This document shows positions 1 to 64,000 of a stretch of DNA of 64,000 bases, piece after piece (within the stretch, counting starts at the first letter, position 1; each line of letters starts with the position of its first letter). The translations under genes were made by a program, and so were the position numbers. Source of the DNA: Acidobacteriota bacterium. GTDB taxonomy: Bacteria > Acidobacteriota > JBCCFW01. The notes below the pieces were generated by a model. That model saw only the letters and a program-made list of their open reading frames with translations, was not told the origin of the DNA and searched no databases. The stretch lies in the NCBI GenBank assembly GCA_039029535.1, contig JBCCFW010000004.1, positions 41,512-105,511 on the forward strand, given 5' to 3'.

Positions 1-397
1 TGCAGACGGCACGGAGCGCCGCCAGGCGCAGCGCCGGCAGGGGCTCGCCGAGGATGCGCACGCCCTGCGCTTCGAGCACGAAGCGATCCGGGGAGAAGTC
101 GACACGCACCTCGTCGACGGCGAAGCGATAGATCGCGGCGGTCGTCTCCCAGGCCGCATCCCACGCAGCCTCGGGGGCTTGCGACTCCGGCACGAGCAGG
201 CGGCGGGGTGTCGCGCCCGGGAGCTGAGCGACGTACTTGCGCAAGGTGGAGAGACGCGGCTGACGACCGGCCTCGATGGAGGAGATGGTCGCGACGCCGA
301 CCTTCATCCGCCGGGCGAGCTCGCGCTGGGACAGGCCGGCCGACTCTCGCAGCTCTTCGAGCAGGCGGCAGACCTCGTCCCGCGACGCCGATGCCAT
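1..397 (-). CDS. XRE-family helix-turn-helix transcriptional regulator, N-terminal part (gene runs off the window edge)
   Basis: Absent from ORF track because no stop codon lies within the window. A reverse-strand ATG at 395-397 gives MASASRDEVCRLLEELRESAGLSQRELARRMKVGVATISSIEAGRQPRLSTL..., a Cro/C1-type HTH. The frame is stop-free down to position 1. The start sits 1 nt after the TGA of the upstream acyltransferase gene. Confidence 0.55.
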   Translation of the reverse strand, partial: MASASRDEVCRLLEELRESAGLSQRELARRMKVGVATISSIEAGRQPRLSTLRKYVAQLPGATPRRLLVPESQAPEAAWDAAWETTAAIYRFAVDEVRVDFSPDRFVLEAQGVRILGEPLPALRLAALRAVC

Positions 398-398
398 C

Positions 399-1094
399 TC
401 AGCCTCCAGCCGCCAGGAGTCGTCGAGCTTCGTCGACCTGCTGATCGAGCGAGCCTTGGAGCAGGCCACGCACGTGCTCGAGCTCGTCCGCGTCGGCCCG
501 GAGCGGCACTTCGATCGGTTCGCCGATGGTGATCGCCACCCGACTGCCTGGCTTGGGGACGAGAAGACGATCCCAGGAGCGCAGCGTCCAGGCCGAGGTC
601 AGGGCGGCTCCCATGGGCAGGAGCGGGGCGCCGCTCACTTGAGCCAGCACCACGGCGCCGAGCTGGGCCTCGTGGGCCGGACCGCGGGGACCGTCCGGTG
701 CCAGGAAGACGGCCTGCCCGTCTTCCTTCAATCGACGTCGGAGCTTGGTGAGGGCCTGACGCCCGCCCCGCGAGGTCGAGCCACGGACAGAGTCGGCTCC
801 CCAGGACCTCAGCACGGACGAGCCCAGCTCGCCGTCGCGGGAAAGGCTCACGAGGAAGGTCGGTCGCACTCCTCGTTCACGGAGACGGGAGATGAGGAAG
901 GCCGACACCGGCAACACCCGTCGGTGCCAAGAGCAGGGGATGAACGACCGCTGGTCGTCGAGGAGCGCGGCGAGCGCCTCCTCACCGGACCGATGCGCCG
1001 GTCGTCGGCTGGTGCGCAGCAGCACGCGCGTCATCAGGGACGCGGGCCAGGCTGCACAGCGCATGGCGAGTCGTTCGAGCCGGGGACTCATCAC
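399..1094 (-). CDS. lysophospholipid acyltransferase family protein (DUF374/LPLAT-like)
   Basis: 231-aa ORF with GTG then ATG start (MMSPRLERL...). Composition and length fit small membrane-associated acyltransferases. It is the last enzyme of the fatty acyl-AMP ligase/ACP/acyltransferase operon. Confidence 0.5.
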   Translation of the reverse strand: MMSPRLERLAMRCAAWPASLMTRVLLRTSRRPAHRSGEEALAALLDDQRSFIPCSWHRRVLPVSAFLISRLRERGVRPTFLVSLSRDGELGSSVLRSWGADSVRGSTSRGGRQALTKLRRRLKEDGQAVFLAPDGPRGPAHEAQLGAVVLAQVSGAPLLPMGAALTSAWTLRSWDRLLVPKPGSRVAITIGEPIEVPLRADADELEHVRGLLQGSLDQQVDEARRLLAAGG

Positions 1095-1125
1095 CCCGAA
1101 TCATGACAGTTCTAGCCCGAACGGT

Positions 1126-1320
1126 TGATGAGTGTTCGTCGCGAGCGGCCGGAGACGCCAGCCGAGAAGGGTGAAACGTAGCGACGAGGCCCGCGGCTCA
1201 ATCCGGTGGGAACCGGGGAATGAGAGTCGGAAGCGCACTTGGCGGTGCGTTGAGGAGCCGAGGGGCGAAAGCACGCCCTTCGGAGGCAGCGGATCTGGTC
1301 GCGCAGCAGGAGACTCATCA
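1126..1320. repeat. copy A of a ~190-nt conserved element with closing inverted repeat (TGATGAGT...ACTCATCA); candidate structured RNA
   Basis: About 80% identical to 15203-15384. Conserved blocks include CCGAGAAGGG, GGCTCAATCCGGTGGGAACCG, GGAATGAGAG and GGTGCGTTGAGGA. Stems are conserved while loops differ (CGCAC-TTGGCG-GTGCG vs CGCAC-TTGATG-GTGCG; GGGCG-AAAGCA-CGCCC vs GGGCG-AGTA-CGCCC). The element lies in the intergenic space between the ACP and acyltransferase genes. Confidence 0.5.
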
Positions 1321-1334
1321 ACCGTCCGGGCCGC

Positions 1335-1580
1335 TCAAGGACTGGCGAGTCCGTCCACGAGGGCGAGCAGCGCGCCGACGGTCGCGATGTCGTCGTCCAG
1401 GTCCTCGGGCATCTCCAGCTCGAGCTCGTCCTCCAGCTCTGCGATGAGCTGCACGGACTTGAGCGAGTCGATCCCCAGGTCGGCGACCAGCTCGAGCTCG
1501 TCGGTGAGCTCGCTCTCGGCCCGACCGGTGAGTCGAGCGAGGGCAGCCAGGACGGCTGCGCGTGGCGTCGGGCTGCTCAC
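1335..1580 (-). CDS. acyl carrier protein
   Basis: 81-aa acidic protein with phosphopantetheine-attachment motif DLGIDSL. GTG start overlaps the upstream TGA (GTGA). Confidence 0.85.
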   Translation of the reverse strand: MSSPTPRAAVLAALARLTGRAESELTDELELVADLGIDSLKSVQLIAELEDELELEMPEDLDDDIATVGALLALVDGLASP

Positions 1581-3271
1581 GAAGACTCCTCCGAAGGCAG
1601 CTCGAAGCGGTCGAGCTGCTGCGCCAGGTAGAGACGACGGAGCTCCGCACGGCGGACCTTGCCGCTGCTCGTCTTGGGGACCTGACCCCGTCGGACGAAG
1701 ACCAGGTCCGCCAGCGGCAGGCCCAGGGCACGTCCGAGGCGACTGCGGACCTCGGAGTCGAGAGCGCGGAGCGCCGCGTCGTCGCGGCCGGAGACCTCCA
1801 TGACCAGCACGGGCTCCTCACCGGAGCCGTCGCGGGCGACGGCGAACGCGCCACAGCGCTCGCTGCCGCCACCGCCCGCGGCCTCGTCGGCGAGCCACTC
1901 GAGCTCGTGCGGCATGACATTGTGACCGCGGAGAACGAGGATCTCCTTGTGGCGACCCACCGGGTAGAGCTCGCCATCGTGGAGAAAGGCGAGGTCGCCG
2001 GTGTCGAGCCAGCCGTCGTCGAAGGACTCGTAGGTGCCGTTCGGATCGTCGTAGTAGCCGTCGCAGAGGCTGGGTGCCTTGACCCACAGCCGACCGACCT
2101 TGTCCTCGCCGAGCACCGTGCCGTCGGGTGCGCGGACTTCCAGCTCCGTGTCGGCCACCGGTCGACCATTGCAGGTGACCTCTTCGAGCTCCCAGCCCTC
2201 GGTGCTGCCTTCCGGCGGTCGTCGGAAGCGCGGCCCCTCGCCGCGGTCGTCGAAGGTCACCGCGAGGGTCGCCTCCGCCAGGCCATAGCAGGGACGTAGG
2301 CTCGAGGCGGAGAATCCGCAGGACTCGAAGCGTTCGAGGAAGCCACGGACCGTCTCGGGTCGGACCATCTCGGCGCCCACCAAGGCAGCCTTCCAGCCCG
2401 AGAGGTCGAGGCCGGTCAGCTCCTCGTCGCGCACGCGCTCGGCGCAGAGCTGGTAGGCGAAGTTGGGGGCCGGCGAGAGGCTGGGGGCGCCGGTGGCCAG
2501 GGCCTGCAGCCAGGCGCGGGGCCGTGCCAGGAAGGCTTCGGGCGCCATGAGCGTGAGGTCGAAGCCGCAGCGCAGTGAGAACAGCAGGCCGCCGACCAGG
2601 CCCATGTCGTGGTGCATGGGCAGCCAGGACACCATCCGCTCGAGCGACTCGGCCGCCGTCGAGCCCAGGGGCTGACCGATGGAGAGGTTCGAGGCATAGG
2701 TGTCGTGGAGGATCGCGCGGTGGCTGATGACCCCCGCGCGACGCTTCCCGGTGGAGCCGCTGGTGAGTTGGAGGAAGGCCGTCTGGTCAGGGTGGATGTC
2801 CGGCAGAGCACCGGTGACCGGCGTGAGCTCCTCCAGCTCTTCGGGAGTGACGACACGCTCGGCGATGGCCCTGTCGCCGCGCTCGGTCAGCTGCTCGCGC
2901 AGGTGAGTCGAGCCCACGATGACCCGGGGCGTGAGGGCCTCGGCCGCGTGGACGACTTGGGCCAGGGCCTGCTCCTTCCCCCCGAGCACGCCCGCCGGTG
3001 CGACGGCCGCGGGCCAGGCACCCCGGAGCACGGAGCCGAGCCAGCAGTCGAGGAGCGAGAAGCCCAGCGGCAGGCAGAGGAGGACGCGGTCCTCCGGCTG
3101 GACCCCGTGACGATGGAGACGGCCGGCCTGCGCCTCGGCGATCTCTCCCAGCTCACGCCAGCTCCGCGCTCCGATGCTGCGGCCGCGGCGGTCGAGGATC
3201 TCCAGGCCGCGGTCGGGGCGCGGAGGAGCGAGCAGCAGTTCCTTGAGGCTGAGGGGCGAGTCGGGTGTCAT
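1577..3271 (-). CDS. fatty acyl-AMP ligase / AMP-dependent synthetase (FAAL family)
   Basis: 564 aa with adenylate-forming core motifs (LTSGSTGKRRAGVISHR, YGLAEAT, SSGKVRR, GWLDTGDL). Encoded directly upstream of the ACP gene. Confidence 0.85.
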   Translation of the reverse strand: MTPDSPLSLKELLLAPPRPDRGLEILDRRGRSIGARSWRELGEIAEAQAGRLHRHGVQPEDRVLLCLPLGFSLLDCWLGSVLRGAWPAAVAPAGVLGGKEQALAQVVHAAEALTPRVIVGSTHLREQLTERGDRAIAERVVTPEELEELTPVTGALPDIHPDQTAFLQLTSGSTGKRRAGVISHRAILHDTYASNLSIGQPLGSTAAESLERMVSWLPMHHDMGLVGGLLFSLRCGFDLTLMAPEAFLARPRAWLQALATGAPSLSPAPNFAYQLCAERVRDEELTGLDLSGWKAALVGAEMVRPETVRGFLERFESCGFSASSLRPCYGLAEATLAVTFDDRGEGPRFRRPPEGSTEGWELEEVTCNGRPVADTELEVRAPDGTVLGEDKVGRLWVKAPSLCDGYYDDPNGTYESFDDGWLDTGDLAFLHDGELYPVGRHKEILVLRGHNVMPHELEWLADEAAGGGGSERCGAFAVARDGSGEEPVLVMEVSGRDDAALRALDSEVRSRLGRALGLPLADLVFVRRGQVPKTSSGKVRRAELRRLYLAQQLDRFELPSEESS

Positions 3272-3307
3272 GAGGTGGCGCAGTTTCGGCGGGCGCCACC
3301 GTCAGTG

Positions 3308-4396
3308 TCAACGACGTTGCGCGCCGCCGGGGCTCGGCGTACCGGCCGTGCCACCCCCGCCGGTCCACGGGTCGCCGTGACCGGGCTGGAGCACGGCGGC
3401 CGGTGGGGCGATGAGGTCGACGAAGTACGGGGGGAGGAGGAAGAGGCAACCCGTCGCCGTGTTCTGCACGGGGATCTCGCCGCTCTCGACGGGGGCGCCG
3501 ACGCGGATCTCGGCGGGGGCTCCCTCGCGGGGGTGGAGGCGGAGCCGGGCGATCGGCCGGTCCATTCCGAGCTCGCTGGCCTGGGTCGGGTCGACGGCCA
3601 CCGACCAGGGGATGCGGCCGATGAAGCGGGCGAAGGACTCGACTTGGCTACCGGTGTCCTGACGGTGGCTCCCGCGCTCGATCTTCCACGCGTGACCAGG
3701 GAGACCGGCCCTCAACTCCTGCGGCGTGCGCTCGAGGCTCACGCGGACCAAGGTGTGCGGCGATCCCGAGGCCGGCGCGACCTCGATGCGATCGACGCGT
3801 CCGCCGGGTCCGGGCCAGGACTGGGGGATGACGTGCGGATCGAGCAGCGGCAGCCGGCGCTCGCCCGCCGACAGAGGTGACCAGGGATCAGTGTCAATCG
3901 ACCAGATCTCGCGAGCGTCGACCGCGCGGACGTAGCCACCGGCACCGGGCGTCGGCTTGCCCAGCTCCATGGCGTGCAGGACGTCGCGCCCCGGGTCCTT
4001 CATCATGTTCGGGCCGTGGAAGCGCACGCGCCAGGTCCGGCCGAAGAAGCCGAAGTCAGCCGCACGGCGCGGGTCGGTGCTCCGCACGACGCCCTCACCG
4101 CCGAGCAAGGCGTTGACCAGGGCACCGCGAGCACCCTCGTCGACGATGACGCCGTGATAGCTCAGGCAGCGCCACTGAGCGCCGTCGTTGGCGTAGTAGA
4201 CCGTGCGTCCGTCGGGGGTCTCGACCGACAGTCCGGCCAAGGTCCAGCTCTCGCTCGTCTCCTTTGGAATGGGGTGGCCGATGGCCGACGCCGCCCGACT
4301 CTGCCGGGCGGAGCTCTGCAGCCGGGAGTGCCCTGCCACGAGGGCGACGATGACGAGGAGCAGGACGAGCCAGCTCTTCCAGGGCCAGGGCTTCAT
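3308..4396 (-). CDS. hypothetical exported or membrane-anchored protein (DUF4340-like, GldG-associated)
   Basis: N-terminal signal/TM segment MKPWPWKSWLVLLLVIVALVAG. ATGA overlap with the GldG-like gene. The position immediately after a GldG-like gene is typical of this family. Confidence 0.45.
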   Translation of the reverse strand: MKPWPWKSWLVLLLVIVALVAGHSRLQSSARQSRAASAIGHPIPKETSESWTLAGLSVETPDGRTVYYANDGAQWRCLSYHGVIVDEGARGALVNALLGGEGVVRSTDPRRAADFGFFGRTWRVRFHGPNMMKDPGRDVLHAMELGKPTPGAGGYVRAVDAREIWSIDTDPWSPLSAGERRLPLLDPHVIPQSWPGPGGRVDRIEVAPASGSPHTLVRVSLERTPQELRAGLPGHAWKIERGSHRQDTGSQVESFARFIGRIPWSVAVDPTQASELGMDRPIARLRLHPREGAPAEIRVGAPVESGEIPVQNTATGCLFLLPPYFVDLIAPPAAVLQPGHGDPWTGGGGTAGTPSPGGAQRR

Positions 4397-7300
4397 CGCA
4401 GCTCCGGGATGGGCCGAGCCAGGCCCAGGCGCCGCAGCACGGCGAGACCGATGAGAAGCACGGGCAGGGAGAGCAGGGCGGCGAGCCGCCAGCGGAGCCG
4501 CGCCCCGTCGTCGACGCTCTCGAAACCACGGCCGGCCGAACGTCGGGAGAGCACCTCGGCCAGGCCCTCGTCGAGGGTGAGGCTCGCGACCGCGTTGAGG
4601 AGGAGGTGGTCACCGCGGAAGCGGGGCGCGAGGCTGGGGAGCCGTTCGTCCTTGAACAGCTCCGAGCACGACAGCAGCAACAGCCGGCCGGGAGCCGCGC
4701 CGTCCGCGGGCTCTGAGCGCGGGTAGGGAGGAGTGACCATGACCGGCTCGCCACCGTCGGGCGGGGTCTCCGGCCGCGGACGCTCGAAGCCCTGCGTGGG
4801 CCAGGGGAACTGCCCCTCCACCAGCACGGCGAGGGGCACGGCGCCGACGCGCGTCGTCTCGCTCGGGCCCTCGAGGACCTCGCGAGGAATCCAGCCGCCC
4901 TCCCACTTGAAGGTCCAGGCGTCCTCGGAGGTGGTCATGAGCGTGCGGGCGGTCAGGCCCAGCTCGTCGAGACGCTCCTGGTCGAGTCGGAACCAGGCCG
5001 CGTTGGGGAAGGCCTGGTCGCCGAGGTGACGGGTGACGACCGAGTCCGTGTCGAAGTTCTCGGCCACCGCCCGCAGGTAGAACGGCTCGGCGAGATCCAT
5101 GGTGGTGAACTCGCGACGCTGCGTGCGGTGGACCTGGCTCTCGAGCTCGAGCCGGAACGACTGACGGTCGAAGAGCAGCTCGCGCACCATCTCGATGCCC
5201 AGGTCCGGGAGGTAGTGATGCTCGAGGTCGGGCCACTGCGGCTGGGGCCAGTAGACGAACTCGTAGTCGGTGCCGGCGTACTGCCGCGACTGCACGGAGA
5301 AGTGCTGCGCGGCGATGAGCACGTTCCCGCCGCGGTAGAGCGACTCGACCGCCGGCTCGAGCAACGGATGCACGTTGCGACGCGGCTGCAGCCAGCAGAG
5401 CAGGTCGTAGGAGCGCGGGAGCTGGGCCTTCTTGGGATCGACGTGCGTCACGCGGAAGCCGAGCTCCTCGAGACGTCGACGGGAGATGCTGAAGACGTCC
5501 TTGCCCGAGGGCGCGATGAGCCCCTTCTCCTGGTAGTAGTGGTAGGCCTCGGCGGGCGAGAGCCGGGGCAGGTCGGAGGCGAAGGCGACGTGGGGACGAC
5601 GGTCCTCCTTCAGACGCCAGAGCGCGAACGCCAGCTTGAACTCGAGGTCGTCGAAGGAGGCCTCGTCCGGGAACACCAGGCTCTCGGTGCGGCCGAAGGC
5701 GTGGAGTCGCAGCACCGACCAAGTCTTGCGAACGTGGGTCTGCTCCTCCTCACGGCTGCTCACGTGCAGCGGCTTCAGGCCGTCCTCAGCGAGAGCTTCG
5801 CGCTCCGCGTCGGTCAGCTCCTCGGGGCGTCGGGTGACGACGGTGAGGTCGGCGCCCGCCGCGTCGAGCTCGGCGAGGGTGCCCCGCACGCTGCGCCAGC
5901 CCCGTCGCAGCTCGGGTGGCAGGAGGGCCGGTGGCGAGACGAGCAGCTCGGCTTCGAGCGCGCCGTCGCCTCGGCAGCTCCACGCGAGCTCGCGGGTGCG
6001 CGGGGCGAGGCGGTTGAGGTCGGCGTCGGTGAGGTCGGCGCGGAGCCGCGGGCCGGCGAGGAGCCCGGCGACGAGGCAGGCGAGCACCAGGCCGCCGAGC
6101 AGGCGTCCGGCCAAGGCGGGCTCCCAGCGACGTCGCGGCGCGCCCGTGCTCCGACCGCGACGGAGATGCAGCCAGGTGAGCACCATGACGATGGCGGGAA
6201 GGAGGACGACGCAGGCGATGCGCCAGCCGAGCCGGCTGCCGGCGGAGAGGGCGGGCAGGGGCTCGGGTCGGTCGAGGCCGCTGCGAGCGACGACCAGGGC
6301 CTGGTCCGAGGCGAGCGTGTCGAGCAAGGCATCGAGGAGGTTGCGCGAGCTGCGCGCGGGACCGCCGAGGAGCTGATCGCCGAAGGGACCGCCGCTACTG
6401 AGCAGGATCACCGAGCCGGCGAGCGGGTCGGCGCGGCGGAGCCAGGTGACCAGCGGCTGCTTGGGGACCTCGTCCCCGTACATGTTGACGAGTCGCTCGA
6501 CCGGCCAGGTCCCGGGCTCGAGCGGGACCAGCGAGCTCTTCGCCGAGCTCGTCGCGAGGACGTCGGCGTGCAGGCCGGCGGCCGCCAGGGCGTCACCGTC
6601 CAGCGCGATGGGGACGGGCATTGGGAAGACCAGGGCACCCTGCATCTCGCGGGCGAGGGAGTGGAAGTCCTGGTCGATGGGCGAGCAGGTGATGAGGAAG
6701 GGCAGGTGCGTGTCGCGTCCCGAGACCTTCACGGGCGCAGGGGTCTGGTCGAAGACGAGGCCGGACTGCGGGCGGATGCCGAGGGGGACGAGGAGCCCCT
6801 CGAGCGCGTTGAGGTCGTCGTGGAGGAGCAGCGACGCCGTGCCGTCGTCCTCGCGCCAGCTCGCGCGGGGAGCCAGGCCGATGATGGCCCGGCCGCCACG
6901 ATCGAGGAAGCGCTCGAGCCGGGCGAGAAGGGCCGCGTCGGCGCCCGGCGCGTTCATCCAGACGAGGACGTCGACGTCGTCGGCGAGGGCATCGCCTCGG
7001 CCGAGCTGGATGCGTTGCACGTCACCTCGCTCGTCGAGGAGCTCGGCGAGCCGATCGTGACCGGGGCCCGCGTCGAGGGCGAAGACGGCGTCGCGCGGAG
7101 CGAGGAGCTGCTCGAGCTGAGCGGTGAGGAGATCCTGCAGCCGCGGGAGGTGCTCGGGTCCGACGGCGTCGAGCCGGGTGGGCTTGCGGGCGCCGAGCTC
7201 GAGGGTGAGCGTCGACCAGACCTCCGTCTCGCTGTAGGCGTCGCGGCTGACCTGCCGCATGCGGATGGGAGCGACGCGACGACGGGAGGCGTAGCGGGTG

Positions 7301-7632
7301 AGCTCGGGGGAGTCGTCGGGGTCGACGATGCGGTAGTCGACCTGGTCCGGGTTCTCGCGGCGGAGCGTCTCGAGCAGCCCGGCAACCTCACCCTCGAGCT
7401 GCTTGGCGTGGGACGGGAGCTTCTCGCGTGCGCTCACGTAGTAGGTGAAGAACACCGGCTCGGTGAGCGACTCGAGGAGGCGGCTGAGCTCGTCGGAGAC
7501 TTGGAGAAGACGCGTGCGTCCGAGCTCGACCCGACCACCGCTCCACGCACCGGTCGTGCGCTGGAGCCAGGCGGCCGCGGTCAGCGCGAGCAGCAGGCTG
7601 ACCGTCAAGACGAGGAGGCTGCGGGGCTTCAC
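4393..7632 (-). CDS. GldG-like ABC-transporter auxiliary (Gldg family) large periplasmic protein
   Basis: 1079 aa with N-terminal TM (MKPRSLLVLTVSLLLALTAAAWL) and an internal C-terminal TM. Translationally coupled (GTGA) to the ABC-2 permease and ATPase genes. Confidence 0.55.
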   Translation of the reverse strand: MKPRSLLVLTVSLLLALTAAAWLQRTTGAWSGGRVELGRTRLLQVSDELSRLLESLTEPVFFTYYVSAREKLPSHAKQLEGEVAGLLETLRRENPDQVDYRIVDPDDSPELTRYASRRRVAPIRMRQVSRDAYSETEVWSTLTLELGARKPTRLDAVGPEHLPRLQDLLTAQLEQLLAPRDAVFALDAGPGHDRLAELLDERGDVQRIQLGRGDALADDVDVLVWMNAPGADAALLARLERFLDRGGRAIIGLAPRASWREDDGTASLLLHDDLNALEGLLVPLGIRPQSGLVFDQTPAPVKVSGRDTHLPFLITCSPIDQDFHSLAREMQGALVFPMPVPIALDGDALAAAGLHADVLATSSAKSSLVPLEPGTWPVERLVNMYGDEVPKQPLVTWLRRADPLAGSVILLSSGGPFGDQLLGGPARSSRNLLDALLDTLASDQALVVARSGLDRPEPLPALSAGSRLGWRIACVVLLPAIVMVLTWLHLRRGRSTGAPRRRWEPALAGRLLGGLVLACLVAGLLAGPRLRADLTDADLNRLAPRTRELAWSCRGDGALEAELLVSPPALLPPELRRGWRSVRGTLAELDAAGADLTVVTRRPEELTDAEREALAEDGLKPLHVSSREEEQTHVRKTWSVLRLHAFGRTESLVFPDEASFDDLEFKLAFALWRLKEDRRPHVAFASDLPRLSPAEAYHYYQEKGLIAPSGKDVFSISRRRLEELGFRVTHVDPKKAQLPRSYDLLCWLQPRRNVHPLLEPAVESLYRGGNVLIAAQHFSVQSRQYAGTDYEFVYWPQPQWPDLEHHYLPDLGIEMVRELLFDRQSFRLELESQVHRTQRREFTTMDLAEPFYLRAVAENFDTDSVVTRHLGDQAFPNAAWFRLDQERLDELGLTARTLMTTSEDAWTFKWEGGWIPREVLEGPSETTRVGAVPLAVLVEGQFPWPTQGFERPRPETPPDGGEPVMVTPPYPRSEPADGAAPGRLLLLSCSELFKDERLPSLAPRFRGDHLLLNAVASLTLDEGLAEVLSRRSAGRGFESVDDGARLRWRLAALLSLPVLLIGLAVLRRLGLARPIPELR

Positions 7633-8390
7633 TCGCGGTTCCAGTCCAGGGCCAGCGCGCAGGCCCAGAGGAAGGCTGCCGCCACGCCGAGGTAGTAGCA
7701 GAGACCGGAGAGGCTCACGATGCCGCGGCTGAAGGCGGCGTGATGCGGGGCGATGGAGACCCAGTCGTGAAGCAAGGTTCCCAGCGACAATGACGGCGCC
7801 ATCCCGTCGAGGACGGGCACGACCCTCTCGTTGCCGGCGAGCACGAAGAGGAAGGAGAGCACCGCGGCGCTCACGAACGAGACGATCTGGTCGGCGGTGA
7901 GGGCAGAGACGAAGGAGCCGAGGCCGAGCAGCATGGCGCCGAGCAGGAAGGAGCCCAGGTAGCCGGCGGCGATGCGACCGAGGTCGGGGTCACCGAGCAC
8001 GATGAGCATGACCACGATCGGCAGGGTGCCGAGGAGCATGACCGCGAGCAGCACGAGCCCGGCGAGGAACTTGCCGAGCACCGCTTCGACCGAGCGAATG
8101 GGGAGGGTCAGCAGCAGCTCGATGCTGCGGACGCGTCGCTCCTCGGACCAGGAGCGCATGCTGATGGCGGGCACGAAGAGCGGGAGCAGGAGGGGGAGCA
8201 GCTCGAAGAAGCCGCTCATGTCGACGAGCCCGGTGAGGAAGAACTCGTTCATGAAGATCGAGCTGGCGAGCACGACGAAGGCGATGCCGCAGACGTGGAC
8301 GATCTTCGAGTCGAAGATGGCGGCGACCTCCCGCTCGGCGACGAGCAGGACGGGACGCCAGGACGGCAGGTGGTCGGCCAGGCTGCTCAT
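7629..8390 (-). CDS. ABC-2 type transporter permease
   Basis: Polytopic membrane protein with six hydrophobic helices. Start taken at the internal ATG at 8390 (MSSLADHLPSW...), which overlaps the ATPase TGA (ATGA). The longer ORF-track N-terminus is a low-complexity Arg/Pro artefact. Confidence 0.7.
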   Translation of the reverse strand: MSSLADHLPSWRPVLLVAEREVAAIFDSKIVHVCGIAFVVLASSIFMNEFFLTGLVDMSGFFELLPLLLPLFVPAISMRSWSEERRVRSIELLLTLPIRSVEAVLGKFLAGLVLLAVMLLGTLPIVVMLIVLGDPDLGRIAAGYLGSFLLGAMLLGLGSFVSALTADQIVSFVSAAVLSFLFVLAGNERVVPVLDGMAPSLSLGTLLHDWVSIAPHHAAFSRGIVSLSGLCYYLGVAAAFLWACALALDWNRE

Positions 8391-9139
8391 GCCTTCGCTC
8401 CTTCGCCGGCCGTGGCGGTCTTGCGACCGGCCTGCACGATGTCGAGCAGCACGCGCTCGAGGTCCTGGTCGCCGGCCTCCTTGCGGAGCTCGTCGACGGG
8501 GGTGTCGGCGAGGAGTTGGCCCTCGTTGATGACGAGGAGTCGGTCGGAGACCGCGACGACCTCGGCGAGAATGTGGCTGGAGAAGAGGATGGCCCGGTCC
8601 TCGCGGAGGTCGCGGAGGAAGTCGCGGAAGGCGACGACCTGGACGGGGTCGAGCCCGTGGGTCGGCTCGTCGAGGAGGAGCACGGGCGGGTCGTGGATGA
8701 GGGCAGCCGCCACGCCGATGCGCTGGCGATAGCCCTTCGAGCACTCCCGGCACCACTTCGCGAGGACGGCCTTCAGGTCACAGGCGTCGATGCACCACTC
8801 GAGCCGCTCCTGGAGCCGGTCGCCGGAGAGGCCGCGCATCCGCCCCATGAAGCGGAGGAAGCGGTCGACCTTCATCCCCTCGTAGAGGGCGGAGTGCTCG
8901 GGCAGGTAGCCGAGGAGCCGACGGACGGCGAGAGGCTCGCGGACGACGTCGTGACCGTCGATGGCGATTCGGCCCGCCGTGGGGAGGAGCCAGGTCACCA
9001 TCATCTTCAGGAGGGTGGACTTCCCGGCGCCGTTGGGGCCGAGGAAGCCGACGATCTCGCCCGGGTCCATCCGGAAGGAGACCTGGTCGACGGCCTTCAC
9101 CGGACCGAAGTGCTTGCTGACCTCAGAGACCTCAATCAT
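8387..9139 (-). CDS. ABC transporter ATP-binding protein
   Basis: Walker A GPNGAGKST, ABC signature LSKGYRQR and Walker B LLLDEPT. Confidence 0.9.
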   Translation of the reverse strand: MIEVSEVSKHFGPVKAVDQVSFRMDPGEIVGFLGPNGAGKSTLLKMMVTWLLPTAGRIAIDGHDVVREPLAVRRLLGYLPEHSALYEGMKVDRFLRFMGRMRGLSGDRLQERLEWCIDACDLKAVLAKWCRECSKGYRQRIGVAAALIHDPPVLLLDEPTHGLDPVQVVAFRDFLRDLREDRAILFSSHILAEVVAVSDRLLVINEGQLLADTPVDELRKEAGDQDLERVLLDIVQAGRKTATAGEGAKA

Positions 9140-9364
9140 GAGCTTCCGTTCCCACCGTGCGGACGGTCGAGACAGAGAACCTGGATCAGGAGGGGGCCGA
9201 GGTCAAGGTTTGGGCGGATCCTCGAAGGCAGACGAGCGGTGAACGAGAGTTCCGGAGATGTCGACGTGTCCTCCCTCTCTCATCAATGGCTGGTCGCTCC
9301 GCTGCTGCTCAGTCGCTCCGGTAGAATCCTCGCTTGCCTCGCACGCTCGGGGTGGAGGGGGCTG

Positions 9365-9988
9365 ATGACACTACCGACGAAGGGGAGCCGGCGGCTCGTG
9401 CATGACGGCACGGCCTATCGCTGGTTGCTGACCTCGCGACAGGACCTGCTCCACCTGACCGTCGAGCTCGACGAGGAGCCCGGTCAGGTTCTGCGGGCCT
9501 TCTTCGAGCCTCATGACCAGTACCGGCGTGGCGAGGACAGGCGATGGTCCTTTCATCGTCAAGGACGTGAGGTCACGCCGTCGCTCGTGAGCCGGGTCGT
9601 CGGCCACGGGCTTGCCAACGGCTGGGAGCCGGCGGTGAGAGGGAAACCGCCGCTCGAGATCTACACCTGGCAGGTCGAGGACCTCCCGAAGGTTGAGACC
9701 TCCGAGGACGAAGTGGCCCTGCGGGAGATCGCCGCCGCCGAGGTCACCGACCTGCTGTTCGACATCAGCACCGATGCGGCATGGCGTCAGCGTCTCTTCG
9801 ACGCGCCCGTGCATCAGCGAATCTCCATCCCCGAGGAGGAGCTGTCGAGGCGCGTTCGCGGTCTCGGCCTGCGCTTCGCGGTCTTCAATGACGGGTGGTT
9901 GGGCGACGGCTTCGTCGTGTTCGGCATCGAGTCGGTCGACTTCTCCCACGTGGTCATGTACACCACCAACAACGCCAGCATCATCTGA
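9365..9988 (+). CDS. hypothetical protein
   Basis: Internal ATG at 9365 preceded by GGAGGGGG. The upstream part of ORF-track entry 8516..9988 is antisense to the ABC ATPase gene. Confidence 0.45.
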   Translation: MTLPTKGSRRLVHDGTAYRWLLTSRQDLLHLTVELDEEPGQVLRAFFEPHDQYRRGEDRRWSFHRQGREVTPSLVSRVVGHGLANGWEPAVRGKPPLEIYTWQVEDLPKVETSEDEVALREIAAAEVTDLLFDISTDAAWRQRLFDAPVHQRISIPEEELSRRVRGLGLRFAVFNDGWLGDGFVVFGIESVDFSHVVMYTTNNASII

Positions 9989-10000
9989 CGGAGATGCCCG

Positions 10001-10462
10001 ATGAACGTGACACTCCGAGAAATCACCGCCGACACCGTCGTGAGCATCATCAAGCTCACCGTTGCCGAGAGCCAGAAGGGCTACGTCGCGAGCAACTCCG
10101 TGTCGCTCGCCCAGGCGCTCTTCCAGGAGGAGGCGTGGTACCGCGCGGTCTACCTCGACGACGAGCCGGTCGGCTTCGTGATGCTCGAGGATGACTCCCT
10201 GGCCTCGGAGCCTCCCGACGAGCCGGGCGTCTACCTCTGGCGCTTCATGATCGACGAGAAGTTCCAGGGCCGTGGGATCGGCAAGGCCGCGCTGGAGCTC
10301 GTCATCGAGCACGTCCGCACGAACCGCACGGCACCGAAGCTCACGCTGTCGTACGTGCCCGGACCCGGTGAGCCCGCCGACTTCTACCGGGGTTTCGGCT
10401 TCGAGCCCACCGGTGAGGTCGACGAGGGTGAGATCGTCATGGCCCTGGAGATCGCTCGTTAG
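10001..10462 (+). CDS. GNAT family N-acetyltransferase
   Basis: 153 aa with the acetyl-CoA binding motif QGRGIGKAAL. Confidence 0.8.
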   Translation: MNVTLREITADTVVSIIKLTVAESQKGYVASNSVSLAQALFQEEAWYRAVYLDDEPVGFVMLEDDSLASEPPDEPGVYLWRFMIDEKFQGRGIGKAALELVIEHVRTNRTAPKLTLSYVPGPGEPADFYRGFGFEPTGEVDEGEIVMALEIAR

Positions 10463-10480
10463 CTGAGCGCCGTTCGCGGC

Positions 10481-12427
10481 TCACTTGCCCTTTGCGACGC
10501 TCCCGACCACGAGGTACTGGTCCAGGTCGAAGCCGAGCGTGTCGTCGAAGGTCAGCTCGGACTCCAGCTCGGGGTGAGCGGTCACCGGCTCGAGCGTGAG
10601 CAGCTCCACCCGACCCTCGCCCCAGGTGTTGCTCTCGGGGAGCTGCTTCTTGTCGAGGTGGCTCCAGCGGAGCAGGCTCACCTGCTCGTCGTCGAGCTCA
10701 CCCGACACCACGTCGAGCACGTCGGCGACCTGCACGACCAGCGCCCGTCGGTAGGTCTCGAGCTGCTCGATCGTCGGCACCTCGGTGATCTCGGAGATCC
10801 GACAGCGCACCTGCACGCGAGGAGCCGGCGTGCGGGAGGCGATCGCGGTCGTCACGAGCGACGCCCGCTGAGCGACCTTCTCGTCCGGAAGACGACGCGC
10901 CAGGAGCATGAGCTTCTCGAGACGACCCGACCACGAGTCGCGTCCGTCGGCGAGGCTGCCGATCGAGAGCTCGGCCTCGGTGAACCCACCGAAGGGATGA
11001 CCGGCCGGGATGGCACGGACGTTTTCGCCGTTCACGAACACCGCACCTTCCGCACCGTCGAGAGTGACGATCAGGTGCGCTGGCGAGGCCCCGCCGCCCG
11101 GCAAGGGCGCCAGCGTGACGAAGTCCTTCCGGCCGGGCCAGAGCCCTCTCAGGTCAGCGCCGCTCTGCTTCAACACGAGCCCGGACCACGACAGCAGCAC
11201 GCCGTCCTGAGGACCGTCCGGCGTGATCGTCATCTCCACCGTGAGCGCTTCCTTCGTGGCCACGTGATCGACCAGCGGCGACGGAACCGTGCCGAAGAAG
11301 CGGCCGCGTCCGAGCTGCATGTCATGACGCGAGCCGTAGCGGGCCCGACCCGCCGGGGTGAGCCGACAGTCGAGGCCTCGACCATCGGGCCCCGGCACCT
11401 GGTTCGACGCCGTCGCGACGTCCCAGCCGAACACCGCGTCGGTCTCGTCGGGCGGCCAGGTCGTTCGCGTCGCCTTCGTGGAGCCGCCATCGGCGGGGTC
11501 CTTCGGTCGCGTGCGTGCCACCGTGCCGGCCGGCCGCTCGTGGTTGGTGGCGACGAAGAGGTCCGGGTAGCTGGCGAAGCCACCGCCGGTGCTCAGGCGG
11601 AAGCAGCGGCTCGTCGAGACCTGAACGACGTAAGCCTCACGCTTCGACTCCTTCTTCGAGTCCCCCTGGGCGGCGATCCAGTCGTCGTCGTTGCTCCAGT
11701 GGTGGTTGTCCCAGCGCCGATCGGGCAGGCAGCCGCTGGCCCAGACGCTGACGAGCTCACCACCGCCCCAGGGCTGGAGCTGGAGCTCCTCGTGGCTGCC
11801 CACGTTGTTCATGATCCGCGAGCCGTCGGGAGAGGTGCCCGACGAGCAGCCGCGTGCGTACTTGCGATGGCTGCGCTGCACGAGGTCGATGGCGTAGAGG
11901 TCGTGACCCCAGCGCATGGCCAGGCGCGTGCCGTCCGCGGAGATGCCCGGCTCGCCCGTGTACTGACCCGGCAGCTCGAGCGAGCGCTGGACGCCCGTCT
12001 CGACATTCACCGCCCAGACACGATCTTCCTCGGGCTTCATGAAGACGATCTCGCGACCGTTGGCGTGGAACTCGAGCGCGCAGCCGTGCTTCTCCCAGGC
12101 ACCTTCGACCAGGGGCTTGCGCTCCTGCCCCTCGGCATCCCACAGCTCGATGCGACCGGCTCCCTCGCCGGTCCGGACGAAGACGGCGAGACGCGTACCG
12201 TCGGGGCTCCAGCGGGCGTAGTCGCCCGCGCCGAGCTCGCGCTCGCCTTCGGTCCCGACGTCGACCCGGAGGACGCGACCTTGTCGGGTGAACACCACCG
12301 AGCCCTCGATGAGTGTCGAGAGGCCGCCGTGGGCGGCGTCGGGCTCCGGCAGGGGAGGCGGCGCGGGGGCGCTCGAACACGATGCGGTGGCTAGCCAGAG
12401 GAGCACCGCTACGAGGAGGAGACGCAT
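10481..12427 (-). CDS. lipoprotein with TolB-like WD40/PD40 beta-propeller
   Basis: Start at the internal ATG at 12427, giving MRLLLVAVLLWLATASC with lipobox ASC. Repeated ...SPDG(T/S)R... beta-propeller blades. Last gene of the AlgJ/AlgX operon. Confidence 0.6.
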   Translation of the reverse strand: MRLLLVAVLLWLATASCSSAPAPPPLPEPDAAHGGLSTLIEGSVVFTRQGRVLRVDVGTEGERELGAGDYARWSPDGTRLAVFVRTGEGAGRIELWDAEGQERKPLVEGAWEKHGCALEFHANGREIVFMKPEEDRVWAVNVETGVQRSLELPGQYTGEPGISADGTRLAMRWGHDLYAIDLVQRSHRKYARGCSSGTSPDGSRIMNNVGSHEELQLQPWGGGELVSVWASGCLPDRRWDNHHWSNDDDWIAAQGDSKKESKREAYVVQVSTSRCFRLSTGGGFASYPDLFVATNHERPAGTVARTRPKDPADGGSTKATRTTWPPDETDAVFGWDVATASNQVPGPDGRGLDCRLTPAGRARYGSRHDMQLGRGRFFGTVPSPLVDHVATKEALTVEMTITPDGPQDGVLLSWSGLVLKQSGADLRGLWPGRKDFVTLAPLPGGGASPAHLIVTLDGAEGAVFVNGENVRAIPAGHPFGGFTEAELSIGSLADGRDSWSGRLEKLMLLARRLPDEKVAQRASLVTTAIASRTPAPRVQVRCRISEITEVPTIEQLETYRRALVVQVADVLDVVSGELDDEQVSLLRWSHLDKKQLPESNTWGEGRVELLTLEPVTAHPELESELTFDDTLGFDLDQYLVVGSVAKGK

Positions 12428-12432
12428 GAGAG

Positions 12433-13482
12433 CTATCCGGGTTCGGAGCTGGGGGGAGGCGGCACGGGGACCTTCCGCCAGCCGCTGGCCTGCGTCAGCT
12501 CGCGGGCGGTGAAGCACCACACGACGGCGCGCTTGCCGGCCAGCCACGACGGATCGCGGCGTGCCTTGCGGAACAGGCTGATCCGCGCCGGCGTCGCACC
12601 GGAGCCCCGCACGCCGAGGACGTCGACCCGACGACCGAGACGCCGCGCGAGCTGCTCGGGGAGACCGGCACCCTTGGCGTGAAGGTCGGCCCCGACCGAG
12701 AACACGAGCACGTGCGAGTCGCCCAACACGAGGACGGGGCTCTCGGGGTCGCTCGCGAGCGGCTCGAAGCCCGCGTCGGTCTTCGTGCCGATGAAGTCGA
12801 GCGTGAGCTGCTCCTGCGCCGGTCGTTCTTCCAGCTCGCGCCAGAGGTCGCCCTCGATGGTGATCGTCCGCGGCTCGGCGACGAATCCACCCGGTCCGGC
12901 TTCGAGCGCCTTCGTGTCCAGCAGTTGCTTGGCGGTCTGCTCGGCGGCGAGCTCGATGGCCGGCCCCGCCCAGTGCGTGTCGCTGCGACAGTAGGGCGCG
13001 CGCTTCGGGTCGGCCCGGAGGGACTCGAGCTCGGGCAGCAGGTCGAGCACGGTGAGGCCGGACTCGCGGAGGAGCTTCAGGAACTCGAGGTGCGTCGCGC
13101 GGGCGGCGGTGGGGTCGGTCGCGGTCTCACCCGGTAGCTTCGCGTGATGGACCAGCGCCTTCGGCGGCACCGGCACGAGGACGAGCTCGATGTCGTGCGC
13201 GGCCAGCCCTTCGCGGAAGTCGAGGATGGCCGGGAGAGGGTCGGCCTCGGCAGGCTTGCGCGCTCGCGAGACCTTCGCGGCGTTCTCCCCCCAGAACGGA
13301 CCCGCCGCCACGTGGCGCAGGTCGGAGGGGAGGAACAGCCAGTCGTCCTTGCCGCGGATGACCGACTCGTCGCGGGACTTGGCCTCCTCGACCAGACGCG
13401 CGCAGCGGTCGACGAGCTCCTCGGCTGACGCCGACACGGCGAGGCCCGCGGCCACGATGAGCAGCAGCCGAGCGAGGCTCAT
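12433..13482 (-). CDS. AlgX/AlgJ-like SGNH-fold polysaccharide O-acetyltransferase family protein (periplasmic)
   Basis: Signal peptide MSLARLLLIVAAGLAVSASA. Family signature D-x-H-W (CRSDTHWAGP). ATGA overlap with the upstream gene. Confidence 0.6.
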   Translation of the reverse strand: MSLARLLLIVAAGLAVSASAEELVDRCARLVEEAKSRDESVIRGKDDWLFLPSDLRHVAAGPFWGENAAKVSRARKPAEADPLPAILDFREGLAAHDIELVLVPVPPKALVHHAKLPGETATDPTAARATHLEFLKLLRESGLTVLDLLPELESLRADPKRAPYCRSDTHWAGPAIELAAEQTAKQLLDTKALEAGPGGFVAEPRTITIEGDLWRELEERPAQEQLTLDFIGTKTDAGFEPLASDPESPVLVLGDSHVLVFSVGADLHAKGAGLPEQLARRLGRRVDVLGVRGSGATPARISLFRKARRDPSWLAGKRAVVWCFTARELTQASGWRKVPVPPPPSSEPG

Positions 13483-15188
13483 CGCAGGACCTCGAGGTCT
13501 TCGATCCACAGCGGTTCTTCGAACAAGAGATCCTCGTCGTCGAGCTCGCTGCGAGAGAGACCGCCGAGCTCGTCTTCCACCTCGGCCCAGGGCCGGAGCG
13601 TCATCTTCACGCGTTGACCCGGTCGCAGCCTCGCGGCCGGCGTCCAGCGATGATCTCTCATCCCGTGAACGTGCGCGAGCAGCTCGGTCGCCGGTTCGTC
13701 GTTCATGAGATCCGTCGAGACCGGGTCGGCCAGGTGGAGCGTCATGACGTGGTCGGCGTAGGGCACGCTGCGGGGGCGGGGCACCACCGAGGCGGCGAGC
13801 ACCGTCGCCTCGACCACGCCGCTCCAGCCGTCGGGCGCGGTGACGAAGCGCGAGGGGCGCGGCTCACCGAGCACCAGCGGCAGGACTTCCCAGTCGCCGA
13901 ACGACAGCTCGCGTTCGGCGAGCTCCCAGACGACGACCTTCTTGTCGGCCAAGCGATCGCGACCCGAAGCGAGCTCGCGGTGCAGCACGCGGCGGCTCTC
14001 CACCGCACCACCCGCGTTGACGGCGATGCGATCGACGGGGGCCTCGAGCTCGAGCGCGAGTTGCTCGGCGAGCCCCGCGTCCTCGCCCCAGCCCAGTGAC
14101 GGCAGCGAGAAGACGTTGGTGAAGCTGTCGCCGAGCAGGAGAACCTCGGCCTCGCGCGACGGACGCCAGGTCTCGGACGCTGCGGTGCTCACGCGGCGGA
14201 GCTCGATTCGCTGCGCCGGAAAGCGGTCCTGCTCCTCGGGCAGCGACAGCATCCGCACGATGTCGCCTTCACCGTCGACCGTCGCGGCGTCACCACGCAG
14301 GCGAGCGGTGCCCGTGCGGACGCCGAGATCGCGGAGCGTCGTGGCCAAGCGAGCCGCCGCCAGCTCGACGGCAATCGGTGACCAGTGGCTGTCGGTGCGG
14401 AGGAACACCTCGTCTCCACGAGCCAGCGCGAAGAGCTCCGCCCGCAGGTCGACGACGGTGACGCCCGACTCGGCCAAGGTGGCGAGCAGGTCGCTGGTCG
14501 ACGGGTTCTGCAGCGCCGCGTCGAAGCTGCCGCTGGCGAGCTGCTCGGGATGGATGGCGGCCTTGCCGGGAACCGGCAGCACGACGAGCGCGATGTCGCG
14601 TTCGGCGAGGTCACGGTGGAGCTGAAGGATGGCCGGCGTCGGATCGATGCCGGGGACCGCATCCCAGCTCGGAGCGGCGTCGCGTCGGGACTCGACGTGG
14701 CGAGCGTCGTGGAAGGCCGGACCGGTGAGGTGGTCGACCCCCGGTCGAAAGAACAGCCAGCCCGGGCGGCCGAGGTAGCTGTCTTCGGTCCCTTGACGCA
14801 GTGCTCCCGACATCAAGAGACGGACGGGCGAGACCAGCCCCGCATTCAGGAAAGACGCGTCTTCGAGGGAGCGCTCGTGAGCGGTCATCCCCGCCAGGAG
14901 GCGCCGATTGGCCGCGAGGAGCCCTCTGAGCCCACCACCGGCTTCCCGATGCGCGGCGGGTAGGCCGGGCAGCACGTGCAGCAGGTCGAGCACCGAGGGC
15001 AGGGCGGAGCTTCGTTCGCCACGTCGGTGGGACGCGAGGTCGAGTCCTGCCTGCACGAGTGGGACGACCAGCAGCAGGAGCACGAAGCCGAGGCTCAGCG
15101 CGCGTGCGACGCTGGGCTCGACCTCGGTGTGCCCGATCTCGACGTGGGCCTGGGCCTCGCGGTCGGTGGTCCGGTTGGGGGCGGACAT
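13479..15188 (-). CDS. AlgJ-like membrane-anchored polysaccharide O-acetylation protein with C-terminal extra domain
   Basis: N-terminal TM anchor and signature LRTDSHWSP. Start chosen at ATG 15188 (alternative 15206). Confidence 0.55.
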   Translation of the reverse strand: MSAPNRTTDREAQAHVEIGHTEVEPSVARALSLGFVLLLLVVPLVQAGLDLASHRRGERSSALPSVLDLLHVLPGLPAAHREAGGGLRGLLAANRRLLAGMTAHERSLEDASFLNAGLVSPVRLLMSGALRQGTEDSYLGRPGWLFFRPGVDHLTGPAFHDARHVESRRDAAPSWDAVPGIDPTPAILQLHRDLAERDIALVVLPVPGKAAIHPEQLASGSFDAALQNPSTSDLLATLAESGVTVVDLRAELFALARGDEVFLRTDSHWSPIAVELAAARLATTLRDLGVRTGTARLRGDAATVDGEGDIVRMLSLPEEQDRFPAQRIELRRVSTAASETWRPSREAEVLLLGDSFTNVFSLPSLGWGEDAGLAEQLALELEAPVDRIAVNAGGAVESRRVLHRELASGRDRLADKKVVVWELAERELSFGDWEVLPLVLGEPRPSRFVTAPDGWSGVVEATVLAASVVPRPRSVPYADHVMTLHLADPVSTDLMNDEPATELLAHVHGMRDHRWTPAARLRPGQRVKMTLRPWAEVEDELGGLSRSELDDEDLLFEEPLWIEDLEVLR

Positions 15189-15202
15189 GCAACCCGGACT
15201 CT

Positions 15203-15384
15203 TCATGAGTGTTCGTTGCGAGTGGCTAGCCGAGAAGGGCGCACGTAGCCGCGAAGCCCGTGGCTCAATCCGGTGGGAACCGCGGAATGAGAGCCGGAGG
15301 CGCACTTGATGGTGCGTTGAGGACCGAGGGGCGAGTACGCCCTTCGCAGGCAGCACATCTGGTCACGCAGCAGGAGACTCATGG
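15203..15384. repeat. copy B of the ~190-nt conserved element (candidate structured RNA), closing inverted repeat TCATGAGT...ACTCATGG
   Basis: Aligns to 1126-1320. The closing-helix change G..C to C..G is compensatory between copies. Lies in the intergenic space upstream of the AlgJ-like gene. Confidence 0.5.
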
Positions 15385-15399
15385 AGTGTCCGGGTTTCG

Positions 15400-17880
15400 T
15401 CACTCGACGGGGAGGAGGTCGAAGCACGGCACGGGCCTGCCGCGAAGGTCGCGGACGAAGTCGCGATCGGGGTCGCGAGTCTGACAGTAGCTCGCTGTGG
15501 TCGGGAGCGCGAGGGGCGTGGCGGTCTCGACCCGGACCGTGGTGCCGAAGCCGACGATGGAGATGGCGGTGGCCTCAGGCCCGGCGCCGTCGTCGTAGTA
15601 GAAGAGGTTGGCGTGAAGACCGCCGCCGTCGAAGCTGACGAAGCCGTCGAAGACGTAGTCGACGTACGAGCCTCCCGGTCCCGGCTCGATGCGCACGAGC
15701 TCGACGAGCGAGTCGACGGGCTCGCCGAAGAGGTGCTCGCGCACGGCGTCGGCGAAGCGCACGCCGAGCCTCTTGTACGACGCCGTGTCGAAGTGGAAGT
15801 CGTCGATGCGCGCCGAGTCCATGGTCGTGACGAGATGGGCGTTGACGTCCTCCTCCACGATCAAGCGCTGAGCCTCGCGTATGCGGTTCATCTCGGTGCG
15901 GCTCGGTCCGTCCGAGGTCGCGAGCTGGGCGATGAAGAACGGGAGCTGCGACTGACGGAGGTCGAAGCGGACGAGGGCGAGGAAGTCACGGAGGAAGTCC
16001 GCGTACTCGGTGGTCGAGAGAGCGCCGGCATCGGACTCACCTTGGAACCAGAGCACGGCGGTCAGGCCGTTGCCGTCCTGCTCGAGCACGCGTCGGAGGG
16101 CGTTGCCGTAGAGGCTGCCGTGTCCGAAGGGCGCGTCGTCGTCCCGTTGCCAGTCCGTGCGGATGTTCGTCCCACCCCTTGGTGCCGGGATGATGCCGAC
16201 GGGAAAGCCGGTGCTGGCGTGGATCTCCTTGCCGAAGCGCAGCATGAGGGAATGGGTGGCCTGAGCATCGCCACCGCCGTCGTCGGCCGCCACCGCCTCG
16301 CGCTCGTTCACCGGGTCGTCCATGGGCTCCTGGCCCCGCTTCCAGAGACCGTCGGCGTGGAAGACGTGGACCTCGTCATCGGGTGACTCGATCGGCGAGA
16401 ACGGATCCATCAGGTCGCCGCGGCCCGACATGTTGCTCTGACCCGCGCAAAGGAAGACATCGCCCACGCCCACCTCGAGCAGGGTGTCGTTGCCGAGCAG
16501 GGTGAAGTCGGACTGACGAACGAGCTGCACCTCGATGTCGTAGTTGCCGCCGGCCGGCACGTCGAGGAGCTCGAAGTCGAGCCAGGCGCCGTCGGGCTCC
16601 GCCCCGGTCAGAGTGAGCCGATGGTCTGCGAAGCCGTGCCCTGGCACGAGCGCTCCGCTGTCGCTCTCCAGAACGCGGGCCTGGAGCCAGGCGGGACCGT
16701 CATGACGCAGGTGCAGCCGCAGCGGAATGGTCGCTTCGTCGAATTCGTCGCGCTGGAAGACCTTCCAGTCGTCGGACCACTCGTGATGCCGTCCGATCAC
16801 CAGACCATCCGGTCCCGGCTCCTGGCAGGCGGTGATCCGCTTGATCGGGCGGAGGCCACCGCCCCAGTCACTCATCGCCGAGTGGATGCCCGTGAACTGC
16901 GTGTCGCCGGCGATGTCGAAGATCGCCTGGTCGTCGAGCCAGGTGCTGCTCATGTCGTCGAAGAAGTCGACATGCAGCCGCGAGGTCGTGCCGGCTCCCT
17001 TGCGGAGTCGGAGACGCAGCCGGCGCGAGTCGGGTCCGGTGGGTCCGGCGACCGAGGTCGTCGTCGCGTCGCGTCGTCGCTCGATGAAGTGGAGATCGCC
17101 AGCGTCGCGCACCTGGAGGATCACGCCGGCGCCGGACTGCCACGAGCGGACACCGTCGCTCCAGAGCTCCAGCGAGAAACGACCCATGCCGGGTCCGTAG
17201 TCGACCCACACCGTGGTGTCGAGCTGACGACCGCGGGCGGCGACACGCGAGAACTGCTCGTTCGTGCCCCCATCTCCCGATCCGAACGCGACGACGAGAT
17301 CGGGATCCGGATCGTCGATGACGCCGACCTGGAAAGACATGTTTTCGCTACCGCGCGTCCGCATGTCGGCGGGACGCATCATCGTGATGTCGTCCTCGAA
17401 GGTGTAGGTCTTCGGGTCGCAGGCGTCGCCGATGCCGTCCTCGTTCTGGTCCGCCTGGTCGGGGTTCGCCACGTCGGGGCAGTTGTCGAGCGCACCCTCG
17501 ACGCCGTCGGCGTCCGGGTCGAGGTCGACGACGCAAGGAACGCGGTTCGGTCGCGTCACTCCCTGGCTGGTCGTGCCCAGGGTGCCCTCGCCCGCCGTGT
17601 CGAAGGCGGTGACGAACACGTAGGTCAGCCCGCTCGGACGCGGCCAGTCCGGGGGGACGACCGAGGTCCCCATGACGTCGGGGAGCCGGCACTCGTGGTC
17701 GAAGGGCCGGAGGCTGTCTCCCGCGTGGACGGCGTAGCCGAGCGCACCGGGGACGGGGTCCCAGGTCAGCGTGTCGGCGACCCAGCGGAGGTTGGTGACC
17801 TCACCCGGCTGCGCGCGTGCCGTGTCGAGGCCGGTGGCCAGCAACACGACGACGAGCGCGCAGCGGGCGAGCCGGCTCAA
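15400..17880 (-). CDS. secreted sialate O-acetylesterase-like (SASA/DUF303) carbohydrate esterase with thrombospondin type-3 repeats
   Basis: Signal peptide MSRLARCALVVVLLATGLDTARA. TSP3 Ca-binding repeats (DNCPDVANPDQADQNEDGIGDACD). C-terminal esterase hallmark GQSNMSGRG. TTG start overlapping the upstream stop. Confidence 0.7.
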   Translation of the reverse strand: MSRLARCALVVVLLATGLDTARAQPGEVTNLRWVADTLTWDPVPGALGYAVHAGDSLRPFDHECRLPDVMGTSVVPPDWPRPSGLTYVFVTAFDTAGEGTLGTTSQGVTRPNRVPCVVDLDPDADGVEGALDNCPDVANPDQADQNEDGIGDACDPKTYTFEDDITMMRPADMRTRGSENMSFQVGVIDDPDPDLVVAFGSGDGGTNEQFSRVAARGRQLDTTVWVDYGPGMGRFSLELWSDGVRSWQSGAGVILQVRDAGDLHFIERRRDATTTSVAGPTGPDSRRLRLRLRKGAGTTSRLHVDFFDDMSSTWLDDQAIFDIAGDTQFTGIHSAMSDWGGGLRPIKRITACQEPGPDGLVIGRHHEWSDDWKVFQRDEFDEATIPLRLHLRHDGPAWLQARVLESDSGALVPGHGFADHRLTLTGAEPDGAWLDFELLDVPAGGNYDIEVQLVRQSDFTLLGNDTLLEVGVGDVFLCAGQSNMSGRGDLMDPFSPIESPDDEVHVFHADGLWKRGQEPMDDPVNEREAVAADDGGGDAQATHSLMLRFGKEIHASTGFPVGIIPAPRGGTNIRTDWQRDDDAPFGHGSLYGNALRRVLEQDGNGLTAVLWFQGESDAGALSTTEYADFLRDFLALVRFDLRQSQLPFFIAQLATSDGPSRTEMNRIREAQRLIVEEDVNAHLVTTMDSARIDDFHFDTASYKRLGVRFADAVREHLFGEPVDSLVELVRIEPGPGGSYVDYVFDGFVSFDGGGLHANLFYYDDGAGPEATAISIVGFGTTVRVETATPLALPTTASYCQTRDPDRDFVRDLRGRPVPCFDLLPVE

Positions 17881-20800
17881 GGATCGATGGGCCGGAGGTC
17901 GAAGCAGGGCACCGGCGTGCCCCGGAGGTCGCGGAGGAAGTCGTCTTCCTCTCGCTGCGTGAAGCCGTAGCTGGCGGTGGCCGGGAGCGTGAGGGCGCGG
18001 GAGAGCGTCACGCGCACGGTGTTGCCGCCCATGACGGTCACGCCGGTGGCGGTGGGGCCCGTGTCGTCGTTGAAGCGGAAGAGCTCGGGATCGAGACCAC
18101 CGTCGACGAACTCGACCTCGCCGTCGAAGGTGAAGTCCACCGAGGAGCCACCCGGGCCGACCTGGACGCTCGTGAGGTGCACGAGGGCGTCGAGGGGCTC
18201 GCCGAGCAGGTGCTCGCGGACGGCGTCGGCGAAGCGCACGCCGAGCATCTTGTAGCTGTCCGCGAAGAAGTGGTAGTTGTCGAAGCGCAGGGCGTCGATG
18301 GCCGTGATGAGGTACGCGTCGGCGTCACGCTCCACGACCTGGAGCTGAGCTTCGCGGATGCGCAGGAACTGTCGGTTGCCGACGGCGGTCGAGGTCGCGA
18401 GCTGGGCGATGAAGAACGGCAGGTCCGGCTGACTCAGGTCCGATCGGAGCTGGGAGATGAGCCGCTCCAGGTCGTCGCGATACTGCTCGAGTGTCCTGTT
18501 GTCGGCGGCGTCGGACTCGCCCTGGAACCAGAGCACGCCGGCGAAGCCGTTGGGATCGTTCTGATCCCGCGCCCGACGCATGGCGTTGCCGTAGAGCGAC
18601 TCGTGGGAGTCGGGGTCGTCGACGTCGCGCTGCCACTCGTCCCAGATGGCGGTGCCGCCTCGAGGCGAGGGGATGATGCCGACGGGCAGGCCCGTGCTCG
18701 CGTGGACCTCCTTGCCGAAGCGGAGCATGGGGCTGTGACCGGCGTCGCGGGCACCGCCTCCGTTGTCGGCTGCCACCTGCTCGCGCTCTCCGGTCGCGTC
18801 GTCCATGGGCTCCTGGCCCATCTTCCAGAGACCGTCGGCGTGGTAGACGTGGACCTCGTCGATCGGGGTCTCCGCGTCGGCCATGTCGCCGCGTCCGGAC
18901 ATGTTGCTCTGACCCGTGCAGAGGAAGACGTCGCCCACGCCGAGCTCGACGAGCATGTCGCTGCCCAGGAGGGCCATGTCCGAGCTGCGCACGAGCTGGA
19001 CTTCGACGTCGTAGTTGCCGCCGGCCGGCACGCGGTCGAGATCGAAGGACACCGTCGCCCCATTCGGTGCGGGGTCGGAGAGGTCGAGCTGATGGTCCGA
19101 CCAGTCGTGGTCGGGGACGACCGTGCCGGTGTCGCTCATGACGACGCGGGCTTGCAAGAAGGCCGGCTCGGCGTGACGGACCTGGAGCTGCAAGGGGATG
19201 GTCGCTTCGTCGAAGTCGTCACGCTGGAAGACCTTCCAGTCGTCGGACCACTCGTGATGACGCCCGATGGTCAGGTCGGTCGGACCGGGCTCCGGACAGA
19301 CCGTGATGCGCTTGATCGAGCGACGTCCCTGGCTGAAGTCGGCCATGGCGGTGTCGACGCCGATGAGCGCGCTGTCGTCGACGACGTCGAAGATAGCTTC
19401 GTCCTCGGACCAGCTCCCGGCGATGAAGTAGTCGACGTGGAGCCGTGAGGTCGTGCCGGCGCCCTTGCGCAACCGGAGCCGCAGCCGACGCGAGTCGGGG
19501 CCGCGGGGGCCGGCGACCGGCGTGGCGACGCCCTGATTCTGGAAGCGCTCGATGAAGTAGAGGTCGTTGCGGTCGTCGACCTGGAGCATCAGGCCGGCGC
19601 CGGACTCCCAGCGGAAGGCGCTGTCGCTCCACATCTCGAGGGAGAGCCGGCCGTTGAACGGGCCGTAGTCGAGCCAGACCGTCGTGTCCTGACGGTGGCC
19701 GCTGGCGCGCACGCGGGTGAACTGGTCGTTGGTGCCGTCACGGTCGGAGCGGTACGACGCGGCGAGCTCGCCCTCGACCATCCGCACGAGCAGGGTCTCG
19801 TCGAGACCTCCGTAGGACAACATGTCGGCGGGGCGGCCGTCGATGAGGTCGTCCTCGAAGGTGTAGGTCTTCGGGTCGCAGGGGTCACCGATGCCGTCGT
19901 CGTTGTGGTCCTCCTGGTCGAGGTTCGACGCGAACGGGCAGTTGTCGCAGGCATTGCCGAGGGTGTCGGCGTCGTCGTCGAGCTGCTCGGGGTTGGCGAG
20001 ACCGAGACAGTTGTCGCAGTCGTTGCCGGCGTCGTCCACGTCGTCGTCGGCCTGGTCGGCGTTGCTCAGGCCCGGGCAGTTGTCGCAGGCCTCGTTCGTG
20101 CCGTCGCCGTCGCTGTCTTCCTGGAACGGGTCGAAGTCGTCGGGGCAACCGTCGCAGGCGGTGCCGACGTCGTCGGCGTCTGGGTCCTCTTGCATGGGGT
20201 TGGCGAGACCGGGGCAGTTGTCGCAGGCCTCGCCGGTGCCGTCGCCGTCGGTGTCTTCCTGGAGGGGATCGGCGTCGTCGGGGCAGATGTCGCAGGCACT
20301 GCCGAGCCCATCGACGTCGGGGTCGTCCTGCGTGGGGTTGGCGAGACCGGGACAGTTGTCGCAAGCCTCGCCCGTGCCGTCGACGTCGTCGTCGGCCTGG
20401 TCGTCGTTGTCGAGGGCCGGGCAGTTGTCGCAGGCGTCACCGTGGGTGTCGGCGTCGGAGTTCTGCTGGTCCTCGTTCGAGAACGTCGGGCAGTTGTCGC
20501 AGGCACTGCCCAGGGTGTCGAAGTCGAGGTTCTGCTGGTCCTCGTTGTCCACCGTCGGACAGTTGTCGCAGGCGTCGCCGAAGCTGTCGGTGTCGGAGTT
20601 CGCCTGGTCCGCGTTGGCGACCATCGGGCAGTTGTCGTCGGGGTCGCCGATGCCGTCGAGGTCGAAGTCGGGAATGCAGGGCGCGAGGTTGGGGGTCGGG
20701 TTGCCCAGGCTGTCGGTCCCGAGGGTGCCCTCGCCCTCGCTGTTGACGGCGGTGACCAGGACGTAGGTGAAGCCCGTCGGACGCGGCCAGTCGGGGGGGA

Positions 20801-21068
20801 CGACCGAGGTCTCGGTGATGCCCGAGATCCGGCAGTCGTGGTTGTACATCCACGGGGTCTCGCCGGCGTGGACCGTGTAGCTGGTCGCGCCGGGCACGGG
20901 ATCCCAGGTCAGCGTGTCCGCGACCCATCGCAGGCCGGTGACCTCACCGGGTTGGGCCTGGGCGAGGCTCGTCCCGAGGGTCAGCGCCAGGAGGAGCAGC
21001 AGGCCTCTTGAGTGAAGGGTCCGTGGTGAGCGCACGACGTCATCCCGCGAGCGCGGCGGCAGCCGCAC
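17877..21068 (-). CDS. secreted sialate O-acetylesterase-like carbohydrate esterase, paralog with expanded TSP3 repeat array
   Basis: Same architecture and GQSNMSGRG motif as 15400-17880, with about ten tandem D-x-D-x-DG...DNCP repeats. Confidence 0.7.
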   Translation of the reverse strand: MRLPPRSRDDVVRSPRTLHSRGLLLLLALTLGTSLAQAQPGEVTGLRWVADTLTWDPVPGATSYTVHAGETPWMYNHDCRISGITETSVVPPDWPRPTGFTYVLVTAVNSEGEGTLGTDSLGNPTPNLAPCIPDFDLDGIGDPDDNCPMVANADQANSDTDSFGDACDNCPTVDNEDQQNLDFDTLGSACDNCPTFSNEDQQNSDADTHGDACDNCPALDNDDQADDDVDGTGEACDNCPGLANPTQDDPDVDGLGSACDICPDDADPLQEDTDGDGTGEACDNCPGLANPMQEDPDADDVGTACDGCPDDFDPFQEDSDGDGTNEACDNCPGLSNADQADDDVDDAGNDCDNCLGLANPEQLDDDADTLGNACDNCPFASNLDQEDHNDDGIGDPCDPKTYTFEDDLIDGRPADMLSYGGLDETLLVRMVEGELAASYRSDRDGTNDQFTRVRASGHRQDTTVWLDYGPFNGRLSLEMWSDSAFRWESGAGLMLQVDDRNDLYFIERFQNQGVATPVAGPRGPDSRRLRLRLRKGAGTTSRLHVDYFIAGSWSEDEAIFDVVDDSALIGVDTAMADFSQGRRSIKRITVCPEPGPTDLTIGRHHEWSDDWKVFQRDDFDEATIPLQLQVRHAEPAFLQARVVMSDTGTVVPDHDWSDHQLDLSDPAPNGATVSFDLDRVPAGGNYDVEVQLVRSSDMALLGSDMLVELGVGDVFLCTGQSNMSGRGDMADAETPIDEVHVYHADGLWKMGQEPMDDATGEREQVAADNGGGARDAGHSPMLRFGKEVHASTGLPVGIIPSPRGGTAIWDEWQRDVDDPDSHESLYGNAMRRARDQNDPNGFAGVLWFQGESDAADNRTLEQYRDDLERLISQLRSDLSQPDLPFFIAQLATSTAVGNRQFLRIREAQLQVVERDADAYLITAIDALRFDNYHFFADSYKMLGVRFADAVREHLLGEPLDALVHLTSVQVGPGGSSVDFTFDGEVEFVDGGLDPELFRFNDDTGPTATGVTVMGGNTVRVTLSRALTLPATASYGFTQREEDDFLRDLRGTPVPCFDLRPIDP
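19886..20681 (-). repeat. tandem array of thrombospondin type-3-like Asp-rich calcium-binding repeats (coding, inside esterase paralog)
   Basis: Repeated ...(A/E)CDNCP(G/T)(L/V)(A/S)N(P/E)DQ(x)D(x)D(x)DG(x)G... units visible at protein and DNA level. Confidence 0.75.
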
Positions 21069-21305
21069 TCCGTCCTTTTTCTACATTTACCTGAAGGAAA
21101 CCTAGGCGGCCGAGTCAGGGGCTGTCAACCGGCCTGGAGCGGGTCTTGGAACACCGACGAGACGGAGCTCCGAGATCTCCGCCGACATCGGGTCCTATCG
21201 GCACGGAGGGGGAACGGAATCAGTGAATTCCGGGAGCCTGGGGCCCCGGGCCCAGGTCGGGTCCGGGGCGCTCGTGGGGAGGTCAGGAGCCCGCGACGCA
21301 GGCTT

Positions 21306-22367
21306 CTAGGCCGGGTCGGGCTCGGGGGCGCCCTCCTTGCGGAAGGCATAGACCACGCCGCCGAGGAGCCCGTAGCTCAAGAAGAGCAGGTACTCGAGCC
21401 AGGCGAAGGCGACGGCCTGGGCCTGCTCGACCCCGGCGTAGGCGGTGAGCAGCGCGACGCAGGCGGCTTCGCGGACGCCGATGCCGTTGATGGAGACGGG
21501 CACCAGCATGATGAAGAGGAAGATCGGGACGATGAGATAGAAGTCCGCGTAGTCGATCGGCAGCGAGAGCGACTGGGCGATGAGCCAGTAGAACGTCACC
21601 ACGTTCACCTGGAGCAGCACCGACAGCACGAAGGCGCGACCGAGCTGACCGGTCTTGCCCTGGAAGCTGGTGAGGGCGCGGAGGACCTTCTCGAAGGGTG
21701 AGCGGAGCTTCTTCGGGAAGCGATCGAGGATCCCGTTGACGAAGCTCATGAGCCGCGGCGTGGGGAAGAAGACGATCCACGTGCCGAAGAGCAGACAGGC
21801 GGTCCCGAGAACGACCCAGGGTCGCAGGAGCGGGAAGCGCTCGTTGAGGGCCGGCGAGAACATCAGCGCGCCGAGCGCGAAGCAGATGAGCGCGAGGAAG
21901 CCGACGAGTCGGTCGATGACGAGGATGGCGAGGGAGAGCGCCTTGGGCGTGCCGGCCCGCCAGGTGTCCCAGCCGCGGAGGGCGTCGCCGCCAATGGTGG
22001 TCGGCAGGAACTGACCGACGAAGCGGGCGACCACGCAGGATTGAAACAGGTAGAAGACGGACATCCGGTGACCGTGGGCAGCGAGCAGGCCGCGCCAGCG
22101 GGTGGCGGTCACGAGGGAGCCGACGAACACGAGGGAGAAGGCGGCGAGGAGCCAGGGGAGCTTCGCGCCCTTCATCGCGTCGATGACCTTGCCGAACTCG
22201 GCGTTCTTGACGGTCCAGGCGATGAGCAGGCCGGAGATGACGACCTTGATCAGCGTGAGCGGGAGCTTCTTCTTCTTGCGCTTGGCGCCGAAGGTCTCGC
22301 CGGGCGGAGGGCCGGCGTCGTCGCCGACTGCATCCGGGACGTCGGGGCCGTCCTCGGGGCCGCTCAT
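21306..22367 (-). CDS. lysylphosphatidylglycerol-synthase transmembrane-region-like (MprF flippase-domain / UPF0104) membrane protein
   Basis: Start at the internal ATG at 22367 (MSGPEDG...), which overlaps the upstream TGA. Polytopic protein with the motif [18 protein letters not shown] typical of this family. Confidence 0.55.
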
Positions 22368-23170
22368 GGCTTGCGCGACTTGAGGATCTTGGCGGGGACG
22401 CCCGCGACGATGGAGTAGTCCGGGACGTCCTTGGTCACCACCGCGCCCGAGGCGACGATGCAGCCCTCGCCCACGGTCACGCCGTCGACCACCGCGGCCT
22501 GCGCGCCGATCCACGTGCCGTTTCCGATGGTGATCCCGCCGCGCAGGTCATGACCCTGCTGGCTGATGGGCACGTCGAGCCGGTCGTGGTTGTACATCGT
22601 GCCACCGAGGTAGACGTACGGCCCGAGCATGACGTCGTCACCGAGGACGAGCCGGTTGCCGTGGACAGCGTAGAGACCGCAGTAGGCGCCGATGCCGATG
22701 CGGCTGCCGTAGCTCATCGTGCCGTTCTTGCAGAGCATCAGCGTGCGCTGCCCGACGGTGACGTCGTCGCCGATCTCGATGGCCAGGTCGCCGTCGTTGC
22801 GCGCGTCGACGATGCAACCGTCGGAAATGATCAGGTTGCGGCCGGCGTGGATCTTGTTGGGGCTACGCAGGGTGACGCCGGGGCCGAACAGCGCTCCCTT
22901 GCCCACGCGACCGAGGAGGCCGGGGAAGAGCTTCTTCCGGAACATGAGACCGACCGCGCCGGGCATGTTCGCGCCGAGACCGTGGATGAGCTCGTACTTG
23001 ATCATCGAGCCCAGGCCGGTCGAGCCGACGATCAGCGCCTGGTACTTGGCCAGGGCCGACTTGGACTCGTCGTGGATCTGCGCGTGAACCTTCCGACTCT
23101 TCGCCGGCGGCGCCTCGGCCGGAGCGGTCTCGGTGGGCGGGTTGGCGGGCAGCTCGGGAGGTCCAGACAT
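22364..23170 (-). CDS. left-handed beta-helix (hexapeptide-repeat) acyl/acetyltransferase
   Basis: Start at the internal ATG at 23170 (MSGPPELP...). C-terminal hexapeptide repeats ([33 protein letters not shown]). Confidence 0.65.
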
Positions 23171-23361
23171 GGGCGGAGTCCTGAGTAGAAAAATCGTTCG
23201 CGGAGTGTACCGCATCGACCCGGTCAGTATTCCGAGAGTTTCCGTTGACCCCCTGAGGGGCCTTCGGTAGGGTCGCTCGACACCCAGGGCCGGGGACTGG
23301 CACCCCAGCCGAGAGCGCATCACGGCCTCTCGGTCAGGCTCACCTGAAGAGGGACACGACC

Positions 23362-24342
23362 ATGATGCGACCTCTCGTCCGATTCGTCACGCCGGTGCTC
23401 CTCTCGGTCTTCGTCGTCGCGGCTGTCCCGGCCGCTGCGGGGAGCTTCTTCTTCCAGCCCGAGGTCACCTACCTCGACTTCGACGACGCCGACCTCGTGT
23501 TCGCCGTTGACGGTGAGGTGGGCGACACCATCAGCACCGGGCGGGCCAACCGTCTCGATCCCGACCACGAGATCGGCTACCGACTCGCCCTCGGTTACCG
23601 CTGGGAGAACGCCTGGGACGTCGCCTTCCGCTACGGGATGATCGACAGCGACGACTCCGGCAGCGTGACCAACTCGCGCGGCGTCCTCTTCCCGACGCTG
23701 ACTCACGCGGCCGACACGATGGGCTTCGGCACCGCGGCCGTTGCGACCTCGGGCCTCGACACGGAGCTCTCCACCGTCGACCTCGAGGCCGGCTACTTCT
23801 GGGGCGACCGCAAGCGCAACCACGGCCGCGTGTTCTTCGGCGTGCGGGCGGCGTGGTTCGAGCAGGAGCAGCTCACCAGCTACTTCTCGGCGTCGACCTC
23901 ACCCTTCGACCTCTACACCGTGGACACCGATGCGGACTGGTCGGCCTACGGCCTGCGTGTCGGCGTCGAGGGTGTCGCGGCGCTGCGTGGGAGCGACCAC
24001 TGGCGCTTCCTCGGCAGCCTCTCGGTGTCGGGTCTCGATGGCGACACCGACGTCGACCACCACGAGATCTTCACGAGCACGTCGGCGTCCACCCTGGTGG
24101 ACCTGCACGGTGACTACAGCGAGACGCACTTCGTCGTGGAAGCCTCGCTGGGCGTGGGCTTCGTCGTGGAGCGCGCGACCTCGACCTTCGCCTTCGAGTT
24201 CGGCTACGAGTACGCGAGCTGGGGAGACCTGGTGACCGCGCAGGGTTTCAACGTCGATGCCAACGACTCCGCTCTCGGCAACCAGGGGCAAGAGGACGTC
24301 ACGCTGCAGGGTGCGTTCCTTCGCTTCCGCTGGGAGTGGTGA
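23362..24342 (+). CDS. outer-membrane beta-barrel protein (putative porin)
   Basis: Signal peptide [26 protein letters not shown]. Alternating amphipathic beta-strands. C-terminal aromatic residue (RFRWEW). Confidence 0.6.
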
Positions 24343-24401
24343 GCCGGGCCGTCACGGGCTGAAGCTCTGAGCCGGGGAGCTTGCTGAGGGCAACCCGGAG
24401 G

Positions 24402-24448
24402 AGGCTCGCCAGGAATGGGGCCGGTGAAACGGTCCTCCTGGCGAGCCT
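24402..24448. terminator. imperfect hairpin between the convergent outer-membrane-protein and HlyD genes (possible bidirectional terminator)
   Basis: 13-bp stem AGGCTCGCCAGGA / TCCTGGCGAGCCT around a 21-nt loop. No clear U-tract. Confidence 0.3.
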
Positions 24449-24455
24449 TCCCTCT

Positions 24456-25466
24456 TCACGACGAGGTGCTGCCGATGAGGCCTCGCGTGACCTGACCGAG
24501 GAGGCTCCGTCGCTCGACCACCAGCGAGACGGTCCCCGTCATGCCCGTGGTGAGCTCCAGGCTCGCGGGCACGGGACCGAGCGACAGGTGGGCGCGGTAG
24601 TGGCCGGTCTCGTCGTCGACGCTGCTCACGGCGACGAGCGTGGCGGAGAGCGAGCCCTGGTCGAGCAGCGAGTCGGCATCGAGCCGGAGTCGGCCCTCTC
24701 CGAGCACGCGCTGGAGGAGCCCCACCTGTCGAGGCGCGATCGTCGCCGTCGCGTGGAAGACCGCGGTCGACTGGCCCTCGGCGGAGTCCGACACCAGCGC
24801 GTGCAGCAAGGTCCCCGCCGGAGCGCGGGAGCCGAAGGACAGGTGAGCGACCCGACCGGCCGTGGCCGCCGTGACGTCGAGGTGCGCGTCACCCTCGCTC
24901 ACCGCAGCATGAGGGCCGTAGCGCTCCCGCAGCAGCGCCTCGGCGCGGGCCAGCTCGAAGCCGAGGCGTCGGCGTCGAGCCTGCTGCTCGGTGCTCTCGG
25001 CCTCCAGCCAGGCGAGCTCGGCTCGTGCGGCGTGCAGGCGAGCCAGTGCTTCGGAGAGCTCGGCTGATCGAAGCCGAAGCAGCGGCTGGCCGAGGTCGAC
25101 GCGGTCTCCGATGACGACGTGTCGTGCGTCGATCACGACGTCCTCGAAGAGCGAGTAGCGGTGCTCTCCCTCCACGCGGACGAGCTCGACGGGGAGCTCG
25201 ACCGTCCAGTCGAGGGGGATGAGGGAGCCACCGGCGACCAGCGCCACGGCGAGGAGCAGGCCCAGGCGGAGGGCGACGCGTCGGGCGCCCTGCGTGACGT
25301 CGAGGAGAGGGGAGTCCTCCTCGCGGTAGAGCTCGGTCGACTGGAGCGCGGTGAGCTCTCCCTCGGGTCGGACCTCGCCCGGAGGCGGCGGCCCCTTGCG
25401 GAGTCGGTCCGTGAGATCGACGACGGTCGATCCGGTGCCGTTCGGCGGCGAGACGGGCTCAGGCAT
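24456..25466 (-). CDS. HlyD-family membrane fusion / secretion protein
   Basis: Start at the internal ATG at 25466 (MPEPVSPP...), which overlaps the ABC-transporter TGA (ATGCCTGA). TM segment followed by a coiled-coil. The ORF-track N-terminus is an out-of-frame low-complexity artefact. Confidence 0.65.
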   Translation of the reverse strand: MPEPVSPPNGTGSTVVDLTDRLRKGPPPPGEVRPEGELTALQSTELYREEDSPLLDVTQGARRVALRLGLLLAVALVAGGSLIPLDWTVELPVELVRVEGEHRYSLFEDVVIDARHVVIGDRVDLGQPLLRLRSAELSEALARLHAARAELAWLEAESTEQQARRRRLGFELARAEALLRERYGPHAAVSEGDAHLDVTAATAGRVAHLSFGSRAPAGTLLHALVSDSAEGQSTAVFHATATIAPRQVGLLQRVLGEGRLRLDADSLLDQGSLSATLVAVSSVDDETGHYRAHLSLGPVPASLELTTGMTGTVSLVVERRSLLGQVTRGLIGSTSS

Positions 25467-27657
25467 GGGCGAGATACGCGTTGGTGAGGCTGGCATAGAT
25501 GCCGTCGTGGGAGAGGAGCTGCTCGTGAGTGCCGTCCTCGACGATGCGACCGTCGTCGAGCACGACGATGCGGTCGGCCCCGCGGACCGTGGACATGCGG
25601 TGGGCGATCGTGATGATGGTGGCCTTGGGGAAGCGCTCGTGCAGCCGGGCGGTGATCCTCTGCTCCGACTCGGTGTCCAGGACGCTGGTCGCTTCATCCA
25701 GGAGGATGATCTCCGGGTCGGTGAGGAAGAGCCTTGCGAAGGCCAGCTTCAAGCGCTGCCCGCTCGACAGGTTCCTTCCACCGTCGCTGAGGACGAAGTT
25801 GAAGCCCAGGAAGTTGCGACGCAGGAAGTCGCCGAGCTCGGCGTCCTCCATCGCCTGCTCGAGCTGCTCGAGGCTGGCGTCGGGTCTCACCTGCTGGAGG
25901 TTCGAGCGGATGGTCCCGTGGAAGATGTAGATGTCCTGCGGCAGCATCACGACCGACTGCCGGAGGAGCTGGGGGTGGTACTGCCGGAGCTCCGTGTCGC
26001 CGAGGAAGATGTTGCCCTCGTACGGATGGAGCTGGAGCAGCAGCTTGGCGAGCGTCGACTTGCCCGAGCCGTTGCGGCCCACGATGGCGAGGTGGGTGCC
26101 GGCCTCGACCTCCAGGTCGACCTCGTCGAGCACGCGGTCCGCCTCCTTCTCGGAGTAGCGGAAGGAGAGCCCCTCGATCCTCAGGTCGCCGTCCGGTCGG
26201 GTCGTGCGCTGGCTGCCGACGTCGCGAAACTCCGGCTCCTGGCCGATGAGGTCGTTCAGACGCTCGAAGGTCACGCTGAGCCCCAGCAACATCAGCCAGA
26301 GGTCGCCGAGGCTTCCCGCGCGGCTCACGACCATCATGAAGATGCTCGTGAAGGCCACGTACTGTCCGATCGTGAGCTCGCCCTGGACGGTGAGGTACGC
26401 ACCGATCCAGTACACGGAAACCTGGCTCGCCACGATCAGGCCGGACTGGAGGAGCCCGAGGCGGAGCGTGGACGTCTCCAACTCCATCGTCGAGTTCAGC
26501 GAGCGCGTGAAGAGGTGTCTCCAGTTCCAGAGACGCTGTTGCTCGATCCCGAGGATCTTGACGGTGTTGATGCCGTAGAGCGTCTCGGTGAAGCTGCCCA
26601 TCGCGTGAACGTTCGAGTGAAAGACCTTGTTTTCCAGGCTCCGAAGGCGAGGCGTGAAGACTGCCGACACGATGGTGATCACCAACACGGCCGCCAGCGC
26701 CACCGTGGCGAGGAGGGGGCTGTAGAAGAAGAGGAAGGCCGAGTAGGCGACGACCAGGAGGATGTCGAGCAGGGACTCGAGCACCGCCGGTGACAAGATG
26801 CCGGAGACCGACGACGCCTCCTGCAGGCGGTTGATGAAGTCCTCCTTCGGGTGGTCGTCGAAGTAGGACTGCCGCAGCCGCACGAAGCGATCCATGACCG
26901 CTCCGAAGAACGATCGCTCGTAGCGAGCCTTGAGCTGGATCATGAGGACGTTGCGCAGGTACTTCAGCAGGAGCTGCGTCGAGTAGACGAGGACGAGACC
27001 GAGGAGGATGGCGTGCAACAGGCGCAGGTCGTCGTCGACCAGGACTCGGTCGATGATGCCCTGGGTCATGACCGGGAGCCCGAGCCCCAGCAACTGCAGG
27101 ACGACAGTGGCGAGCAGGAGCTCGGCGAGGACCTTGCGAGCGGCGAGCAGGGGCGGCAGGTAGAACTCGCGGAGGAGACCCCACTTGCGACCACGTCGCT
27201 CCTCGATGAGCTCGAGCAGGTCGGGGTTGCGGAAGGCGTCCTCCGTCGGATCGACGGTGAACACGACGCCGTTCCAGCGAGCATGGAAACGATCCTTGCT
27301 CAGCTCATGCTCGCCGCTTCCCGGATCGATGAAGGTGATGGTGTCGTCGCCGACTCGCGTGACGACGATGAAGTGATCTCCCTGGTAGTGGGCGATGAAC
27401 GGTGCCTGCAGGTCCTGCATGCCCTCCCAGGAGGCGTGGTAACCCATGGCCTCGAAGCCGAACTTCTGAACGACTTCGGCCGCGAGGTAGAGGTTGGTGC
27501 CCTGGGCGTCGACCTGCGCGAGCTCGCGCAGCAGGTCCTGCACGTTGGTCATGCCCCAGTAGCGGAAGATCATCGCCAGGCAGGTGGTCAGACACTCGGA
27601 GCCGTCCCGCTGGAGGATCACCGGTACCGAACGTCGAGGCTTGAGCTTCGGTCTCAT
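25459..27657 (-). CDS. bacteriocin/lanthipeptide-processing ABC transporter with N-terminal C39 peptidase domain (LanT-like)
   Basis: C39 peptidase motifs QRDGSECLTTCLAM and HFIVV. Six-TM domain. Walker A GRNGSGKST, signature LSSGQRLK and Walker B ILLDEATS. ATGA overlap with the LanB gene. Confidence 0.9.
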   Translation of the reverse strand: MRPKLKPRRSVPVILQRDGSECLTTCLAMIFRYWGMTNVQDLLRELAQVDAQGTNLYLAAEVVQKFGFEAMGYHASWEGMQDLQAPFIAHYQGDHFIVVTRVGDDTITFIDPGSGEHELSKDRFHARWNGVVFTVDPTEDAFRNPDLLELIEERRGRKWGLLREFYLPPLLAARKVLAELLLATVVLQLLGLGLPVMTQGIIDRVLVDDDLRLLHAILLGLVLVYSTQLLLKYLRNVLMIQLKARYERSFFGAVMDRFVRLRQSYFDDHPKEDFINRLQEASSVSGILSPAVLESLLDILLVVAYSAFLFFYSPLLATVALAAVLVITIVSAVFTPRLRSLENKVFHSNVHAMGSFTETLYGINTVKILGIEQQRLWNWRHLFTRSLNSTMELETSTLRLGLLQSGLIVASQVSVYWIGAYLTVQGELTIGQYVAFTSIFMMVVSRAGSLGDLWLMLLGLSVTFERLNDLIGQEPEFRDVGSQRTTRPDGDLRIEGLSFRYSEKEADRVLDEVDLEVEAGTHLAIVGRNGSGKSTLAKLLLQLHPYEGNIFLGDTELRQYHPQLLRQSVVMLPQDIYIFHGTIRSNLQQVRPDASLEQLEQAMEDAELGDFLRRNFLGFNFVLSDGGRNLSSGQRLKLAFARLFLTDPEIILLDEATSVLDTESEQRITARLHERFPKATIITIAHRMSTVRGADRIVVLDDGRIVEDGTHEQLLSHDGIYASLTNAYLAHA

Positions 27658-30600
27658 GGTGCGGGTACTTCGGCGGTGACGAGTGGACGTGGTGCCTGCT
27701 CTGCGCGTGAGCGGGCGGCTCGGGAGACGTGGAGTCGATCGAGGAAGTCGTGCAAGACCAACTCGTGGGCACGCTCATGCGAGCGGACGAGACGGTTCAC
27801 GAACATGTGGAGGTAACTGACCGCCAGCTCGGTCATGGACAGGTGGCCGGCCTGCTCGTGCGCTCGCAGGCTCGGCACGATCTCGGCGAGGGCGCGCGAC
27901 CTCTCCTGGAACACGGCCATCGCATCCTTGCCCACGGTGAGCTCGGGTGCATCCAGCGCGTGCTGGACGTGCCGGCGCTCCGAGCGGTAGCGGGCCCCGA
28001 GGGGCACCCGCAACGCCCGCTCACCACCGTGCTCTCGGAGGTAACCGGCCCGCATCGAGCGGATGACGTGGTGGCGGTCCTCGATGTCAGGTAGGAGGTC
28101 TTCGAGGAGTTGCTGGATGCCGACGAGAGCGAGGCGCCAGCGCAGGTCGGCTCCCGAGCTTCCGCGGGAGAGGGCGACGAGACGCAGCACGGCGTCCGAG
28201 TCGGCATGGAAGAGCCGTTCGGACAGCTCCATCCCGTGTCGGCCACCGTAGCGTTCGAGCTCACGCTCATAGGTGTCGAGCTGCACGCGCCAGGCCAGCC
28301 CGTTCCGCAGCGGCTCGCGGAGGGCGGCGTGGAGCTGAGGGACGACGTCCGTGAGCAGGCGTCCCGGCTCACCGTGGACGCGGAGACGCACGGTGGGGTC
28401 GGGGTCCTGGAGTCGGATGAAGAACCAGCGGTCCACGACACCGTCATGCATCCAGCGTTCGACCAGAGGTCGGACGACGTCGCAGAGGAGGTCGTCGGCG
28501 CTCGCCGGCCCCGTGAAGATCCGTGCGTAGAGCCACTCGGAACCGGGAGCGAAGGTCCGCTCGCAGCCCGACAGCTCGACGCGGGGGAGCGAGGGCTCGG
28601 GTGTCGGTTCGCGACGCAGTGTCATCGGTACGAAGAGCTCGTGAACGAAGTCACCCTCCGGTCCGGTGACGGGGAGGTCGTCGAAGCCCCCCCAGTGCTC
28701 GCGAAGAACGGCTTCGTCTTCGCGCAGTAGCAAGTCGAGCAAGCTGTCGACCATCAGCTCGTTGTCGAGATCGACGAGCAGCTCGGAGTCACCACTGCCG
28801 AAGACCACGAAGCGCGGCCAGGCGTGTCGGCGACGCCACTTCGTCAACAGTCGCGGTCGCTCGTCGGGTGCGGACGTCGAGAGTCGCCGCAGGTCGTGTT
28901 GGCTCAGGCGCCAGCGAGCGAGGGAGAGAACGGTGTTCCCGAGGCACACGCGGGGCAGCGATGGCTGGGCCTCGAGCGAGCCCCAGTTCCACTGGAGCCA
29001 GCCGGCGACTCCCTGGAACTGCAGGTCGCTGAGGAAGCGATAGACACCGAGCGTGTGCGAGTCGGCAGAGTGCGCCGTGGTCAATCGAGGGACGACTTCC
29101 TTTCCGAAACGTGCCGACCGCAGGACCACGCGGTCGTCGACGACGCTCACGAGCAGGTCATCGAGCGGAATCTGATCCTGGACCGGGGCCCCGGAACGCC
29201 CGAGGAAGGGAATCTCGTGCTTCCGAAACTGCGGGCGGTGCACGACGTTGCCGTCGCGTCCCTCGGGCACGTGAACGACCTCGGCGAAGGCGGCGTCGGG
29301 GCGGAGAGCCTCCTCGCGTGCGAGGTGCTCGGCGACGTGCTCTCGCAGCGTTGCATCCCCCGTGCAGAATCGACCGAGGAGCTGGGCTCCGGACGGGCCG
29401 ACGGCCCCCTCGAACAGGAACCGGGCGTGGTCGTCCTGCCCCGAGGGAGCGAGCCGGATGCCTGCGGTGAGCGCGTCGGGGAAGGGCGGGCTCTCGGGTC
29501 GACGCAAGGCGGCGACGTCCGCGTCGCTCAGCACGAGCTCGTCCGCTCCGGAGCGTCGCCAGCGTTCGAGGATCTCGTGCAGGACGATGTCACGCGAGCC
29601 CATCTCGAGCGCCGCTCGCCCCGTGCCCGCTTCGTCATCGAGAGGCAGCCCGGCCAGTAGCGGCGAACCCGAGCTGCTCGTGGAGGAGGAGTTGCCGTAG
29701 CCGATGCCGGCCTCTTCGTCGAGCGCCTGGACCAGGGGGATCTCTCGCTCTCCGTAGCGCTCGACGAACGCGTCCCGGAAGCGGCCTAGCTCGCGATCGT
29801 GATCGAAGTCGGAGGCACCACGCAGGAACTCGAGGACGTCGGCAAGCTGGCTCGTGACGTTTTCGGAGAGCGTGGCCTCAGGTGCCGACTTGATGAGCTC
29901 GAGGTGGACGAGCGCTCGGCCGGGCGTGGGCACCGAGAGCGTTTCCAGCGTGGGCGTTAGACGGGACAGGAGCAGGCCCGGGGACGGCGTGCCGTCCCTG
30001 CCGAGCTCCCCCAGCGCGTGGTTGAGGTCGACGAGGGCCTCGTGCCAGCGTCCGCCGCCCGCGTGTTCACCGACCTGAGCGGTCAGCTCATCGAGTGAGC
30101 TAGGACCGGTCAAGCAAGGACGGAGGTCCGGGACGAGGAGCTGCTCCCTCGCCAGCTCCTCGACGTACTCTTCCGCTTCCTCCAGGTCGACGTCGGCCTC
30201 CCGTGCGAGCGAGCGCGCGAGTCGTTCTCGGGTCTCACCACCGCGCGCGTGCTCGAGCGCGGCGTCGAGGAACGGGGACGGCTCGAAACGGACGAGATGA
30301 TGGGCGCGGTTGCGGTCGCTGCCCTGGGCCTGAATGACACCGAGCTTGCCCGCGACGCGATGGAGGGTGGAGCTCGGCCGCAGCTTCGTCGTGGACACGA
30401 GCTCTGGAGCAGTGGCGAGCGCCTCGGCGATCTCCTGCACGACTGCTGCGTCGAGACGGACGTGGAGACGATGACGCGACGTCTCCGCAAGACGCAGGTT
30501 CGTTTCATCGCCGACGCGGACGACGGCGTGACCCGCGAAGAGTCCGAAGGGTGTCGCCCGCGAGGTCATGCGGGTCAGGTAGCGGACCAGCGAGCGCTCC

Positions 30601-30857
30601 ACGGCGCGACCCTGACGACTGTCCGGAGCGCGACGCCAACCTGGCAGCTCCGCGTGCAGGCTCGGCGAGGCAAGTGCGATCGCCGTGTCCACGTCTTCGC
30701 GATCGATGAACGCCGCGAGTCGATCTCGGAGCTCGCTTCGGTCGGATGAAGGAGCGTCGCCGCACCACTCCCTGAGCTCCCGGAGCGCATGTGCTGGCGT
30801 CCTCAGCACGGCGAAGCCCGAGCTTTCGAGGACGGGAGAGCGTTCCGAGGTCTTCAT
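27654..30857 (-). CDS. class I lanthipeptide dehydratase (LanB-like, glutamylation plus elimination domains)
   Basis: 1067 aa, the typical LanB size, with the N-terminal motif TPFGLFAG. ATGA overlap with the LanC gene. Confidence 0.8.
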   Translation of the reverse strand: MKTSERSPVLESSGFAVLRTPAHALRELREWCGDAPSSDRSELRDRLAAFIDREDVDTAIALASPSLHAELPGWRRAPDSRQGRAVERSLVRYLTRMTSRATPFGLFAGHAVVRVGDETNLRLAETSRHRLHVRLDAAVVQEIAEALATAPELVSTTKLRPSSTLHRVAGKLGVIQAQGSDRNRAHHLVRFEPSPFLDAALEHARGGETRERLARSLAREADVDLEEAEEYVEELAREQLLVPDLRPCLTGPSSLDELTAQVGEHAGGGRWHEALVDLNHALGELGRDGTPSPGLLLSRLTPTLETLSVPTPGRALVHLELIKSAPEATLSENVTSQLADVLEFLRGASDFDHDRELGRFRDAFVERYGEREIPLVQALDEEAGIGYGNSSSTSSSGSPLLAGLPLDDEAGTGRAALEMGSRDIVLHEILERWRRSGADELVLSDADVAALRRPESPPFPDALTAGIRLAPSGQDDHARFLFEGAVGPSGAQLLGRFCTGDATLREHVAEHLAREEALRPDAAFAEVVHVPEGRDGNVVHRPQFRKHEIPFLGRSGAPVQDQIPLDDLLVSVVDDRVVLRSARFGKEVVPRLTTAHSADSHTLGVYRFLSDLQFQGVAGWLQWNWGSLEAQPSLPRVCLGNTVLSLARWRLSQHDLRRLSTSAPDERPRLLTKWRRRHAWPRFVVFGSGDSELLVDLDNELMVDSLLDLLLREDEAVLREHWGGFDDLPVTGPEGDFVHELFVPMTLRREPTPEPSLPRVELSGCERTFAPGSEWLYARIFTGPASADDLLCDVVRPLVERWMHDGVVDRWFFIRLQDPDPTVRLRVHGEPGRLLTDVVPQLHAALREPLRNGLAWRVQLDTYERELERYGGRHGMELSERLFHADSDAVLRLVALSRGSSGADLRWRLALVGIQQLLEDLLPDIEDRHHVIRSMRAGYLREHGGERALRVPLGARYRSERRHVQHALDAPELTVGKDAMAVFQERSRALAEIVPSLRAHEQAGHLSMTELAVSYLHMFVNRLVRSHERAHELVLHDFLDRLHVSRAARSRAEQAPRPLVTAEVPAP

Positions 30858-32173
30858 GACGTCGCCTCAGCGCACGGAGAAGACAGGAGCAGGATCGCGT
30901 CCCAGGCTGGTGCGATCGAAGTCGTCGCCGCGAGAAGGGCGAGCGCGATGCCGGAGGCTCCGTTGAGGAAGCCGCTGTCGTCGTGCCATGCGAGTCGGCC
31001 GTCATCGCCTCGGTCCCAGGCGCGGTAGCCAGCAACGCCGGTTCCCGGGTGCTGCATGTCGAGTGCGAGCTCGAACCAGCGTCGTGCCGCGTCGGCCATC
31101 ACGTCGTCGCCCGTTGCATGCCAGAGGCGGTTGAACACGTGGCCGATGCCGGAAGCACCGTGGCACAGGGCGGCGTCCTCCACGCCGCTGCTCTCGCGGG
31201 TCCGCGCTGCCGCGCGTCGAGCGATCACACGCGCCTCGAGCTCCCAGTCCTGCCGGCCCGTGGCGCGCGCTGCCTGGAGCAGGACCACGCTGATGCCGAG
31301 CTCGCCGTGGCACCAGGCGAGACGAGCTGGGAGCTCATCCCTGCCGTCTCCCATGTCGTAGGGGAACACGGCGTCGGCATCGTCTTCGAGCTTGCGAGCG
31401 AGCAACCAGCTCACCGCTCCGTCGAGCAGGACGAGGGCACGGTCGCGCTCGATGTCGGCACGCACCAGCGCGCTCAGCAGGGCGGCGATTCCGGCGACGC
31501 CGTGGGCGACTCCGACACAATAGGTACCGCCGTTCGCGACGGCGTGTTCTGATGGCACCAGGTCGTTGCTCGTGAACCAGGCGAGGCCGTCGCCATGCTC
31601 CACGGCGAGCGTCTCGAGGTGGCCGAGCATCGAGCGCAGGCACGAGAACGCGCTCTCTCGAGGAAGTCGCGACAGCGCGTGGGCGCCGAAGCCGACGAGG
31701 CCTTCCACGAGGTCGTGATGATGGGGCCATGTCTCTCGCGAGAGATGTTCCGCCAGCGCGAGGTCGACGACCTCGCCGGGATCCGGAATGTCATCGAGAC
31801 CCGAGACGCGGTGAGCGAGCTGGCTCATGACGTGATCGCGGGCCCAGGCAACACCGACGAAGCCACAGTAGAGGGAGGCGGACATGGGGGTCTCGGCGAG
31901 CGCCACCACCGAACGCTCGAGTCTCGTCGCGACGGCATCTCCTGCCACCAGGCCGGGTCGAGCTGCCGAGAGATACGCGAGGGTGAGCGCGCGACCTGCA
32001 TTGCCGTCGGCCAGTGATTCGTCATCGGGACGCAATGTCGGCTCGGACAGGAGGGCGTCTGCGAGGTCACCGAGGGCGACGTTGGCTCGGACGGCGAGGT
32101 CGCCCTCCAGGACGGGAGTCCACGTGGCTGGAGTCGGGGTCGTTCGCGTTCGGCTAGCGCTGAGTGAGGTCAT
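30854..32173 (-). CDS. lanthipeptide cyclase (LanC-like)
   Basis: LanC zinc-site motifs VAHGVAGIAALL, AWCHGELG and ALCHGASGIGHV. Start assigned to the internal ATG at 32173, which is preceded by AGGAGA at 7 nt. The ATG at 32209 abuts the hairpin. Confidence 0.85.
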   Translation of the reverse strand: MTSLSASRTRTTPTPATWTPVLEGDLAVRANVALGDLADALLSEPTLRPDDESLADGNAGRALTLAYLSAARPGLVAGDAVATRLERSVVALAETPMSASLYCGFVGVAWARDHVMSQLAHRVSGLDDIPDPGEVVDLALAEHLSRETWPHHHDLVEGLVGFGAHALSRLPRESAFSCLRSMLGHLETLAVEHGDGLAWFTSNDLVPSEHAVANGGTYCVGVAHGVAGIAALLSALVRADIERDRALVLLDGAVSWLLARKLEDDADAVFPYDMGDGRDELPARLAWCHGELGISVVLLQAARATGRQDWELEARVIARRAAARTRESSGVEDAALCHGASGIGHVFNRLWHATGDDVMADAARRWFELALDMQHPGTGVAGYRAWDRGDDGRLAWHDDSGFLNGASGIALALLAATTSIAPAWDAILLLSSPCAEATS

Positions 32174-32212
32174 GCCCGGTCTCCTGGTTGGTCGGGGTGA
32201 GTGGTGCATGGA

Positions 32213-32243
32213 GCGTCCGGACCGGCATCGTCGGTCCGGACGC
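32213..32243 (-). terminator. perfect 12-bp stem-loop (GCGTCCGGACCG-N7-CGGTCCGGACGC) between precursor A and lanC; probable attenuator or processing hairpin
   Basis: Perfect inverted repeat read directly. No U-tract follows, so partial termination or transcript stabilisation is more likely than full termination. Confidence 0.5.
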
Positions 32244-32259
32244 GTCCACCGCGTTCGGA

Positions 32260-32460
32260 CTAGAGCCCGAAGTCCTCGCCGGTCTCGGCCTGGCGTGCGC
32301 TACCGCATCCCCGCTTCTTGCACTTCGTGCAGCCACAGGTGCTCTTGCGCTTGCTCTTCGGGACCGCCACGCCGCCCTGCACGTCCTGCAGCTCGTCGGC
32401 GTCGAGCTGGCGGAGGGTGTCCTTGTTCAGCACGAGCTTCTTCACGTTGTTCTTGGTCAT
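32260..32460 (-). CDS. RiPP precursor peptide A (double-glycine leader; polycationic Cys/Ser/Thr-rich core)
   Basis: 66 aa: MTKNNVKKLVLNKDTLRQLDADELQDVQGG / VAVPKSKRKSTCGCTKCKKRGCGSARQAETGEDFGL. ATG at 32460 preceded by AGAGGAAG. Leader has hydrophobic residues at -4, -7, -12, -15 and ends in GG. Confidence 0.85.
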   Translation of the reverse strand: MTKNNVKKLVLNKDTLRQLDADELQDVQGGVAVPKSKRKSTCGCTKCKKRGCGSARQAETGEDFGL

Positions 32461-32550
32461 GGTCAGGCTTCCTCTCATTGATTGATTCGGTCTTCGGTAG
32501 GCACGGCCGACTGAGTGCGGGTGGTGGTGCGCGTGAGCGGCCGTCGTCTC

Positions 32551-32579
32551 CCTGTACAGCTCCTCGTGCGGGACCTGAC
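32551..32579 (-). promoter_or_regulatory. conserved cis motif GTCAG-N15-CTGTACAGG, copy upstream of precursor A (about 90 nt from the ATG)
   Basis: One of four copies with identical 15-nt spacing (also 32949-32977, 36365-36393, 38731-38759). Confidence 0.5.
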
Positions 32580-32640
32580 ACGCCACCAAGCTAGTCCCGC
32601 TCGTCTCCTCGTCCTGGGAGGAGTGAGCGGAGACGCAACG

Positions 32641-32665
32641 CTCGGACCGCGGCCGCCGGTCCGAG
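32641..32665 (-). terminator. stem-loop CTCGGACCG-N7-CGGTCCGAG immediately downstream of precursor B
   Basis: Perfect 9-bp stem. Shares the CGGACCG...CGGTCCG core with the hairpin after precursor A. Confidence 0.45.
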
Positions 32666-32684
32666 CGCCACCGAGCTCACTCGA

Positions 32685-32864
32685 TCAGGCGCCGCCGCGG
32701 CAGAACCGCGACTTGCCCTTCTGGCAGCTGCAGGTCGACTTCCGCTTGGTCCCCTTGCGCTTCGGGACCGCCTCGCCTCCCTGCACGTCCTGCAGGTCGT
32801 CGGCGTCGAGCTGGCGGAGGGTGTCCTTGTTCAGGCTGAGCTTCTTCACGTCGTTGTTGCTCAT
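32685..32864 (-). CDS. RiPP precursor peptide B (paralog of A)
   Basis: 59 aa: MSNNDVKKLSLNKDTLRQLDADDLQDVQGG / EAVPKRKGTKRKSTCSCQKGKSRFCRGGA. ATG at 32864 preceded by GAAGGAA. Leader DNA is ~90% identical to precursor A while the cores diverge. Confidence 0.85.
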   Translation of the reverse strand: MSNNDVKKLSLNKDTLRQLDADDLQDVQGGEAVPKRKGTKRKSTCSCQKGKSRFCRGGA

Positions 32865-32948
32865 GATCAGTTCCTTCTGAGTGGATTGGCATTGCTGTGT
32901 TGGGGACGACGACCCACGACGGGTGCGCGGACCATCGGCCGTCACCCC

Positions 32949-32977
32949 CCTGTACAGTCAGCCGTTCGGAACCTGAC
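32949..32977 (-). promoter_or_regulatory. conserved cis motif GTCAG-N15-CTGTACAGG, copy upstream of precursor B (about 84 nt from the ATG)
   Basis: See 32551-32579. Confidence 0.5.
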
Positions 32978-32986
32978 GCAGAGTTG

Positions 32987-34354
32987 TCAGGGCGTGACCG
33001 TCGCTCGGTGCTGTCCGCTTCGTGTCGCTGGCTGATCGAGGAAGCAACGAAGGAAGTACGGAGCACCATCGCGCAGCTCCCAGCGCGACGTTGGCACGCA
33101 GCGCTTCAGCTCTCGCCAGCGGCCGATGGCGAGATGCAGCGGTGCCAGCCACTCGGCGAGACGGAGGGTCTCGGCCAACTCCTCCGGTGTCGCGAACCCT
33201 CGCCAAGGCCCCAGGTAGGCTGCAAGCACTCGCGCTCGCAACTCCGGCGGCTCGCCATCGAGCAGGCCGGTGAAGGGGGTGAGGAAAGGATGGCTGAGCG
33301 TCGCGTCGGTCCAGTCGAGGATCGCGGGCTGACCATCGCGCTCGCAGAGATTGCCCAGATGAAAGTCGCCGTGCTCGAGCCCGCTGGGTCCGAGGAGTGC
33401 CAGGCGCCTACAAGCGTCGACGAGGTCTCCGCGGAGAGACGCGAACACGTCGAGCTCGGTTGCGGTGAGCCCGAATCGACCGAAGGTGACGGTCTCGGTT
33501 TCGTGCAGCAGTGAGTCGACTTGCTCTGGGAGTAGGTCGATGGCGGCTTCCGGCAGCCTGAGCGTGCGGAGCTCGTGTTCGTTCTCCAGGAGCGCGCGTT
33601 GCATCGTCGCGAGCGTGGCGGCCGCCTGGCAGGCGGCGTCTGTTCGAGAGAGTGTCGAGACGAGCGGATCGCCGAGCGAGCGTGTCAAGAACCAACCCCG
33701 GGATCGGTCATGGGCGATCAGCTCGGGAACGCGCCCGGGGCAGCGTGCGGCGAGGCAGCGGAGGAGAGCGGCCTCGCGTGTCGAGCTTGGCCCGACCATC
33801 TTGAGGTACGTGGTGCCGGCGTCGGTCTCCAACATGACGACGGCACCACCGGAGTCGGACTTGAGCGACTGAGCCTCGAGCACCGGCCGTTCCAGAGCGA
33901 CCTCGGCCCAGTCGATGGCCTCGTCCAGCCAACCTCGTCGCTGCCACGGCGCGAGGGTGACCGCTTCTCGCTCCGCCTCTTGGAGGCATTGACTCACGAC
34001 TGCGACGTGAGTTTCGTCGGCGAGATCCGCTCGAGCCAGCTCCTCCTCGGCCCACCATCGACTCTCGGCGGTGGCTCCGGTGCGGTGCCCGACGACGTGG
34101 TACACGTGGAACCGTTCGCCGGTCTGCAAGAACTCCGTTCCGGCTGCCACGACCTCCCGTGAGAACTGAGAGCGGACGCCGTGCCGTACCAGAAGCCAGT
34201 CCGTGACGTCCTGGACCTCGGGCTCGTCGTCGTTGTCGAACTCCACGGCAGGAAGGGTCCAGCCCTCACCGCTTCGGACGAGCAAGACCCTTGGCAGCGT
34301 GTCGTGGAGCAGGAGTGAGCAGAGTCGGGTGCGCCTTGCTCGCGGGCTACTCAC
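32987..34354 (-). CDS. aminoglycoside-phosphotransferase (APH)-family kinase with N-terminal ~150-aa extension
   Basis: Brenner catalytic motif HGDFHLGNL and downstream ILDWTDA (Mg-binding D). GTG start 13 nt after the JmjC stop. Confidence 0.7.
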   Translation of the reverse strand: MSSPRARRTRLCSLLLHDTLPRVLLVRSGEGWTLPAVEFDNDDEPEVQDVTDWLLVRHGVRSQFSREVVAAGTEFLQTGERFHVYHVVGHRTGATAESRWWAEEELARADLADETHVAVVSQCLQEAEREAVTLAPWQRRGWLDEAIDWAEVALERPVLEAQSLKSDSGGAVVMLETDAGTTYLKMVGPSSTREAALLRCLAARCPGRVPELIAHDRSRGWFLTRSLGDPLVSTLSRTDAACQAAATLATMQRALLENEHELRTLRLPEAAIDLLPEQVDSLLHETETVTFGRFGLTATELDVFASLRGDLVDACRRLALLGPSGLEHGDFHLGNLCERDGQPAILDWTDATLSHPFLTPFTGLLDGEPPELRARVLAAYLGPWRGFATPEELAETLRLAEWLAPLHLAIGRWRELKRCVPTSRWELRDGAPYFLRCFLDQPATRSGQHRATVTP

Positions 34355-34367
34355 GACGCGATCCCGT

Positions 34368-35558
34368 TCAGTGAACCTGCTGGCCGGCGTCTCGCTGGAG
34401 CGCGCCTTCCTTCAGCAGGTAGGCGAGGGTGAGCTCGACGAGATCCGGCGCGACGCTCGAGCACGCCGCGCGGGCGTCCTGAGCGGTGAAGGCGCTCGGG
34501 CGGTCGACGAGCCACTGCACCAACGGGAGCAGCTCGGTGTCGACCTCGATCTCCGCCCCCGCGTTCGGACGCCTGACACGGAGCTTCCAGTTGCTTCCTC
34601 GAACGCCCTCGTCCCGCAGCGACTTCGACGCGTCTGCCGGCCAGTGGAAGCGCTCGCCCGAGACGCTGGCGCTCTGCAGCAGTGACTCGGCGTCGAGCCC
34701 ATCGACCACCCGAGCGAGATCGGGAAGCAAGGTGGCGAGCTCGCGCGCGAGCCGTGCCCGGGAGCGCTCGTCTCCGGCGAGTCCGAGGGGGTAGGCCCGC
34801 CACTCCGCCAGGTTTCCGAGGCGGCGGTCGAGCTCCTCGAGCACGACGTTCTTCCAGGTCGGAGGTTGCACGGTGAAGTTGAGCGCGAAGGACTCACCGG
34901 CGACACCGGTCTCGTGCCAGACCCCGCGAGGGAGGAACATGACGCTTCCCTCCCTCAGCTCGACGGTCTCGGAGTTGCGTGGCATCCGACGAGGGAGCGG
35001 CCGACGTGCGTGCGGTGGGCCGTGGTCGTCCGTGGCCTTCGCGTGGTAGCTCTCGGTCGGGTTCACGACGTGGTGATTCGGCGCGAGACGCCAGGTCTTG
35101 GTTCCCCTGAGCTGCACGTTGAAGTTCACGTCGAAGTCGTAGTGCATCGGCACGCCCAGGCTGCGCTTCGAGGCAAATGCCTCGATGGAGACGTGGTCTG
35201 GATGGACTCCGAGGTCGGCGGCGAGCTCGGCCCGGGGGGAGCGCAGCTCGGGCACCGCGTTCTCGACGTTCGTGATGTAGAGCGTGTCGCCGCGCTCGTA
35301 GAGGTCGCGAGCGGTCGCGGCAGGGACCTCGGTCTGGAATCCCTTGTCGCCGAAGATGGTCACGGGCTTGCGGAGTCTTCCGAGCAGGACTCCGAGGTCG
35401 CGCATGGCGGGTAGGGTCGCGAGCAACCCGAGGCGGTCGACGGCGCCGTGGCCCACGTGACTGACTTCGGGCCAGTGCTGCCGGAGGAAGTCACGCTTGG
35501 GCATGCCGAAGAGGGTCCGCAGTCCGAGCTTCTTGTCAGTCGAGCCGTCTCGTCTCAT
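34368..35558 (-). CDS. JmjC/cupin-4 family Fe(II)/2-oxoglutarate-dependent hydroxylase
   Basis: HxD...H facial triad context (VPMHYDFDVNFNVQLRGTKTWRL ... FLPRGVWHET). Start at ATG 35558 with a GGAGAAG SD. Confidence 0.65.
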   Translation of the reverse strand: MRRDGSTDKKLGLRTLFGMPKRDFLRQHWPEVSHVGHGAVDRLGLLATLPAMRDLGVLLGRLRKPVTIFGDKGFQTEVPAATARDLYERGDTLYITNVENAVPELRSPRAELAADLGVHPDHVSIEAFASKRSLGVPMHYDFDVNFNVQLRGTKTWRLAPNHHVVNPTESYHAKATDDHGPPHARRPLPRRMPRNSETVELREGSVMFLPRGVWHETGVAGESFALNFTVQPPTWKNVVLEELDRRLGNLAEWRAYPLGLAGDERSRARLARELATLLPDLARVVDGLDAESLLQSASVSGERFHWPADASKSLRDEGVRGSNWKLRVRRPNAGAEIEVDTELLPLVQWLVDRPSAFTAQDARAACSSVAPDLVELTLAYLLKEGALQRDAGQQVH

Positions 35559-35589
35559 GTCTCTTCTCCGTCGTGTGGTTCGTGGCGCT

Positions 35590-36321
35590 TCAGGACGCGA
35601 TGTCGGATTGGTCGAGGTGGATGACGCCGGCACGCGAGGCTGCGTGGCGACCGAGGTCCCGGCGGAGCTCGATGGGGTCGAAGGCGGAGCTCTGGCGACC
35701 GTCTCGCATGCCGCGAGGCCGCCGGTCCCACCAGTTGACGAGGAAGGTCACGCGGATGGAGCCGGCGACGTCACCGGGGTAGATCGCGTGATAGAGATGA
35801 CCCGGGAACACGGTGTAGTGATTCGAGCGGGGGAGCACGGCGACGCCGCGTGTCGGGCTGGGCGGCGAGAGCGTCTTGCCAGAGGGGTCACAGCCTTGAT
35901 CGACGATGAGCGTCGGGCCGCCGTTGCGACCCAGGTAGAACACGGACGCGACGAGCGGGTGCACCATCCGTCCCGTGTCTTCGAAGAGCTGTTCGTCCTT
36001 GTCGAAGTGAAAGCTCTTTCCGTCGGTCGTGTCTCGAACCTGGAACCACCACTCCGCTCCGATGCAACTCGGTCCCGGCCGCGCCAGCCGTCGAAGCCGT
36101 CGAATGGCGTGCTCGGGCAGGGTCGACGGTGCGCGGTCGAGCGGGTACCAACCACCCGCCCGTGAGAGCTCGTTCCGCGCGCCCCGGCGGAGGGTGCGAC
36201 GGACGTGCTCGGCGAAGCGGCGATACAGGGTCGACGGCAGCGCCGAGCGGAAGCAGCGCGTGCTCGTCACGTCGGCTCGGTGACGGGAGCGGGGCTTTTC
36301 GGCGAGGGCTCGTGACGACAT
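35590..36321 (-). CDS. putative Fe(II)/2-oxoglutarate oxygenase (prolyl-4-hydroxylase-like fold)
   Basis: HFDKDE (HxD), ~55 aa later HYTVFPGHLYH, then IRVTF (RxS/T-like). ATG 36321 with a GGAG SD. Confidence 0.45.
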   Translation of the reverse strand: MSSRALAEKPRSRHRADVTSTRCFRSALPSTLYRRFAEHVRRTLRRGARNELSRAGGWYPLDRAPSTLPEHAIRRLRRLARPGPSCIGAEWWFQVRDTTDGKSFHFDKDEQLFEDTGRMVHPLVASVFYLGRNGGPTLIVDQGCDPSGKTLSPPSPTRGVAVLPRSNHYTVFPGHLYHAIYPGDVAGSIRVTFLVNWWDRRPRGMRDGRQSSAFDPIELRRDLGRHAASRAGVIHLDQSDIAS

Positions 36322-36364
36322 GGCGAACTCCGTTGGCGAGCCAGGGATGGCTCGTCGGTAGTTG

Positions 36365-36393
36365 CCTGTACAGCGCAGCGGTCCAGCTCTGAC
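36365..36393 (-). promoter_or_regulatory. conserved cis motif GTCAG-N15-CTGTACAGG, copy upstream of the oxygenase/JmjC/kinase unit (about 43 nt from the ATG)
   Basis: See 32551-32579. Confidence 0.5.
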
Positions 36394-36402
36394 ATCGGGC
36401 GG

Positions 36403-38673
36403 TCAAGCCGACGGAGCGATGGGCATGAGCAACGCTTCGTCCCAGGTGGGCTCGTCGAGGCTGACGGCCGAGAGCAACCCGAGAACGACGCCCGAGCGTC
36501 CATCGAGCAGGCCGTTGCCGCTCAGACGTGGAGGCGTGTCGTCGGTGGGCAGGGCGAGGGTCACGGCGTGGTCGAGCCACGTTCGCGCTGCCTGCTCGAG
36601 TGAGGGGTGACCGAGGGCTCGATGCAGGCGATTGAGGGCCTGGGCGACGCCGATGGCTCCGTGGCAGGCAGAGGCCGTGTCGATGCCGGCCGACTCCGCC
36701 GAACGAGTGGCGGCGTGGAGCGCGATGTCGAGGGCGAGAATCTCCCAGCTCGACTCTCCGATCGAGCGAGCAGCCGAGAGCAGTGCGAGCGCGATCCCGA
36801 GGTCTCCCGAACACCACGATGGGCGCGACGGGGTCGGTGTCGCCCAGCCGACGAATGACGGGAATCGAGACGCCGAGCCCGGAGGAAGCTCCCGGTCGAG
36901 GAGCCACTCGATGCTCTCGAACAACAGCTCCCGTGCGGAGCCCGGTGGCTCGTCGAGCGCGCAGGCCCGGGAGAGCAGTGCGACGACGCCCGCCATCCCG
37001 TGCAGCACGCCGAGGTCGCGACGTCCCCCGCGGAAGACATGAGGTGCCTCGGGTGCGTGGCGCATGAGCGCGAGAGACCAGTCCCGCGAGCCGTTCACGA
37101 GCGAGGCCTGGTCGAGCCGCTCGATCACGTCCTCAATGAGGCTTCGTGCCGACGCACGTGACCGGCGCTCGAGGGCATGAACGCCGATCCCGACGAGCCC
37201 GCCGCGGAGATCCAACCGCCCGGTCCAAGCCTGTGAGGCGAGCGTGTCCGCGAGGGTGGCGTCGACGTCCTCCAGGCCGTCGGCTTCGTGCAGGCTCGCT
37301 TCCGAGAACCGCGAGGCGACCCACGCGACACCGGTGAAGCCGTCGTGGAGACCGATGCCCAGCGGACGCTCGGCGACTGCTTCGAGCGCGACATCGAGCC
37401 ATCGCGACGCCAGGTCGTCGTGAGCCGAGTCGATGCCGGCGCGCGCCAGCTCGAGATGGCAGAGCGCACGGCCGGCCGCACCGGTCGCCAGGGAAGCGTC
37501 GACGGACCCGGCGTCGACCGAGACGTCGGGCTCGGAGACCAGCTCGTCGGACAAGCGGGCGATCGCGTCCCAGGTCGTCTCTGCTTCCTGGCCGACGAGG
37601 AGTGGTTGCCACCCTGAGACGGGAGAGGGGCTCATCGCAGCCGGGGATGGCACGACGTCGAGCCGGGCTGCGCCGTCGCTTGGGCCTCTCGCCGTCGGTT
37701 CGAGCTCGAGCACGTGGAAGGCCCGGCAGGCGATCGGCTCGGCGCCCAGCCGCTCTGCAAGACGGAGGGTGTGTCGGTAACCGGAGAGGTGGCAGTTGGT
37801 GTCGAACCACGTGCGGGTCGCGCCTTGCTCCGCCGCACGCTCGGCGACCGCCGAAAGGAGGAGCGCGTGAATTCCCGTCCTCCTCATGTCCGGCAGGATC
37901 TCCTCGTACTCGGCGTGAACGTGCGGCCCCTTCCGGAACGCGAGCAGCACGCCGACGGCGCGGTCGTTCACGCGTGCGACGACCGAGAGGTCGCGGAGCG
38001 CGCGGTAGTCCTCGCTCAGGAGCCAGGTGCGGAAGTCGTCGCCCTTCCGGCCCAGCACGACGTGAAACAGCGACTCGAGCGAGGCGTCGGGGTCGTCCGG
38101 GAGTGGGCCGAGGCTCAGGCCGTCCGGGAGCGTTCGCCGACGGGCGATGCGCTCGCACAGCGTCGCGACGTGGGCACGGAAGTCTCCGAGGTCCACGTCG
38201 AAGCTGGCTTGCTCGAGGTCGCGGGAGAAGCCCTGCTCACGGAGGAAGGCGACGGCTCCGGGCTCCGTCGGCTGCGTCACTTCGAGAGACGTGACTCCGG
38301 CGGCCCGACCGTCCTCGCGCAGCCGCTCGAGGAGGATGCTGCCGACACCGCGCCGACGGGCGCCCTCGGCGACACGCAGCAACAGGGGCACGCGCTCGCC
38401 GACGTCGCCCCAGTAGCGAACACCGCGCGCCGCGGCGCCGACCGGTCGGCCCCCTGCTTCCGCGATGAGCAGGCCCGGCGCCCACGGGCCCAGCGGTCCG
38501 AGGTGCTCCGCGAGTTGGGCCCAGTCGGGTCGTTCCTCGAAGAGCTCCGGCAGGAGCTCTCGGAGAACGTCGGAATCGGAGCCGGTGGCTTGCCGGACTC
38601 GAATCCCCGGTTCGGCCGGTGGGATCGAGTCCGACCACGTGGTCGCTGCCTGCGTCTCGGACCTGCCCTGCAT
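36403..38673 (-). CDS. fusion protein: tandem GNAT acetyltransferase-like domains plus C-terminal LanC-like cyclase domain
   Basis: N-terminal ~330 aa with GNAT-like segments (RRRGVGSILLERL). C-terminal LanC motifs GVLHGMAGVVALL, SWCSGDLG and SACHGAIG. ATG 38673 preceded by GGAGGAAC. Confidence 0.75.
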   Translation of the reverse strand: MQGRSETQAATTWSDSIPPAEPGIRVRQATGSDSDVLRELLPELFEERPDWAQLAEHLGPLGPWAPGLLIAEAGGRPVGAAARGVRYWGDVGERVPLLLRVAEGARRRGVGSILLERLREDGRAAGVTSLEVTQPTEPGAVAFLREQGFSRDLEQASFDVDLGDFRAHVATLCERIARRRTLPDGLSLGPLPDDPDASLESLFHVVLGRKGDDFRTWLLSEDYRALRDLSVVARVNDRAVGVLLAFRKGPHVHAEYEEILPDMRRTGIHALLLSAVAERAAEQGATRTWFDTNCHLSGYRHTLRLAERLGAEPIACRAFHVLELEPTARGPSDGAARLDVVPSPAAMSPSPVSGWQPLLVGQEAETTWDAIARLSDELVSEPDVSVDAGSVDASLATGAAGRALCHLELARAGIDSAHDDLASRWLDVALEAVAERPLGIGLHDGFTGVAWVASRFSEASLHEADGLEDVDATLADTLASQAWTGRLDLRGGLVGIGVHALERRSRASARSLIEDVIERLDQASLVNGSRDWSLALMRHAPEAPHVFRGGRRDLGVLHGMAGVVALLSRACALDEPPGSARELLFESIEWLLDRELPPGSASRFPSFVGWATPTPSRPSWCSGDLGIALALLSAARSIGESSWEILALDIALHAATRSAESAGIDTASACHGAIGVAQALNRLHRALGHPSLEQAARTWLDHAVTLALPTDDTPPRLSGNGLLDGRSGVVLGLLSAVSLDEPTWDEALLMPIAPSA

Positions 38674-38730
38674 GGTTCCTCCGTCGGGAGCAGCCGCGCC
38701 AGGACGGAGCCCGGCGTTCGTCTCGCAGCG

Positions 38731-38759
38731 TCAGGACAGTGCAGGGCCAAGAACCTGAC
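38731..38759 (-). promoter_or_regulatory. conserved cis motif variant GTCAG-N15-CTGTCCTGA upstream of the GNAT-LanC gene (about 57 nt from the ATG)
   Basis: Same 15-nt spacing, and its GTCAGGTTC matches copy B. The 3' block is degenerate (CTGTCCTGA vs CTGTACAGG). Confidence 0.4.
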
Positions 38760-39117
38760 TCCAGCGTCGCGGATCCGAAATCCGCGTGCGGCACGTTCCT
38801 CTCGGAATCGTGACCACCCTCTCGGCCGGCTGACCGCGACCAAACGACGCGCGGCAATCCCGCTCAGAGGGGAAAATTCAGCCGTCTCAGCCCTTCCTGA
38901 ATTGCTGATTCACCAAATTCCAACTCTCGCTTGACCGGTCGGCTGGGTGAGCGCAATTTGTTTAGAAATTCAGTCAGGAAGGTTCAGGGGCCTGGGGCTC
39001 ACGGGGTGTTGCCAGCATCCCGACACGGACGACCCCCAACGCCGGGGGTCGTCCTGCGTCTCATGCGGACTCCCGCCCGTCGTGAGCACGCAGGATTCCG
39101 GGTCTCGAACGCAGAAA

Positions 39118-39165
39118 GACGAAAAGGGCGTGGAGTCGCCAACTCCACGCCCTTTTCATTTTTCG
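39118..39165 (-). terminator. Rho-independent terminator downstream of the Nif11-type precursor gene (bidirectional)
   Basis: 14-bp GC-rich stem AAAAGGGCGTGGAG / CTCCACGCCCTTTT with 7-nt loop. Flanked by T-tracts on both strands (TTTTCATTTTT on plus; UUUUCGUCUUUC on minus). Confidence 0.75.
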
Positions 39166-39213
39166 ATCGGCTGGTCAGCCGTTGCTCGCCTCAACGGGCG
39201 GGCAACGAGAGGA

Positions 39214-39708
39214 CTAGTTCATCCACTTGTCGAGCCAACCGGTGTCGATGCTGACCGAACCGGAGGCCGAGCCGCCGACGGTGCCGGGCTTCGTGCCGCT
39301 GACGCCGGTGTTGTTGCGGTTGGCCGCCTGGCCGGGGGCCGAGCCGCCGCCGCCCATGCCGCTGCCGACACCCATGGTGTTGCCGGCCGAGCGACGACGA
39401 ACCGCGTCGTAGACGGCGGAGGCGTCGATGGTGCCGCCACGGATGTTGCCGACCGTGCCGCCCACGCCGCCGGCGACCTGCTCGAGCATGTCGTCGGAGA
39501 GCTCTTCCGCGCTGGCCATGCGGGCCTTCAGGGCCTCACGGAGACCGGACGCGTCCTCGGCCGAGAAGGCGAAACCGTGCTTGCCAGCGACCTCGGCGAC
39601 GGAGGTGTCGACGTCCGCCGCCTCCTCGAGGGTGCGGTTCAGCTCATCCCGCAGGCCTTCGTCCTGACAGGCTTTGTTGAAGAACTCCAGGGCCTTTTCC
39701 GTGCTCAT
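39214..39708 (-). CDS. Nif11-type leader RiPP precursor peptide with Cys-free Gly/Ser/Thr-rich core
   Basis: 164 aa. Leader MSTEKALEFFNKACQDEGLRDELNRTLEEAADVDTSVAEVAGKHGFAFSAEDASGLREALKARMASAEELSDDMLEQVAGG matches the Nif11 leader family (ends LSDDMLEQVAGG). Core GTVGNIRGGTIDASAVYDAVRRRSAGNTMGVGSGMGGGGSAPGQAANRNNTGVSGTKPGTVGGSASGSVSIDTGWLDKWMN. SD GGAGGAAG. Confidence 0.8.
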   Translation of the reverse strand: MSTEKALEFFNKACQDEGLRDELNRTLEEAADVDTSVAEVAGKHGFAFSAEDASGLREALKARMASAEELSDDMLEQVAGGVGGTVGNIRGGTIDASAVYDAVRRRSAGNTMGVGSGMGGGGSAPGQAANRNNTGVSGTKPGTVGGSASGSVSIDTGWLDKWMN

Positions 39709-39888
39709 CGCGCTTCCTCCGCGGCGTGTTCCTTGGGTGGTTCGTAAACCGTGAACCAGGAGAGTACACGCTCTTCGTCACGCTGAAAAGACCTGGTCTC
39801 CAGAACGTCGTTCTTGACCGAAATCGACCACCTAGGCACCCTGAGACGGTCCTGAAGCGCCTCGAACGGGGGTCCCCTGCGCACCGGA

Positions 39889-40530
39889 TTGCTCCTCCTC
39901 ATCGGCCTGAGCCTCCTCGGCTCGACCACCCGGCCCGACCTGATCCGGGGCCGCTGCGTCCGTGTTCTCGATGGCGACAGCCTCGAGATGGAGGGCCCCA
40001 CGGGGCCCTTCACGGTGCGTCTCTCCGGCGTGGACGCCCCCGAGTGGGACCAGCCCTGGGGCCGCGCCGCCCGGGCCTGGGTCGAGGAGCTATGCGAGGG
40101 GCGGATGCTGACCCTGGACGTCGTCGACCGCGACCGGCACGGACGGCTCGTCGCGCGGGTGCGGTCGGGCCGCATCGACGTCTCCCGCAGCCTGGCCGAC
40201 GCCGGCCTGGCCTGGCACGACGAGCGGTACTCGCGCGACGGCCAGCTCCGGGACCTGGCGCGCTCGGCGCGTCGCGCCGGACGCGGGTTGTGGTCGACCT
40301 CGAAGCCGGTGGCGCCCTGGGACCATCGGGCACGTCGCTCGGCCGATGCGAGCGAGGTGGCCGAGAAGGACGCGACCACCCCGTCGGTCTTCGTTGCCAA
40401 CACGCGCAGCGGTGTCTTTCACTCCGCTTCCTGTCGGAACGCGGGCTGCCGGAACTGCCGGCGTCACTACGCCCGTCGTGCGGACGCGCTGGCTGCCGGT
40501 CATCGGCCGGCCGGCTGCTGTCGACCATGA
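39889..40530 (+). CDS. thermonuclease (staphylococcal-nuclease-like) family protein, exported
   Basis: SNase motifs VLDGDSLEM...VRLSGVDAPE. N-terminal hydrophobic segment. TTG start. Confidence 0.65.
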   Translation: MLLLIGLSLLGSTTRPDLIRGRCVRVLDGDSLEMEGPTGPFTVRLSGVDAPEWDQPWGRAARAWVEELCEGRMLTLDVVDRDRHGRLVARVRSGRIDVSRSLADAGLAWHDERYSRDGQLRDLARSARRAGRGLWSTSKPVAPWDHRARRSADASEVAEKDATTPSVFVANTRSGVFHSASCRNAGCRNCRRHYARRADALAAGHRPAGCCRP

Positions 40531-40570
40531 TGACGGTGCGGCCTCACCCCGCGCCGGCGAAGGATTGAAC

Positions 40571-41368
40571 GTGCTCGGTCAAGGTCGCGCGCCCCTGGTG
40601 GTCCTCGGTGTCACGGTGATGTCCGTGATCGGAGCTCGGCTCATGGGGGCCTCACCATCGCTGCTGATCGCAGCCGGCGTCATCGGGGCGCTCCTGGGGC
40701 TCGCGATCGTCTTCGTCCGGCGCAAGCTGCGCGAAGGTCTCACTCGCAACCTTCCCGCCGATCACCCCGAAGTCGTCGCGCTCTGCTCGCGGCTCCCGCT
40801 GCGGGAGCCCTGGCCGCGCTTCGGTGGTTGGGCGATCCTCCCGGACTTCGCCGAGCTCCTCCTCGAGCTCACGAAGGAGCGTCCCCACGCGTGCATCCTC
40901 GAGCTCGGTGGCGGTGCCTCGACTCAGGTGTTGGCGGCCGCCCTCGGCGACTCGACCCGCATCGTGTCGGTGGAAGCCGAGAAGCGCTTCGCCGACGATC
41001 TCCGCGACGCGCTCACGCACCAGGAGCTCACCGACCACGTGGAGGTCCTCGACGCAGCCATGAGCGGCACGCCGCCCTGGTACGACCGCGAGCGCGTGCA
41101 GTCGGCGGCGGAGCGACTCGGCCCCATCGACCTGCTCGTCGTCGATGGTCCCTCCACCGCGCTCGACGCGCGAGCACGTGAGCCGGCCATGCCCGAGCTG
41201 CTGAGCCGTCTGGCTCCCGACGCGACGGTCGTCCTCGACGACACGGTGCGCGAGGGTGAGCAGGCCATCGTCGAGGCGTGGCGTGAGCAGGGCCTGCTCG
41301 AAGGGTTCGAGGTGGAGCAGCGCCCGCTCGGTCGCGGGGCCATCGTGCTCCGACGTCAGTCGACCTAG
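40571..41368 (+). CDS. class I SAM-dependent methyltransferase-like protein with N-terminal TM helix
   Basis: Motif ILELGGGASTQVLAAAL (glycine-rich SAM binding) and acidic DDTV. Start assigned to GTG 40571 with an AAGGA SD (alternative ATG 40619). Confidence 0.5.
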   Translation: MLGQGRAPLVVLGVTVMSVIGARLMGASPSLLIAAGVIGALLGLAIVFVRRKLREGLTRNLPADHPEVVALCSRLPLREPWPRFGGWAILPDFAELLLELTKERPHACILELGGGASTQVLAAALGDSTRIVSVEAEKRFADDLRDALTHQELTDHVEVLDAAMSGTPPWYDRERVQSAAERLGPIDLLVVDGPSTALDARAREPAMPELLSRLAPDATVVLDDTVREGEQAIVEAWREQGLLEGFEVEQRPLGRGAIVLRRQST

Positions 41369-42690
41369 CCCGCTGCGTCTTCCATCATCCCGCGCCAGCG
41401 CTCGATCTCCTCGCGCAGCGACGCTCGCTCGGCTCGCATCTGTTGCAGGTGGCGAGGATGACGCAGGCGCAAGCGCCACTCCCGACGCCAGGAGCGCAGC
41501 GCGAGCACGCCCCGTCGCGTGATCAGCCCGAGGAAGGGAGCGACGAGCAGGCTGAGCACCGCCGGCACCGGCCCGAGCCAGGCATGCAGTCCCAGGGCGA
41601 GCAGGCCCCAGTACAGCGGGAAGAGCAAGGTGCCGCTGAGCAGCGCATGCCAGGCCTGAGACGGAGCGCCGGTGACCAGCGCGCGCCGACGAGCTCGACG
41701 GCCGGCCAGCCAGTACGGCGGTCCCGACTGAAGGAGCCCGAGCAGGAGCACGGGCAGGCCGAGGAGCGACAGCGCACGTCCTGTGATCCTCCGGTGGCTC
41801 GTGCGGAGGTCGAGCGAGGCGGCGGAGATCCCCTGGAGGTCGAGCTGCTCGGCGAGGGCGACCAGCCGCTGACGGAAGTCGTCGAGACGCTCGGGCTCCT
41901 CCTTCGAGAAGCGACGGATGGCGCGGGCCACCGCCAGGTCGAGGGCGTGACGCTCGCCCGGATCGTCGGCCCCGATGCGGTCGGCCAGCTCGCTCCGTTC
42001 GATGACGCGGAAGGCCGTGAGCAGCTCCTCGTGCTCGCCATCGTCGACGGCGACGAGCTGTTCCGACAGTCGCTCCTCGAGCACGCTCATGAAGGCATCG
42101 GACTCGAGCTCGGCGTCCACGGCGATCGGCTCGCCGATCACGATGGCAGCCTCGCTGCGGAAGCGTGCGCGGTCAGGGAAGTGCAAGACGACCGGCAGGA
42201 CCTGAACGGGCTCACCCGACAGCTCGGCAGCGCGGCGCGCGACGTGAGCGACCCCCTTGCGGAGTCGCTTGAGCCGTGGCTCGAGGTGCGTGAGGCCCTC
42301 GGGGAAGATGCCGAGCACGGTGCCTTCGGCGACGGCTTCGGCAGCCGTCTCGATGGCCGGGTTGGTGCCGCGGCTCTCACGTCCCTCGTGACGACGTCGC
42401 ACGGGGATGACCCCGAACGAGGAGAGCATCTTCGCGGCGAGGGGATGCTCGAAGAGTGGTGCCTTGGCGAGCCAGCGGATGGGGCGGGGGAACCAGGCCG
42501 ACAGCAGGAGCGGGTCGATGATGCTGTTGGGATGGTTCGCGGCGACCACGAGGGGACCGTCGGGCACGCGGCCGAGACCGGTGATCGAGAGATCCGGGTA
42601 GAAGGAGTGGAGGAGCAGACGCGCGAGACGGCGGATGGGCCGGTGCAGTCGCGTGCCGCCGGCGGTCGAGCTCACGGTCCGGCCGCCCAC
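41365..42690 (-). CDS. 1-acyl-sn-glycerol-3-phosphate acyltransferase (PlsC family) with C-terminal TM extension
   Basis: HX4D motif NHPNSIIDP and FPEG motif. Alternative GTG start at 42675 would give a GTGA overlap with the upstream gene. Confidence 0.75.
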   Translation of the reverse strand: MGGRTVSSTAGGTRLHRPIRRLARLLLHSFYPDLSITGLGRVPDGPLVVAANHPNSIIDPLLLSAWFPRPIRWLAKAPLFEHPLAAKMLSSFGVIPVRRRHEGRESRGTNPAIETAAEAVAEGTVLGIFPEGLTHLEPRLKRLRKGVAHVARRAAELSGEPVQVLPVVLHFPDRARFRSEAAIVIGEPIAVDAELESDAFMSVLEERLSEQLVAVDDGEHEELLTAFRVIERSELADRIGADDPGERHALDLAVARAIRRFSKEEPERLDDFRQRLVALAEQLDLQGISAASLDLRTSHRRITGRALSLLGLPVLLLGLLQSGPPYWLAGRRARRRALVTGAPSQAWHALLSGTLLFPLYWGLLALGLHAWLGPVPAVLSLLVAPFLGLITRRGVLALRSWRREWRLRLRHPRHLQQMRAERASLREEIERWRGMMEDAAG

Positions 42691-43289
42691 CAGAGGAAGA
42701 GGCTCTCGGCCGCCCCGACGGCGAAGCCGAGGACGCCACCGAGGATCTCCACGTGTTTCAGCTCGCGAGCGGCGATGCGGTAGACGACGCGCTCGAGATG
42801 CGCGACGTCGAAGCCTTCGATGCGCTCGCGGACCATCTCGCGCACGTCGATCTGTCGCTCGATGCCGGCGTGCATCTGCTCGGACAGGCCCGTGAACACG
42901 GCGAGGATCTCTTCCTCCAAGCGAGCCTTGAGGTCGTCGGTGAGCCCACCGGCGAAGCTCCGGACCATCGGGCCCATCTTGTTGAGCTGCTCCTCGACCA
43001 TGACGTCGAGACGCTCGCGCAGGCTGGCGCGGAGACTCTCGTCCTCGGTCAGCCCCTTCACGACGTCCTGGATGTCCTTGGCCGAGAGCAGCTCTTGCTC
43101 GACGGTGTCGGCGACCGAGGCGGCGAGCTCGGAGCGGCGCTTCGGCAAGACGCCCTGCACCTTGAAGCCCAGCACCGACACGGGCTCGCGCGGGCGGAAG
43201 ATCATCTTCACCGCCAGGGTGTTGGTCACCCAGCCGATGAGCGCGCCGATGAAGGGCAGCGCGAGCAGGGTCAGCGTGGTCGGGCTCAT
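42672..43289 (-). CDS. DUF445 family membrane protein
   Basis: N-terminal TM MSPTTLTLLALPFIGALIGWVTN followed by the FRPREPVSVLGFKVQGVLPKR block typical of DUF445. ATGA overlap. Confidence 0.55.
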   Translation of the reverse strand: MSPTTLTLLALPFIGALIGWVTNTLAVKMIFRPREPVSVLGFKVQGVLPKRRSELAASVADTVEQELLSAKDIQDVVKGLTEDESLRASLRERLDVMVEEQLNKMGPMVRSFAGGLTDDLKARLEEEILAVFTGLSEQMHAGIERQIDVREMVRERIEGFDVAHLERVVYRIAARELKHVEILGGVLGFAVGAAESLFLWWAAGP

Positions 43290-43770
43290 CGGAGGATCCT
43301 AGCGGGGGGCGTCGGGGTATCGGGTCGCTCGATGACGATGCGACGGTCGTCGGGACCGAGCTCGGACAGGGTCACGCGACAGGCTGCGCCCGCCTCGTGA
43401 CCGGCCAGGCGCTCGGGCCACTCCACCGCCGCGATGGCGTCGGAACCGGGCAGCTCGTCGAGCCCGAGCTCGGTCAGCTCCTCGGGACCGTCGATGCGGT
43501 AGAGGTCGACGTGGACCAGGCCGAGTCGGGGCTCGTCGTCGTCGGTGACGGCTGGACGGTGAACGTTGACGATCGTGAAGGTCGGCGAGCAGACGTCGTC
43601 GGGAGAGAGGCCGAGGCCCTCGGCCAGGCCCTTGGCGAAGTGGGTCTTGCCCACGCCGAGATCACCGACGAGGTGGATCACCGAGCCACCGGGCAGGGAG
43701 GCCGCGAGCTCGGCCGCGATCTCCATCGTCTCGGAGACGTCGTGGCTCTCGAAGGAACGCGTGGTCGTCA
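43286..43770 (-). CDS. tsaE: tRNA threonylcarbamoyladenosine biosynthesis protein TsaE (YjeE-like ATPase)
   Basis: P-loop GDLGVGKTHFAKGLAEGLG and conserved SPTFTIVNVH. Start assigned to GTG 43770 (GTGA overlap with nnr); the ORF-track start at 43831 would overlap nnr by 64 nt. Confidence 0.6.
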
Positions 43771-45369
43771 CGAGTCGGAGTCGTCTCCCTCGTCCTGCTC
43801 GTCGGCGAGCCGGTGCACGGCCAGGGGCCAAGCGTCGACGAGGTCACCCGCGCAGGTCGACAGCACGCCGCGACGCTCCTCGGCCACCTCGCCGGCCAGC
43901 CCATGGCTGACCACCCCCAGGGCCGCGGCCGCGCGGGGCGTGAGGTCCTGGGCGAGCAGGCCGCCGATCAGGCCGGCGAGGACGTCACCGGAGCCGGCGG
44001 TCGCCAACGCCGGACCGCCGTCGAGGGAGACGAGGGCCGGCTCATCGGGCTCGACGACGAGGGTGCGGTAGCCCTTGGCGACGATCGTTGCCTCGAGCTC
44101 GGTGGCCAGCTTGCGGGTCGGTGCGAGTCGTTCGTCCGCTCGATGACCTCGTGGCAGCGGCTCGTGACCGAAGCCGGTCAGGAGTCGACCCAGCTCGCCG
44201 GGGTGGGGCGTGAGGACGAGCGGGCAGCCCTCGCCGTCAGGCGAGGGAACCTCACCGAGGCTCGCGAGCAGGTTGAGCGCGTCGGCGTCGAGGACGGTGG
44301 GGACCTCGGTCTTCGCGAGCAGCGTCGCGAGCAGCTCGGCTGCGGCTTCGCCCGTGCCCCAGCCGGGGCCGATCACGAGCACGCTCGCCCGTTCGAGGAT
44401 CGCCTCGACGTCGGCGCCGTCGGCGAGCTGGCCGTCGTCGGTGGACGGCAATGGCAGGGCCATGAGCTCGGGGTGGGCGGCCAGGGCGGGGACCGCGACG
44501 TCGGGTAGCGCGATCGTGCAGAGCCCGGCTCCGGCGGTCATGGCGGCCCGACCGGCGAGCACGGTGGCGCCGGCGCTGCCGAGGCGTCCGCCCACGATGA
44601 CGACGTGTCCGTTCTCGCCCTTGTGGGTGTCGGCCGGTCGGTCCTCCAGCTCGTCGAGGATCTCGGCCAGCTCGTCGTGCTCGATGGTCTCGAGTCGGGC
44701 CTCGGCGCGGTCGAGGCTCATCTCCGGGATGCCGATGTCGGCGACGACGAGGTCGCCACAGAGCTCGCCGGCGGGCGCGAACACGTGACAGTACTTCGCG
44801 GCCGCGAAGGTCACCGTGGCCGAGGCGGCGATCACCGGACCCGGCAGGCCGCCGTGGTCACCGCAGAGACCCGACGGCACGTCGACGGCCAGCACCGGGA
44901 GGTTCGAGGCGTTGAGGTCGGTGGCGACTCGGGCGAGCAGGCCCTCGAGGCGACCGTCGAAGCCAGTGCCGAGCAGGGCGTCGATGGCGAGGTCGTAGCC
45001 CTCGAGCGAGTAAGCCAGCTCGGACCAGCGTTCCTCGTCGCAGGGCTCGAGCGGGAGGCCGAGTCGCTCCAGGATGGCCGCCTGGGCGTTGGCATCCTCC
45101 GACAGGCGGCCGCTGCGCGAGAGCAGCAGGGGAGTGACGTCGGCGCCGCGGTCACTGGCACGTCGGGCGATGACCATGCCGTCGCCGCCGTTGTTGCCCG
45201 ACCCGCAGAGGACGAGGAGCCGTCGCCCTTCCAAGCCGCCGAGGCGTTCGTGGGCTTCTTCCACCACGGAGAGACCGGCCGACTCCATGAGGACGGCTGA
45301 CGGGAGGCCCAGCTCCTCGATGGCGTGGGCGTCGGCGGAGCGCATCTGCCAGGCGTCGAGGACTCTCAT
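43768..45369 (-). CDS. nnr: bifunctional NAD(P)H-hydrate repair enzyme (NAD(P)HX epimerase / ADP-dependent dehydratase)
   Basis: YjeF_N motif LVLCGSGNNGGDG and C-terminal carbohydrate-kinase-like domain (GTGFDG...GSGDVLAG). Confidence 0.85.
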   Translation of the reverse strand: MRVLDAWQMRSADAHAIEELGLPSAVLMESAGLSVVEEAHERLGGLEGRRLLVLCGSGNNGGDGMVIARRASDRGADVTPLLLSRSGRLSEDANAQAAILERLGLPLEPCDEERWSELAYSLEGYDLAIDALLGTGFDGRLEGLLARVATDLNASNLPVLAVDVPSGLCGDHGGLPGPVIAASATVTFAAAKYCHVFAPAGELCGDLVVADIGIPEMSLDRAEARLETIEHDELAEILDELEDRPADTHKGENGHVVIVGGRLGSAGATVLAGRAAMTAGAGLCTIALPDVAVPALAAHPELMALPLPSTDDGQLADGADVEAILERASVLVIGPGWGTGEAAAELLATLLAKTEVPTVLDADALNLLASLGEVPSPDGEGCPLVLTPHPGELGRLLTGFGHEPLPRGHRADERLAPTRKLATELEATIVAKGYRTLVVEPDEPALVSLDGGPALATAGSGDVLAGLIGGLLAQDLTPRAAAALGVVSHGLAGEVAEERRGVLSTCAGDLVDAWPLAVHRLADEQDEGDDSDS

Positions 45370-45381
45370 CTGTTTCCCTCG

Positions 45382-47787
45382 TCAGGGCATGGGTTCGAGG
45401 CGGGCGTGCTCGCAGACGAGCTTCACGCGGCCGCGACCGGCGAAGTACACGTTGATCTTGGCAGTCTTGCCCCCGCCTTCGAAACCCAGAACCGTGCCGA
45501 CGCCGAAGCGTCCGTGACGGACGAGGTCGCCCTTCTTGAGCTTCCGAGGATCGACGGGACCGGCCGCAGCTGGTGCCGGAGCAGCGGGTGCAGCGACGGG
45601 CTCCGGAGCGGTCATCTCCGGCTCGTCGTCGACCTGGCGGGCGGGGACCTCGTCCTCCTCCGCCGGAGCCGACTCGGTCTCGAACTCGTCGTCGGGGGAT
45701 TCCTGGGAGTAATCCTCGGTGGGGACCTGCTCGTCGCCGAAGAAGCTCGCCAGCGCCTGCTGCTGCGAGCTGCCCAGGCGACGCTTGCGTCGCGGCGTCG
45801 AGCCACGACCACCGCCGCCGATCGCCTCGTGCTTCAGGAGCTCGGGCGGGAGCTCGTCGAGGAAGCGCGACGGGTCCTGGAGCTTGAGCTCACCGAAGAC
45901 CCGACGCATCCGGGCGTGGGTGATCCAGAGTCGCTTCTTGGCGCGAGTCACGCCGACGTAGCAGAGACGCCGCTCTTCTTCGAGCGCGGCGAGCTCGTCG
46001 AGGCTGCCGCCGTGGGGGAGCAGGCCCTCCTCGAGACCGGTGAGGAAGACGCAGTCGAACTCGAGACCCTTGGCGGCGTGCAAGGTCATGAGCTGGGCCT
46101 TCTCGCCGCCGAGCTCGTCGGTCTCGCTCGACAGGGCGACGTCGGCGAGGAAGCCGGCGAGCCCGCCCTCGTCTTCCGAGTCGGGATCCTGCATGGCGAT
46201 CTCGGCGCGCCGCTCGTGATCGGTGGCGGCGGCGACGAGCTCCTGCAGGTGGGAGGCCCGCTCCTTGGCGATGGCCTCACCTTCCTTCTCCAGGTAGGCA
46301 ATGTAGTTGGACTCGTCGATCACCAGCTCGATGAGCTCGGCGACCCGCAGCTCGGGTGCCTGCTTGCGGAGGCTCTCGACCAGGTCGATGAAGCGATCGA
46401 GCGCCCGCTCGACACGCGGCGGGTAGGCGGAGTCCTGGACGCCCCGCTGGATGGCGTCGTAGAGGGAGCAGCGGCGCTCTCGGGCCAACGTGAAGATGGC
46501 CTCCCGCGCGCCGCGGCCGATGCCGCGGGGGGGGACGTTGAGCACGCGATCGACCGCGAGGTCGTCGTTGGGGTTGAGCGAGAGTCGGAGGTAGGACAGC
46601 AGGTCCTTGATCTCGCGTCGCTCGTAGAAGCGCATCCCGCCCACGACCACGTGGGGGATGCCGCGCCGGGTGAAGGCCTCCTCGAACTGTCGCGACTGGA
46701 CGTTCGTGCGGTAGGTGACCGCGACCTCGCCCAGGCCGTGCTCCTGACTCCAGCGCTGCGCCAGGTCTGCGACCCACTCGGCTTCGTCGACGCCGCTCTC
46801 GGCCACCGCGAGGGTGATGGGCTCGCCCTCCTCGGCGTCGGTCCACAGCCGCTTGCCCTTGCGCTCGCGGTTGCACGCGACGAGAGCGTTGGCGGCTTCG
46901 AGGATGTTCCCGGAGCTGCGGTAGTTGCGCTCGACGCGATAGACGGTCGTGCCGGCGAAGTCCTTCTCGAAGGAGAGGATGTTCTGGATGTCCGCCCCGC
47001 GGAAGCGGTAGATGCTCTGGTCCTCGTCACCGACGGCGCAGGGGGTGGTGTTCTCACCGCAGAGCAACTTGATGAGGCGGTACTGGATCGGGTTGGTGTC
47101 CTGGTACTCGTCGATGAGCAGGTGCGACAACCGCTCGCGGTACTTGTCCCGAATGTCCTCGCGGACCTCGAACAGCCGCACGCAGCGCATGAGCAGGTCG
47201 TCGAAGTCGCAGGCGTTCGACTGGACGAGACGCTCTTGATAGAGCGGGTAGACCTTCGCTGCGGCCTCGTCGAGCTCGTCGCCACCATCGACCTTGCGCG
47301 CGAAGGCCTTGGGGTCGAGACAGTCGGCCTTGGCCCGGGAGATGCGGGAGAGCACCCGGCGCGGAAGCCAGGTGCGATCGTCGACGCCGAGCTCGCGCTG
47401 GCAGGCCTTCACCAGGGCGCGGGCGTCGTCTTGATCGAGGACGACGAAGCCGGGGGTCAGCTCGATCTCGTCGACCTCCGCCCGCAGCAGTCGGAGACAG
47501 CAGCCGTGGAAGGTGCCCATCCACGGAGCGGGGAGGTCGTAGCCGGCTCGGTCGAGCAGGGCGAGGACTCGCTCGCGCATCTCCCGCGCCGCCTTGTTCG
47601 TGAAGGTGAGGGCGAGGATGGAGCCCGGGTGCGCGCCGGAGGCCAGGAGGTGGGCGATCCGGTAGGTGATGACCCGGGTCTTGCCCGAGCCGGCACCGGC
47701 CAGGATCAGCATGGGACCGCCCTCGTGGGCGGCGGCGGCACGCTGCTCGGGATTGAGCTCGTCGAGCCAGGTCATGAGGGCCATCAA
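45382..47787 (-). CDS. ATP-dependent DNA helicase, UvrD/PcrA family
   Basis: Walker A AGAGSGKT, DEYQDT, GDEDQSIY, VGVTRAK and C-terminal Tudor-like GRFGVGTV. Confidence 0.9.
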   Translation of the reverse strand: MMALMTWLDELNPEQRAAAAHEGGPMLILAGAGSGKTRVITYRIAHLLASGAHPGSILALTFTNKAAREMRERVLALLDRAGYDLPAPWMGTFHGCCLRLLRAEVDEIELTPGFVVLDQDDARALVKACQRELGVDDRTWLPRRVLSRISRAKADCLDPKAFARKVDGGDELDEAAAKVYPLYQERLVQSNACDFDDLLMRCVRLFEVREDIRDKYRERLSHLLIDEYQDTNPIQYRLIKLLCGENTTPCAVGDEDQSIYRFRGADIQNILSFEKDFAGTTVYRVERNYRSSGNILEAANALVACNRERKGKRLWTDAEEGEPITLAVAESGVDEAEWVADLAQRWSQEHGLGEVAVTYRTNVQSRQFEEAFTRRGIPHVVVGGMRFYERREIKDLLSYLRLSLNPNDDLAVDRVLNVPPRGIGRGAREAIFTLARERRCSLYDAIQRGVQDSAYPPRVERALDRFIDLVESLRKQAPELRVAELIELVIDESNYIAYLEKEGEAIAKERASHLQELVAAATDHERRAEIAMQDPDSEDEGGLAGFLADVALSSETDELGGEKAQLMTLHAAKGLEFDCVFLTGLEEGLLPHGGSLDELAALEEERRLCYVGVTRAKKRLWITHARMRRVFGELKLQDPSRFLDELPPELLKHEAIGGGGRGSTPRRKRRLGSSQQQALASFFGDEQVPTEDYSQESPDDEFETESAPAEEDEVPARQVDDEPEMTAPEPVAAPAAPAPAAAGPVDPRKLKKGDLVRHGRFGVGTVLGFEGGGKTAKINVYFAGRGRVKLVCEHARLEPMP

Positions 47788-47955
47788 GAGGATGGAGGGG
47801 GAAGAAGCGCGGCATCATGTCATGAGGCCGGGAGTCGACGGATCGCGGTGGTCCGCGAGTCTCGCGGGCGAGCCGGAGCGGTCCTCCGAAGTCGTGCATC
47901 GGGCCAGGCTCGCGGTACTCTTGTCGTGCTTCCGTCAACCCGGGAGACCGCTGCC

Positions 47956-48945
47956 ATGACGTGCTCGAGCCCCCGCTGCTGCTTCCTGCAAACCCTTCAC
48001 CTGCCGTCGCTTCTCGCCGTCACCGCCCTCGTGGCGGTCCCCGCCGCTGCGAGCGGTGCGGCCGGGCTGCGCGCCGAGCTGGCGTCCGCGCTCCGGACCA
48101 ACGAGCAGCTCACCCAGGACCTGCTCCGTCAGCGTGAGCACGCACGACGTCTCAGCAGCGAGCTGGCTGCCGCCCGACGCGAGGTCGAGCAGCTCCGCAA
48201 CGCGGGTGCTCGTCGCTCGGCGCAGGAGCGTCGGTTCCGGAGTGACCAGCGTTGGCAGGTCGACCAGGCGGTGAGTGAGGCCCTGCGTCAGCGCGACGCG
48301 GAGCACGACGCCGCGCTCGCCGCGCTCCAGTTGAAGCAGCGACGCGAGCTGGACGCCGCTCGCATCGAGGAGCGGCAGCGTCGCTCCGAGCTGGCCGACG
48401 AGCAGCAGACGGTGCAGCAGCAGTTCGTCGTCAACTGCGCTGAGCTCCACGAGCGGGCGCTGGCCGATCAGGAGACCTTCCTGCGGGCGGAGTTCGATCG
48501 CGAGAAGGCCGAGCTCCTCAAGCAGCACGAGAAGAAGCTGCGCGCGGTGGGCAAGGAGTCCGGCTGGGAGCAGGAGTTCGACCGCGAGCTCCGGGCGCAG
48601 GTCCGCGAGCAGCTCGAGCTCCAGCTCGGTGAGCAGCGCGAGCGCAACAAGGCCAAGATTCGTGGCCGCGATGCCGACATGGACCGACGCATTCGACGTC
48701 TCGAAGACGACGCCGAACGCGACTGCGACAGTCGGCTGGCCATTCAGAAGGAAGAGGACGCGCAGGCGCACCGACGTCAGCTCGAGCAGGAGCGGCAGAA
48801 GGCGGAGCAGCTCGTCGTGAGCGCGCGCACCGAAGAGCGGCAGACTTGCCTGCGTGGTCTCGAGACGGCGCTGCGACGGTGCTCGGAGGGCGCGAGCGTC
48901 GACGAGGTTCGATCGGAGCTGCGCTCGGGCAGCATTGGGCAGTGA
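47956..48945 (+). CDS. secreted coiled-coil protein (hypothetical)
   Basis: Internal ATG at 47956 gives signal peptide MTCSSPRCCFLQTLHLPSLLAVTALVAVPAAASGA. The rest is heptad-rich E/R/Q/L coiled coil. The upstream 2.6 kb of ORF-track entry 45325..48945 is antisense to the helicase. Confidence 0.55.
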   Translation: MTCSSPRCCFLQTLHLPSLLAVTALVAVPAAASGAAGLRAELASALRTNEQLTQDLLRQREHARRLSSELAAARREVEQLRNAGARRSAQERRFRSDQRWQVDQAVSEALRQRDAEHDAALAALQLKQRRELDAARIEERQRRSELADEQQTVQQQFVVNCAELHERALADQETFLRAEFDREKAELLKQHEKKLRAVGKESGWEQEFDRELRAQVREQLELQLGEQRERNKAKIRGRDADMDRRIRRLEDDAERDCDSRLAIQKEEDAQAHRRQLEQERQKAEQLVVSARTEERQTCLRGLETALRRCSEGASVDEVRSELRSGSIGQ

Positions 48946-50012
48946 GCGACCCGCTCTGGACGGCGCTCAAGCCGCTGGTCTTCTCCCTCGACGCCGAGCT
49001 GGCTCACGAGCTGGGGCTCGGCTTCCTGGCCGCGGTCTCACGCTCTCGCTCGGCCCGGGGTTGGCTGGAGGGCTCGTGTCGCTTCGGTCGTGAGGACGAT
49101 GCGGCGTCCCCCGTCGAGGTCTTCGGTCTTCGCTTCCCCAACCGCTTCGGTCTCGCCGCGGGCTGTGACAAGGACGGTCGCGCGGTGCCGGCGCTGTTCG
49201 CCCTGGGCTTCGGCTTCGTGGAGGTCGGGACGGTCACTCCTCGTCCGCAATCCGGCAATCCCCGACCACGGATGTTCCGCGCGCCGGGGCCGGGGGCCCT
49301 GGTCAATCGCCTGGGCTTCAACAGCCGCGGGGCCGAGGTCGTGGCGGCAGCGCTGTCGGCGCTCGACGACGACGTCCGCTCGCAGGGCGTGCTCGGCATC
49401 AACCTCGGCAAGAACAAGCTGACCTCGGCCGAGGATGCGGCCGCCGACTACGCCGTCGCGCTGCGCGCCTTGCACGGCCTGGGCGACTACTTCGTCGTCA
49501 ACGTGTCGAGCCCCAACACGCCGGGCCTGCGCGACCTGCAGTCGGAGCAGGCGCTCGAGCCGCTCTTGCGCGAGGTCGTGCGGGTCGAGGCCGAGCTGGC
49601 CGAGGCGAGCGGCACGCCATCGAAGCCGGTGCTCCTCAAGCTCGCGCCCGACCTGAGCGACGAGGGCCTGGAGGCGGCGCTGGCGGTAGCGGAGTCGGTA
49701 GGCATCACCGGGCTCATCGCGACCAACACGACGCTCGCACGCCCCGAGTGCCTGCCGCCCGAGATCGCGGCGGAAGCGGGGGGACTCTCCGGAGCGCCCT
49801 TGCTCGAGAGAGCGCTGGAGGTCGTCGCTCGCATCCATGCACGCGTCGGCGACAGCTTGCCTGTCATCGGCGTCGGTGGCGTGAGCGCGCCGGACGACGC
49901 ACGTCGCATGCTCGACGCGGGTGCGAGCCTCGTGCAGGCCTATACCGGCTTCGTGTACGGCGGTCCGCGGTGGGTGGGGGACGTGGTGGGAGCGCTGGGC
50001 GAAGGCCGTTAG
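48942..50012 (+). CDS. pyrD: dihydroorotate dehydrogenase (quinone), class 2
   Basis: N-terminus (M)SDPLWTALKPLVFSLDAELAHELGL typical of PyrD type 2, and LGINLGKNK. Start assigned to GTG 48942 (the ATG at 48846 would overlap the previous gene by 100 nt). Confidence 0.8.
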   Translation: MSDPLWTALKPLVFSLDAELAHELGLGFLAAVSRSRSARGWLEGSCRFGREDDAASPVEVFGLRFPNRFGLAAGCDKDGRAVPALFALGFGFVEVGTVTPRPQSGNPRPRMFRAPGPGALVNRLGFNSRGAEVVAAALSALDDDVRSQGVLGINLGKNKLTSAEDAAADYAVALRALHGLGDYFVVNVSSPNTPGLRDLQSEQALEPLLREVVRVEAELAEASGTPSKPVLLKLAPDLSDEGLEAALAVAESVGITGLIATNTTLARPECLPPEIAAEAGGLSGAPLLERALEVVARIHARVGDSLPVIGVGGVSAPDDARRMLDAGASLVQAYTGFVYGGPRWVGDVVGALGEGR

Positions 50013-50024
50013 GCCGTCCTGCGA

Positions 50025-50705
50025 TCAGCTCACCGGTGCTTCCACCTGCGTCAGGAACTCCTCCATGGCGGGCACGTGCCAGGAGGGGAGGTCCATGAAC
50101 TGGAGCCCGTGAGACCAGGTGCCCGAGGCGCTCTCGCTGCGGACGATCTTGCCGAGCGCGATGATGTCTTCGTTGGAGCCGGGCAGCGCCAGCTTGAGCC
50201 GAAGGATCTCGTTCTCGGTGAGCCGCCGCGTCGACTCGAAGCGCACGCCACCCATCGACATGTCGACGATGCGGACGGGGAAGTCGGTGTCACCGACCGT
50301 GCCGGTGGCGTCGAGCTCGATGAGCGAGCGTTCGTGCTGACGGAGGCCGACGCCGAGGTGCTGGCAGATCTTGGCGGTGAGCTCGGTCGTGCAGGTGGGG
50401 CGGCGGACGATGTCGGCGGCCCCGGCCGAGAGCAGCTCGGCGGCGCGCTCGTCGGCGTCGCGGTCGACCACGACGAGGACGGCTCCCGTGCCGCCCTGCT
50501 CGACGAGCTTCTCCATGAACTCCTCGGCGGTGGAGCCGGGGAGGTCCGAGTCGACGAGGAAGGCGTCCACGCGGTCGGCCGCGTCGACGTCGAGGGCCTC
50601 GCGATACGAGGACGCCACGCCCAGGACGCACTCCCGCCGTCGGAACAGCGAGCCGGACAGCCCTTCGATGGGTCGGTGGCCTTCCACCACGAGGATCTTC
50701 TTCAT
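50025..50705 (-). CDS. response regulator receiver protein with C-terminal PilZ domain
   Basis: REC domain (MKKILVVEGH...DAFLVDSDLPG...) and PilZ-like RxxxR...DxSxGG context (FPVRIVDMSMGGVRFES). Confidence 0.65.
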   Translation of the reverse strand: MKKILVVEGHRPIEGLSGSLFRRRECVLGVASSYREALDVDAADRVDAFLVDSDLPGSTAEEFMEKLVEQGGTGAVLVVVDRDADERAAELLSAGAADIVRRPTCTTELTAKICQHLGVGLRQHERSLIELDATGTVGDTDFPVRIVDMSMGGVRFESTRRLTENEILRLKLALPGSNEDIIALGKIVRSESASGTWSHGLQFMDLPSWHVPAMEEFLTQVEAPVS

Positions 50706-50798
50706 CGGGTCTCCTCAGGAGTCTCCTGAACGGACCATCGGCCCGCTCCCGGGGGGACCTGAGCAGAACTTGCGCCCGAGCTCGACCGGACCTAGATT

Positions 50799-51209
50799 GT
50801 GATCGTGAGCATGCACACCGGTCCTCGCGAGCCGCTTCGGCTGAGTGAGGCCACGGGCGTGCCGTTCTACCGGCAGATCGTCCAGCAGCTCAGCGACCAG
50901 ATCCGCAGCGGTGGGCTCCAGCCCGGCGAGCGCTTGCCGTCGGTGCGGGAGCTGGCGGCCGAGCTGGTCGTGTCGCTCATCACGACACGACGGGCCTACG
51001 CGGAGCTGGAAGCGGAGGGGCTGATCGTCCGCCGGCAGGGGCAGGGCACGTTCGTGAGGGAGGCGGTCGAGCAGGCCAGTCGACGTCAAGCACGTCGAGA
51101 GGTCGAGCGTTCGCTCGGCGAGGCCTTGCAGCGCGGACGTCACCTCGGTTTCGACGACGACCAGCTTCGCGAGCTGGTCGACGAGATCCTGAAAGGAGGG
51201 GAAGCGTGA
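50799..51209 (+). CDS. GntR-family (YtrA-like short) transcriptional regulator
   Basis: winged HTH LPSVRELAAELVVSLITTRRAYAELEAEGLIVRRQGQGTFV. 136 aa. Confidence 0.8.
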   Translation: MIVSMHTGPREPLRLSEATGVPFYRQIVQQLSDQIRSGGLQPGERLPSVRELAAELVVSLITTRRAYAELEAEGLIVRRQGQGTFVREAVEQASRRQARREVERSLGEALQRGRHLGFDDDQLRELVDEILKGGEA

Positions 51210-51919
51210 GCGACGAGGAGGTCATTCGGCTCGAGAACGTGGAGGTGCGTCGTGGGAGCTTCCGGCTTCGCGTTCCGAGCTGGTCGGTGCCCAGCGGCTG
51301 CGTGGTGGGGGTGATCGGAGCGAGCGGCGCGGGGAAGACGACCCTGCTGCGTCTGCTGCCAGGGCTCGATCCCGTCCATGGCGGCTCCGTGCGCGTGTTC
51401 GGGCTGGATCCGCGAAGGGCTCCCGAGGACGTCCGGTCGGCGCTGGGCTACATGACCGACGACCTGCCCGTCTTCTCGATGCAGCTCGACGAGCTCTTCC
51501 GCTTCGTGTCGGGCTACTACCCGTCCTGGGATGCGACGCTCGTCGACGAGCTCCTCCAGCGGTTCCCGCTCGAACTGGACAAGCAGGCGAGTGAGCTCTC
51601 GAAGGGCGAGGCGACGAAGCTGCGGTTGATCCTCGCGATGGCGTTCCGTCCACGCGTGCTCGTGCTGGACGAACCGGCGACCGGGCTCGATCTCATGAGT
51701 CGGCGGAACCTCCTCACGACCGTGCTCGAGGTGGTCAAGGAGCCCGAGCGCACGGTGATCGTGAGCTCTCATGCCATCGTCGATCTCGAACGCATCGCCG
51801 ATCACTTGCTGGTCCTGCGCGAAGGGGAGGTCGTGCAACAGGGCGCGACCGATGAGCTGGTCGGCGAAGGACGGAGTCTCGAGGAGGCCTTCCTCGAGTG
51901 GAGCGGCGAACGCACGTGA
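51206..51919 (+). CDS. ABC transporter ATP-binding protein
   Basis: Walker A GASGAGKTT, signature LSKGEATKL and Walker B LVLDEPATGLD. GTGA overlap with the GntR gene. Confidence 0.85.
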   Translation: MSDEEVIRLENVEVRRGSFRLRVPSWSVPSGCVVGVIGASGAGKTTLLRLLPGLDPVHGGSVRVFGLDPRRAPEDVRSALGYMTDDLPVFSMQLDELFRFVSGYYPSWDATLVDELLQRFPLELDKQASELSKGEATKLRLILAMAFRPRVLVLDEPATGLDLMSRRNLLTTVLEVVKEPERTVIVSSHAIVDLERIADHLLVLREGEVVQQGATDELVGEGRSLEEAFLEWSGERT

Positions 51920-53412
51920 GCTGGCAGCACCTGTGGACCTACCTCTTCGGATGCTTGGCGAGCGAGAAGGAGAGACCTGGCCGCTTGTTCAAGCTCGGCG
52001 ACGGTTGTGGGATGTTCCTCGGCGTCGTCGTCTTCGGTGGGTTCTTCGCCCTTCTCTCACGCATCGCTGTCGGGATTGGCGAGATGGGCCCCATCGGCTT
52101 GGGTTTCATCGTGCTCGTCTTGGCCGCGACTGGCGCCATTGGCGAGTACGAGATGCCGACCCTGCCGTTGGCGCCGCGAACGAGAGCGCTCACCGAGGTC
52201 ACCACTCTCCTGATGCTCCTGGGCGCATGTGCGTTCCCCGCCTGCTTGCTCTGGGAGTTGCTGTCGGCCTCCGGCTTCGGGGAGGCCGAGCCGAGGGCTC
52301 TCCCGGCAGTGGAGCAGTGGGTCTGGCTGTCGCTTGGCATCGACGGACGACTGGCGTGGCTCGTGGCCGTGCTCTGCCTGTTCTGGCCAGTGATGCTGAT
52401 GGGGCGCATCGCCGTCCACGAAGGTCACGGCTTCTCCTTCATGGCGACCCTGCCAGTGGCAGTCCTCGTCGTCGTCCTCGCACGCTTCGTCGGGACGGGA
52501 GGTCCGACAGGCCCGATGTTGATCGGACTGACCGTTGCCGTGCTCGTGTTCGTGACGGCGCCGTTCGAGCTCCTGCCGCGATCGCGCAGAGCGGACCGCA
52601 GTGAGTCGGTTCTTGACGTGCCGCCCTCAGCTGGAGAAGACCGGAGCGAGTTGGTTCCCGACGCGTTGCCCTCTGCGGGAGAGGACCGGAGAGAGTCGAT
52701 TCCTCGACTGCCTTCCCCCTTCCGAGAAGGGCTGCCGGCCGGTGAGGCGTTGCTGCGCGACTCTCGGGCGAGGCTCTTGCCCGAGCTCCTGCCGAGGGCC
52801 GCACTGGGTGCGTGCGTCATCTTCTCCATCGCGCTGCTTGGTTCGCTGTTCGGTGAGTCCTGGGCCCCGCACGCTCAGGTTGTCAGCCTGGCTGTCTACT
52901 TCGCGATGCGGAGCTGGTACCTGGCAGACTCTCGCTTGTGCCAGGAGGCGACTGGCGCGAGCTCCATCATGATGAAAGTCGGACGGGATCGGGAGGCCTG
53001 GTCCGTCTTGCCTGTCGCACCCAGGAGGCTCGCTGCGGCCGTGGTGGAAGAGACCAGGGGGCCCCTGTACGTGCAGGCCGGCCTCGCGTGCCTTGCCGCC
53101 TTGCTCGTGTTCCTCCCGCTACCCGGCAGCCTGGCCGTCCGGGGGACTCTCGGTTGGCTCGGAGTGTTCGCCTGGCTGACCGCATTGCGTCAGTTCTTGG
53201 GACCCGTCCTCTGGGGTATGAGCAGCGCGGCGGAAGAGGGGCCTGGCCGAATGCCGGGTTGCTTCGGCGGCATCTTCTACGGAGTCGCGATCCTCGCGGC
53301 CGTGTACTGGACGCCGTGGTGGGGAGTGATCGCTGTCGTGGTCACCATCGTGACCCATGTCGGAGTGGTGCGGTGGCTGTCCGAGAACCTTCGACACGAG
53401 CTCTGTGGTTGA
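51916..53412 (+). CDS. polytopic membrane protein of unknown function (partner of the ABC ATPase)
   Basis: Many hydrophobic helices. Start assigned to GTG 51916 (GTGA overlap; ORF-track start is 51898). Confidence 0.5.
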   Translation: MSWQHLWTYLFGCLASEKERPGRLFKLGDGCGMFLGVVVFGGFFALLSRIAVGIGEMGPIGLGFIVLVLAATGAIGEYEMPTLPLAPRTRALTEVTTLLMLLGACAFPACLLWELLSASGFGEAEPRALPAVEQWVWLSLGIDGRLAWLVAVLCLFWPVMLMGRIAVHEGHGFSFMATLPVAVLVVVLARFVGTGGPTGPMLIGLTVAVLVFVTAPFELLPRSRRADRSESVLDVPPSAGEDRSELVPDALPSAGEDRRESIPRLPSPFREGLPAGEALLRDSRARLLPELLPRAALGACVIFSIALLGSLFGESWAPHAQVVSLAVYFAMRSWYLADSRLCQEATGASSIMMKVGRDREAWSVLPVAPRRLAAAVVEETRGPLYVQAGLACLAALLVFLPLPGSLAVRGTLGWLGVFAWLTALRQFLGPVLWGMSSAAEEGPGRMPGCFGGIFYGVAILAAVYWTPWWGVIAVVVTIVTHVGVVRWLSENLRHELCG

Positions 53413-53472
53413 TCAAGTCGATGCAGTTTCGAATGGAAGACGACACCTGATGGTCGATGGAGGGAGAGCGTG

Positions 53473-54183
53473 ATGAGTCGCGACGAGTTGATCGTGTTCG
53501 AGGACGTCGAGGTACGGAGGGGCGGCTTTCGCCTCAACGTGCCTCGGTGGTCGGTGCGTGCCGGTGGCGTGATCGGAGTCGTGGGCGCGAACGGAGCCGG
53601 CAAGACCACGTTGCTGCGTCTCTTGCCTGGTCTCGATCCCGTCGATGGCGGCAGCATTCGCGTGTTCGGGCACGACCCCTGGCAAGAGCCGGTCGAGGTT
53701 CGGACGCAGCTCGGGTTCATGACGGACGACATGCCCGTCTTCGCCCTACGGCTGGCCGAGCTCTTGCGCTTCGTTTCCGGCTACTACCCCTCCTGGGATG
53801 CCGGGCTCGTCGACGAGTTGATCAGGCGATTCGAGCTCGACCTGAGCAAGCACGCCGCAGTGCTCTCGAAGGGGGAGGCCACGCGCCTGCGTCTGGTCCT
53901 CGCGATGGCCATCCGGCCGCGGGTGTTGGTGCTCGACGAGCCGGCGACCGGTCTCGACCTCATGGGTCGGAGAACGTTGCTCGAGACCGTGCTCGAGTTC
54001 GTGCAAGACCCGCAGCGCACGGTCATCGTGAGCTCCCACGCCATCGCCGACGTCGAGCGGATCGCCGATCAGCTCCTCGTGTTGAAGGGTGGGGAGGTCT
54101 TGCAAGACGGACCGACGGATGAGCTCGTCGGTGAAGGCCGGAGCCTGGAGGAGGCGTTCCTTCAGTGGAACGAGGCGAGCTGA
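53473..54183 (+). CDS. ABC transporter ATP-binding protein (paralog of 51206-51919)
   Basis: About 65% identical to the first ATPase (GANGAGKTTLLRLLPGLDPVDGGSIRVFGHDP...). ATG preceded by GGAGGGAG. Confidence 0.85.
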   Translation: MSRDELIVFEDVEVRRGGFRLNVPRWSVRAGGVIGVVGANGAGKTTLLRLLPGLDPVDGGSIRVFGHDPWQEPVEVRTQLGFMTDDMPVFALRLAELLRFVSGYYPSWDAGLVDELIRRFELDLSKHAAVLSKGEATRLRLVLAMAIRPRVLVLDEPATGLDLMGRRTLLETVLEFVQDPQRTVIVSSHAIADVERIADQLLVLKGGEVLQDGPTDELVGEGRSLEEAFLQWNEAS

Positions 54184-55655
54184 TGGTCGTGCGTCAGTTG
54201 GTCGCTCACTGGCGAACCTGCGTGGGTCTCTTGCGATGCGAGACGCGACAGGAGGTGCCGGCGACCCTCGCGGGCTTCGAGGAGATGGCGCCCAGAACCA
54301 AGCTTGCTCTCGCGCTGTGCGCCATCGGGTTCTTCGTGACCTGCCTGGGACGTGGCGTGGCCGAGCTCGGGACGTTGGGGTGGCTGGGATGTGCATTGCT
54401 GGCCCTCGGGCTCGGTCTGACCTGCTCGCTTCTCTCGGTCAGCCTCCGAGCCACGACACATTGGCCGGCCGTCGTGCCGCCGATGCCCGTTCTTCCACTG
54501 CACGTGAAGCATCGCGCTGTGGTCGAGGCGGTCGTCGTCATCATCTTGGGGCTCGTTGGCAGCCTGCCGTTTGCCCTGCTTTGGGAGGTCATCGCCGCGC
54601 GCGTCGACGCCATGCAAGTTGCTCCCGAGGAGAGCTCTCCACTCTTCGAGTTGATGTACTTGCCGACGGGGCTCGGCTGGCGCTTCGGCTCGTTGTTCGT
54701 GACGGCGGCCTTGATGCTGCCCGTGCAGGTCGCAGCCTGCTTCATCGGGAGTGAGTACCGCTTGGCGACCTACACTCGAGCGCTTGCCGTGGCGTTCGTC
54801 GTGGTCGGGGTTGCTCGCACGGTCGCGCCTCACTCGGCGTTGCTCACCCTGGTGCTGCCTCTCCTCCTCACGCCCTTCGTGATGAAGGTCGTCCCGCGTG
54901 ATCGACCGGCTCGCTCGCAATCGAGCGGCAGCACGTGGCCGCCCTTGCCCGAGCCTCGGCGCGATGGCTTGCCTTCCGTAGCGGCCTTGAGGCGGGACTC
55001 ACGCGATCAGATCGTGCGTCATCTTCCAGCGGAGTCTGCGTTGCTCCTGGGGATGGGCGCCGTCTCGCTCTGGCGTGGGCCGGGAAGTGAGTACGTTCAC
55101 TTCCTGACGCTTCCGGTCTTGATCTTCTTCCTCGCCTTTCGAGGGATGAAGCCAGCCTTGCGCACTCTCTCCGTGGGCAGCGGTAGCCGATTCCCAGCCA
55201 CGGGATGTGCAGCGTGGAGCTGGATGCCGGTCGTGCCGAGGGCCCTCTGCCGTGCGGTGGACGAAGAAGTGTGGCTTCCCTTCATTCTTCGAGCGGGAGT
55301 CGTGCTCGTCGGGGCTCTCCTGGCGGCCCTCGTGGCTCCGGGACGAGAAGGGATGGCTTCCTCTGCCGCACAGCTAGGTGCTCTCATCCTCATCATGACG
55401 ATGGCCGACTGCATCGCCACTCAGCAGTGGGTCGGCGAGAGCATCGCTTCCGTGGGGAAGCTCATGGGGACCTGTGCCCTGGGCGTCGTCGGAGTGGCGT
55501 TCTCGCTGATTGCCGGCGCTGGTCTCGCCTGGTTTCCGAAGGTCTCCCTGGTGCTGGTTGCCGTGGCGTTGGTCGCCATCGTGGGCCTCGCGCGACAGCA
55601 CTCACGGTCGCTCCTACGAGCGCTGGTGCCGCGAAGCCAGGAACGGGTCGGCTGA
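54183..55655 (+). CDS. polytopic membrane protein of unknown function (paralogous partner)
   Basis: Same architecture as 51916-53412. ATG overlaps the ATPase stop (TGATG). Confidence 0.5.
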   Translation: MVVRQLVAHWRTCVGLLRCETRQEVPATLAGFEEMAPRTKLALALCAIGFFVTCLGRGVAELGTLGWLGCALLALGLGLTCSLLSVSLRATTHWPAVVPPMPVLPLHVKHRAVVEAVVVIILGLVGSLPFALLWEVIAARVDAMQVAPEESSPLFELMYLPTGLGWRFGSLFVTAALMLPVQVAACFIGSEYRLATYTRALAVAFVVVGVARTVAPHSALLTLVLPLLLTPFVMKVVPRDRPARSQSSGSTWPPLPEPRRDGLPSVAALRRDSRDQIVRHLPAESALLLGMGAVSLWRGPGSEYVHFLTLPVLIFFLAFRGMKPALRTLSVGSGSRFPATGCAAWSWMPVVPRALCRAVDEEVWLPFILRAGVVLVGALLAALVAPGREGMASSAAQLGALILIMTMADCIATQQWVGESIASVGKLMGTCALGVVGVAFSLIAGAGLAWFPKVSLVLVAVALVAIVGLARQHSRSLLRALVPRSQERVG

Positions 55656-55659
55656 GCGC

Positions 55660-56322
55660 TCACTCCTCCCCGACCAGCTCCTCCCAGATCTCCAGCACCC
55701 TCGCTCGCAAGGCCTCCAGGTCACCGGAGTTGTCCACCACCCAGTCGGCGCGCGCGGCCTTCTCGGCCTGAGGCATCTGTGCCTCCATCCGAGCCCGCGC
55801 CGCCGCGACGGCCTTTTCGCGCGCTTCACCTTCGGCCTGGTCGTCACCCGATCGCGACAAGACTCGGGCGAGCTGCACGTCCTCGTCGCAGGTCACGACC
55901 AGCAGCTTGTCGAAGCGGTCGAGCGAGCTCTCACCCGAGCTGCCCGACAAGGCCGACTCGAGCAGGAGCGCCGCCTCGGTCACCGCGACGACGACACCTT
56001 CACCACGGAAGCGATCGAGCCGGGCCCAGTTCTCCGCGATGACCAACGGATGAAGGAGATGCTCGAGCTGCTTGCGAGCTTCGTCGTCGGCGAACACCAC
56101 GCCGCCGAGCGCCTGGCGGTCGACGCAACGTGCGCCGTCGTCATCGCTCCCTTCAGCCGACGGGAACGCGGTGAGCACCGGCTCGACGCCGGCACCACCC
56201 GCCGCGAGCAGCTCGTGGACGATGACGTCGGCGTCGATGAGGGCGGCGCCGAGACGACCGAGCTCAGCGGCCACCGTCGACTTGCCACAGCCGATGTTGC
56301 CGGTGAGCCCGACCGAGATCAC
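55660..56322 (-). CDS. coaE: dephospho-CoA kinase
   Basis: N-terminal P-loop MISVGLTGNIGCGKST. Confidence 0.85.
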   Translation of the reverse strand: MISVGLTGNIGCGKSTVAAELGRLGAALIDADVIVHELLAAGGAGVEPVLTAFPSAEGSDDDGARCVDRQALGGVVFADDEARKQLEHLLHPLVIAENWARLDRFRGEGVVVAVTEAALLLESALSGSSGESSLDRFDKLLVVTCDEDVQLARVLSRSGDDQAEGEAREKAVAAARARMEAQMPQAEKAARADWVVDNSGDLEALRARVLEIWEELVGEE

Positions 56323-57266
56323 TTCTCGTCGATCCCGGCTCGACGGAAGGCCGCGTCCACCGTGTTCGCCATGAGCATGGCGATGGTGAGTGGTCCGACC
56401 CCGCCCGGCACGGGCGTGAGCAGGCCGGCCTTCTTGCGGGCCTCGACGTGGTTCACGTCGCCGACCAGCGCGTGACCCTTCTCCTCGAAGCGCGCCAGCC
56501 GCTTGGGGCCGAGCACCTTCTTGGCGATCTCGAGGTCACGCGGGTGCTCGATGCGGTTGATGCCGACATCCACCACGACCGCGCCTTGCCTGATGCAGGA
56601 GCCGTCGATGAAGCCCGGTCGACCCACCGCCGCCACGAGGACGTCCGCCTGAGAGCAGACCTCGGGGAGGTTCTTCGTGCGCGAGTGGCAGGTGGTCACC
56701 GTCGCGTTGGCCGACAGCAGCAGCGCGCCCATGGGCTTGCCGACGATGTTGCTGCGACCGACCACCACCGCGTGCGCACCCGAGAGGTTCACGTCCGCGT
56801 CGGCCAGCGCTTCCATGACACCAGCCGGCGTGCAGGGCGCGCAGGTGGGCAGGCCGGAGTGGAGACGACCCACGCTCTCGGGATGGAAGCCGTCGACGTC
56901 CTTGGCAGGTGAGATGGTCTCGAGAACGACCTGCTCGTCGATCTGATCCGGCAAGGGAAGCTGCACGAGGATGCCGTCGACCTCGTCGTCCGCGTTGAGC
57001 CGCTCCACCGTCGCGAGGACCTCGTCGTGGGGCGTGTCGGCCGACAAGCGGATCGACTTCGAGCTCATGCCGAGCTCGCCCGCCGTGCGCTCCTTGCTGC
57101 CGACGTACACCGCCGAGGCGGGATCGTCACCGACCAGGACGACGGTCAGGCCCGGGGCCCGGCCGGCGGCCTCGGTGAACGCACGCACGCGTCCGGCCAC
57201 GCGATCTTGAATGCGACCCGCGATCGCCTTGCCGTCCAACTTGGTCGCCACGCTACCTTCACTCAC
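56319..57266 (-). CDS. folD: bifunctional methylenetetrahydrofolate dehydrogenase/cyclohydrolase
   Basis: Characteristic FolD blocks (VVVGRSNIVGKPM, PGGVGPLT). Confidence 0.85.
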   Translation of the reverse strand: MSEGSVATKLDGKAIAGRIQDRVAGRVRAFTEAAGRAPGLTVVLVGDDPASAVYVGSKERTAGELGMSSKSIRLSADTPHDEVLATVERLNADDEVDGILVQLPLPDQIDEQVVLETISPAKDVDGFHPESVGRLHSGLPTCAPCTPAGVMEALADADVNLSGAHAVVVGRSNIVGKPMGALLLSANATVTTCHSRTKNLPEVCSQADVLVAAVGRPGFIDGSCIRQGAVVVDVGINRIEHPRDLEIAKKVLGPKRLARFEEKGHALVGDVNHVEARKKAGLLTPVPGGVGPLTIAMLMANTVDAAFRRAGIDEK

Positions 57267-57958
57267 GGTTGCTCCTTGGTGCTCCAGGACCGTCCGGACC
57301 TGGCCCGTTGTTCCTTGCTGGGTCGTTCTTCGTAGTTGCGCAGGGGCATGACCGGGCTGAAGTGCTGAAGCCCGACCTGCAGCGGTCCCAGCTCCAAGAT
57401 GAGGCGCTCCATCCGGTGCGTTCGGCTGTCGAAGACGAGCAGGCGGGTGGCCCGCTCACCGTTCTCGAGCACGAGCCGCTCGTGATGGAACACCGACAGT
57501 CCCGCCAGCGCCTTGCGCTCGGTCTCCTGGCTCCACTGCGTGATGTCCGGTCCACCGTGGCAGATGCGCAACATCTCGAAGTACTTGTCTGCATGCCACG
57601 GCAGCAGCTCCTTGCCGCCGGGCACCTTGCACGCCGCCAGGTTGGGCGTGAACGACAGTCGCTGACCCGAGCGATTGTCGAACGAGACCTCGAACACCGT
57701 CAGGCCCTTGGGCCGCTCGTAGAGACAGGTGAAGGGATCGTGTCCGAGCTGCGTCCGTAGCTGGAAGAAGGTGCTCCGCTCGCCCGGCGTGAGGGGGGCC
57801 AGGCGCACGTGGACCCCGTGCGACTGGAGCTCGAAGGCGCCGTCGATGATGGTCAGCGGCGGGCGCGTGTGCTCCACGTCGGGCTCGATTCCGGCGACAG
57901 CCGGGCCCGAGAGGGTGCCGATCACGAAGAGGAGAAGGAGGACGATGACTCTCGACAT
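57263..57958 (-). CDS. hypothetical exported protein
   Basis: Internal ATG at 57958 gives signal peptide MSRVIVLLLLFVIGTLSGPAVAG, with a GAGGA SD. The longer ORF-track N-terminus would collide with the divergent gene. Confidence 0.4.
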   Translation of the reverse strand: MSRVIVLLLLFVIGTLSGPAVAGIEPDVEHTRPPLTIIDGAFELQSHGVHVRLAPLTPGERSTFFQLRTQLGHDPFTCLYERPKGLTVFEVSFDNRSGQRLSFTPNLAACKVPGGKELLPWHADKYFEMLRICHGGPDITQWSQETERKALAGLSVFHHERLVLENGERATRLLVFDSRTHRMERLILELGPLQVGLQHFSPVMPLRNYEERPSKEQRARSGRSWSTKEQP

Positions 57959-57977
57959 GGGACGATATCCTCGCATC

Positions 57978-58574
57978 ATGACGCCCCAAACGACGAGCGC
58001 TTCGCGCGTCCCCGCCCCCTGGCTGGCGCTGGTGCTGGCCTGCGGCCTCGCCCTGCCGGCCCTCGCCGAGACCGAGGTCATCGACCAGATCGACGCCAGC
58101 GCGAGCGTCGAGGCGGTGACGATCGGCAAGAAGAAGGGATTCAAGCACTTGCGCAAGGCGCTCGGCGGCGGGATCGCCGAGAGCACCGCCCGCCAGCAGG
58201 CCCACGAGGCCCTCGAGCTCCGACGGGCGTTCCGCGAGATGCTCGACGAGGGGGGCGACTACCGCCTGACCCTCGTCACCGCCTCCGTGGAGACCGATCA
58301 GCGGCGGCTCAAGGACTACCAGTCCAAGCGCAGCTACCACGTCTTCAAGGGCGAGTTCGCCTACCAGTGGCGGACGGGGGACGAGCTGCTGCACGAGGGG
58401 CGCTTCACGGTCGAGGGGCGCACGGAGTACGACGACAAGCCTCACCTCAAGGACATCGAGCTCGGCGCTCGCCGCCTCATCGAGACCGCCGCCATCGAGG
58501 CCTTCGCTCAGGGTTGGGAAGCAGGAGTGTTCGGCAATCGTCCGACGATCGACGGCACGCGCTGGATTCCCTGA
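57978..58574 (+). CDS. hypothetical secreted protein
   Basis: Internal ATG at 57978 gives MTPQTTSASRVPAPWLALVLACGLALPALAETEV (signal peptide). Only ~20 bp separate it from the divergent start at 57958, so one of the two starts is uncertain. Confidence 0.4.
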   Translation: MTPQTTSASRVPAPWLALVLACGLALPALAETEVIDQIDASASVEAVTIGKKKGFKHLRKALGGGIAESTARQQAHEALELRRAFREMLDEGGDYRLTLVTASVETDQRRLKDYQSKRSYHVFKGEFAYQWRTGDELLHEGRFTVEGRTEYDDKPHLKDIELGARRLIETAAIEAFAQGWEAGVFGNRPTIDGTRWIP

Positions 58575-58708
58575 GTAGGACGCATGATTGCGTCACGTTC
58601 TGTCCCATGGCGTGTGCATTAGCTGTGGAAATCGGGACCCTCGCGTGAGATGATCCGTTTCCTCAGGGAGGGCCCTCGGAAGAGCAAGTGCTTCATTGCA
58701 AGTGACTT

Positions 58709-61700
58709 GTGGGGGCGCCCGGAAAGGGACGAATCTCGGTGCTGCGCCTAGACGGTCTGAGTCTCAGTGGCTTCAAGTCCTTCGCCTCGCGGGCGGACAT
58801 GACGCTTCCCGAGGGCATCACCTGCGTCGTGGGGCCCAATGGCTGTGGCAAGTCCAACATCGTGGACGCCATCACCTGGGTGCTCGGCGAGACGCGGGCC
58901 AAGTCGCTCCGCGGCGCCAAGATGGAAGACGTCATCTTCGCCGGGTCCCGCAGCCGCAAGCCGGGTGGCCTCGCCGAGGTGTCGCTCCGCTTCAGCCCCC
59001 GGCCTGGCGGCCCCATCGCCGTCAGCCTGGCCGAGGCGCCGGACCAGGAAGTCCTCATCCAGCCCGACCCCGCCTTCGACGCCAGCTCGGAGGAGGCGGA
59101 CGCCAGCGCCGAGGCTGATGCCGACGCGCCAGAGGCCGGGGAGGAGGCCGCCGACGCTGAGGACACCGAGGCCGCCGCTGAGGCCGCCGCCGAGGACGGC
59201 GAGGCCAGCACGGAGGCGAGCGAGGGCGACGACGCCGGCAAGACGCCGGCCCCGCTCCCGCCCGAGACCTTCGACTCGAGGCTTCAGGAGTCGCTCGAGA
59301 TCACTCGTCGTCTCTACCGCAACGGTGACTCCGAGTACCTCATCAATGGTCAGAAGGCGCGCCTGAAGGACGTCAAGGAGCTCCTCATGGGCACGGGCCT
59401 GACCACCCGCGCCTACTCGATCATCGGGCAGGGTCGGGTCGATCAGATCCTCAACTCGAAGCCCACCGACCGCCGGATGCTCCTGGAAGAGGCCGCGGGC
59501 ATCGCCGGCTACCGCGCCAAGCGTCGCAGCGCGAAGATCAAGCTCGACGACTCCGAGCAGGATCTCCTCCGCGTCACCGACATCATCTCGGAGATCGAGA
59601 AGCAGCTCCGCTCGCTCAAGCGTCAGGCTGCTGCGGCTCGCCGCTACCGCAAGCACGCGGGTCGGCTCCGCATCCTCCAGCGAGCTCTCTACGCGGTTCA
59701 GCACGCCAAGCTCGGCGAGCAGCTCGACGCCGCGCGCAACGAGCTCGCCGCCCTGCGGATGAGCGAAGACGAGAGCCGAGCGGCCCTCGCTGCGCACGAA
59801 GAGTCCGCTCGCGGCGCCCGCGAGACGGTCGCGAGCCTCGAAGAGGCACGAGACGTCGTCGCCCAGCGGCAGCAGGCGCTCGAGCTCGAGCTCGAGCGAG
59901 CCCGCGGCCAGCTCTCGGCCTGTCGTGAGCGCCTGGCCGACAACGCCGAGCAGAGTCGTCGCAACGAGCGCGCGCGTCAGGTCGCCGAGGAGGACCTCGG
60001 TCGGGTGAAGGAGCGGCTCCAGGAGCAGGAAGAGCGACTCGAGCGACTCGAGGTCGAGCTCTCCCAGGCCCAAGAAGCCCTTGCCAACTCGAAGGAAGCG
60101 TCTTCGGAGAGTCGCGAGAAGCTCGAGTCGGCACACCGCGTCGTCGCCGAGACCAAGGAGACGATCTTCGAGGTCATGAGCGAGGCGGCCGGCCTCCGCA
60201 ACCGTCGCGCTGAGGCGGAGGCGGCCCTCGAGCGACTCGAAGTGCAGCACGCCCGTCTCACCGAGTCGTTCACTGAGGCCGAGGCCGAGGCCGCGCGGCT
60301 CGAGGCCGAGCGCGAGGCCGGTGAGGAGACGCTTCGCCTGGCGCGTGAGCGCGAGGCGTCGTTGAAGGATGAGTTCGGCGAGGCCAAGACGGCGCTCCAC
60401 GCCCAGACCACCGAGATCGAGGCGGCCTCGGCGAAGGTCGACGAGCATCGTCGGCTGCTCAACGACGCCGAGTGGCAGCTCGCCGCGGTCGAAGAGCTCA
60501 TCAAGACGCGCTCATCGTTCGGCGAGGGCGTGCGTCGCTTCCTCGAGAGTGATGACGGCACGGCCCTCGGCACGGTCTCCGACTTCGTCACCAGCGACGA
60601 GGCGGACGCCACGGCGTGCGAGAAGGCGCTCGGCCCGCTGCTCCAGTCCGTCGTCTTCGCCGACCGCGACACGGCCGAGTCGGTCGTGCGTCGGCTCGCT
60701 CCCGGCGACGAGCCCGAGCTGGCCTTCGTCTTCCCCGAGACGCCGCCGGTTCCGTCAGCGGAGCTCGCCTCCGAGCTCACCGGGCTGCCCTCGCTGCGGC
60801 AGGCGCTGCGCGTGGCGCCCGAGGTCTCGTGGCTCGAAGGGCTCGTGCCCGACGCGGTCCTCGTCGACACGCGGGACGAAGCCATCGACCTCTCCCGTCG
60901 TCACCCCGGCCTGCTGCTCGTCTCCCGCGACGGCGCCCTGCTCGGGCCCTGGGGTCGGGGCAGCGCGGGCCGTCCGCTCGGCGACGGTGAGGGCATCCTC
61001 GAGACGCAGAGTCGCCGCGATCGTCTCGCAGGCGAGGTGCGTGAGCATGGCGCCGCCGTCGAGGAGGCCGAGTCGGCCCGCGCGGTCCTCGACGAGCGAC
61101 GCGAGGAGCTGGCCGCCACGGTCGGTCGTCTTCGCGACGAGCTCAGCGACGCCGAGAAGGCCGCCCTCTCGGCGCGCCATGCTCAGGACCGCCTCACGCA
61201 GGGTGTCGACACGGCACAGGCTCAGCTGTCCACCTTGACCTTCGAGCACCAGGCCGTCGGTGGCGAGCTCGAGGGTGCGCGCACGCGCATCAGCGAGTAC
61301 GCGGAGCGGCTGCAGGCGGGAATGGAGCGTCGCGAGACGCTGGATGCCACGCTCACCGACGCTCAGGGCCTGGTGACCGAGCTGGAGAGCGAGGTCGGCA
61401 GCGCGGACGCCGAGCGCACGCGTCTCTCACAGGAAGCCGCCATCCGCCAGGATCGCCGGCAAGGTCTGGCCTCCGAGCTGGAGCCCATCCGCGCGCAGGT
61501 GGCGCAGGCCACGGAGCGTGTCGAGCTCCTCGGTGAGGAGTCCGAGGCCCTCACGCATCAGAAGGGCCAGCTCGAAGAGATCATCACCACGTCGCAGACG
61601 ACGCTCGACGAGGGTCATCCGCGGGGTGAGGAGCTCCAGTCCGAGCTCGGCGTCGCCGAGGAGAAGCTCAACGAGCACCGCGACGGGATGATGCAGGAGG

Positions 61701-62803
61701 CCAACCGGCTCCGCGACCTGCGGCTGTCTCACGAGGAGCGCTCGAAGGCGGCCAACGGTGTCGACCTCCGGCGTGAGCGGCTCAGCTCGCAGCTCGAGCA
61801 CCTCGTGGCTGACTGCGAGTCGCAGCTCGGCATGCTGCCCACCGAGCTCGAGATTCCCACGCCTCCGCAGCCCGAGGCCGAGGTCGAAGAAGAGACCGAC
61901 GCCGAGGTCGCGGCGGAAGCCGATGCCGACGAGCCGACCGAGACCGAGGACACCGAAGCCAGCGCCGAAGGCGACTCCGAGAGTGAAGAGAGCGCCGAGG
62001 GTGACGCTGACGACTCCGAGGAGACCGACGAGGACGTCGACTCCGAGGCGGATGAGGAAGGCGAAGGCTCCACGACCGCCGAAGACGATGAGCCCATCGA
62101 CGAGAACCTCCCGTGGACGGAGGACGGGGAGCTCGAGCTCGACCTGGTCGCCACCGAGGTGGCGGACGTCAAGCGCAAGATCAAGAACATCGGCCCGGTG
62201 AACCTGGTCGCCATCGAGGAGTGCGACGAGCAGGAGGAGCGGCTGTCCTTCCTGACGAAGGAGCGCGACGACCTGGTCACCTCGATCGAGCGTCTCAAGG
62301 AGACCATCGAGCAGATCGACCACACCTCGCGCGAGCGCTTCCTCGCGTGCTTCGAGCAGGTCAAGGAGACCTTCAACACCTCCTTCACCAAGCTCTTCCG
62401 CGGCGGTCGCGCCGAGCTTCGGCTTCAGGACGAGGAAGACGTCCTCGAGTCGGGCATCGAGATCATCGCCCAGCCTCCGGGCAAGCGGCTGCAGAACATG
62501 CTGCTGCTCTCCGGTGGCGAGAAGGCGCTGACCGCCATCGCCCTGCTCGTGGCGCTCTTCCGCTACAAGCCCTCGCCCTTCTGCGTCCTCGACGAGGTCG
62601 ATGCGCCGCTCGACGAGGCCAACGTCGTTCGCTTCATCGACCTGGTGAACTCGATGTCGAAGGACACGCAGTTCATCGTCGTCACGCACAACCGCCGCTC
62701 GATGGAGCAGGGCAAGGTGCTGTACGGCGTCACGATGGAGGAGCAGGGCTGCAGCAAGCTCGTCTCCGTGCGCTTCGACGGCATGACCGAGAACGTCGCC
62801 TGA
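58709..62803 (+). CDS. smc: chromosome segregation protein SMC
   Basis: N-terminal Walker A GPNGCGKSN, long coiled coils, hinge region and C-terminal LSGGEKALTAIALLVALF...VLDEVDAPLD. GTG start (alternative GTG 58739 gives VLRLDGLSLSGFKSF). Carries two acidic low-complexity insertions. Confidence 0.9.
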   Translation: MGAPGKGRISVLRLDGLSLSGFKSFASRADMTLPEGITCVVGPNGCGKSNIVDAITWVLGETRAKSLRGAKMEDVIFAGSRSRKPGGLAEVSLRFSPRPGGPIAVSLAEAPDQEVLIQPDPAFDASSEEADASAEADADAPEAGEEAADAEDTEAAAEAAAEDGEASTEASEGDDAGKTPAPLPPETFDSRLQESLEITRRLYRNGDSEYLINGQKARLKDVKELLMGTGLTTRAYSIIGQGRVDQILNSKPTDRRMLLEEAAGIAGYRAKRRSAKIKLDDSEQDLLRVTDIISEIEKQLRSLKRQAAAARRYRKHAGRLRILQRALYAVQHAKLGEQLDAARNELAALRMSEDESRAALAAHEESARGARETVASLEEARDVVAQRQQALELELERARGQLSACRERLADNAEQSRRNERARQVAEEDLGRVKERLQEQEERLERLEVELSQAQEALANSKEASSESREKLESAHRVVAETKETIFEVMSEAAGLRNRRAEAEAALERLEVQHARLTESFTEAEAEAARLEAEREAGEETLRLAREREASLKDEFGEAKTALHAQTTEIEAASAKVDEHRRLLNDAEWQLAAVEELIKTRSSFGEGVRRFLESDDGTALGTVSDFVTSDEADATACEKALGPLLQSVVFADRDTAESVVRRLAPGDEPELAFVFPETPPVPSAELASELTGLPSLRQALRVAPEVSWLEGLVPDAVLVDTRDEAIDLSRRHPGLLLVSRDGALLGPWGRGSAGRPLGDGEGILETQSRRDRLAGEVREHGAAVEEAESARAVLDERREELAATVGRLRDELSDAEKAALSARHAQDRLTQGVDTAQAQLSTLTFEHQAVGGELEGARTRISEYAERLQAGMERRETLDATLTDAQGLVTELESEVGSADAERTRLSQEAAIRQDRRQGLASELEPIRAQVAQATERVELLGEESEALTHQKGQLEEIITTSQTTLDEGHPRGEELQSELGVAEEKLNEHRDGMMQEANRLRDLRLSHEERSKAANGVDLRRERLSSQLEHLVADCESQLGMLPTELEIPTPPQPEAEVEEETDAEVAAEADADEPTETEDTEASAEGDSESEESAEGDADDSEETDEDVDSEADEEGEGSTTAEDDEPIDENLPWTEDGELELDLVATEVADVKRKIKNIGPVNLVAIEECDEQEERLSFLTKERDDLVTSIERLKETIEQIDHTSRERFLACFEQVKETFNTSFTKLFRGGRAELRLQDEEDVLESGIEIIAQPPGKRLQNMLLLSGGEKALTAIALLVALFRYKPSPFCVLDEVDAPLDEANVVRFIDLVNSMSKDTQFIVVTHNRRSMEQGKVLYGVTMEEQGCSKLVSVRFDGMTENVA

Positions 62804-62819
62804 GGGAGGGAGCGCTGTC

Positions 62820-64000
62820 GTGAGTTTCAAGGCCGGATTCCGAAGACTGCTGCGGCGGTTGGCGGGTGAGCCGGTCGAACGCTCGGCGGCCGACGATTTC
62901 GGCGACACCGCTCGCGACATCGAGGCGAAGGCGGCGAGTCTCCGCACCCGCAGCGACGGTCAGCTCCGCGAGCGTGCCGAGACGCTGCGAGAGCAGGCTC
63001 AGCACCAAGGACGCGTCGATGTCGTCGATGGCCTGTCCCTCGTGCGCGAGGCAGGTGAGCGGGTCCTCGGCTTGCGTCTCCACGACGCGCAGGTGCTCGC
63101 AGCAGTCGCCCTGCATCACGGTCGGGTGGTCGAGCTGGCGACCGGTGAAGGCAAGACGCTCGCGGCGGTCGGGCCGGCCTGGCTCGGCGCCTTGGCGGGA
63201 CGGGGCTCCCACGTCCTGACCTTCAACGACTATCTCGCGCGTCGCGACGCCGAGTGGATGGGGCCGGTCTACCAGCTTCTCGGAGCCAGCCTCGGCTGCG
63301 TGCAGGAAGGGGACTCACCCGAGCAGCGACGAGAAGCCTGGGCCAGTGACGTCACCTACGCGACGGCGAAGCAGTCGGGCTTCGACTACCTGCGTGACTC
63401 GCGAGTGCTGGCGCTCGAAGACCGCGTTCACCGTCCCTTCCATCAGGCCATCGTCGACGAGGCCGACTCGCTCATGGTCGACGAGGCCCGGGTGCCGCTG
63501 GTGCTGGCGGGTGGGGAAGACGAGCCGCCGGTCGACCGAGCGAAGCTCGCCGAGCTGGCCGCCAAGCTGGAAGACCAGCACTTCGAGGTCGAGGACAATG
63601 CGCGCCACGTGGCGCTCACGCCGTCGGGCATCCGGATGGTCGAGGCGAGTCTCGACCTCCGCAACCTCCACGAGGACTTCAACCGCGAGGTCCACGCCGG
63701 CCTGAACCTCGCCCTGCATGCGCGCACCTTGCTGCACCGCGACGTCGACTACGTCGTCGCCGACGAGCGCGTCCAGGTCATCGACGAGTTCACGGGTCGT
63801 GTCGTCCCCGACCGACGCTGGCCCGACGGCCTGCACCCGGCGCTCGAGGCGAAGGAGGAGCTGCCGCACAGGAAGGAAGGGCGCGTGCTGGCGTCCATCC
63901 CCTTGCAGCACTTCTTCCCGCTCTATCCACGCCTGGCGGGGATGACCGGCACGGCGGTGGCGGCCGCCGACGAGCTCGACGCGTTCTATGGCCTCGAGGT
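62820..64000 (+). CDS. SecA-family preprotein translocase ATPase, N-terminal part (continues beyond the window end)
   Basis: Not in ORF track because it is open to the window end. GTG 62820 preceded by GGGAGGGAG. Motor motifs ELATGEGKTLAAVGPAWLGALAGRGSHVLTFNDYLARRDAEWMGPVY and IVDEADSLMVDEARVPLV. N-terminus is divergent from canonical SecA. Confidence 0.65.
   Translation, partial: MSFKAGFRRLLRRLAGEPVERSAADDFGDTARDIEAKAASLRTRSDGQLRERAETLREQAQHQGRVDVVDGLSLVREAGERVLGLRLHDAQVLAAVALHHGRVVELATGEGKTLAAVGPAWLGALAGRGSHVLTFNDYLARRDAEWMGPVYQLLGASLGCVQEGDSPEQRREAWASDVTYATAKQSGFDYLRDSRVLALEDRVHRPFHQAIVDEADSLMVDEARVPLVLAGGEDEPPVDRAKLAELAAKLEDQHFEVEDNARHVALTPSGIRMVEASLDLRNLHEDFNREVHAGLNLALHARTLLHRDVDYVVADERVQVIDEFTGRVVPDRRWPDGLHPALEAKEELPHRKEGRVLASIPLQHFFPLYPRLAGMTGTAVAAADELDAFYGLE

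Follow-up and report, generated by a model that had tools for sequence, protein, structure and literature searches.

A Nif11-leader double-glycine precursor with a long cysteine-free core beside a class I lanthipeptide cluster of an Acidobacteriota bacterium

Results

The precursor gene and its expression signals

The window, by which we mean the whole stretch of 64,000 nucleotides that was analysed (69% GC), carries on its reverse strand a gene for a Nif11-leader prepeptide of 164 residues. Its features, all on the minus strand, are listed here in the direction of transcription.

39725..39754, minus strand: motif TCACGGTTTACGAACCACCCAAGGAACACG of the 5'-untranslated region, common to the region upstream of the homologue P0001 (see below)
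39715-39720, minus strand: Shine-Dalgarno GGAGGA, 6 nt before the ATG, read from the sequence
39214..39708, minus strand: precursor gene, ATG start, 164 codons and a TAG stop, from the ORF list and its translation
39466..39708, minus strand: leader, residues 1-81, a Nif11 helical domain and a double-glycine recognition helix, ending LSDDMLEQVAGG
39217..39465, minus strand: core, residues 82-164 (83 aa), Gly-rich and Cys-free, from its composition and the alignment with P0001
39114..39164, minus strand: terminator-like hairpin with a 19-bp stem followed by UUUUCGUCUUUCU, 3' of the precursor stop codon
39022..39060, minus strand: second strong hairpin (-33.6 kcal/mol, z -5.1), within the 540-bp spacer before the GNAT-LanC gene

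The precursor ORF is a real gene. The GC content at its three codon positions (0.65/0.53/0.90) is typical for real genes of this window, and the same 164-aa gene was called independently on the Logan contig SRR22824298_6374. An initial annotation, made from the sequence alone, had credited the gene with its own strong Shine-Dalgarno sequence, and this was confirmed as GGAGGA. The same annotation had described a bidirectional intrinsic terminator, with which the 3' hairpin agrees: it consists of inverted repeat arms of 23 nt (39114-39136 and 39142-39164), folds at -36.7 kcal/mol (z -6.45), lies between an A-tract and a T-tract, and was flagged as terminator-like by a scan at 39121-39157. Together with the second hairpin it lies in the 540 bp that separate the precursor gene from the GNAT-LanC gene.

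Since the upstream neighbour, a staphylococcal-nuclease homologue, is divergent, any promoter of the precursor gene must sit in the intergenic region of 180 bp between them (39709-39888); a simple sigma-70 consensus scan of 38600-40000 found no promoter-like site. The 30-nt motif in the 5'-untranslated region gave a local alignment score between the precursor and P0001 of 28, as against 17.9 +/- 2.3 (maximum 25) for shuffled sequences, and occurs once in the window when as many as 3 mismatches are allowed (0 expected). An Rfam scan of the window returned no match. The precursor gene looks like a separate transcription unit, and the earlier proposal of separate transcription is supported by the ribosome-binding site, the terminator hairpin and the 540-bp spacer.

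The neighbouring lanthipeptide cluster

A class I lanthipeptide cluster is found downstream of the precursor gene, in the same orientation, and has the following genes.

36403-38673, minus strand: GNAT-GNAT-LanC fusion
35590-36321, minus strand: 243-aa protein with no family match
34368-35633, minus strand: JmjC/cupin protein
32987-34354, minus strand: APH-type kinase
about 32685-32864, minus strand: LanA1
about 32260-32460, minus strand: LanA2
30854-32209, minus strand: LanC
27654-30857, minus strand: LanB
25459..27657, minus strand: C39 peptidase-ABC exporter (PCAT), with Pfam Peptidase_C39, ABC_membrane and ABC_tran
24456..25697, minus strand: HlyD-like membrane-fusion protein, with weak HlyD family matches; the ORF overlaps the end of the PCAT gene

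The true start of the HlyD-like gene is probably downstream of 25697. LanA1 and LanA2 have cores with Lys-rich N-termini and 3-4 Cys each, and both match the class I leader model NF038153 (lant_leader_L1a), which the Nif11 precursor does not. A phmmer search with its leader against all window ORFs gave no match, LanA leaders included. The cluster cis motif CCTGTACAG-N15-CTGAC occurs exactly three times in the window (32551, 32949 and 36365; 0.3 expected), preceding LanA2, LanA1 and the gene for the 243-aa protein. As had been claimed earlier, the precursor gene lacks it, with no copy nearby even at 3 mismatches. A degenerate fourth copy upstream of GNAT-LanC was not counted, since finding it takes 3 mismatches, a tolerance at which some 4 hits per window are expected by chance.

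The best NCBIfam model for the window PCAT is TIGR03796 (NHLM_micro_ABC1) at 463 bits, under the cutoff of 853, and since the scores of both PCAT and HlyD fall under the cutoffs, the pair are not true members of the NHLM families. The PCAT keeps residues that align with the catalytic triad Cys21/His99/Asp115 of PCAT1. The two genes are located 11.5-15 kb downstream of the precursor on the same strand, and the pair is a candidate leader peptidase and exporter that could act on the precursor in trans. Their position outside the NHLM families is a counterpoint to a shared exporter.

Full-length GNAT-LanC returned only itself, with no homologue at E<=1e-10, and a search of the PDB with its GNAT region gave no relative at E<=0.01. 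A metagenome search with LanB found one contig, L004, of 4 kb, which encodes a protein of 41% identity and a LanA of the same leader type and has a short flank. Beyond the precursor, from 39.9 to 64 kb, there is no RiPP enzyme; the genes there have housekeeping or other functions without relation to RiPPs. Beside the precursor no small membrane protein of the immunity type was seen; the adjoining ORF (39705-39884) has a GC3 of 0.68, in contrast to coding-type values.

The leader

The leader had initially been called a clear Nif11-type leader, and this reading held. Pfam Nif11 (PF07862) matches residues 1-52 (E 4e-5; 24.3 bits, just over the gathering score of 23.8), and the NCBIfam model TIGR03798 (leader_Nif11) aligns along its whole length with residues 1-81 (E 3.5e-7; 30.4 bits, just under the cutoff of 32.3, which P0001 exceeds with 45.8 bits). 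A phmmer search of 1.84 billion representatives gave 98 matches at E<=1e-3, nearly all of them 85-180 aa long and aligned to residues 1-82, and the leader relatives end in ...L(S/T)D..L..VAGG in register with the precursor. The PDB entry 9zn4_A, 'Nif11 domain-containing protein', matches residues 1-81 (E 0.0015). AF2 modelled the leader as a helical bundle with helices at 2-15, 17-29, 33-43, 50-69 and 72-79; pLDDT lies at 70-86 for roughly the first 60 residues and falls to about 53 and then 43 over two blocks of residues 61-80, so that the helix just before the double glycine (72-79) is of lower confidence.

The leader terminus is as initially given, ...ELSDDMLEQVAGG. Read from the sequence, its double-glycine end is E-L(-12)-S-D-D-M-L(-7)-E-Q-V(-4)-A-G-G, and the cut is predicted after Gly81, between Q-V-A-G-G and V-G-G. 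TIGR01847 (bacteriocin_sig) scores 14 bits as against 15.7 (E 0.06). The residues L-12, L-7, V-4 and GG are those experimentally required by the LahT peptidase domain of a PCAT, a domain that takes Nif11 leaders with very diverse cores (PMC6363468). The leaders of LanA1 and LanA2 end in ...L-D-A-D-(D/E)-L-Q-D-V-Q-G-G and have the same pattern of L-12, L-7, V-4 and GG. With these residues present and the triad residues of the PCAT kept, the earlier suggestion that the cleavage site would fit the same C39 exporter appears sound.

The protein might instead be an intracellular Nif11-domain protein whose disordered, glycine-rich tail is neither cleaved nor exported. Nif11 domains do occur in proteins that are not precursors, such as the 544-aa repeat protein P0002, and a TIGR03798 score just under its cutoff would fit such a protein. 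However, the full double-glycine motif is in register with more than 90 precursor-like relatives, and the paralogue P0001 lies beside a secretion gene and has the same layout of a hairpin after the gene. We regard an intracellular role as very improbable.

The core

The core (VGGTVGNIRGGTIDASAVYDAVRRRSAGNTMGVGSGMGGGGSAPGQAANRNNTGVSGTKPGTVGGSASGSVSIDTGWLDKWMN) starts after AGG with VGGTVGN... and contains 21 Gly (25%), 9 Ser, 7 Thr (Ser and Thr together 19%), 2 Lys and 0 Cys. The initial annotation had given a core of 80 residues that lacks cysteine and cannot form lanthionines. The lack of cysteine, over all 83 residues, and with it the inability to form lanthionines, stood; the size did not, since 'VG' had been dropped and the string printed was 81 aa long. 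The core has a net charge of +3, a pI of 10.25 and a mass of 7.96 kDa, and is hydrophilic and cationic, with no hydrophobic segment. AF2 left it mostly disordered, with low-confidence helices at 96-109 and 157-163. Searches of Pfam, NCBIfam and the PDB found no relative of the core, and no known bacteriocin matched it.

Although the initial annotation implied that a Cys-free core is unusual, it is ordinary for this leader clade, since about two-thirds (64/95) of the nearest leader relatives are likewise Cys-free. Their cores have a median length of 33 aa and only four reach 60 aa, so that the 83 aa of the precursor tie with the longest among the 95. It is the length of the core, not the absence of Cys, that is the unusual trait.

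C-terminal Trp is strongly enriched across the leader clade. A speculative idea, tied to the bolder proposal in the Discussion, is that this residue may mark a shared target-binding or modification signature.

The homologue P0001

Only one protein among the 1.84 billion representatives shares the core. This protein, P0001 (157 aa), is MEM7248063.1, named by NCBI 'MAG: Nif11-like leader peptide family RiPP precursor [Acidobacteriota bacterium]', and aligns with residues 1-149 of the precursor at 38% identity (E 1.2e-15); it also has the closest leader. By BLASTP the two cores are 41% identical over 63 aa (E 2.4e-8). The blocks DASAVYD..RRR, NTMG, GTVG and a C-terminal WL..W are kept between them, as are 5 of the 16 Ser/Thr positions. 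No Lys position is kept, the lysines being at positions 59 and 80 of the precursor core and at position 1 of the P0001 core. A profile search with both proteins returned only P0001 and two leader-only matches. A word-index homologue search with the precursor gave no match, and no relative was found in GTDB species genomes (leader patterns, then core patterns) or in JGI metagenomes (core pattern). P0004 and P0012, which by eye carry A.Y..VR.R and GW..W, were rejected as core homologues, their core HMM and BLASTP comparisons not being significant. A literature search found no paper on the run or the protein accessions.

Run SRR22824298 contains P0001, LanB and the precursor. The window LanB (MEM7244049.1) and GNAT-LanC (MEM7244056.1) are on a 112-kb contig with the same label, 'Acidobacteriota bacterium', and the GC content and codon-position GC of P0001 and the window are the same. 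Since run, label and GC all agree, P0001 is probably a paralogue in the same genome as the window; we infer the shared genome rather than observe it, as the accession numbers are about 4,000 apart. The NCBI label was preferred to a myxobacterial host, which a MYXO-CTERM/TSP3 match below threshold had suggested.

The flanks of P0001 were read on a 998-bp Logan contig (the NCBI contig is 21.7 kb). A hairpin with a U-tract follows the gene on its 3' side (L001, 700-770; -39.1 kcal/mol, z -2.9), and about 100 nt past this hairpin is a gene whose first 54 residues match TIGR03794 (NHLM_micro_HlyD; E 8e-18). The initial annotation had proposed a search for core homologues and their flanking genes; the outcome is one homologue, P0001, adjoined by an HlyD export gene of the NHLP/Nif11 type.

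These flanks bear on whether the precursor belongs with the lanthipeptide cluster at all. It could be an orphan paralogue that is served only in trans by the NHLP/Nif11 cassette on the P0001 side, its position next to the cluster being coincidental. Consistent with this, its closest leader is that of P0001, which abuts the HlyD gene, the 5'-untranslated motif is common to both genes, and it is common for Nif11 precursor genes to lie far from the machinery genes (PMC7268733, PMC2887384), as in the case of the scattered prochlorosin precursors. On the other side, the genome common to the two genes is inferred, the nearest PCAT is 11.5 kb away and has LanA leaders with the same L-12, L-7, V-4 and GG pattern, and PCAT peptidase domains are promiscuous (PMC6363468). 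We therefore hold it doubtful that the P0001-side cassette alone serves the precursor.

Discussion

Proposed maturation and export

On balance we think it probable, at a little better than an even chance, that we are dealing with a stand-alone double-glycine precursor of the Nif11-derived (N11P) type whose product is lanthionine-free and depends on an exporter, the exporter being at most what it shares with the cluster. The initial annotation had left the relationship with the cluster open. The precursor most likely shares only the exporter with it, and the evidence leans to that annotation's option of an unrelated pathway, here with a shared exporter, since P0001 lies beside an HlyD gene and the precursor has no class I leader motif.

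Haft et al. (2010, PMC2887384) found the correlation of Nif11/NHLP leaders with the transport cassette to be stronger than that with any tailoring enzyme. Since the determinants of PCAT cleavage are present as well, the likely path would be transcription, translation, cleavage at Gly81 and type I secretion. The gene would be transcribed separately from a promoter of its own in the 180-bp upstream region, with its own ribosome-binding site and terminator hairpin. Once the 164-aa prepeptide is translated, its helical leader of 81 residues would offer L-12, L-7 and V-4 to a C39 domain, and the C39 peptidase domain of the exporter would cut after Gly81. A type I secretion system of PCAT and HlyD would then export the cationic, glycine-rich and largely disordered core of 83 residues and 8 kDa; this exporter may be encoded in the lanthipeptide cluster (its PCAT and HlyD) or in the NHLP/Nif11-type cassette beside P0001. 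The core would stay unmodified, with LanB and LanC probably unneeded, and the released peptide may have an antagonistic or signalling role. Since it would have no lanthionine and probably no need of LanB and LanC, the product would be class II microcin-like, or an unmodified bacteriocin with a long leader.

Besides the scores under the NHLM cutoffs and the 998 bp of context read for P0001, two observations count against this best explanation. The hydrophilic core matches no known bacteriocin and no immunity-like gene accompanies it. In addition, the GNAT-LanC gene is co-oriented next door, and GNATs are frequent maturases in Nif11/NHLP clusters.

The second of these leads to the proposal that the precursor is a further, leader-distinct substrate of the cluster's tailoring enzymes, giving a modified but lanthionine-free RiPP from a hybrid cluster. 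The candidate reactions would be acylation by the GNAT, hydroxylation by the JmjC-type or putative 2OG enzymes, phosphorylation by the APH-type kinase and dehydration of Ser/Thr by LanB, for which the core offers 16 Ser/Thr residues along with 2 Lys. About 8% of Nif11/NHLP clusters contain a GNAT; these enzymes acylate Lys or Orn, and their precursors are almost all of the NHLP/Nif11 type. In one instance prior hydroxylation made acylation considerably more efficient, and the GNAT clade in question includes members from Acidobacteria (PMC8784127). Since the precursor adjoins GNAT-LanC, being immediately upstream of it at the cluster edge and co-oriented, tailoring by the cluster retains a minor share of our confidence. 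Several findings stand against it. LanA1 and LanA2, with their Lys-rich N-termini and 3-4 Cys, suffice to explain every enzyme of the cluster. The LanC domains would have no substrate in the precursor, since it has no Cys, and LanB would find no class I leader motif. Neither the Lys nor most of the Ser/Thr positions are conserved in P0001, and the gene next to this paralogue encodes an exporter component. The terminator hairpins, the 540-bp spacer and the missing cis motif also set the precursor gene apart. We consider such tailoring unlikely; if it does take place, it would make the locus a rare case of a RiPP cluster with two leaders and two products.

A bolder proposal, which seems improbable to us, is that the precursor and P0001 define a new family of long, Gly-rich, Cys-free Nif11 peptides in which the conserved blocks are recognition or modification sites, the window copy being matured by the GNAT-LanC, hydroxylase and kinase enzymes or by LanB. 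If true, one cluster would give two chemically unrelated products from two leader types.

Returning to the stand-alone, exporter-dependent precursor that we favour, a two-member core family from uncultured Acidobacteriota joins the large and mostly uncharacterised pool of Nif11-leader peptides. A precursor that adjoins a cluster but probably makes no use of its enzymes is also a caveat for the automated assignment of clusters to products. If the peptide is active as an unmodified 8-kDa bacteriocin, microcin-like antagonism would be extended to the Acidobacteriota.

Comparison with known systems

The precursor differs from those of class I lanthipeptides in having neither Cys in its core nor a class I leader of the LanB type. 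The selidamides (kamptornamide, phaeornamide and the nostolysamides; PMC8784127) combine Nif11/NHLP precursors with a GNAT and lanthionine machinery, sometimes with an Fe/2OG hydroxylase, and each of these kinds of enzyme is present in the window cluster. However, the acylated Lys or Orn of selidamides are at the termini of Cys-containing cores, which fits LanA1 and LanA2 but not the Nif11 precursor, and the window GNAT forms one protein with LanC, no close homologue of it having been detected. With the prochlorosins (Nif11 leader and ProcM/LanM) the precursor has in common the Nif11 leader, the scattering of precursor genes and cleavage by a PCAT at the double glycine, as predicted here. In prochlorosins the core has cysteines, and cyclisation is the work of a class II enzyme bound to the Nif11 leader, whereas the precursor has no Cys and the window no LanM.

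Class II microcins and unmodified double-glycine bacteriocins (PMC12219008, PMC10233263) would be similar in their Gram-negative hosts, in being glycine-rich and in their size of 5-10 kDa (7.96 kDa for the core described here). Double-glycine processing, export by a PCAT with a membrane-fusion protein and the absence of an obligatory modification would, if our reading of the sequence is correct, be further points of likeness. Class II microcins have signals of 15-18 aa (PMC12219008), as opposed to a Nif11 leader of 81 aa, and a cognate immunity gene, of which none was seen beside the precursor, and the hydrophilic, cationic core has no sequence similarity to them. The cyanobacterial double-glycine bacteriocin precursors (Wang, Fewer & Sivonen 2011, PMC3140520) are 28-164 aa in size with Gly/Ser/Thr-rich cores, and their clusters are built on a C39 ABC exporter and HlyD, many precursors having been missed by annotation. 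They come from another phylum, and no core similarity was detected.

The closest comparison is with the N11P family (TIGR03798, PF07862; Haft, Basu & Mitchell 2010, PMC2887384). The precursor differs from it in its score of 30.4 bits as against the cutoff of 32.3, in a core of 83 aa as against the median of 33, in its host, which belongs to the Acidobacteriota and not to the cyanobacteria, and in the adjoining machinery, which is a class I LanB/LanC system with short-leader precursors of its own. It is alike in its N-terminus as judged by the Pfam Nif11 model, in the acidic helix ending in L..-..L..V.GG, the low-complexity Gly/Ser-rich region past the cut site and the link to a C39 ABC exporter and HlyD, and, with P0001, in the probable occurrence of paralogues. 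In the present case that genomic link would be provided by the window pair and by the HlyD gene of P0001. The precursor is thus a member of the known class of Nif11-leader double-glycine precursors, and what is new is the core family that it forms with P0001.

Results

A scan of the window found a bipartite motif, GTCAG-N15-CTGTACAGG as read on the minus strand, in three exact copies, where 0.3 would be expected:

32551-32579, read on the minus strand: copy 1, upstream of LanA2
32949-32977, read on the minus strand: copy 2, upstream of LanA1
36365-36393, read on the minus strand: copy 3, upstream of the gene for a 243-aa protein

Since the copies precede these three lanthipeptide cluster genes, the motif probably serves as a regulator or promoter site specific to the cluster. 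Upstream of the GNAT-LanC gene, a copy with three mismatches (38731-38759) is indistinguishable from chance at that stringency.

35590-36321, minus strand: 243-aa ORF without Pfam match

A Pfam search with this ORF returned nothing, even at E 10, and by eye its sequence reads like a 2OG-Fe(II) oxygenase (FHFDKD ... GHLYHAI ... RVTFLVNWW).

The LanB search led to a metagenome contig, L004 (JGI ORMF012680253.1), carrying a second pair:

203-3481: LanB, 41% identical to the LanB of the window
3712-3903: LanA, following LanB, with leader KKLGLKKETLRQL...QVQGG of the same type as the window LanA leaders

The core of this LanA contains Trp and Cys and is unrelated to the window LanA cores. The presence of a LanB together with a LanA leader of the same type therefore shows that the class I leader/LanB pairing of the cluster also exists outside the window.

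The Nif11-leader precursor gene and that of its sole core homologue, P0001, share a 5' motif, and a small ORF lies in the same region:

39725-39754, minus strand, and 144-176 of L001, the Logan contig carrying P0001: 30-nt motif TC.CGGT.TAC.AACCACC.AA.GAA..CACG, 5' of the two genes
39705-39884, minus strand: 59-aa ORF from the gene calls of the Logan assembly, which shares 4 nt with the precursor start

The two upstream regions align over the motif with a score some 4 sd above that of shuffles, and there is a single copy in the window. Since its GC3 is only 0.68, the 59-aa ORF is probably not coding.

At their C-termini the precursor ends in GWLDKWMN and P0001 in SWLTW. Amongst the nearest Nif11-leader relatives (P0003-P0098), Trp is the final residue in 19 of 95 cores and is among the last three in 24 of 95 (6.7% expected; binomial p about 1e-8 for Trp enrichment at the core ends). 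A C-terminal Trp may be a functional or modification signature common to the Nif11-leader clade.

Elsewhere in the window lies a run of large secreted proteins:

13479-21068, minus strand: proteins with thrombospondin type 3 repeats and SASA acetylesterase or AlgX-like SGNH domains

Their sub-threshold MYXO-CTERM/MtsC matches wrongly suggested a myxobacterial host.

Discussion

The cluster also encodes a cyclase fusion:

36403-38673, minus strand: GNAT-LanC, 756 aa, a LanC cyclase with two fused GNAT-type regions

Its WCSG and CHG motifs presumably occupy the LanC zinc-ligand places. Among 5.8 billion proteins the fusion had zero homologues at E<=1e-10, and its GNAT part had no relative in the PDB. 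Taken with the JmjC protein and the Lys-rich cores of the LanA peptides, the fusion suggests a class I counterpart to the selidamides' hydroxylate-then-acylate logic.
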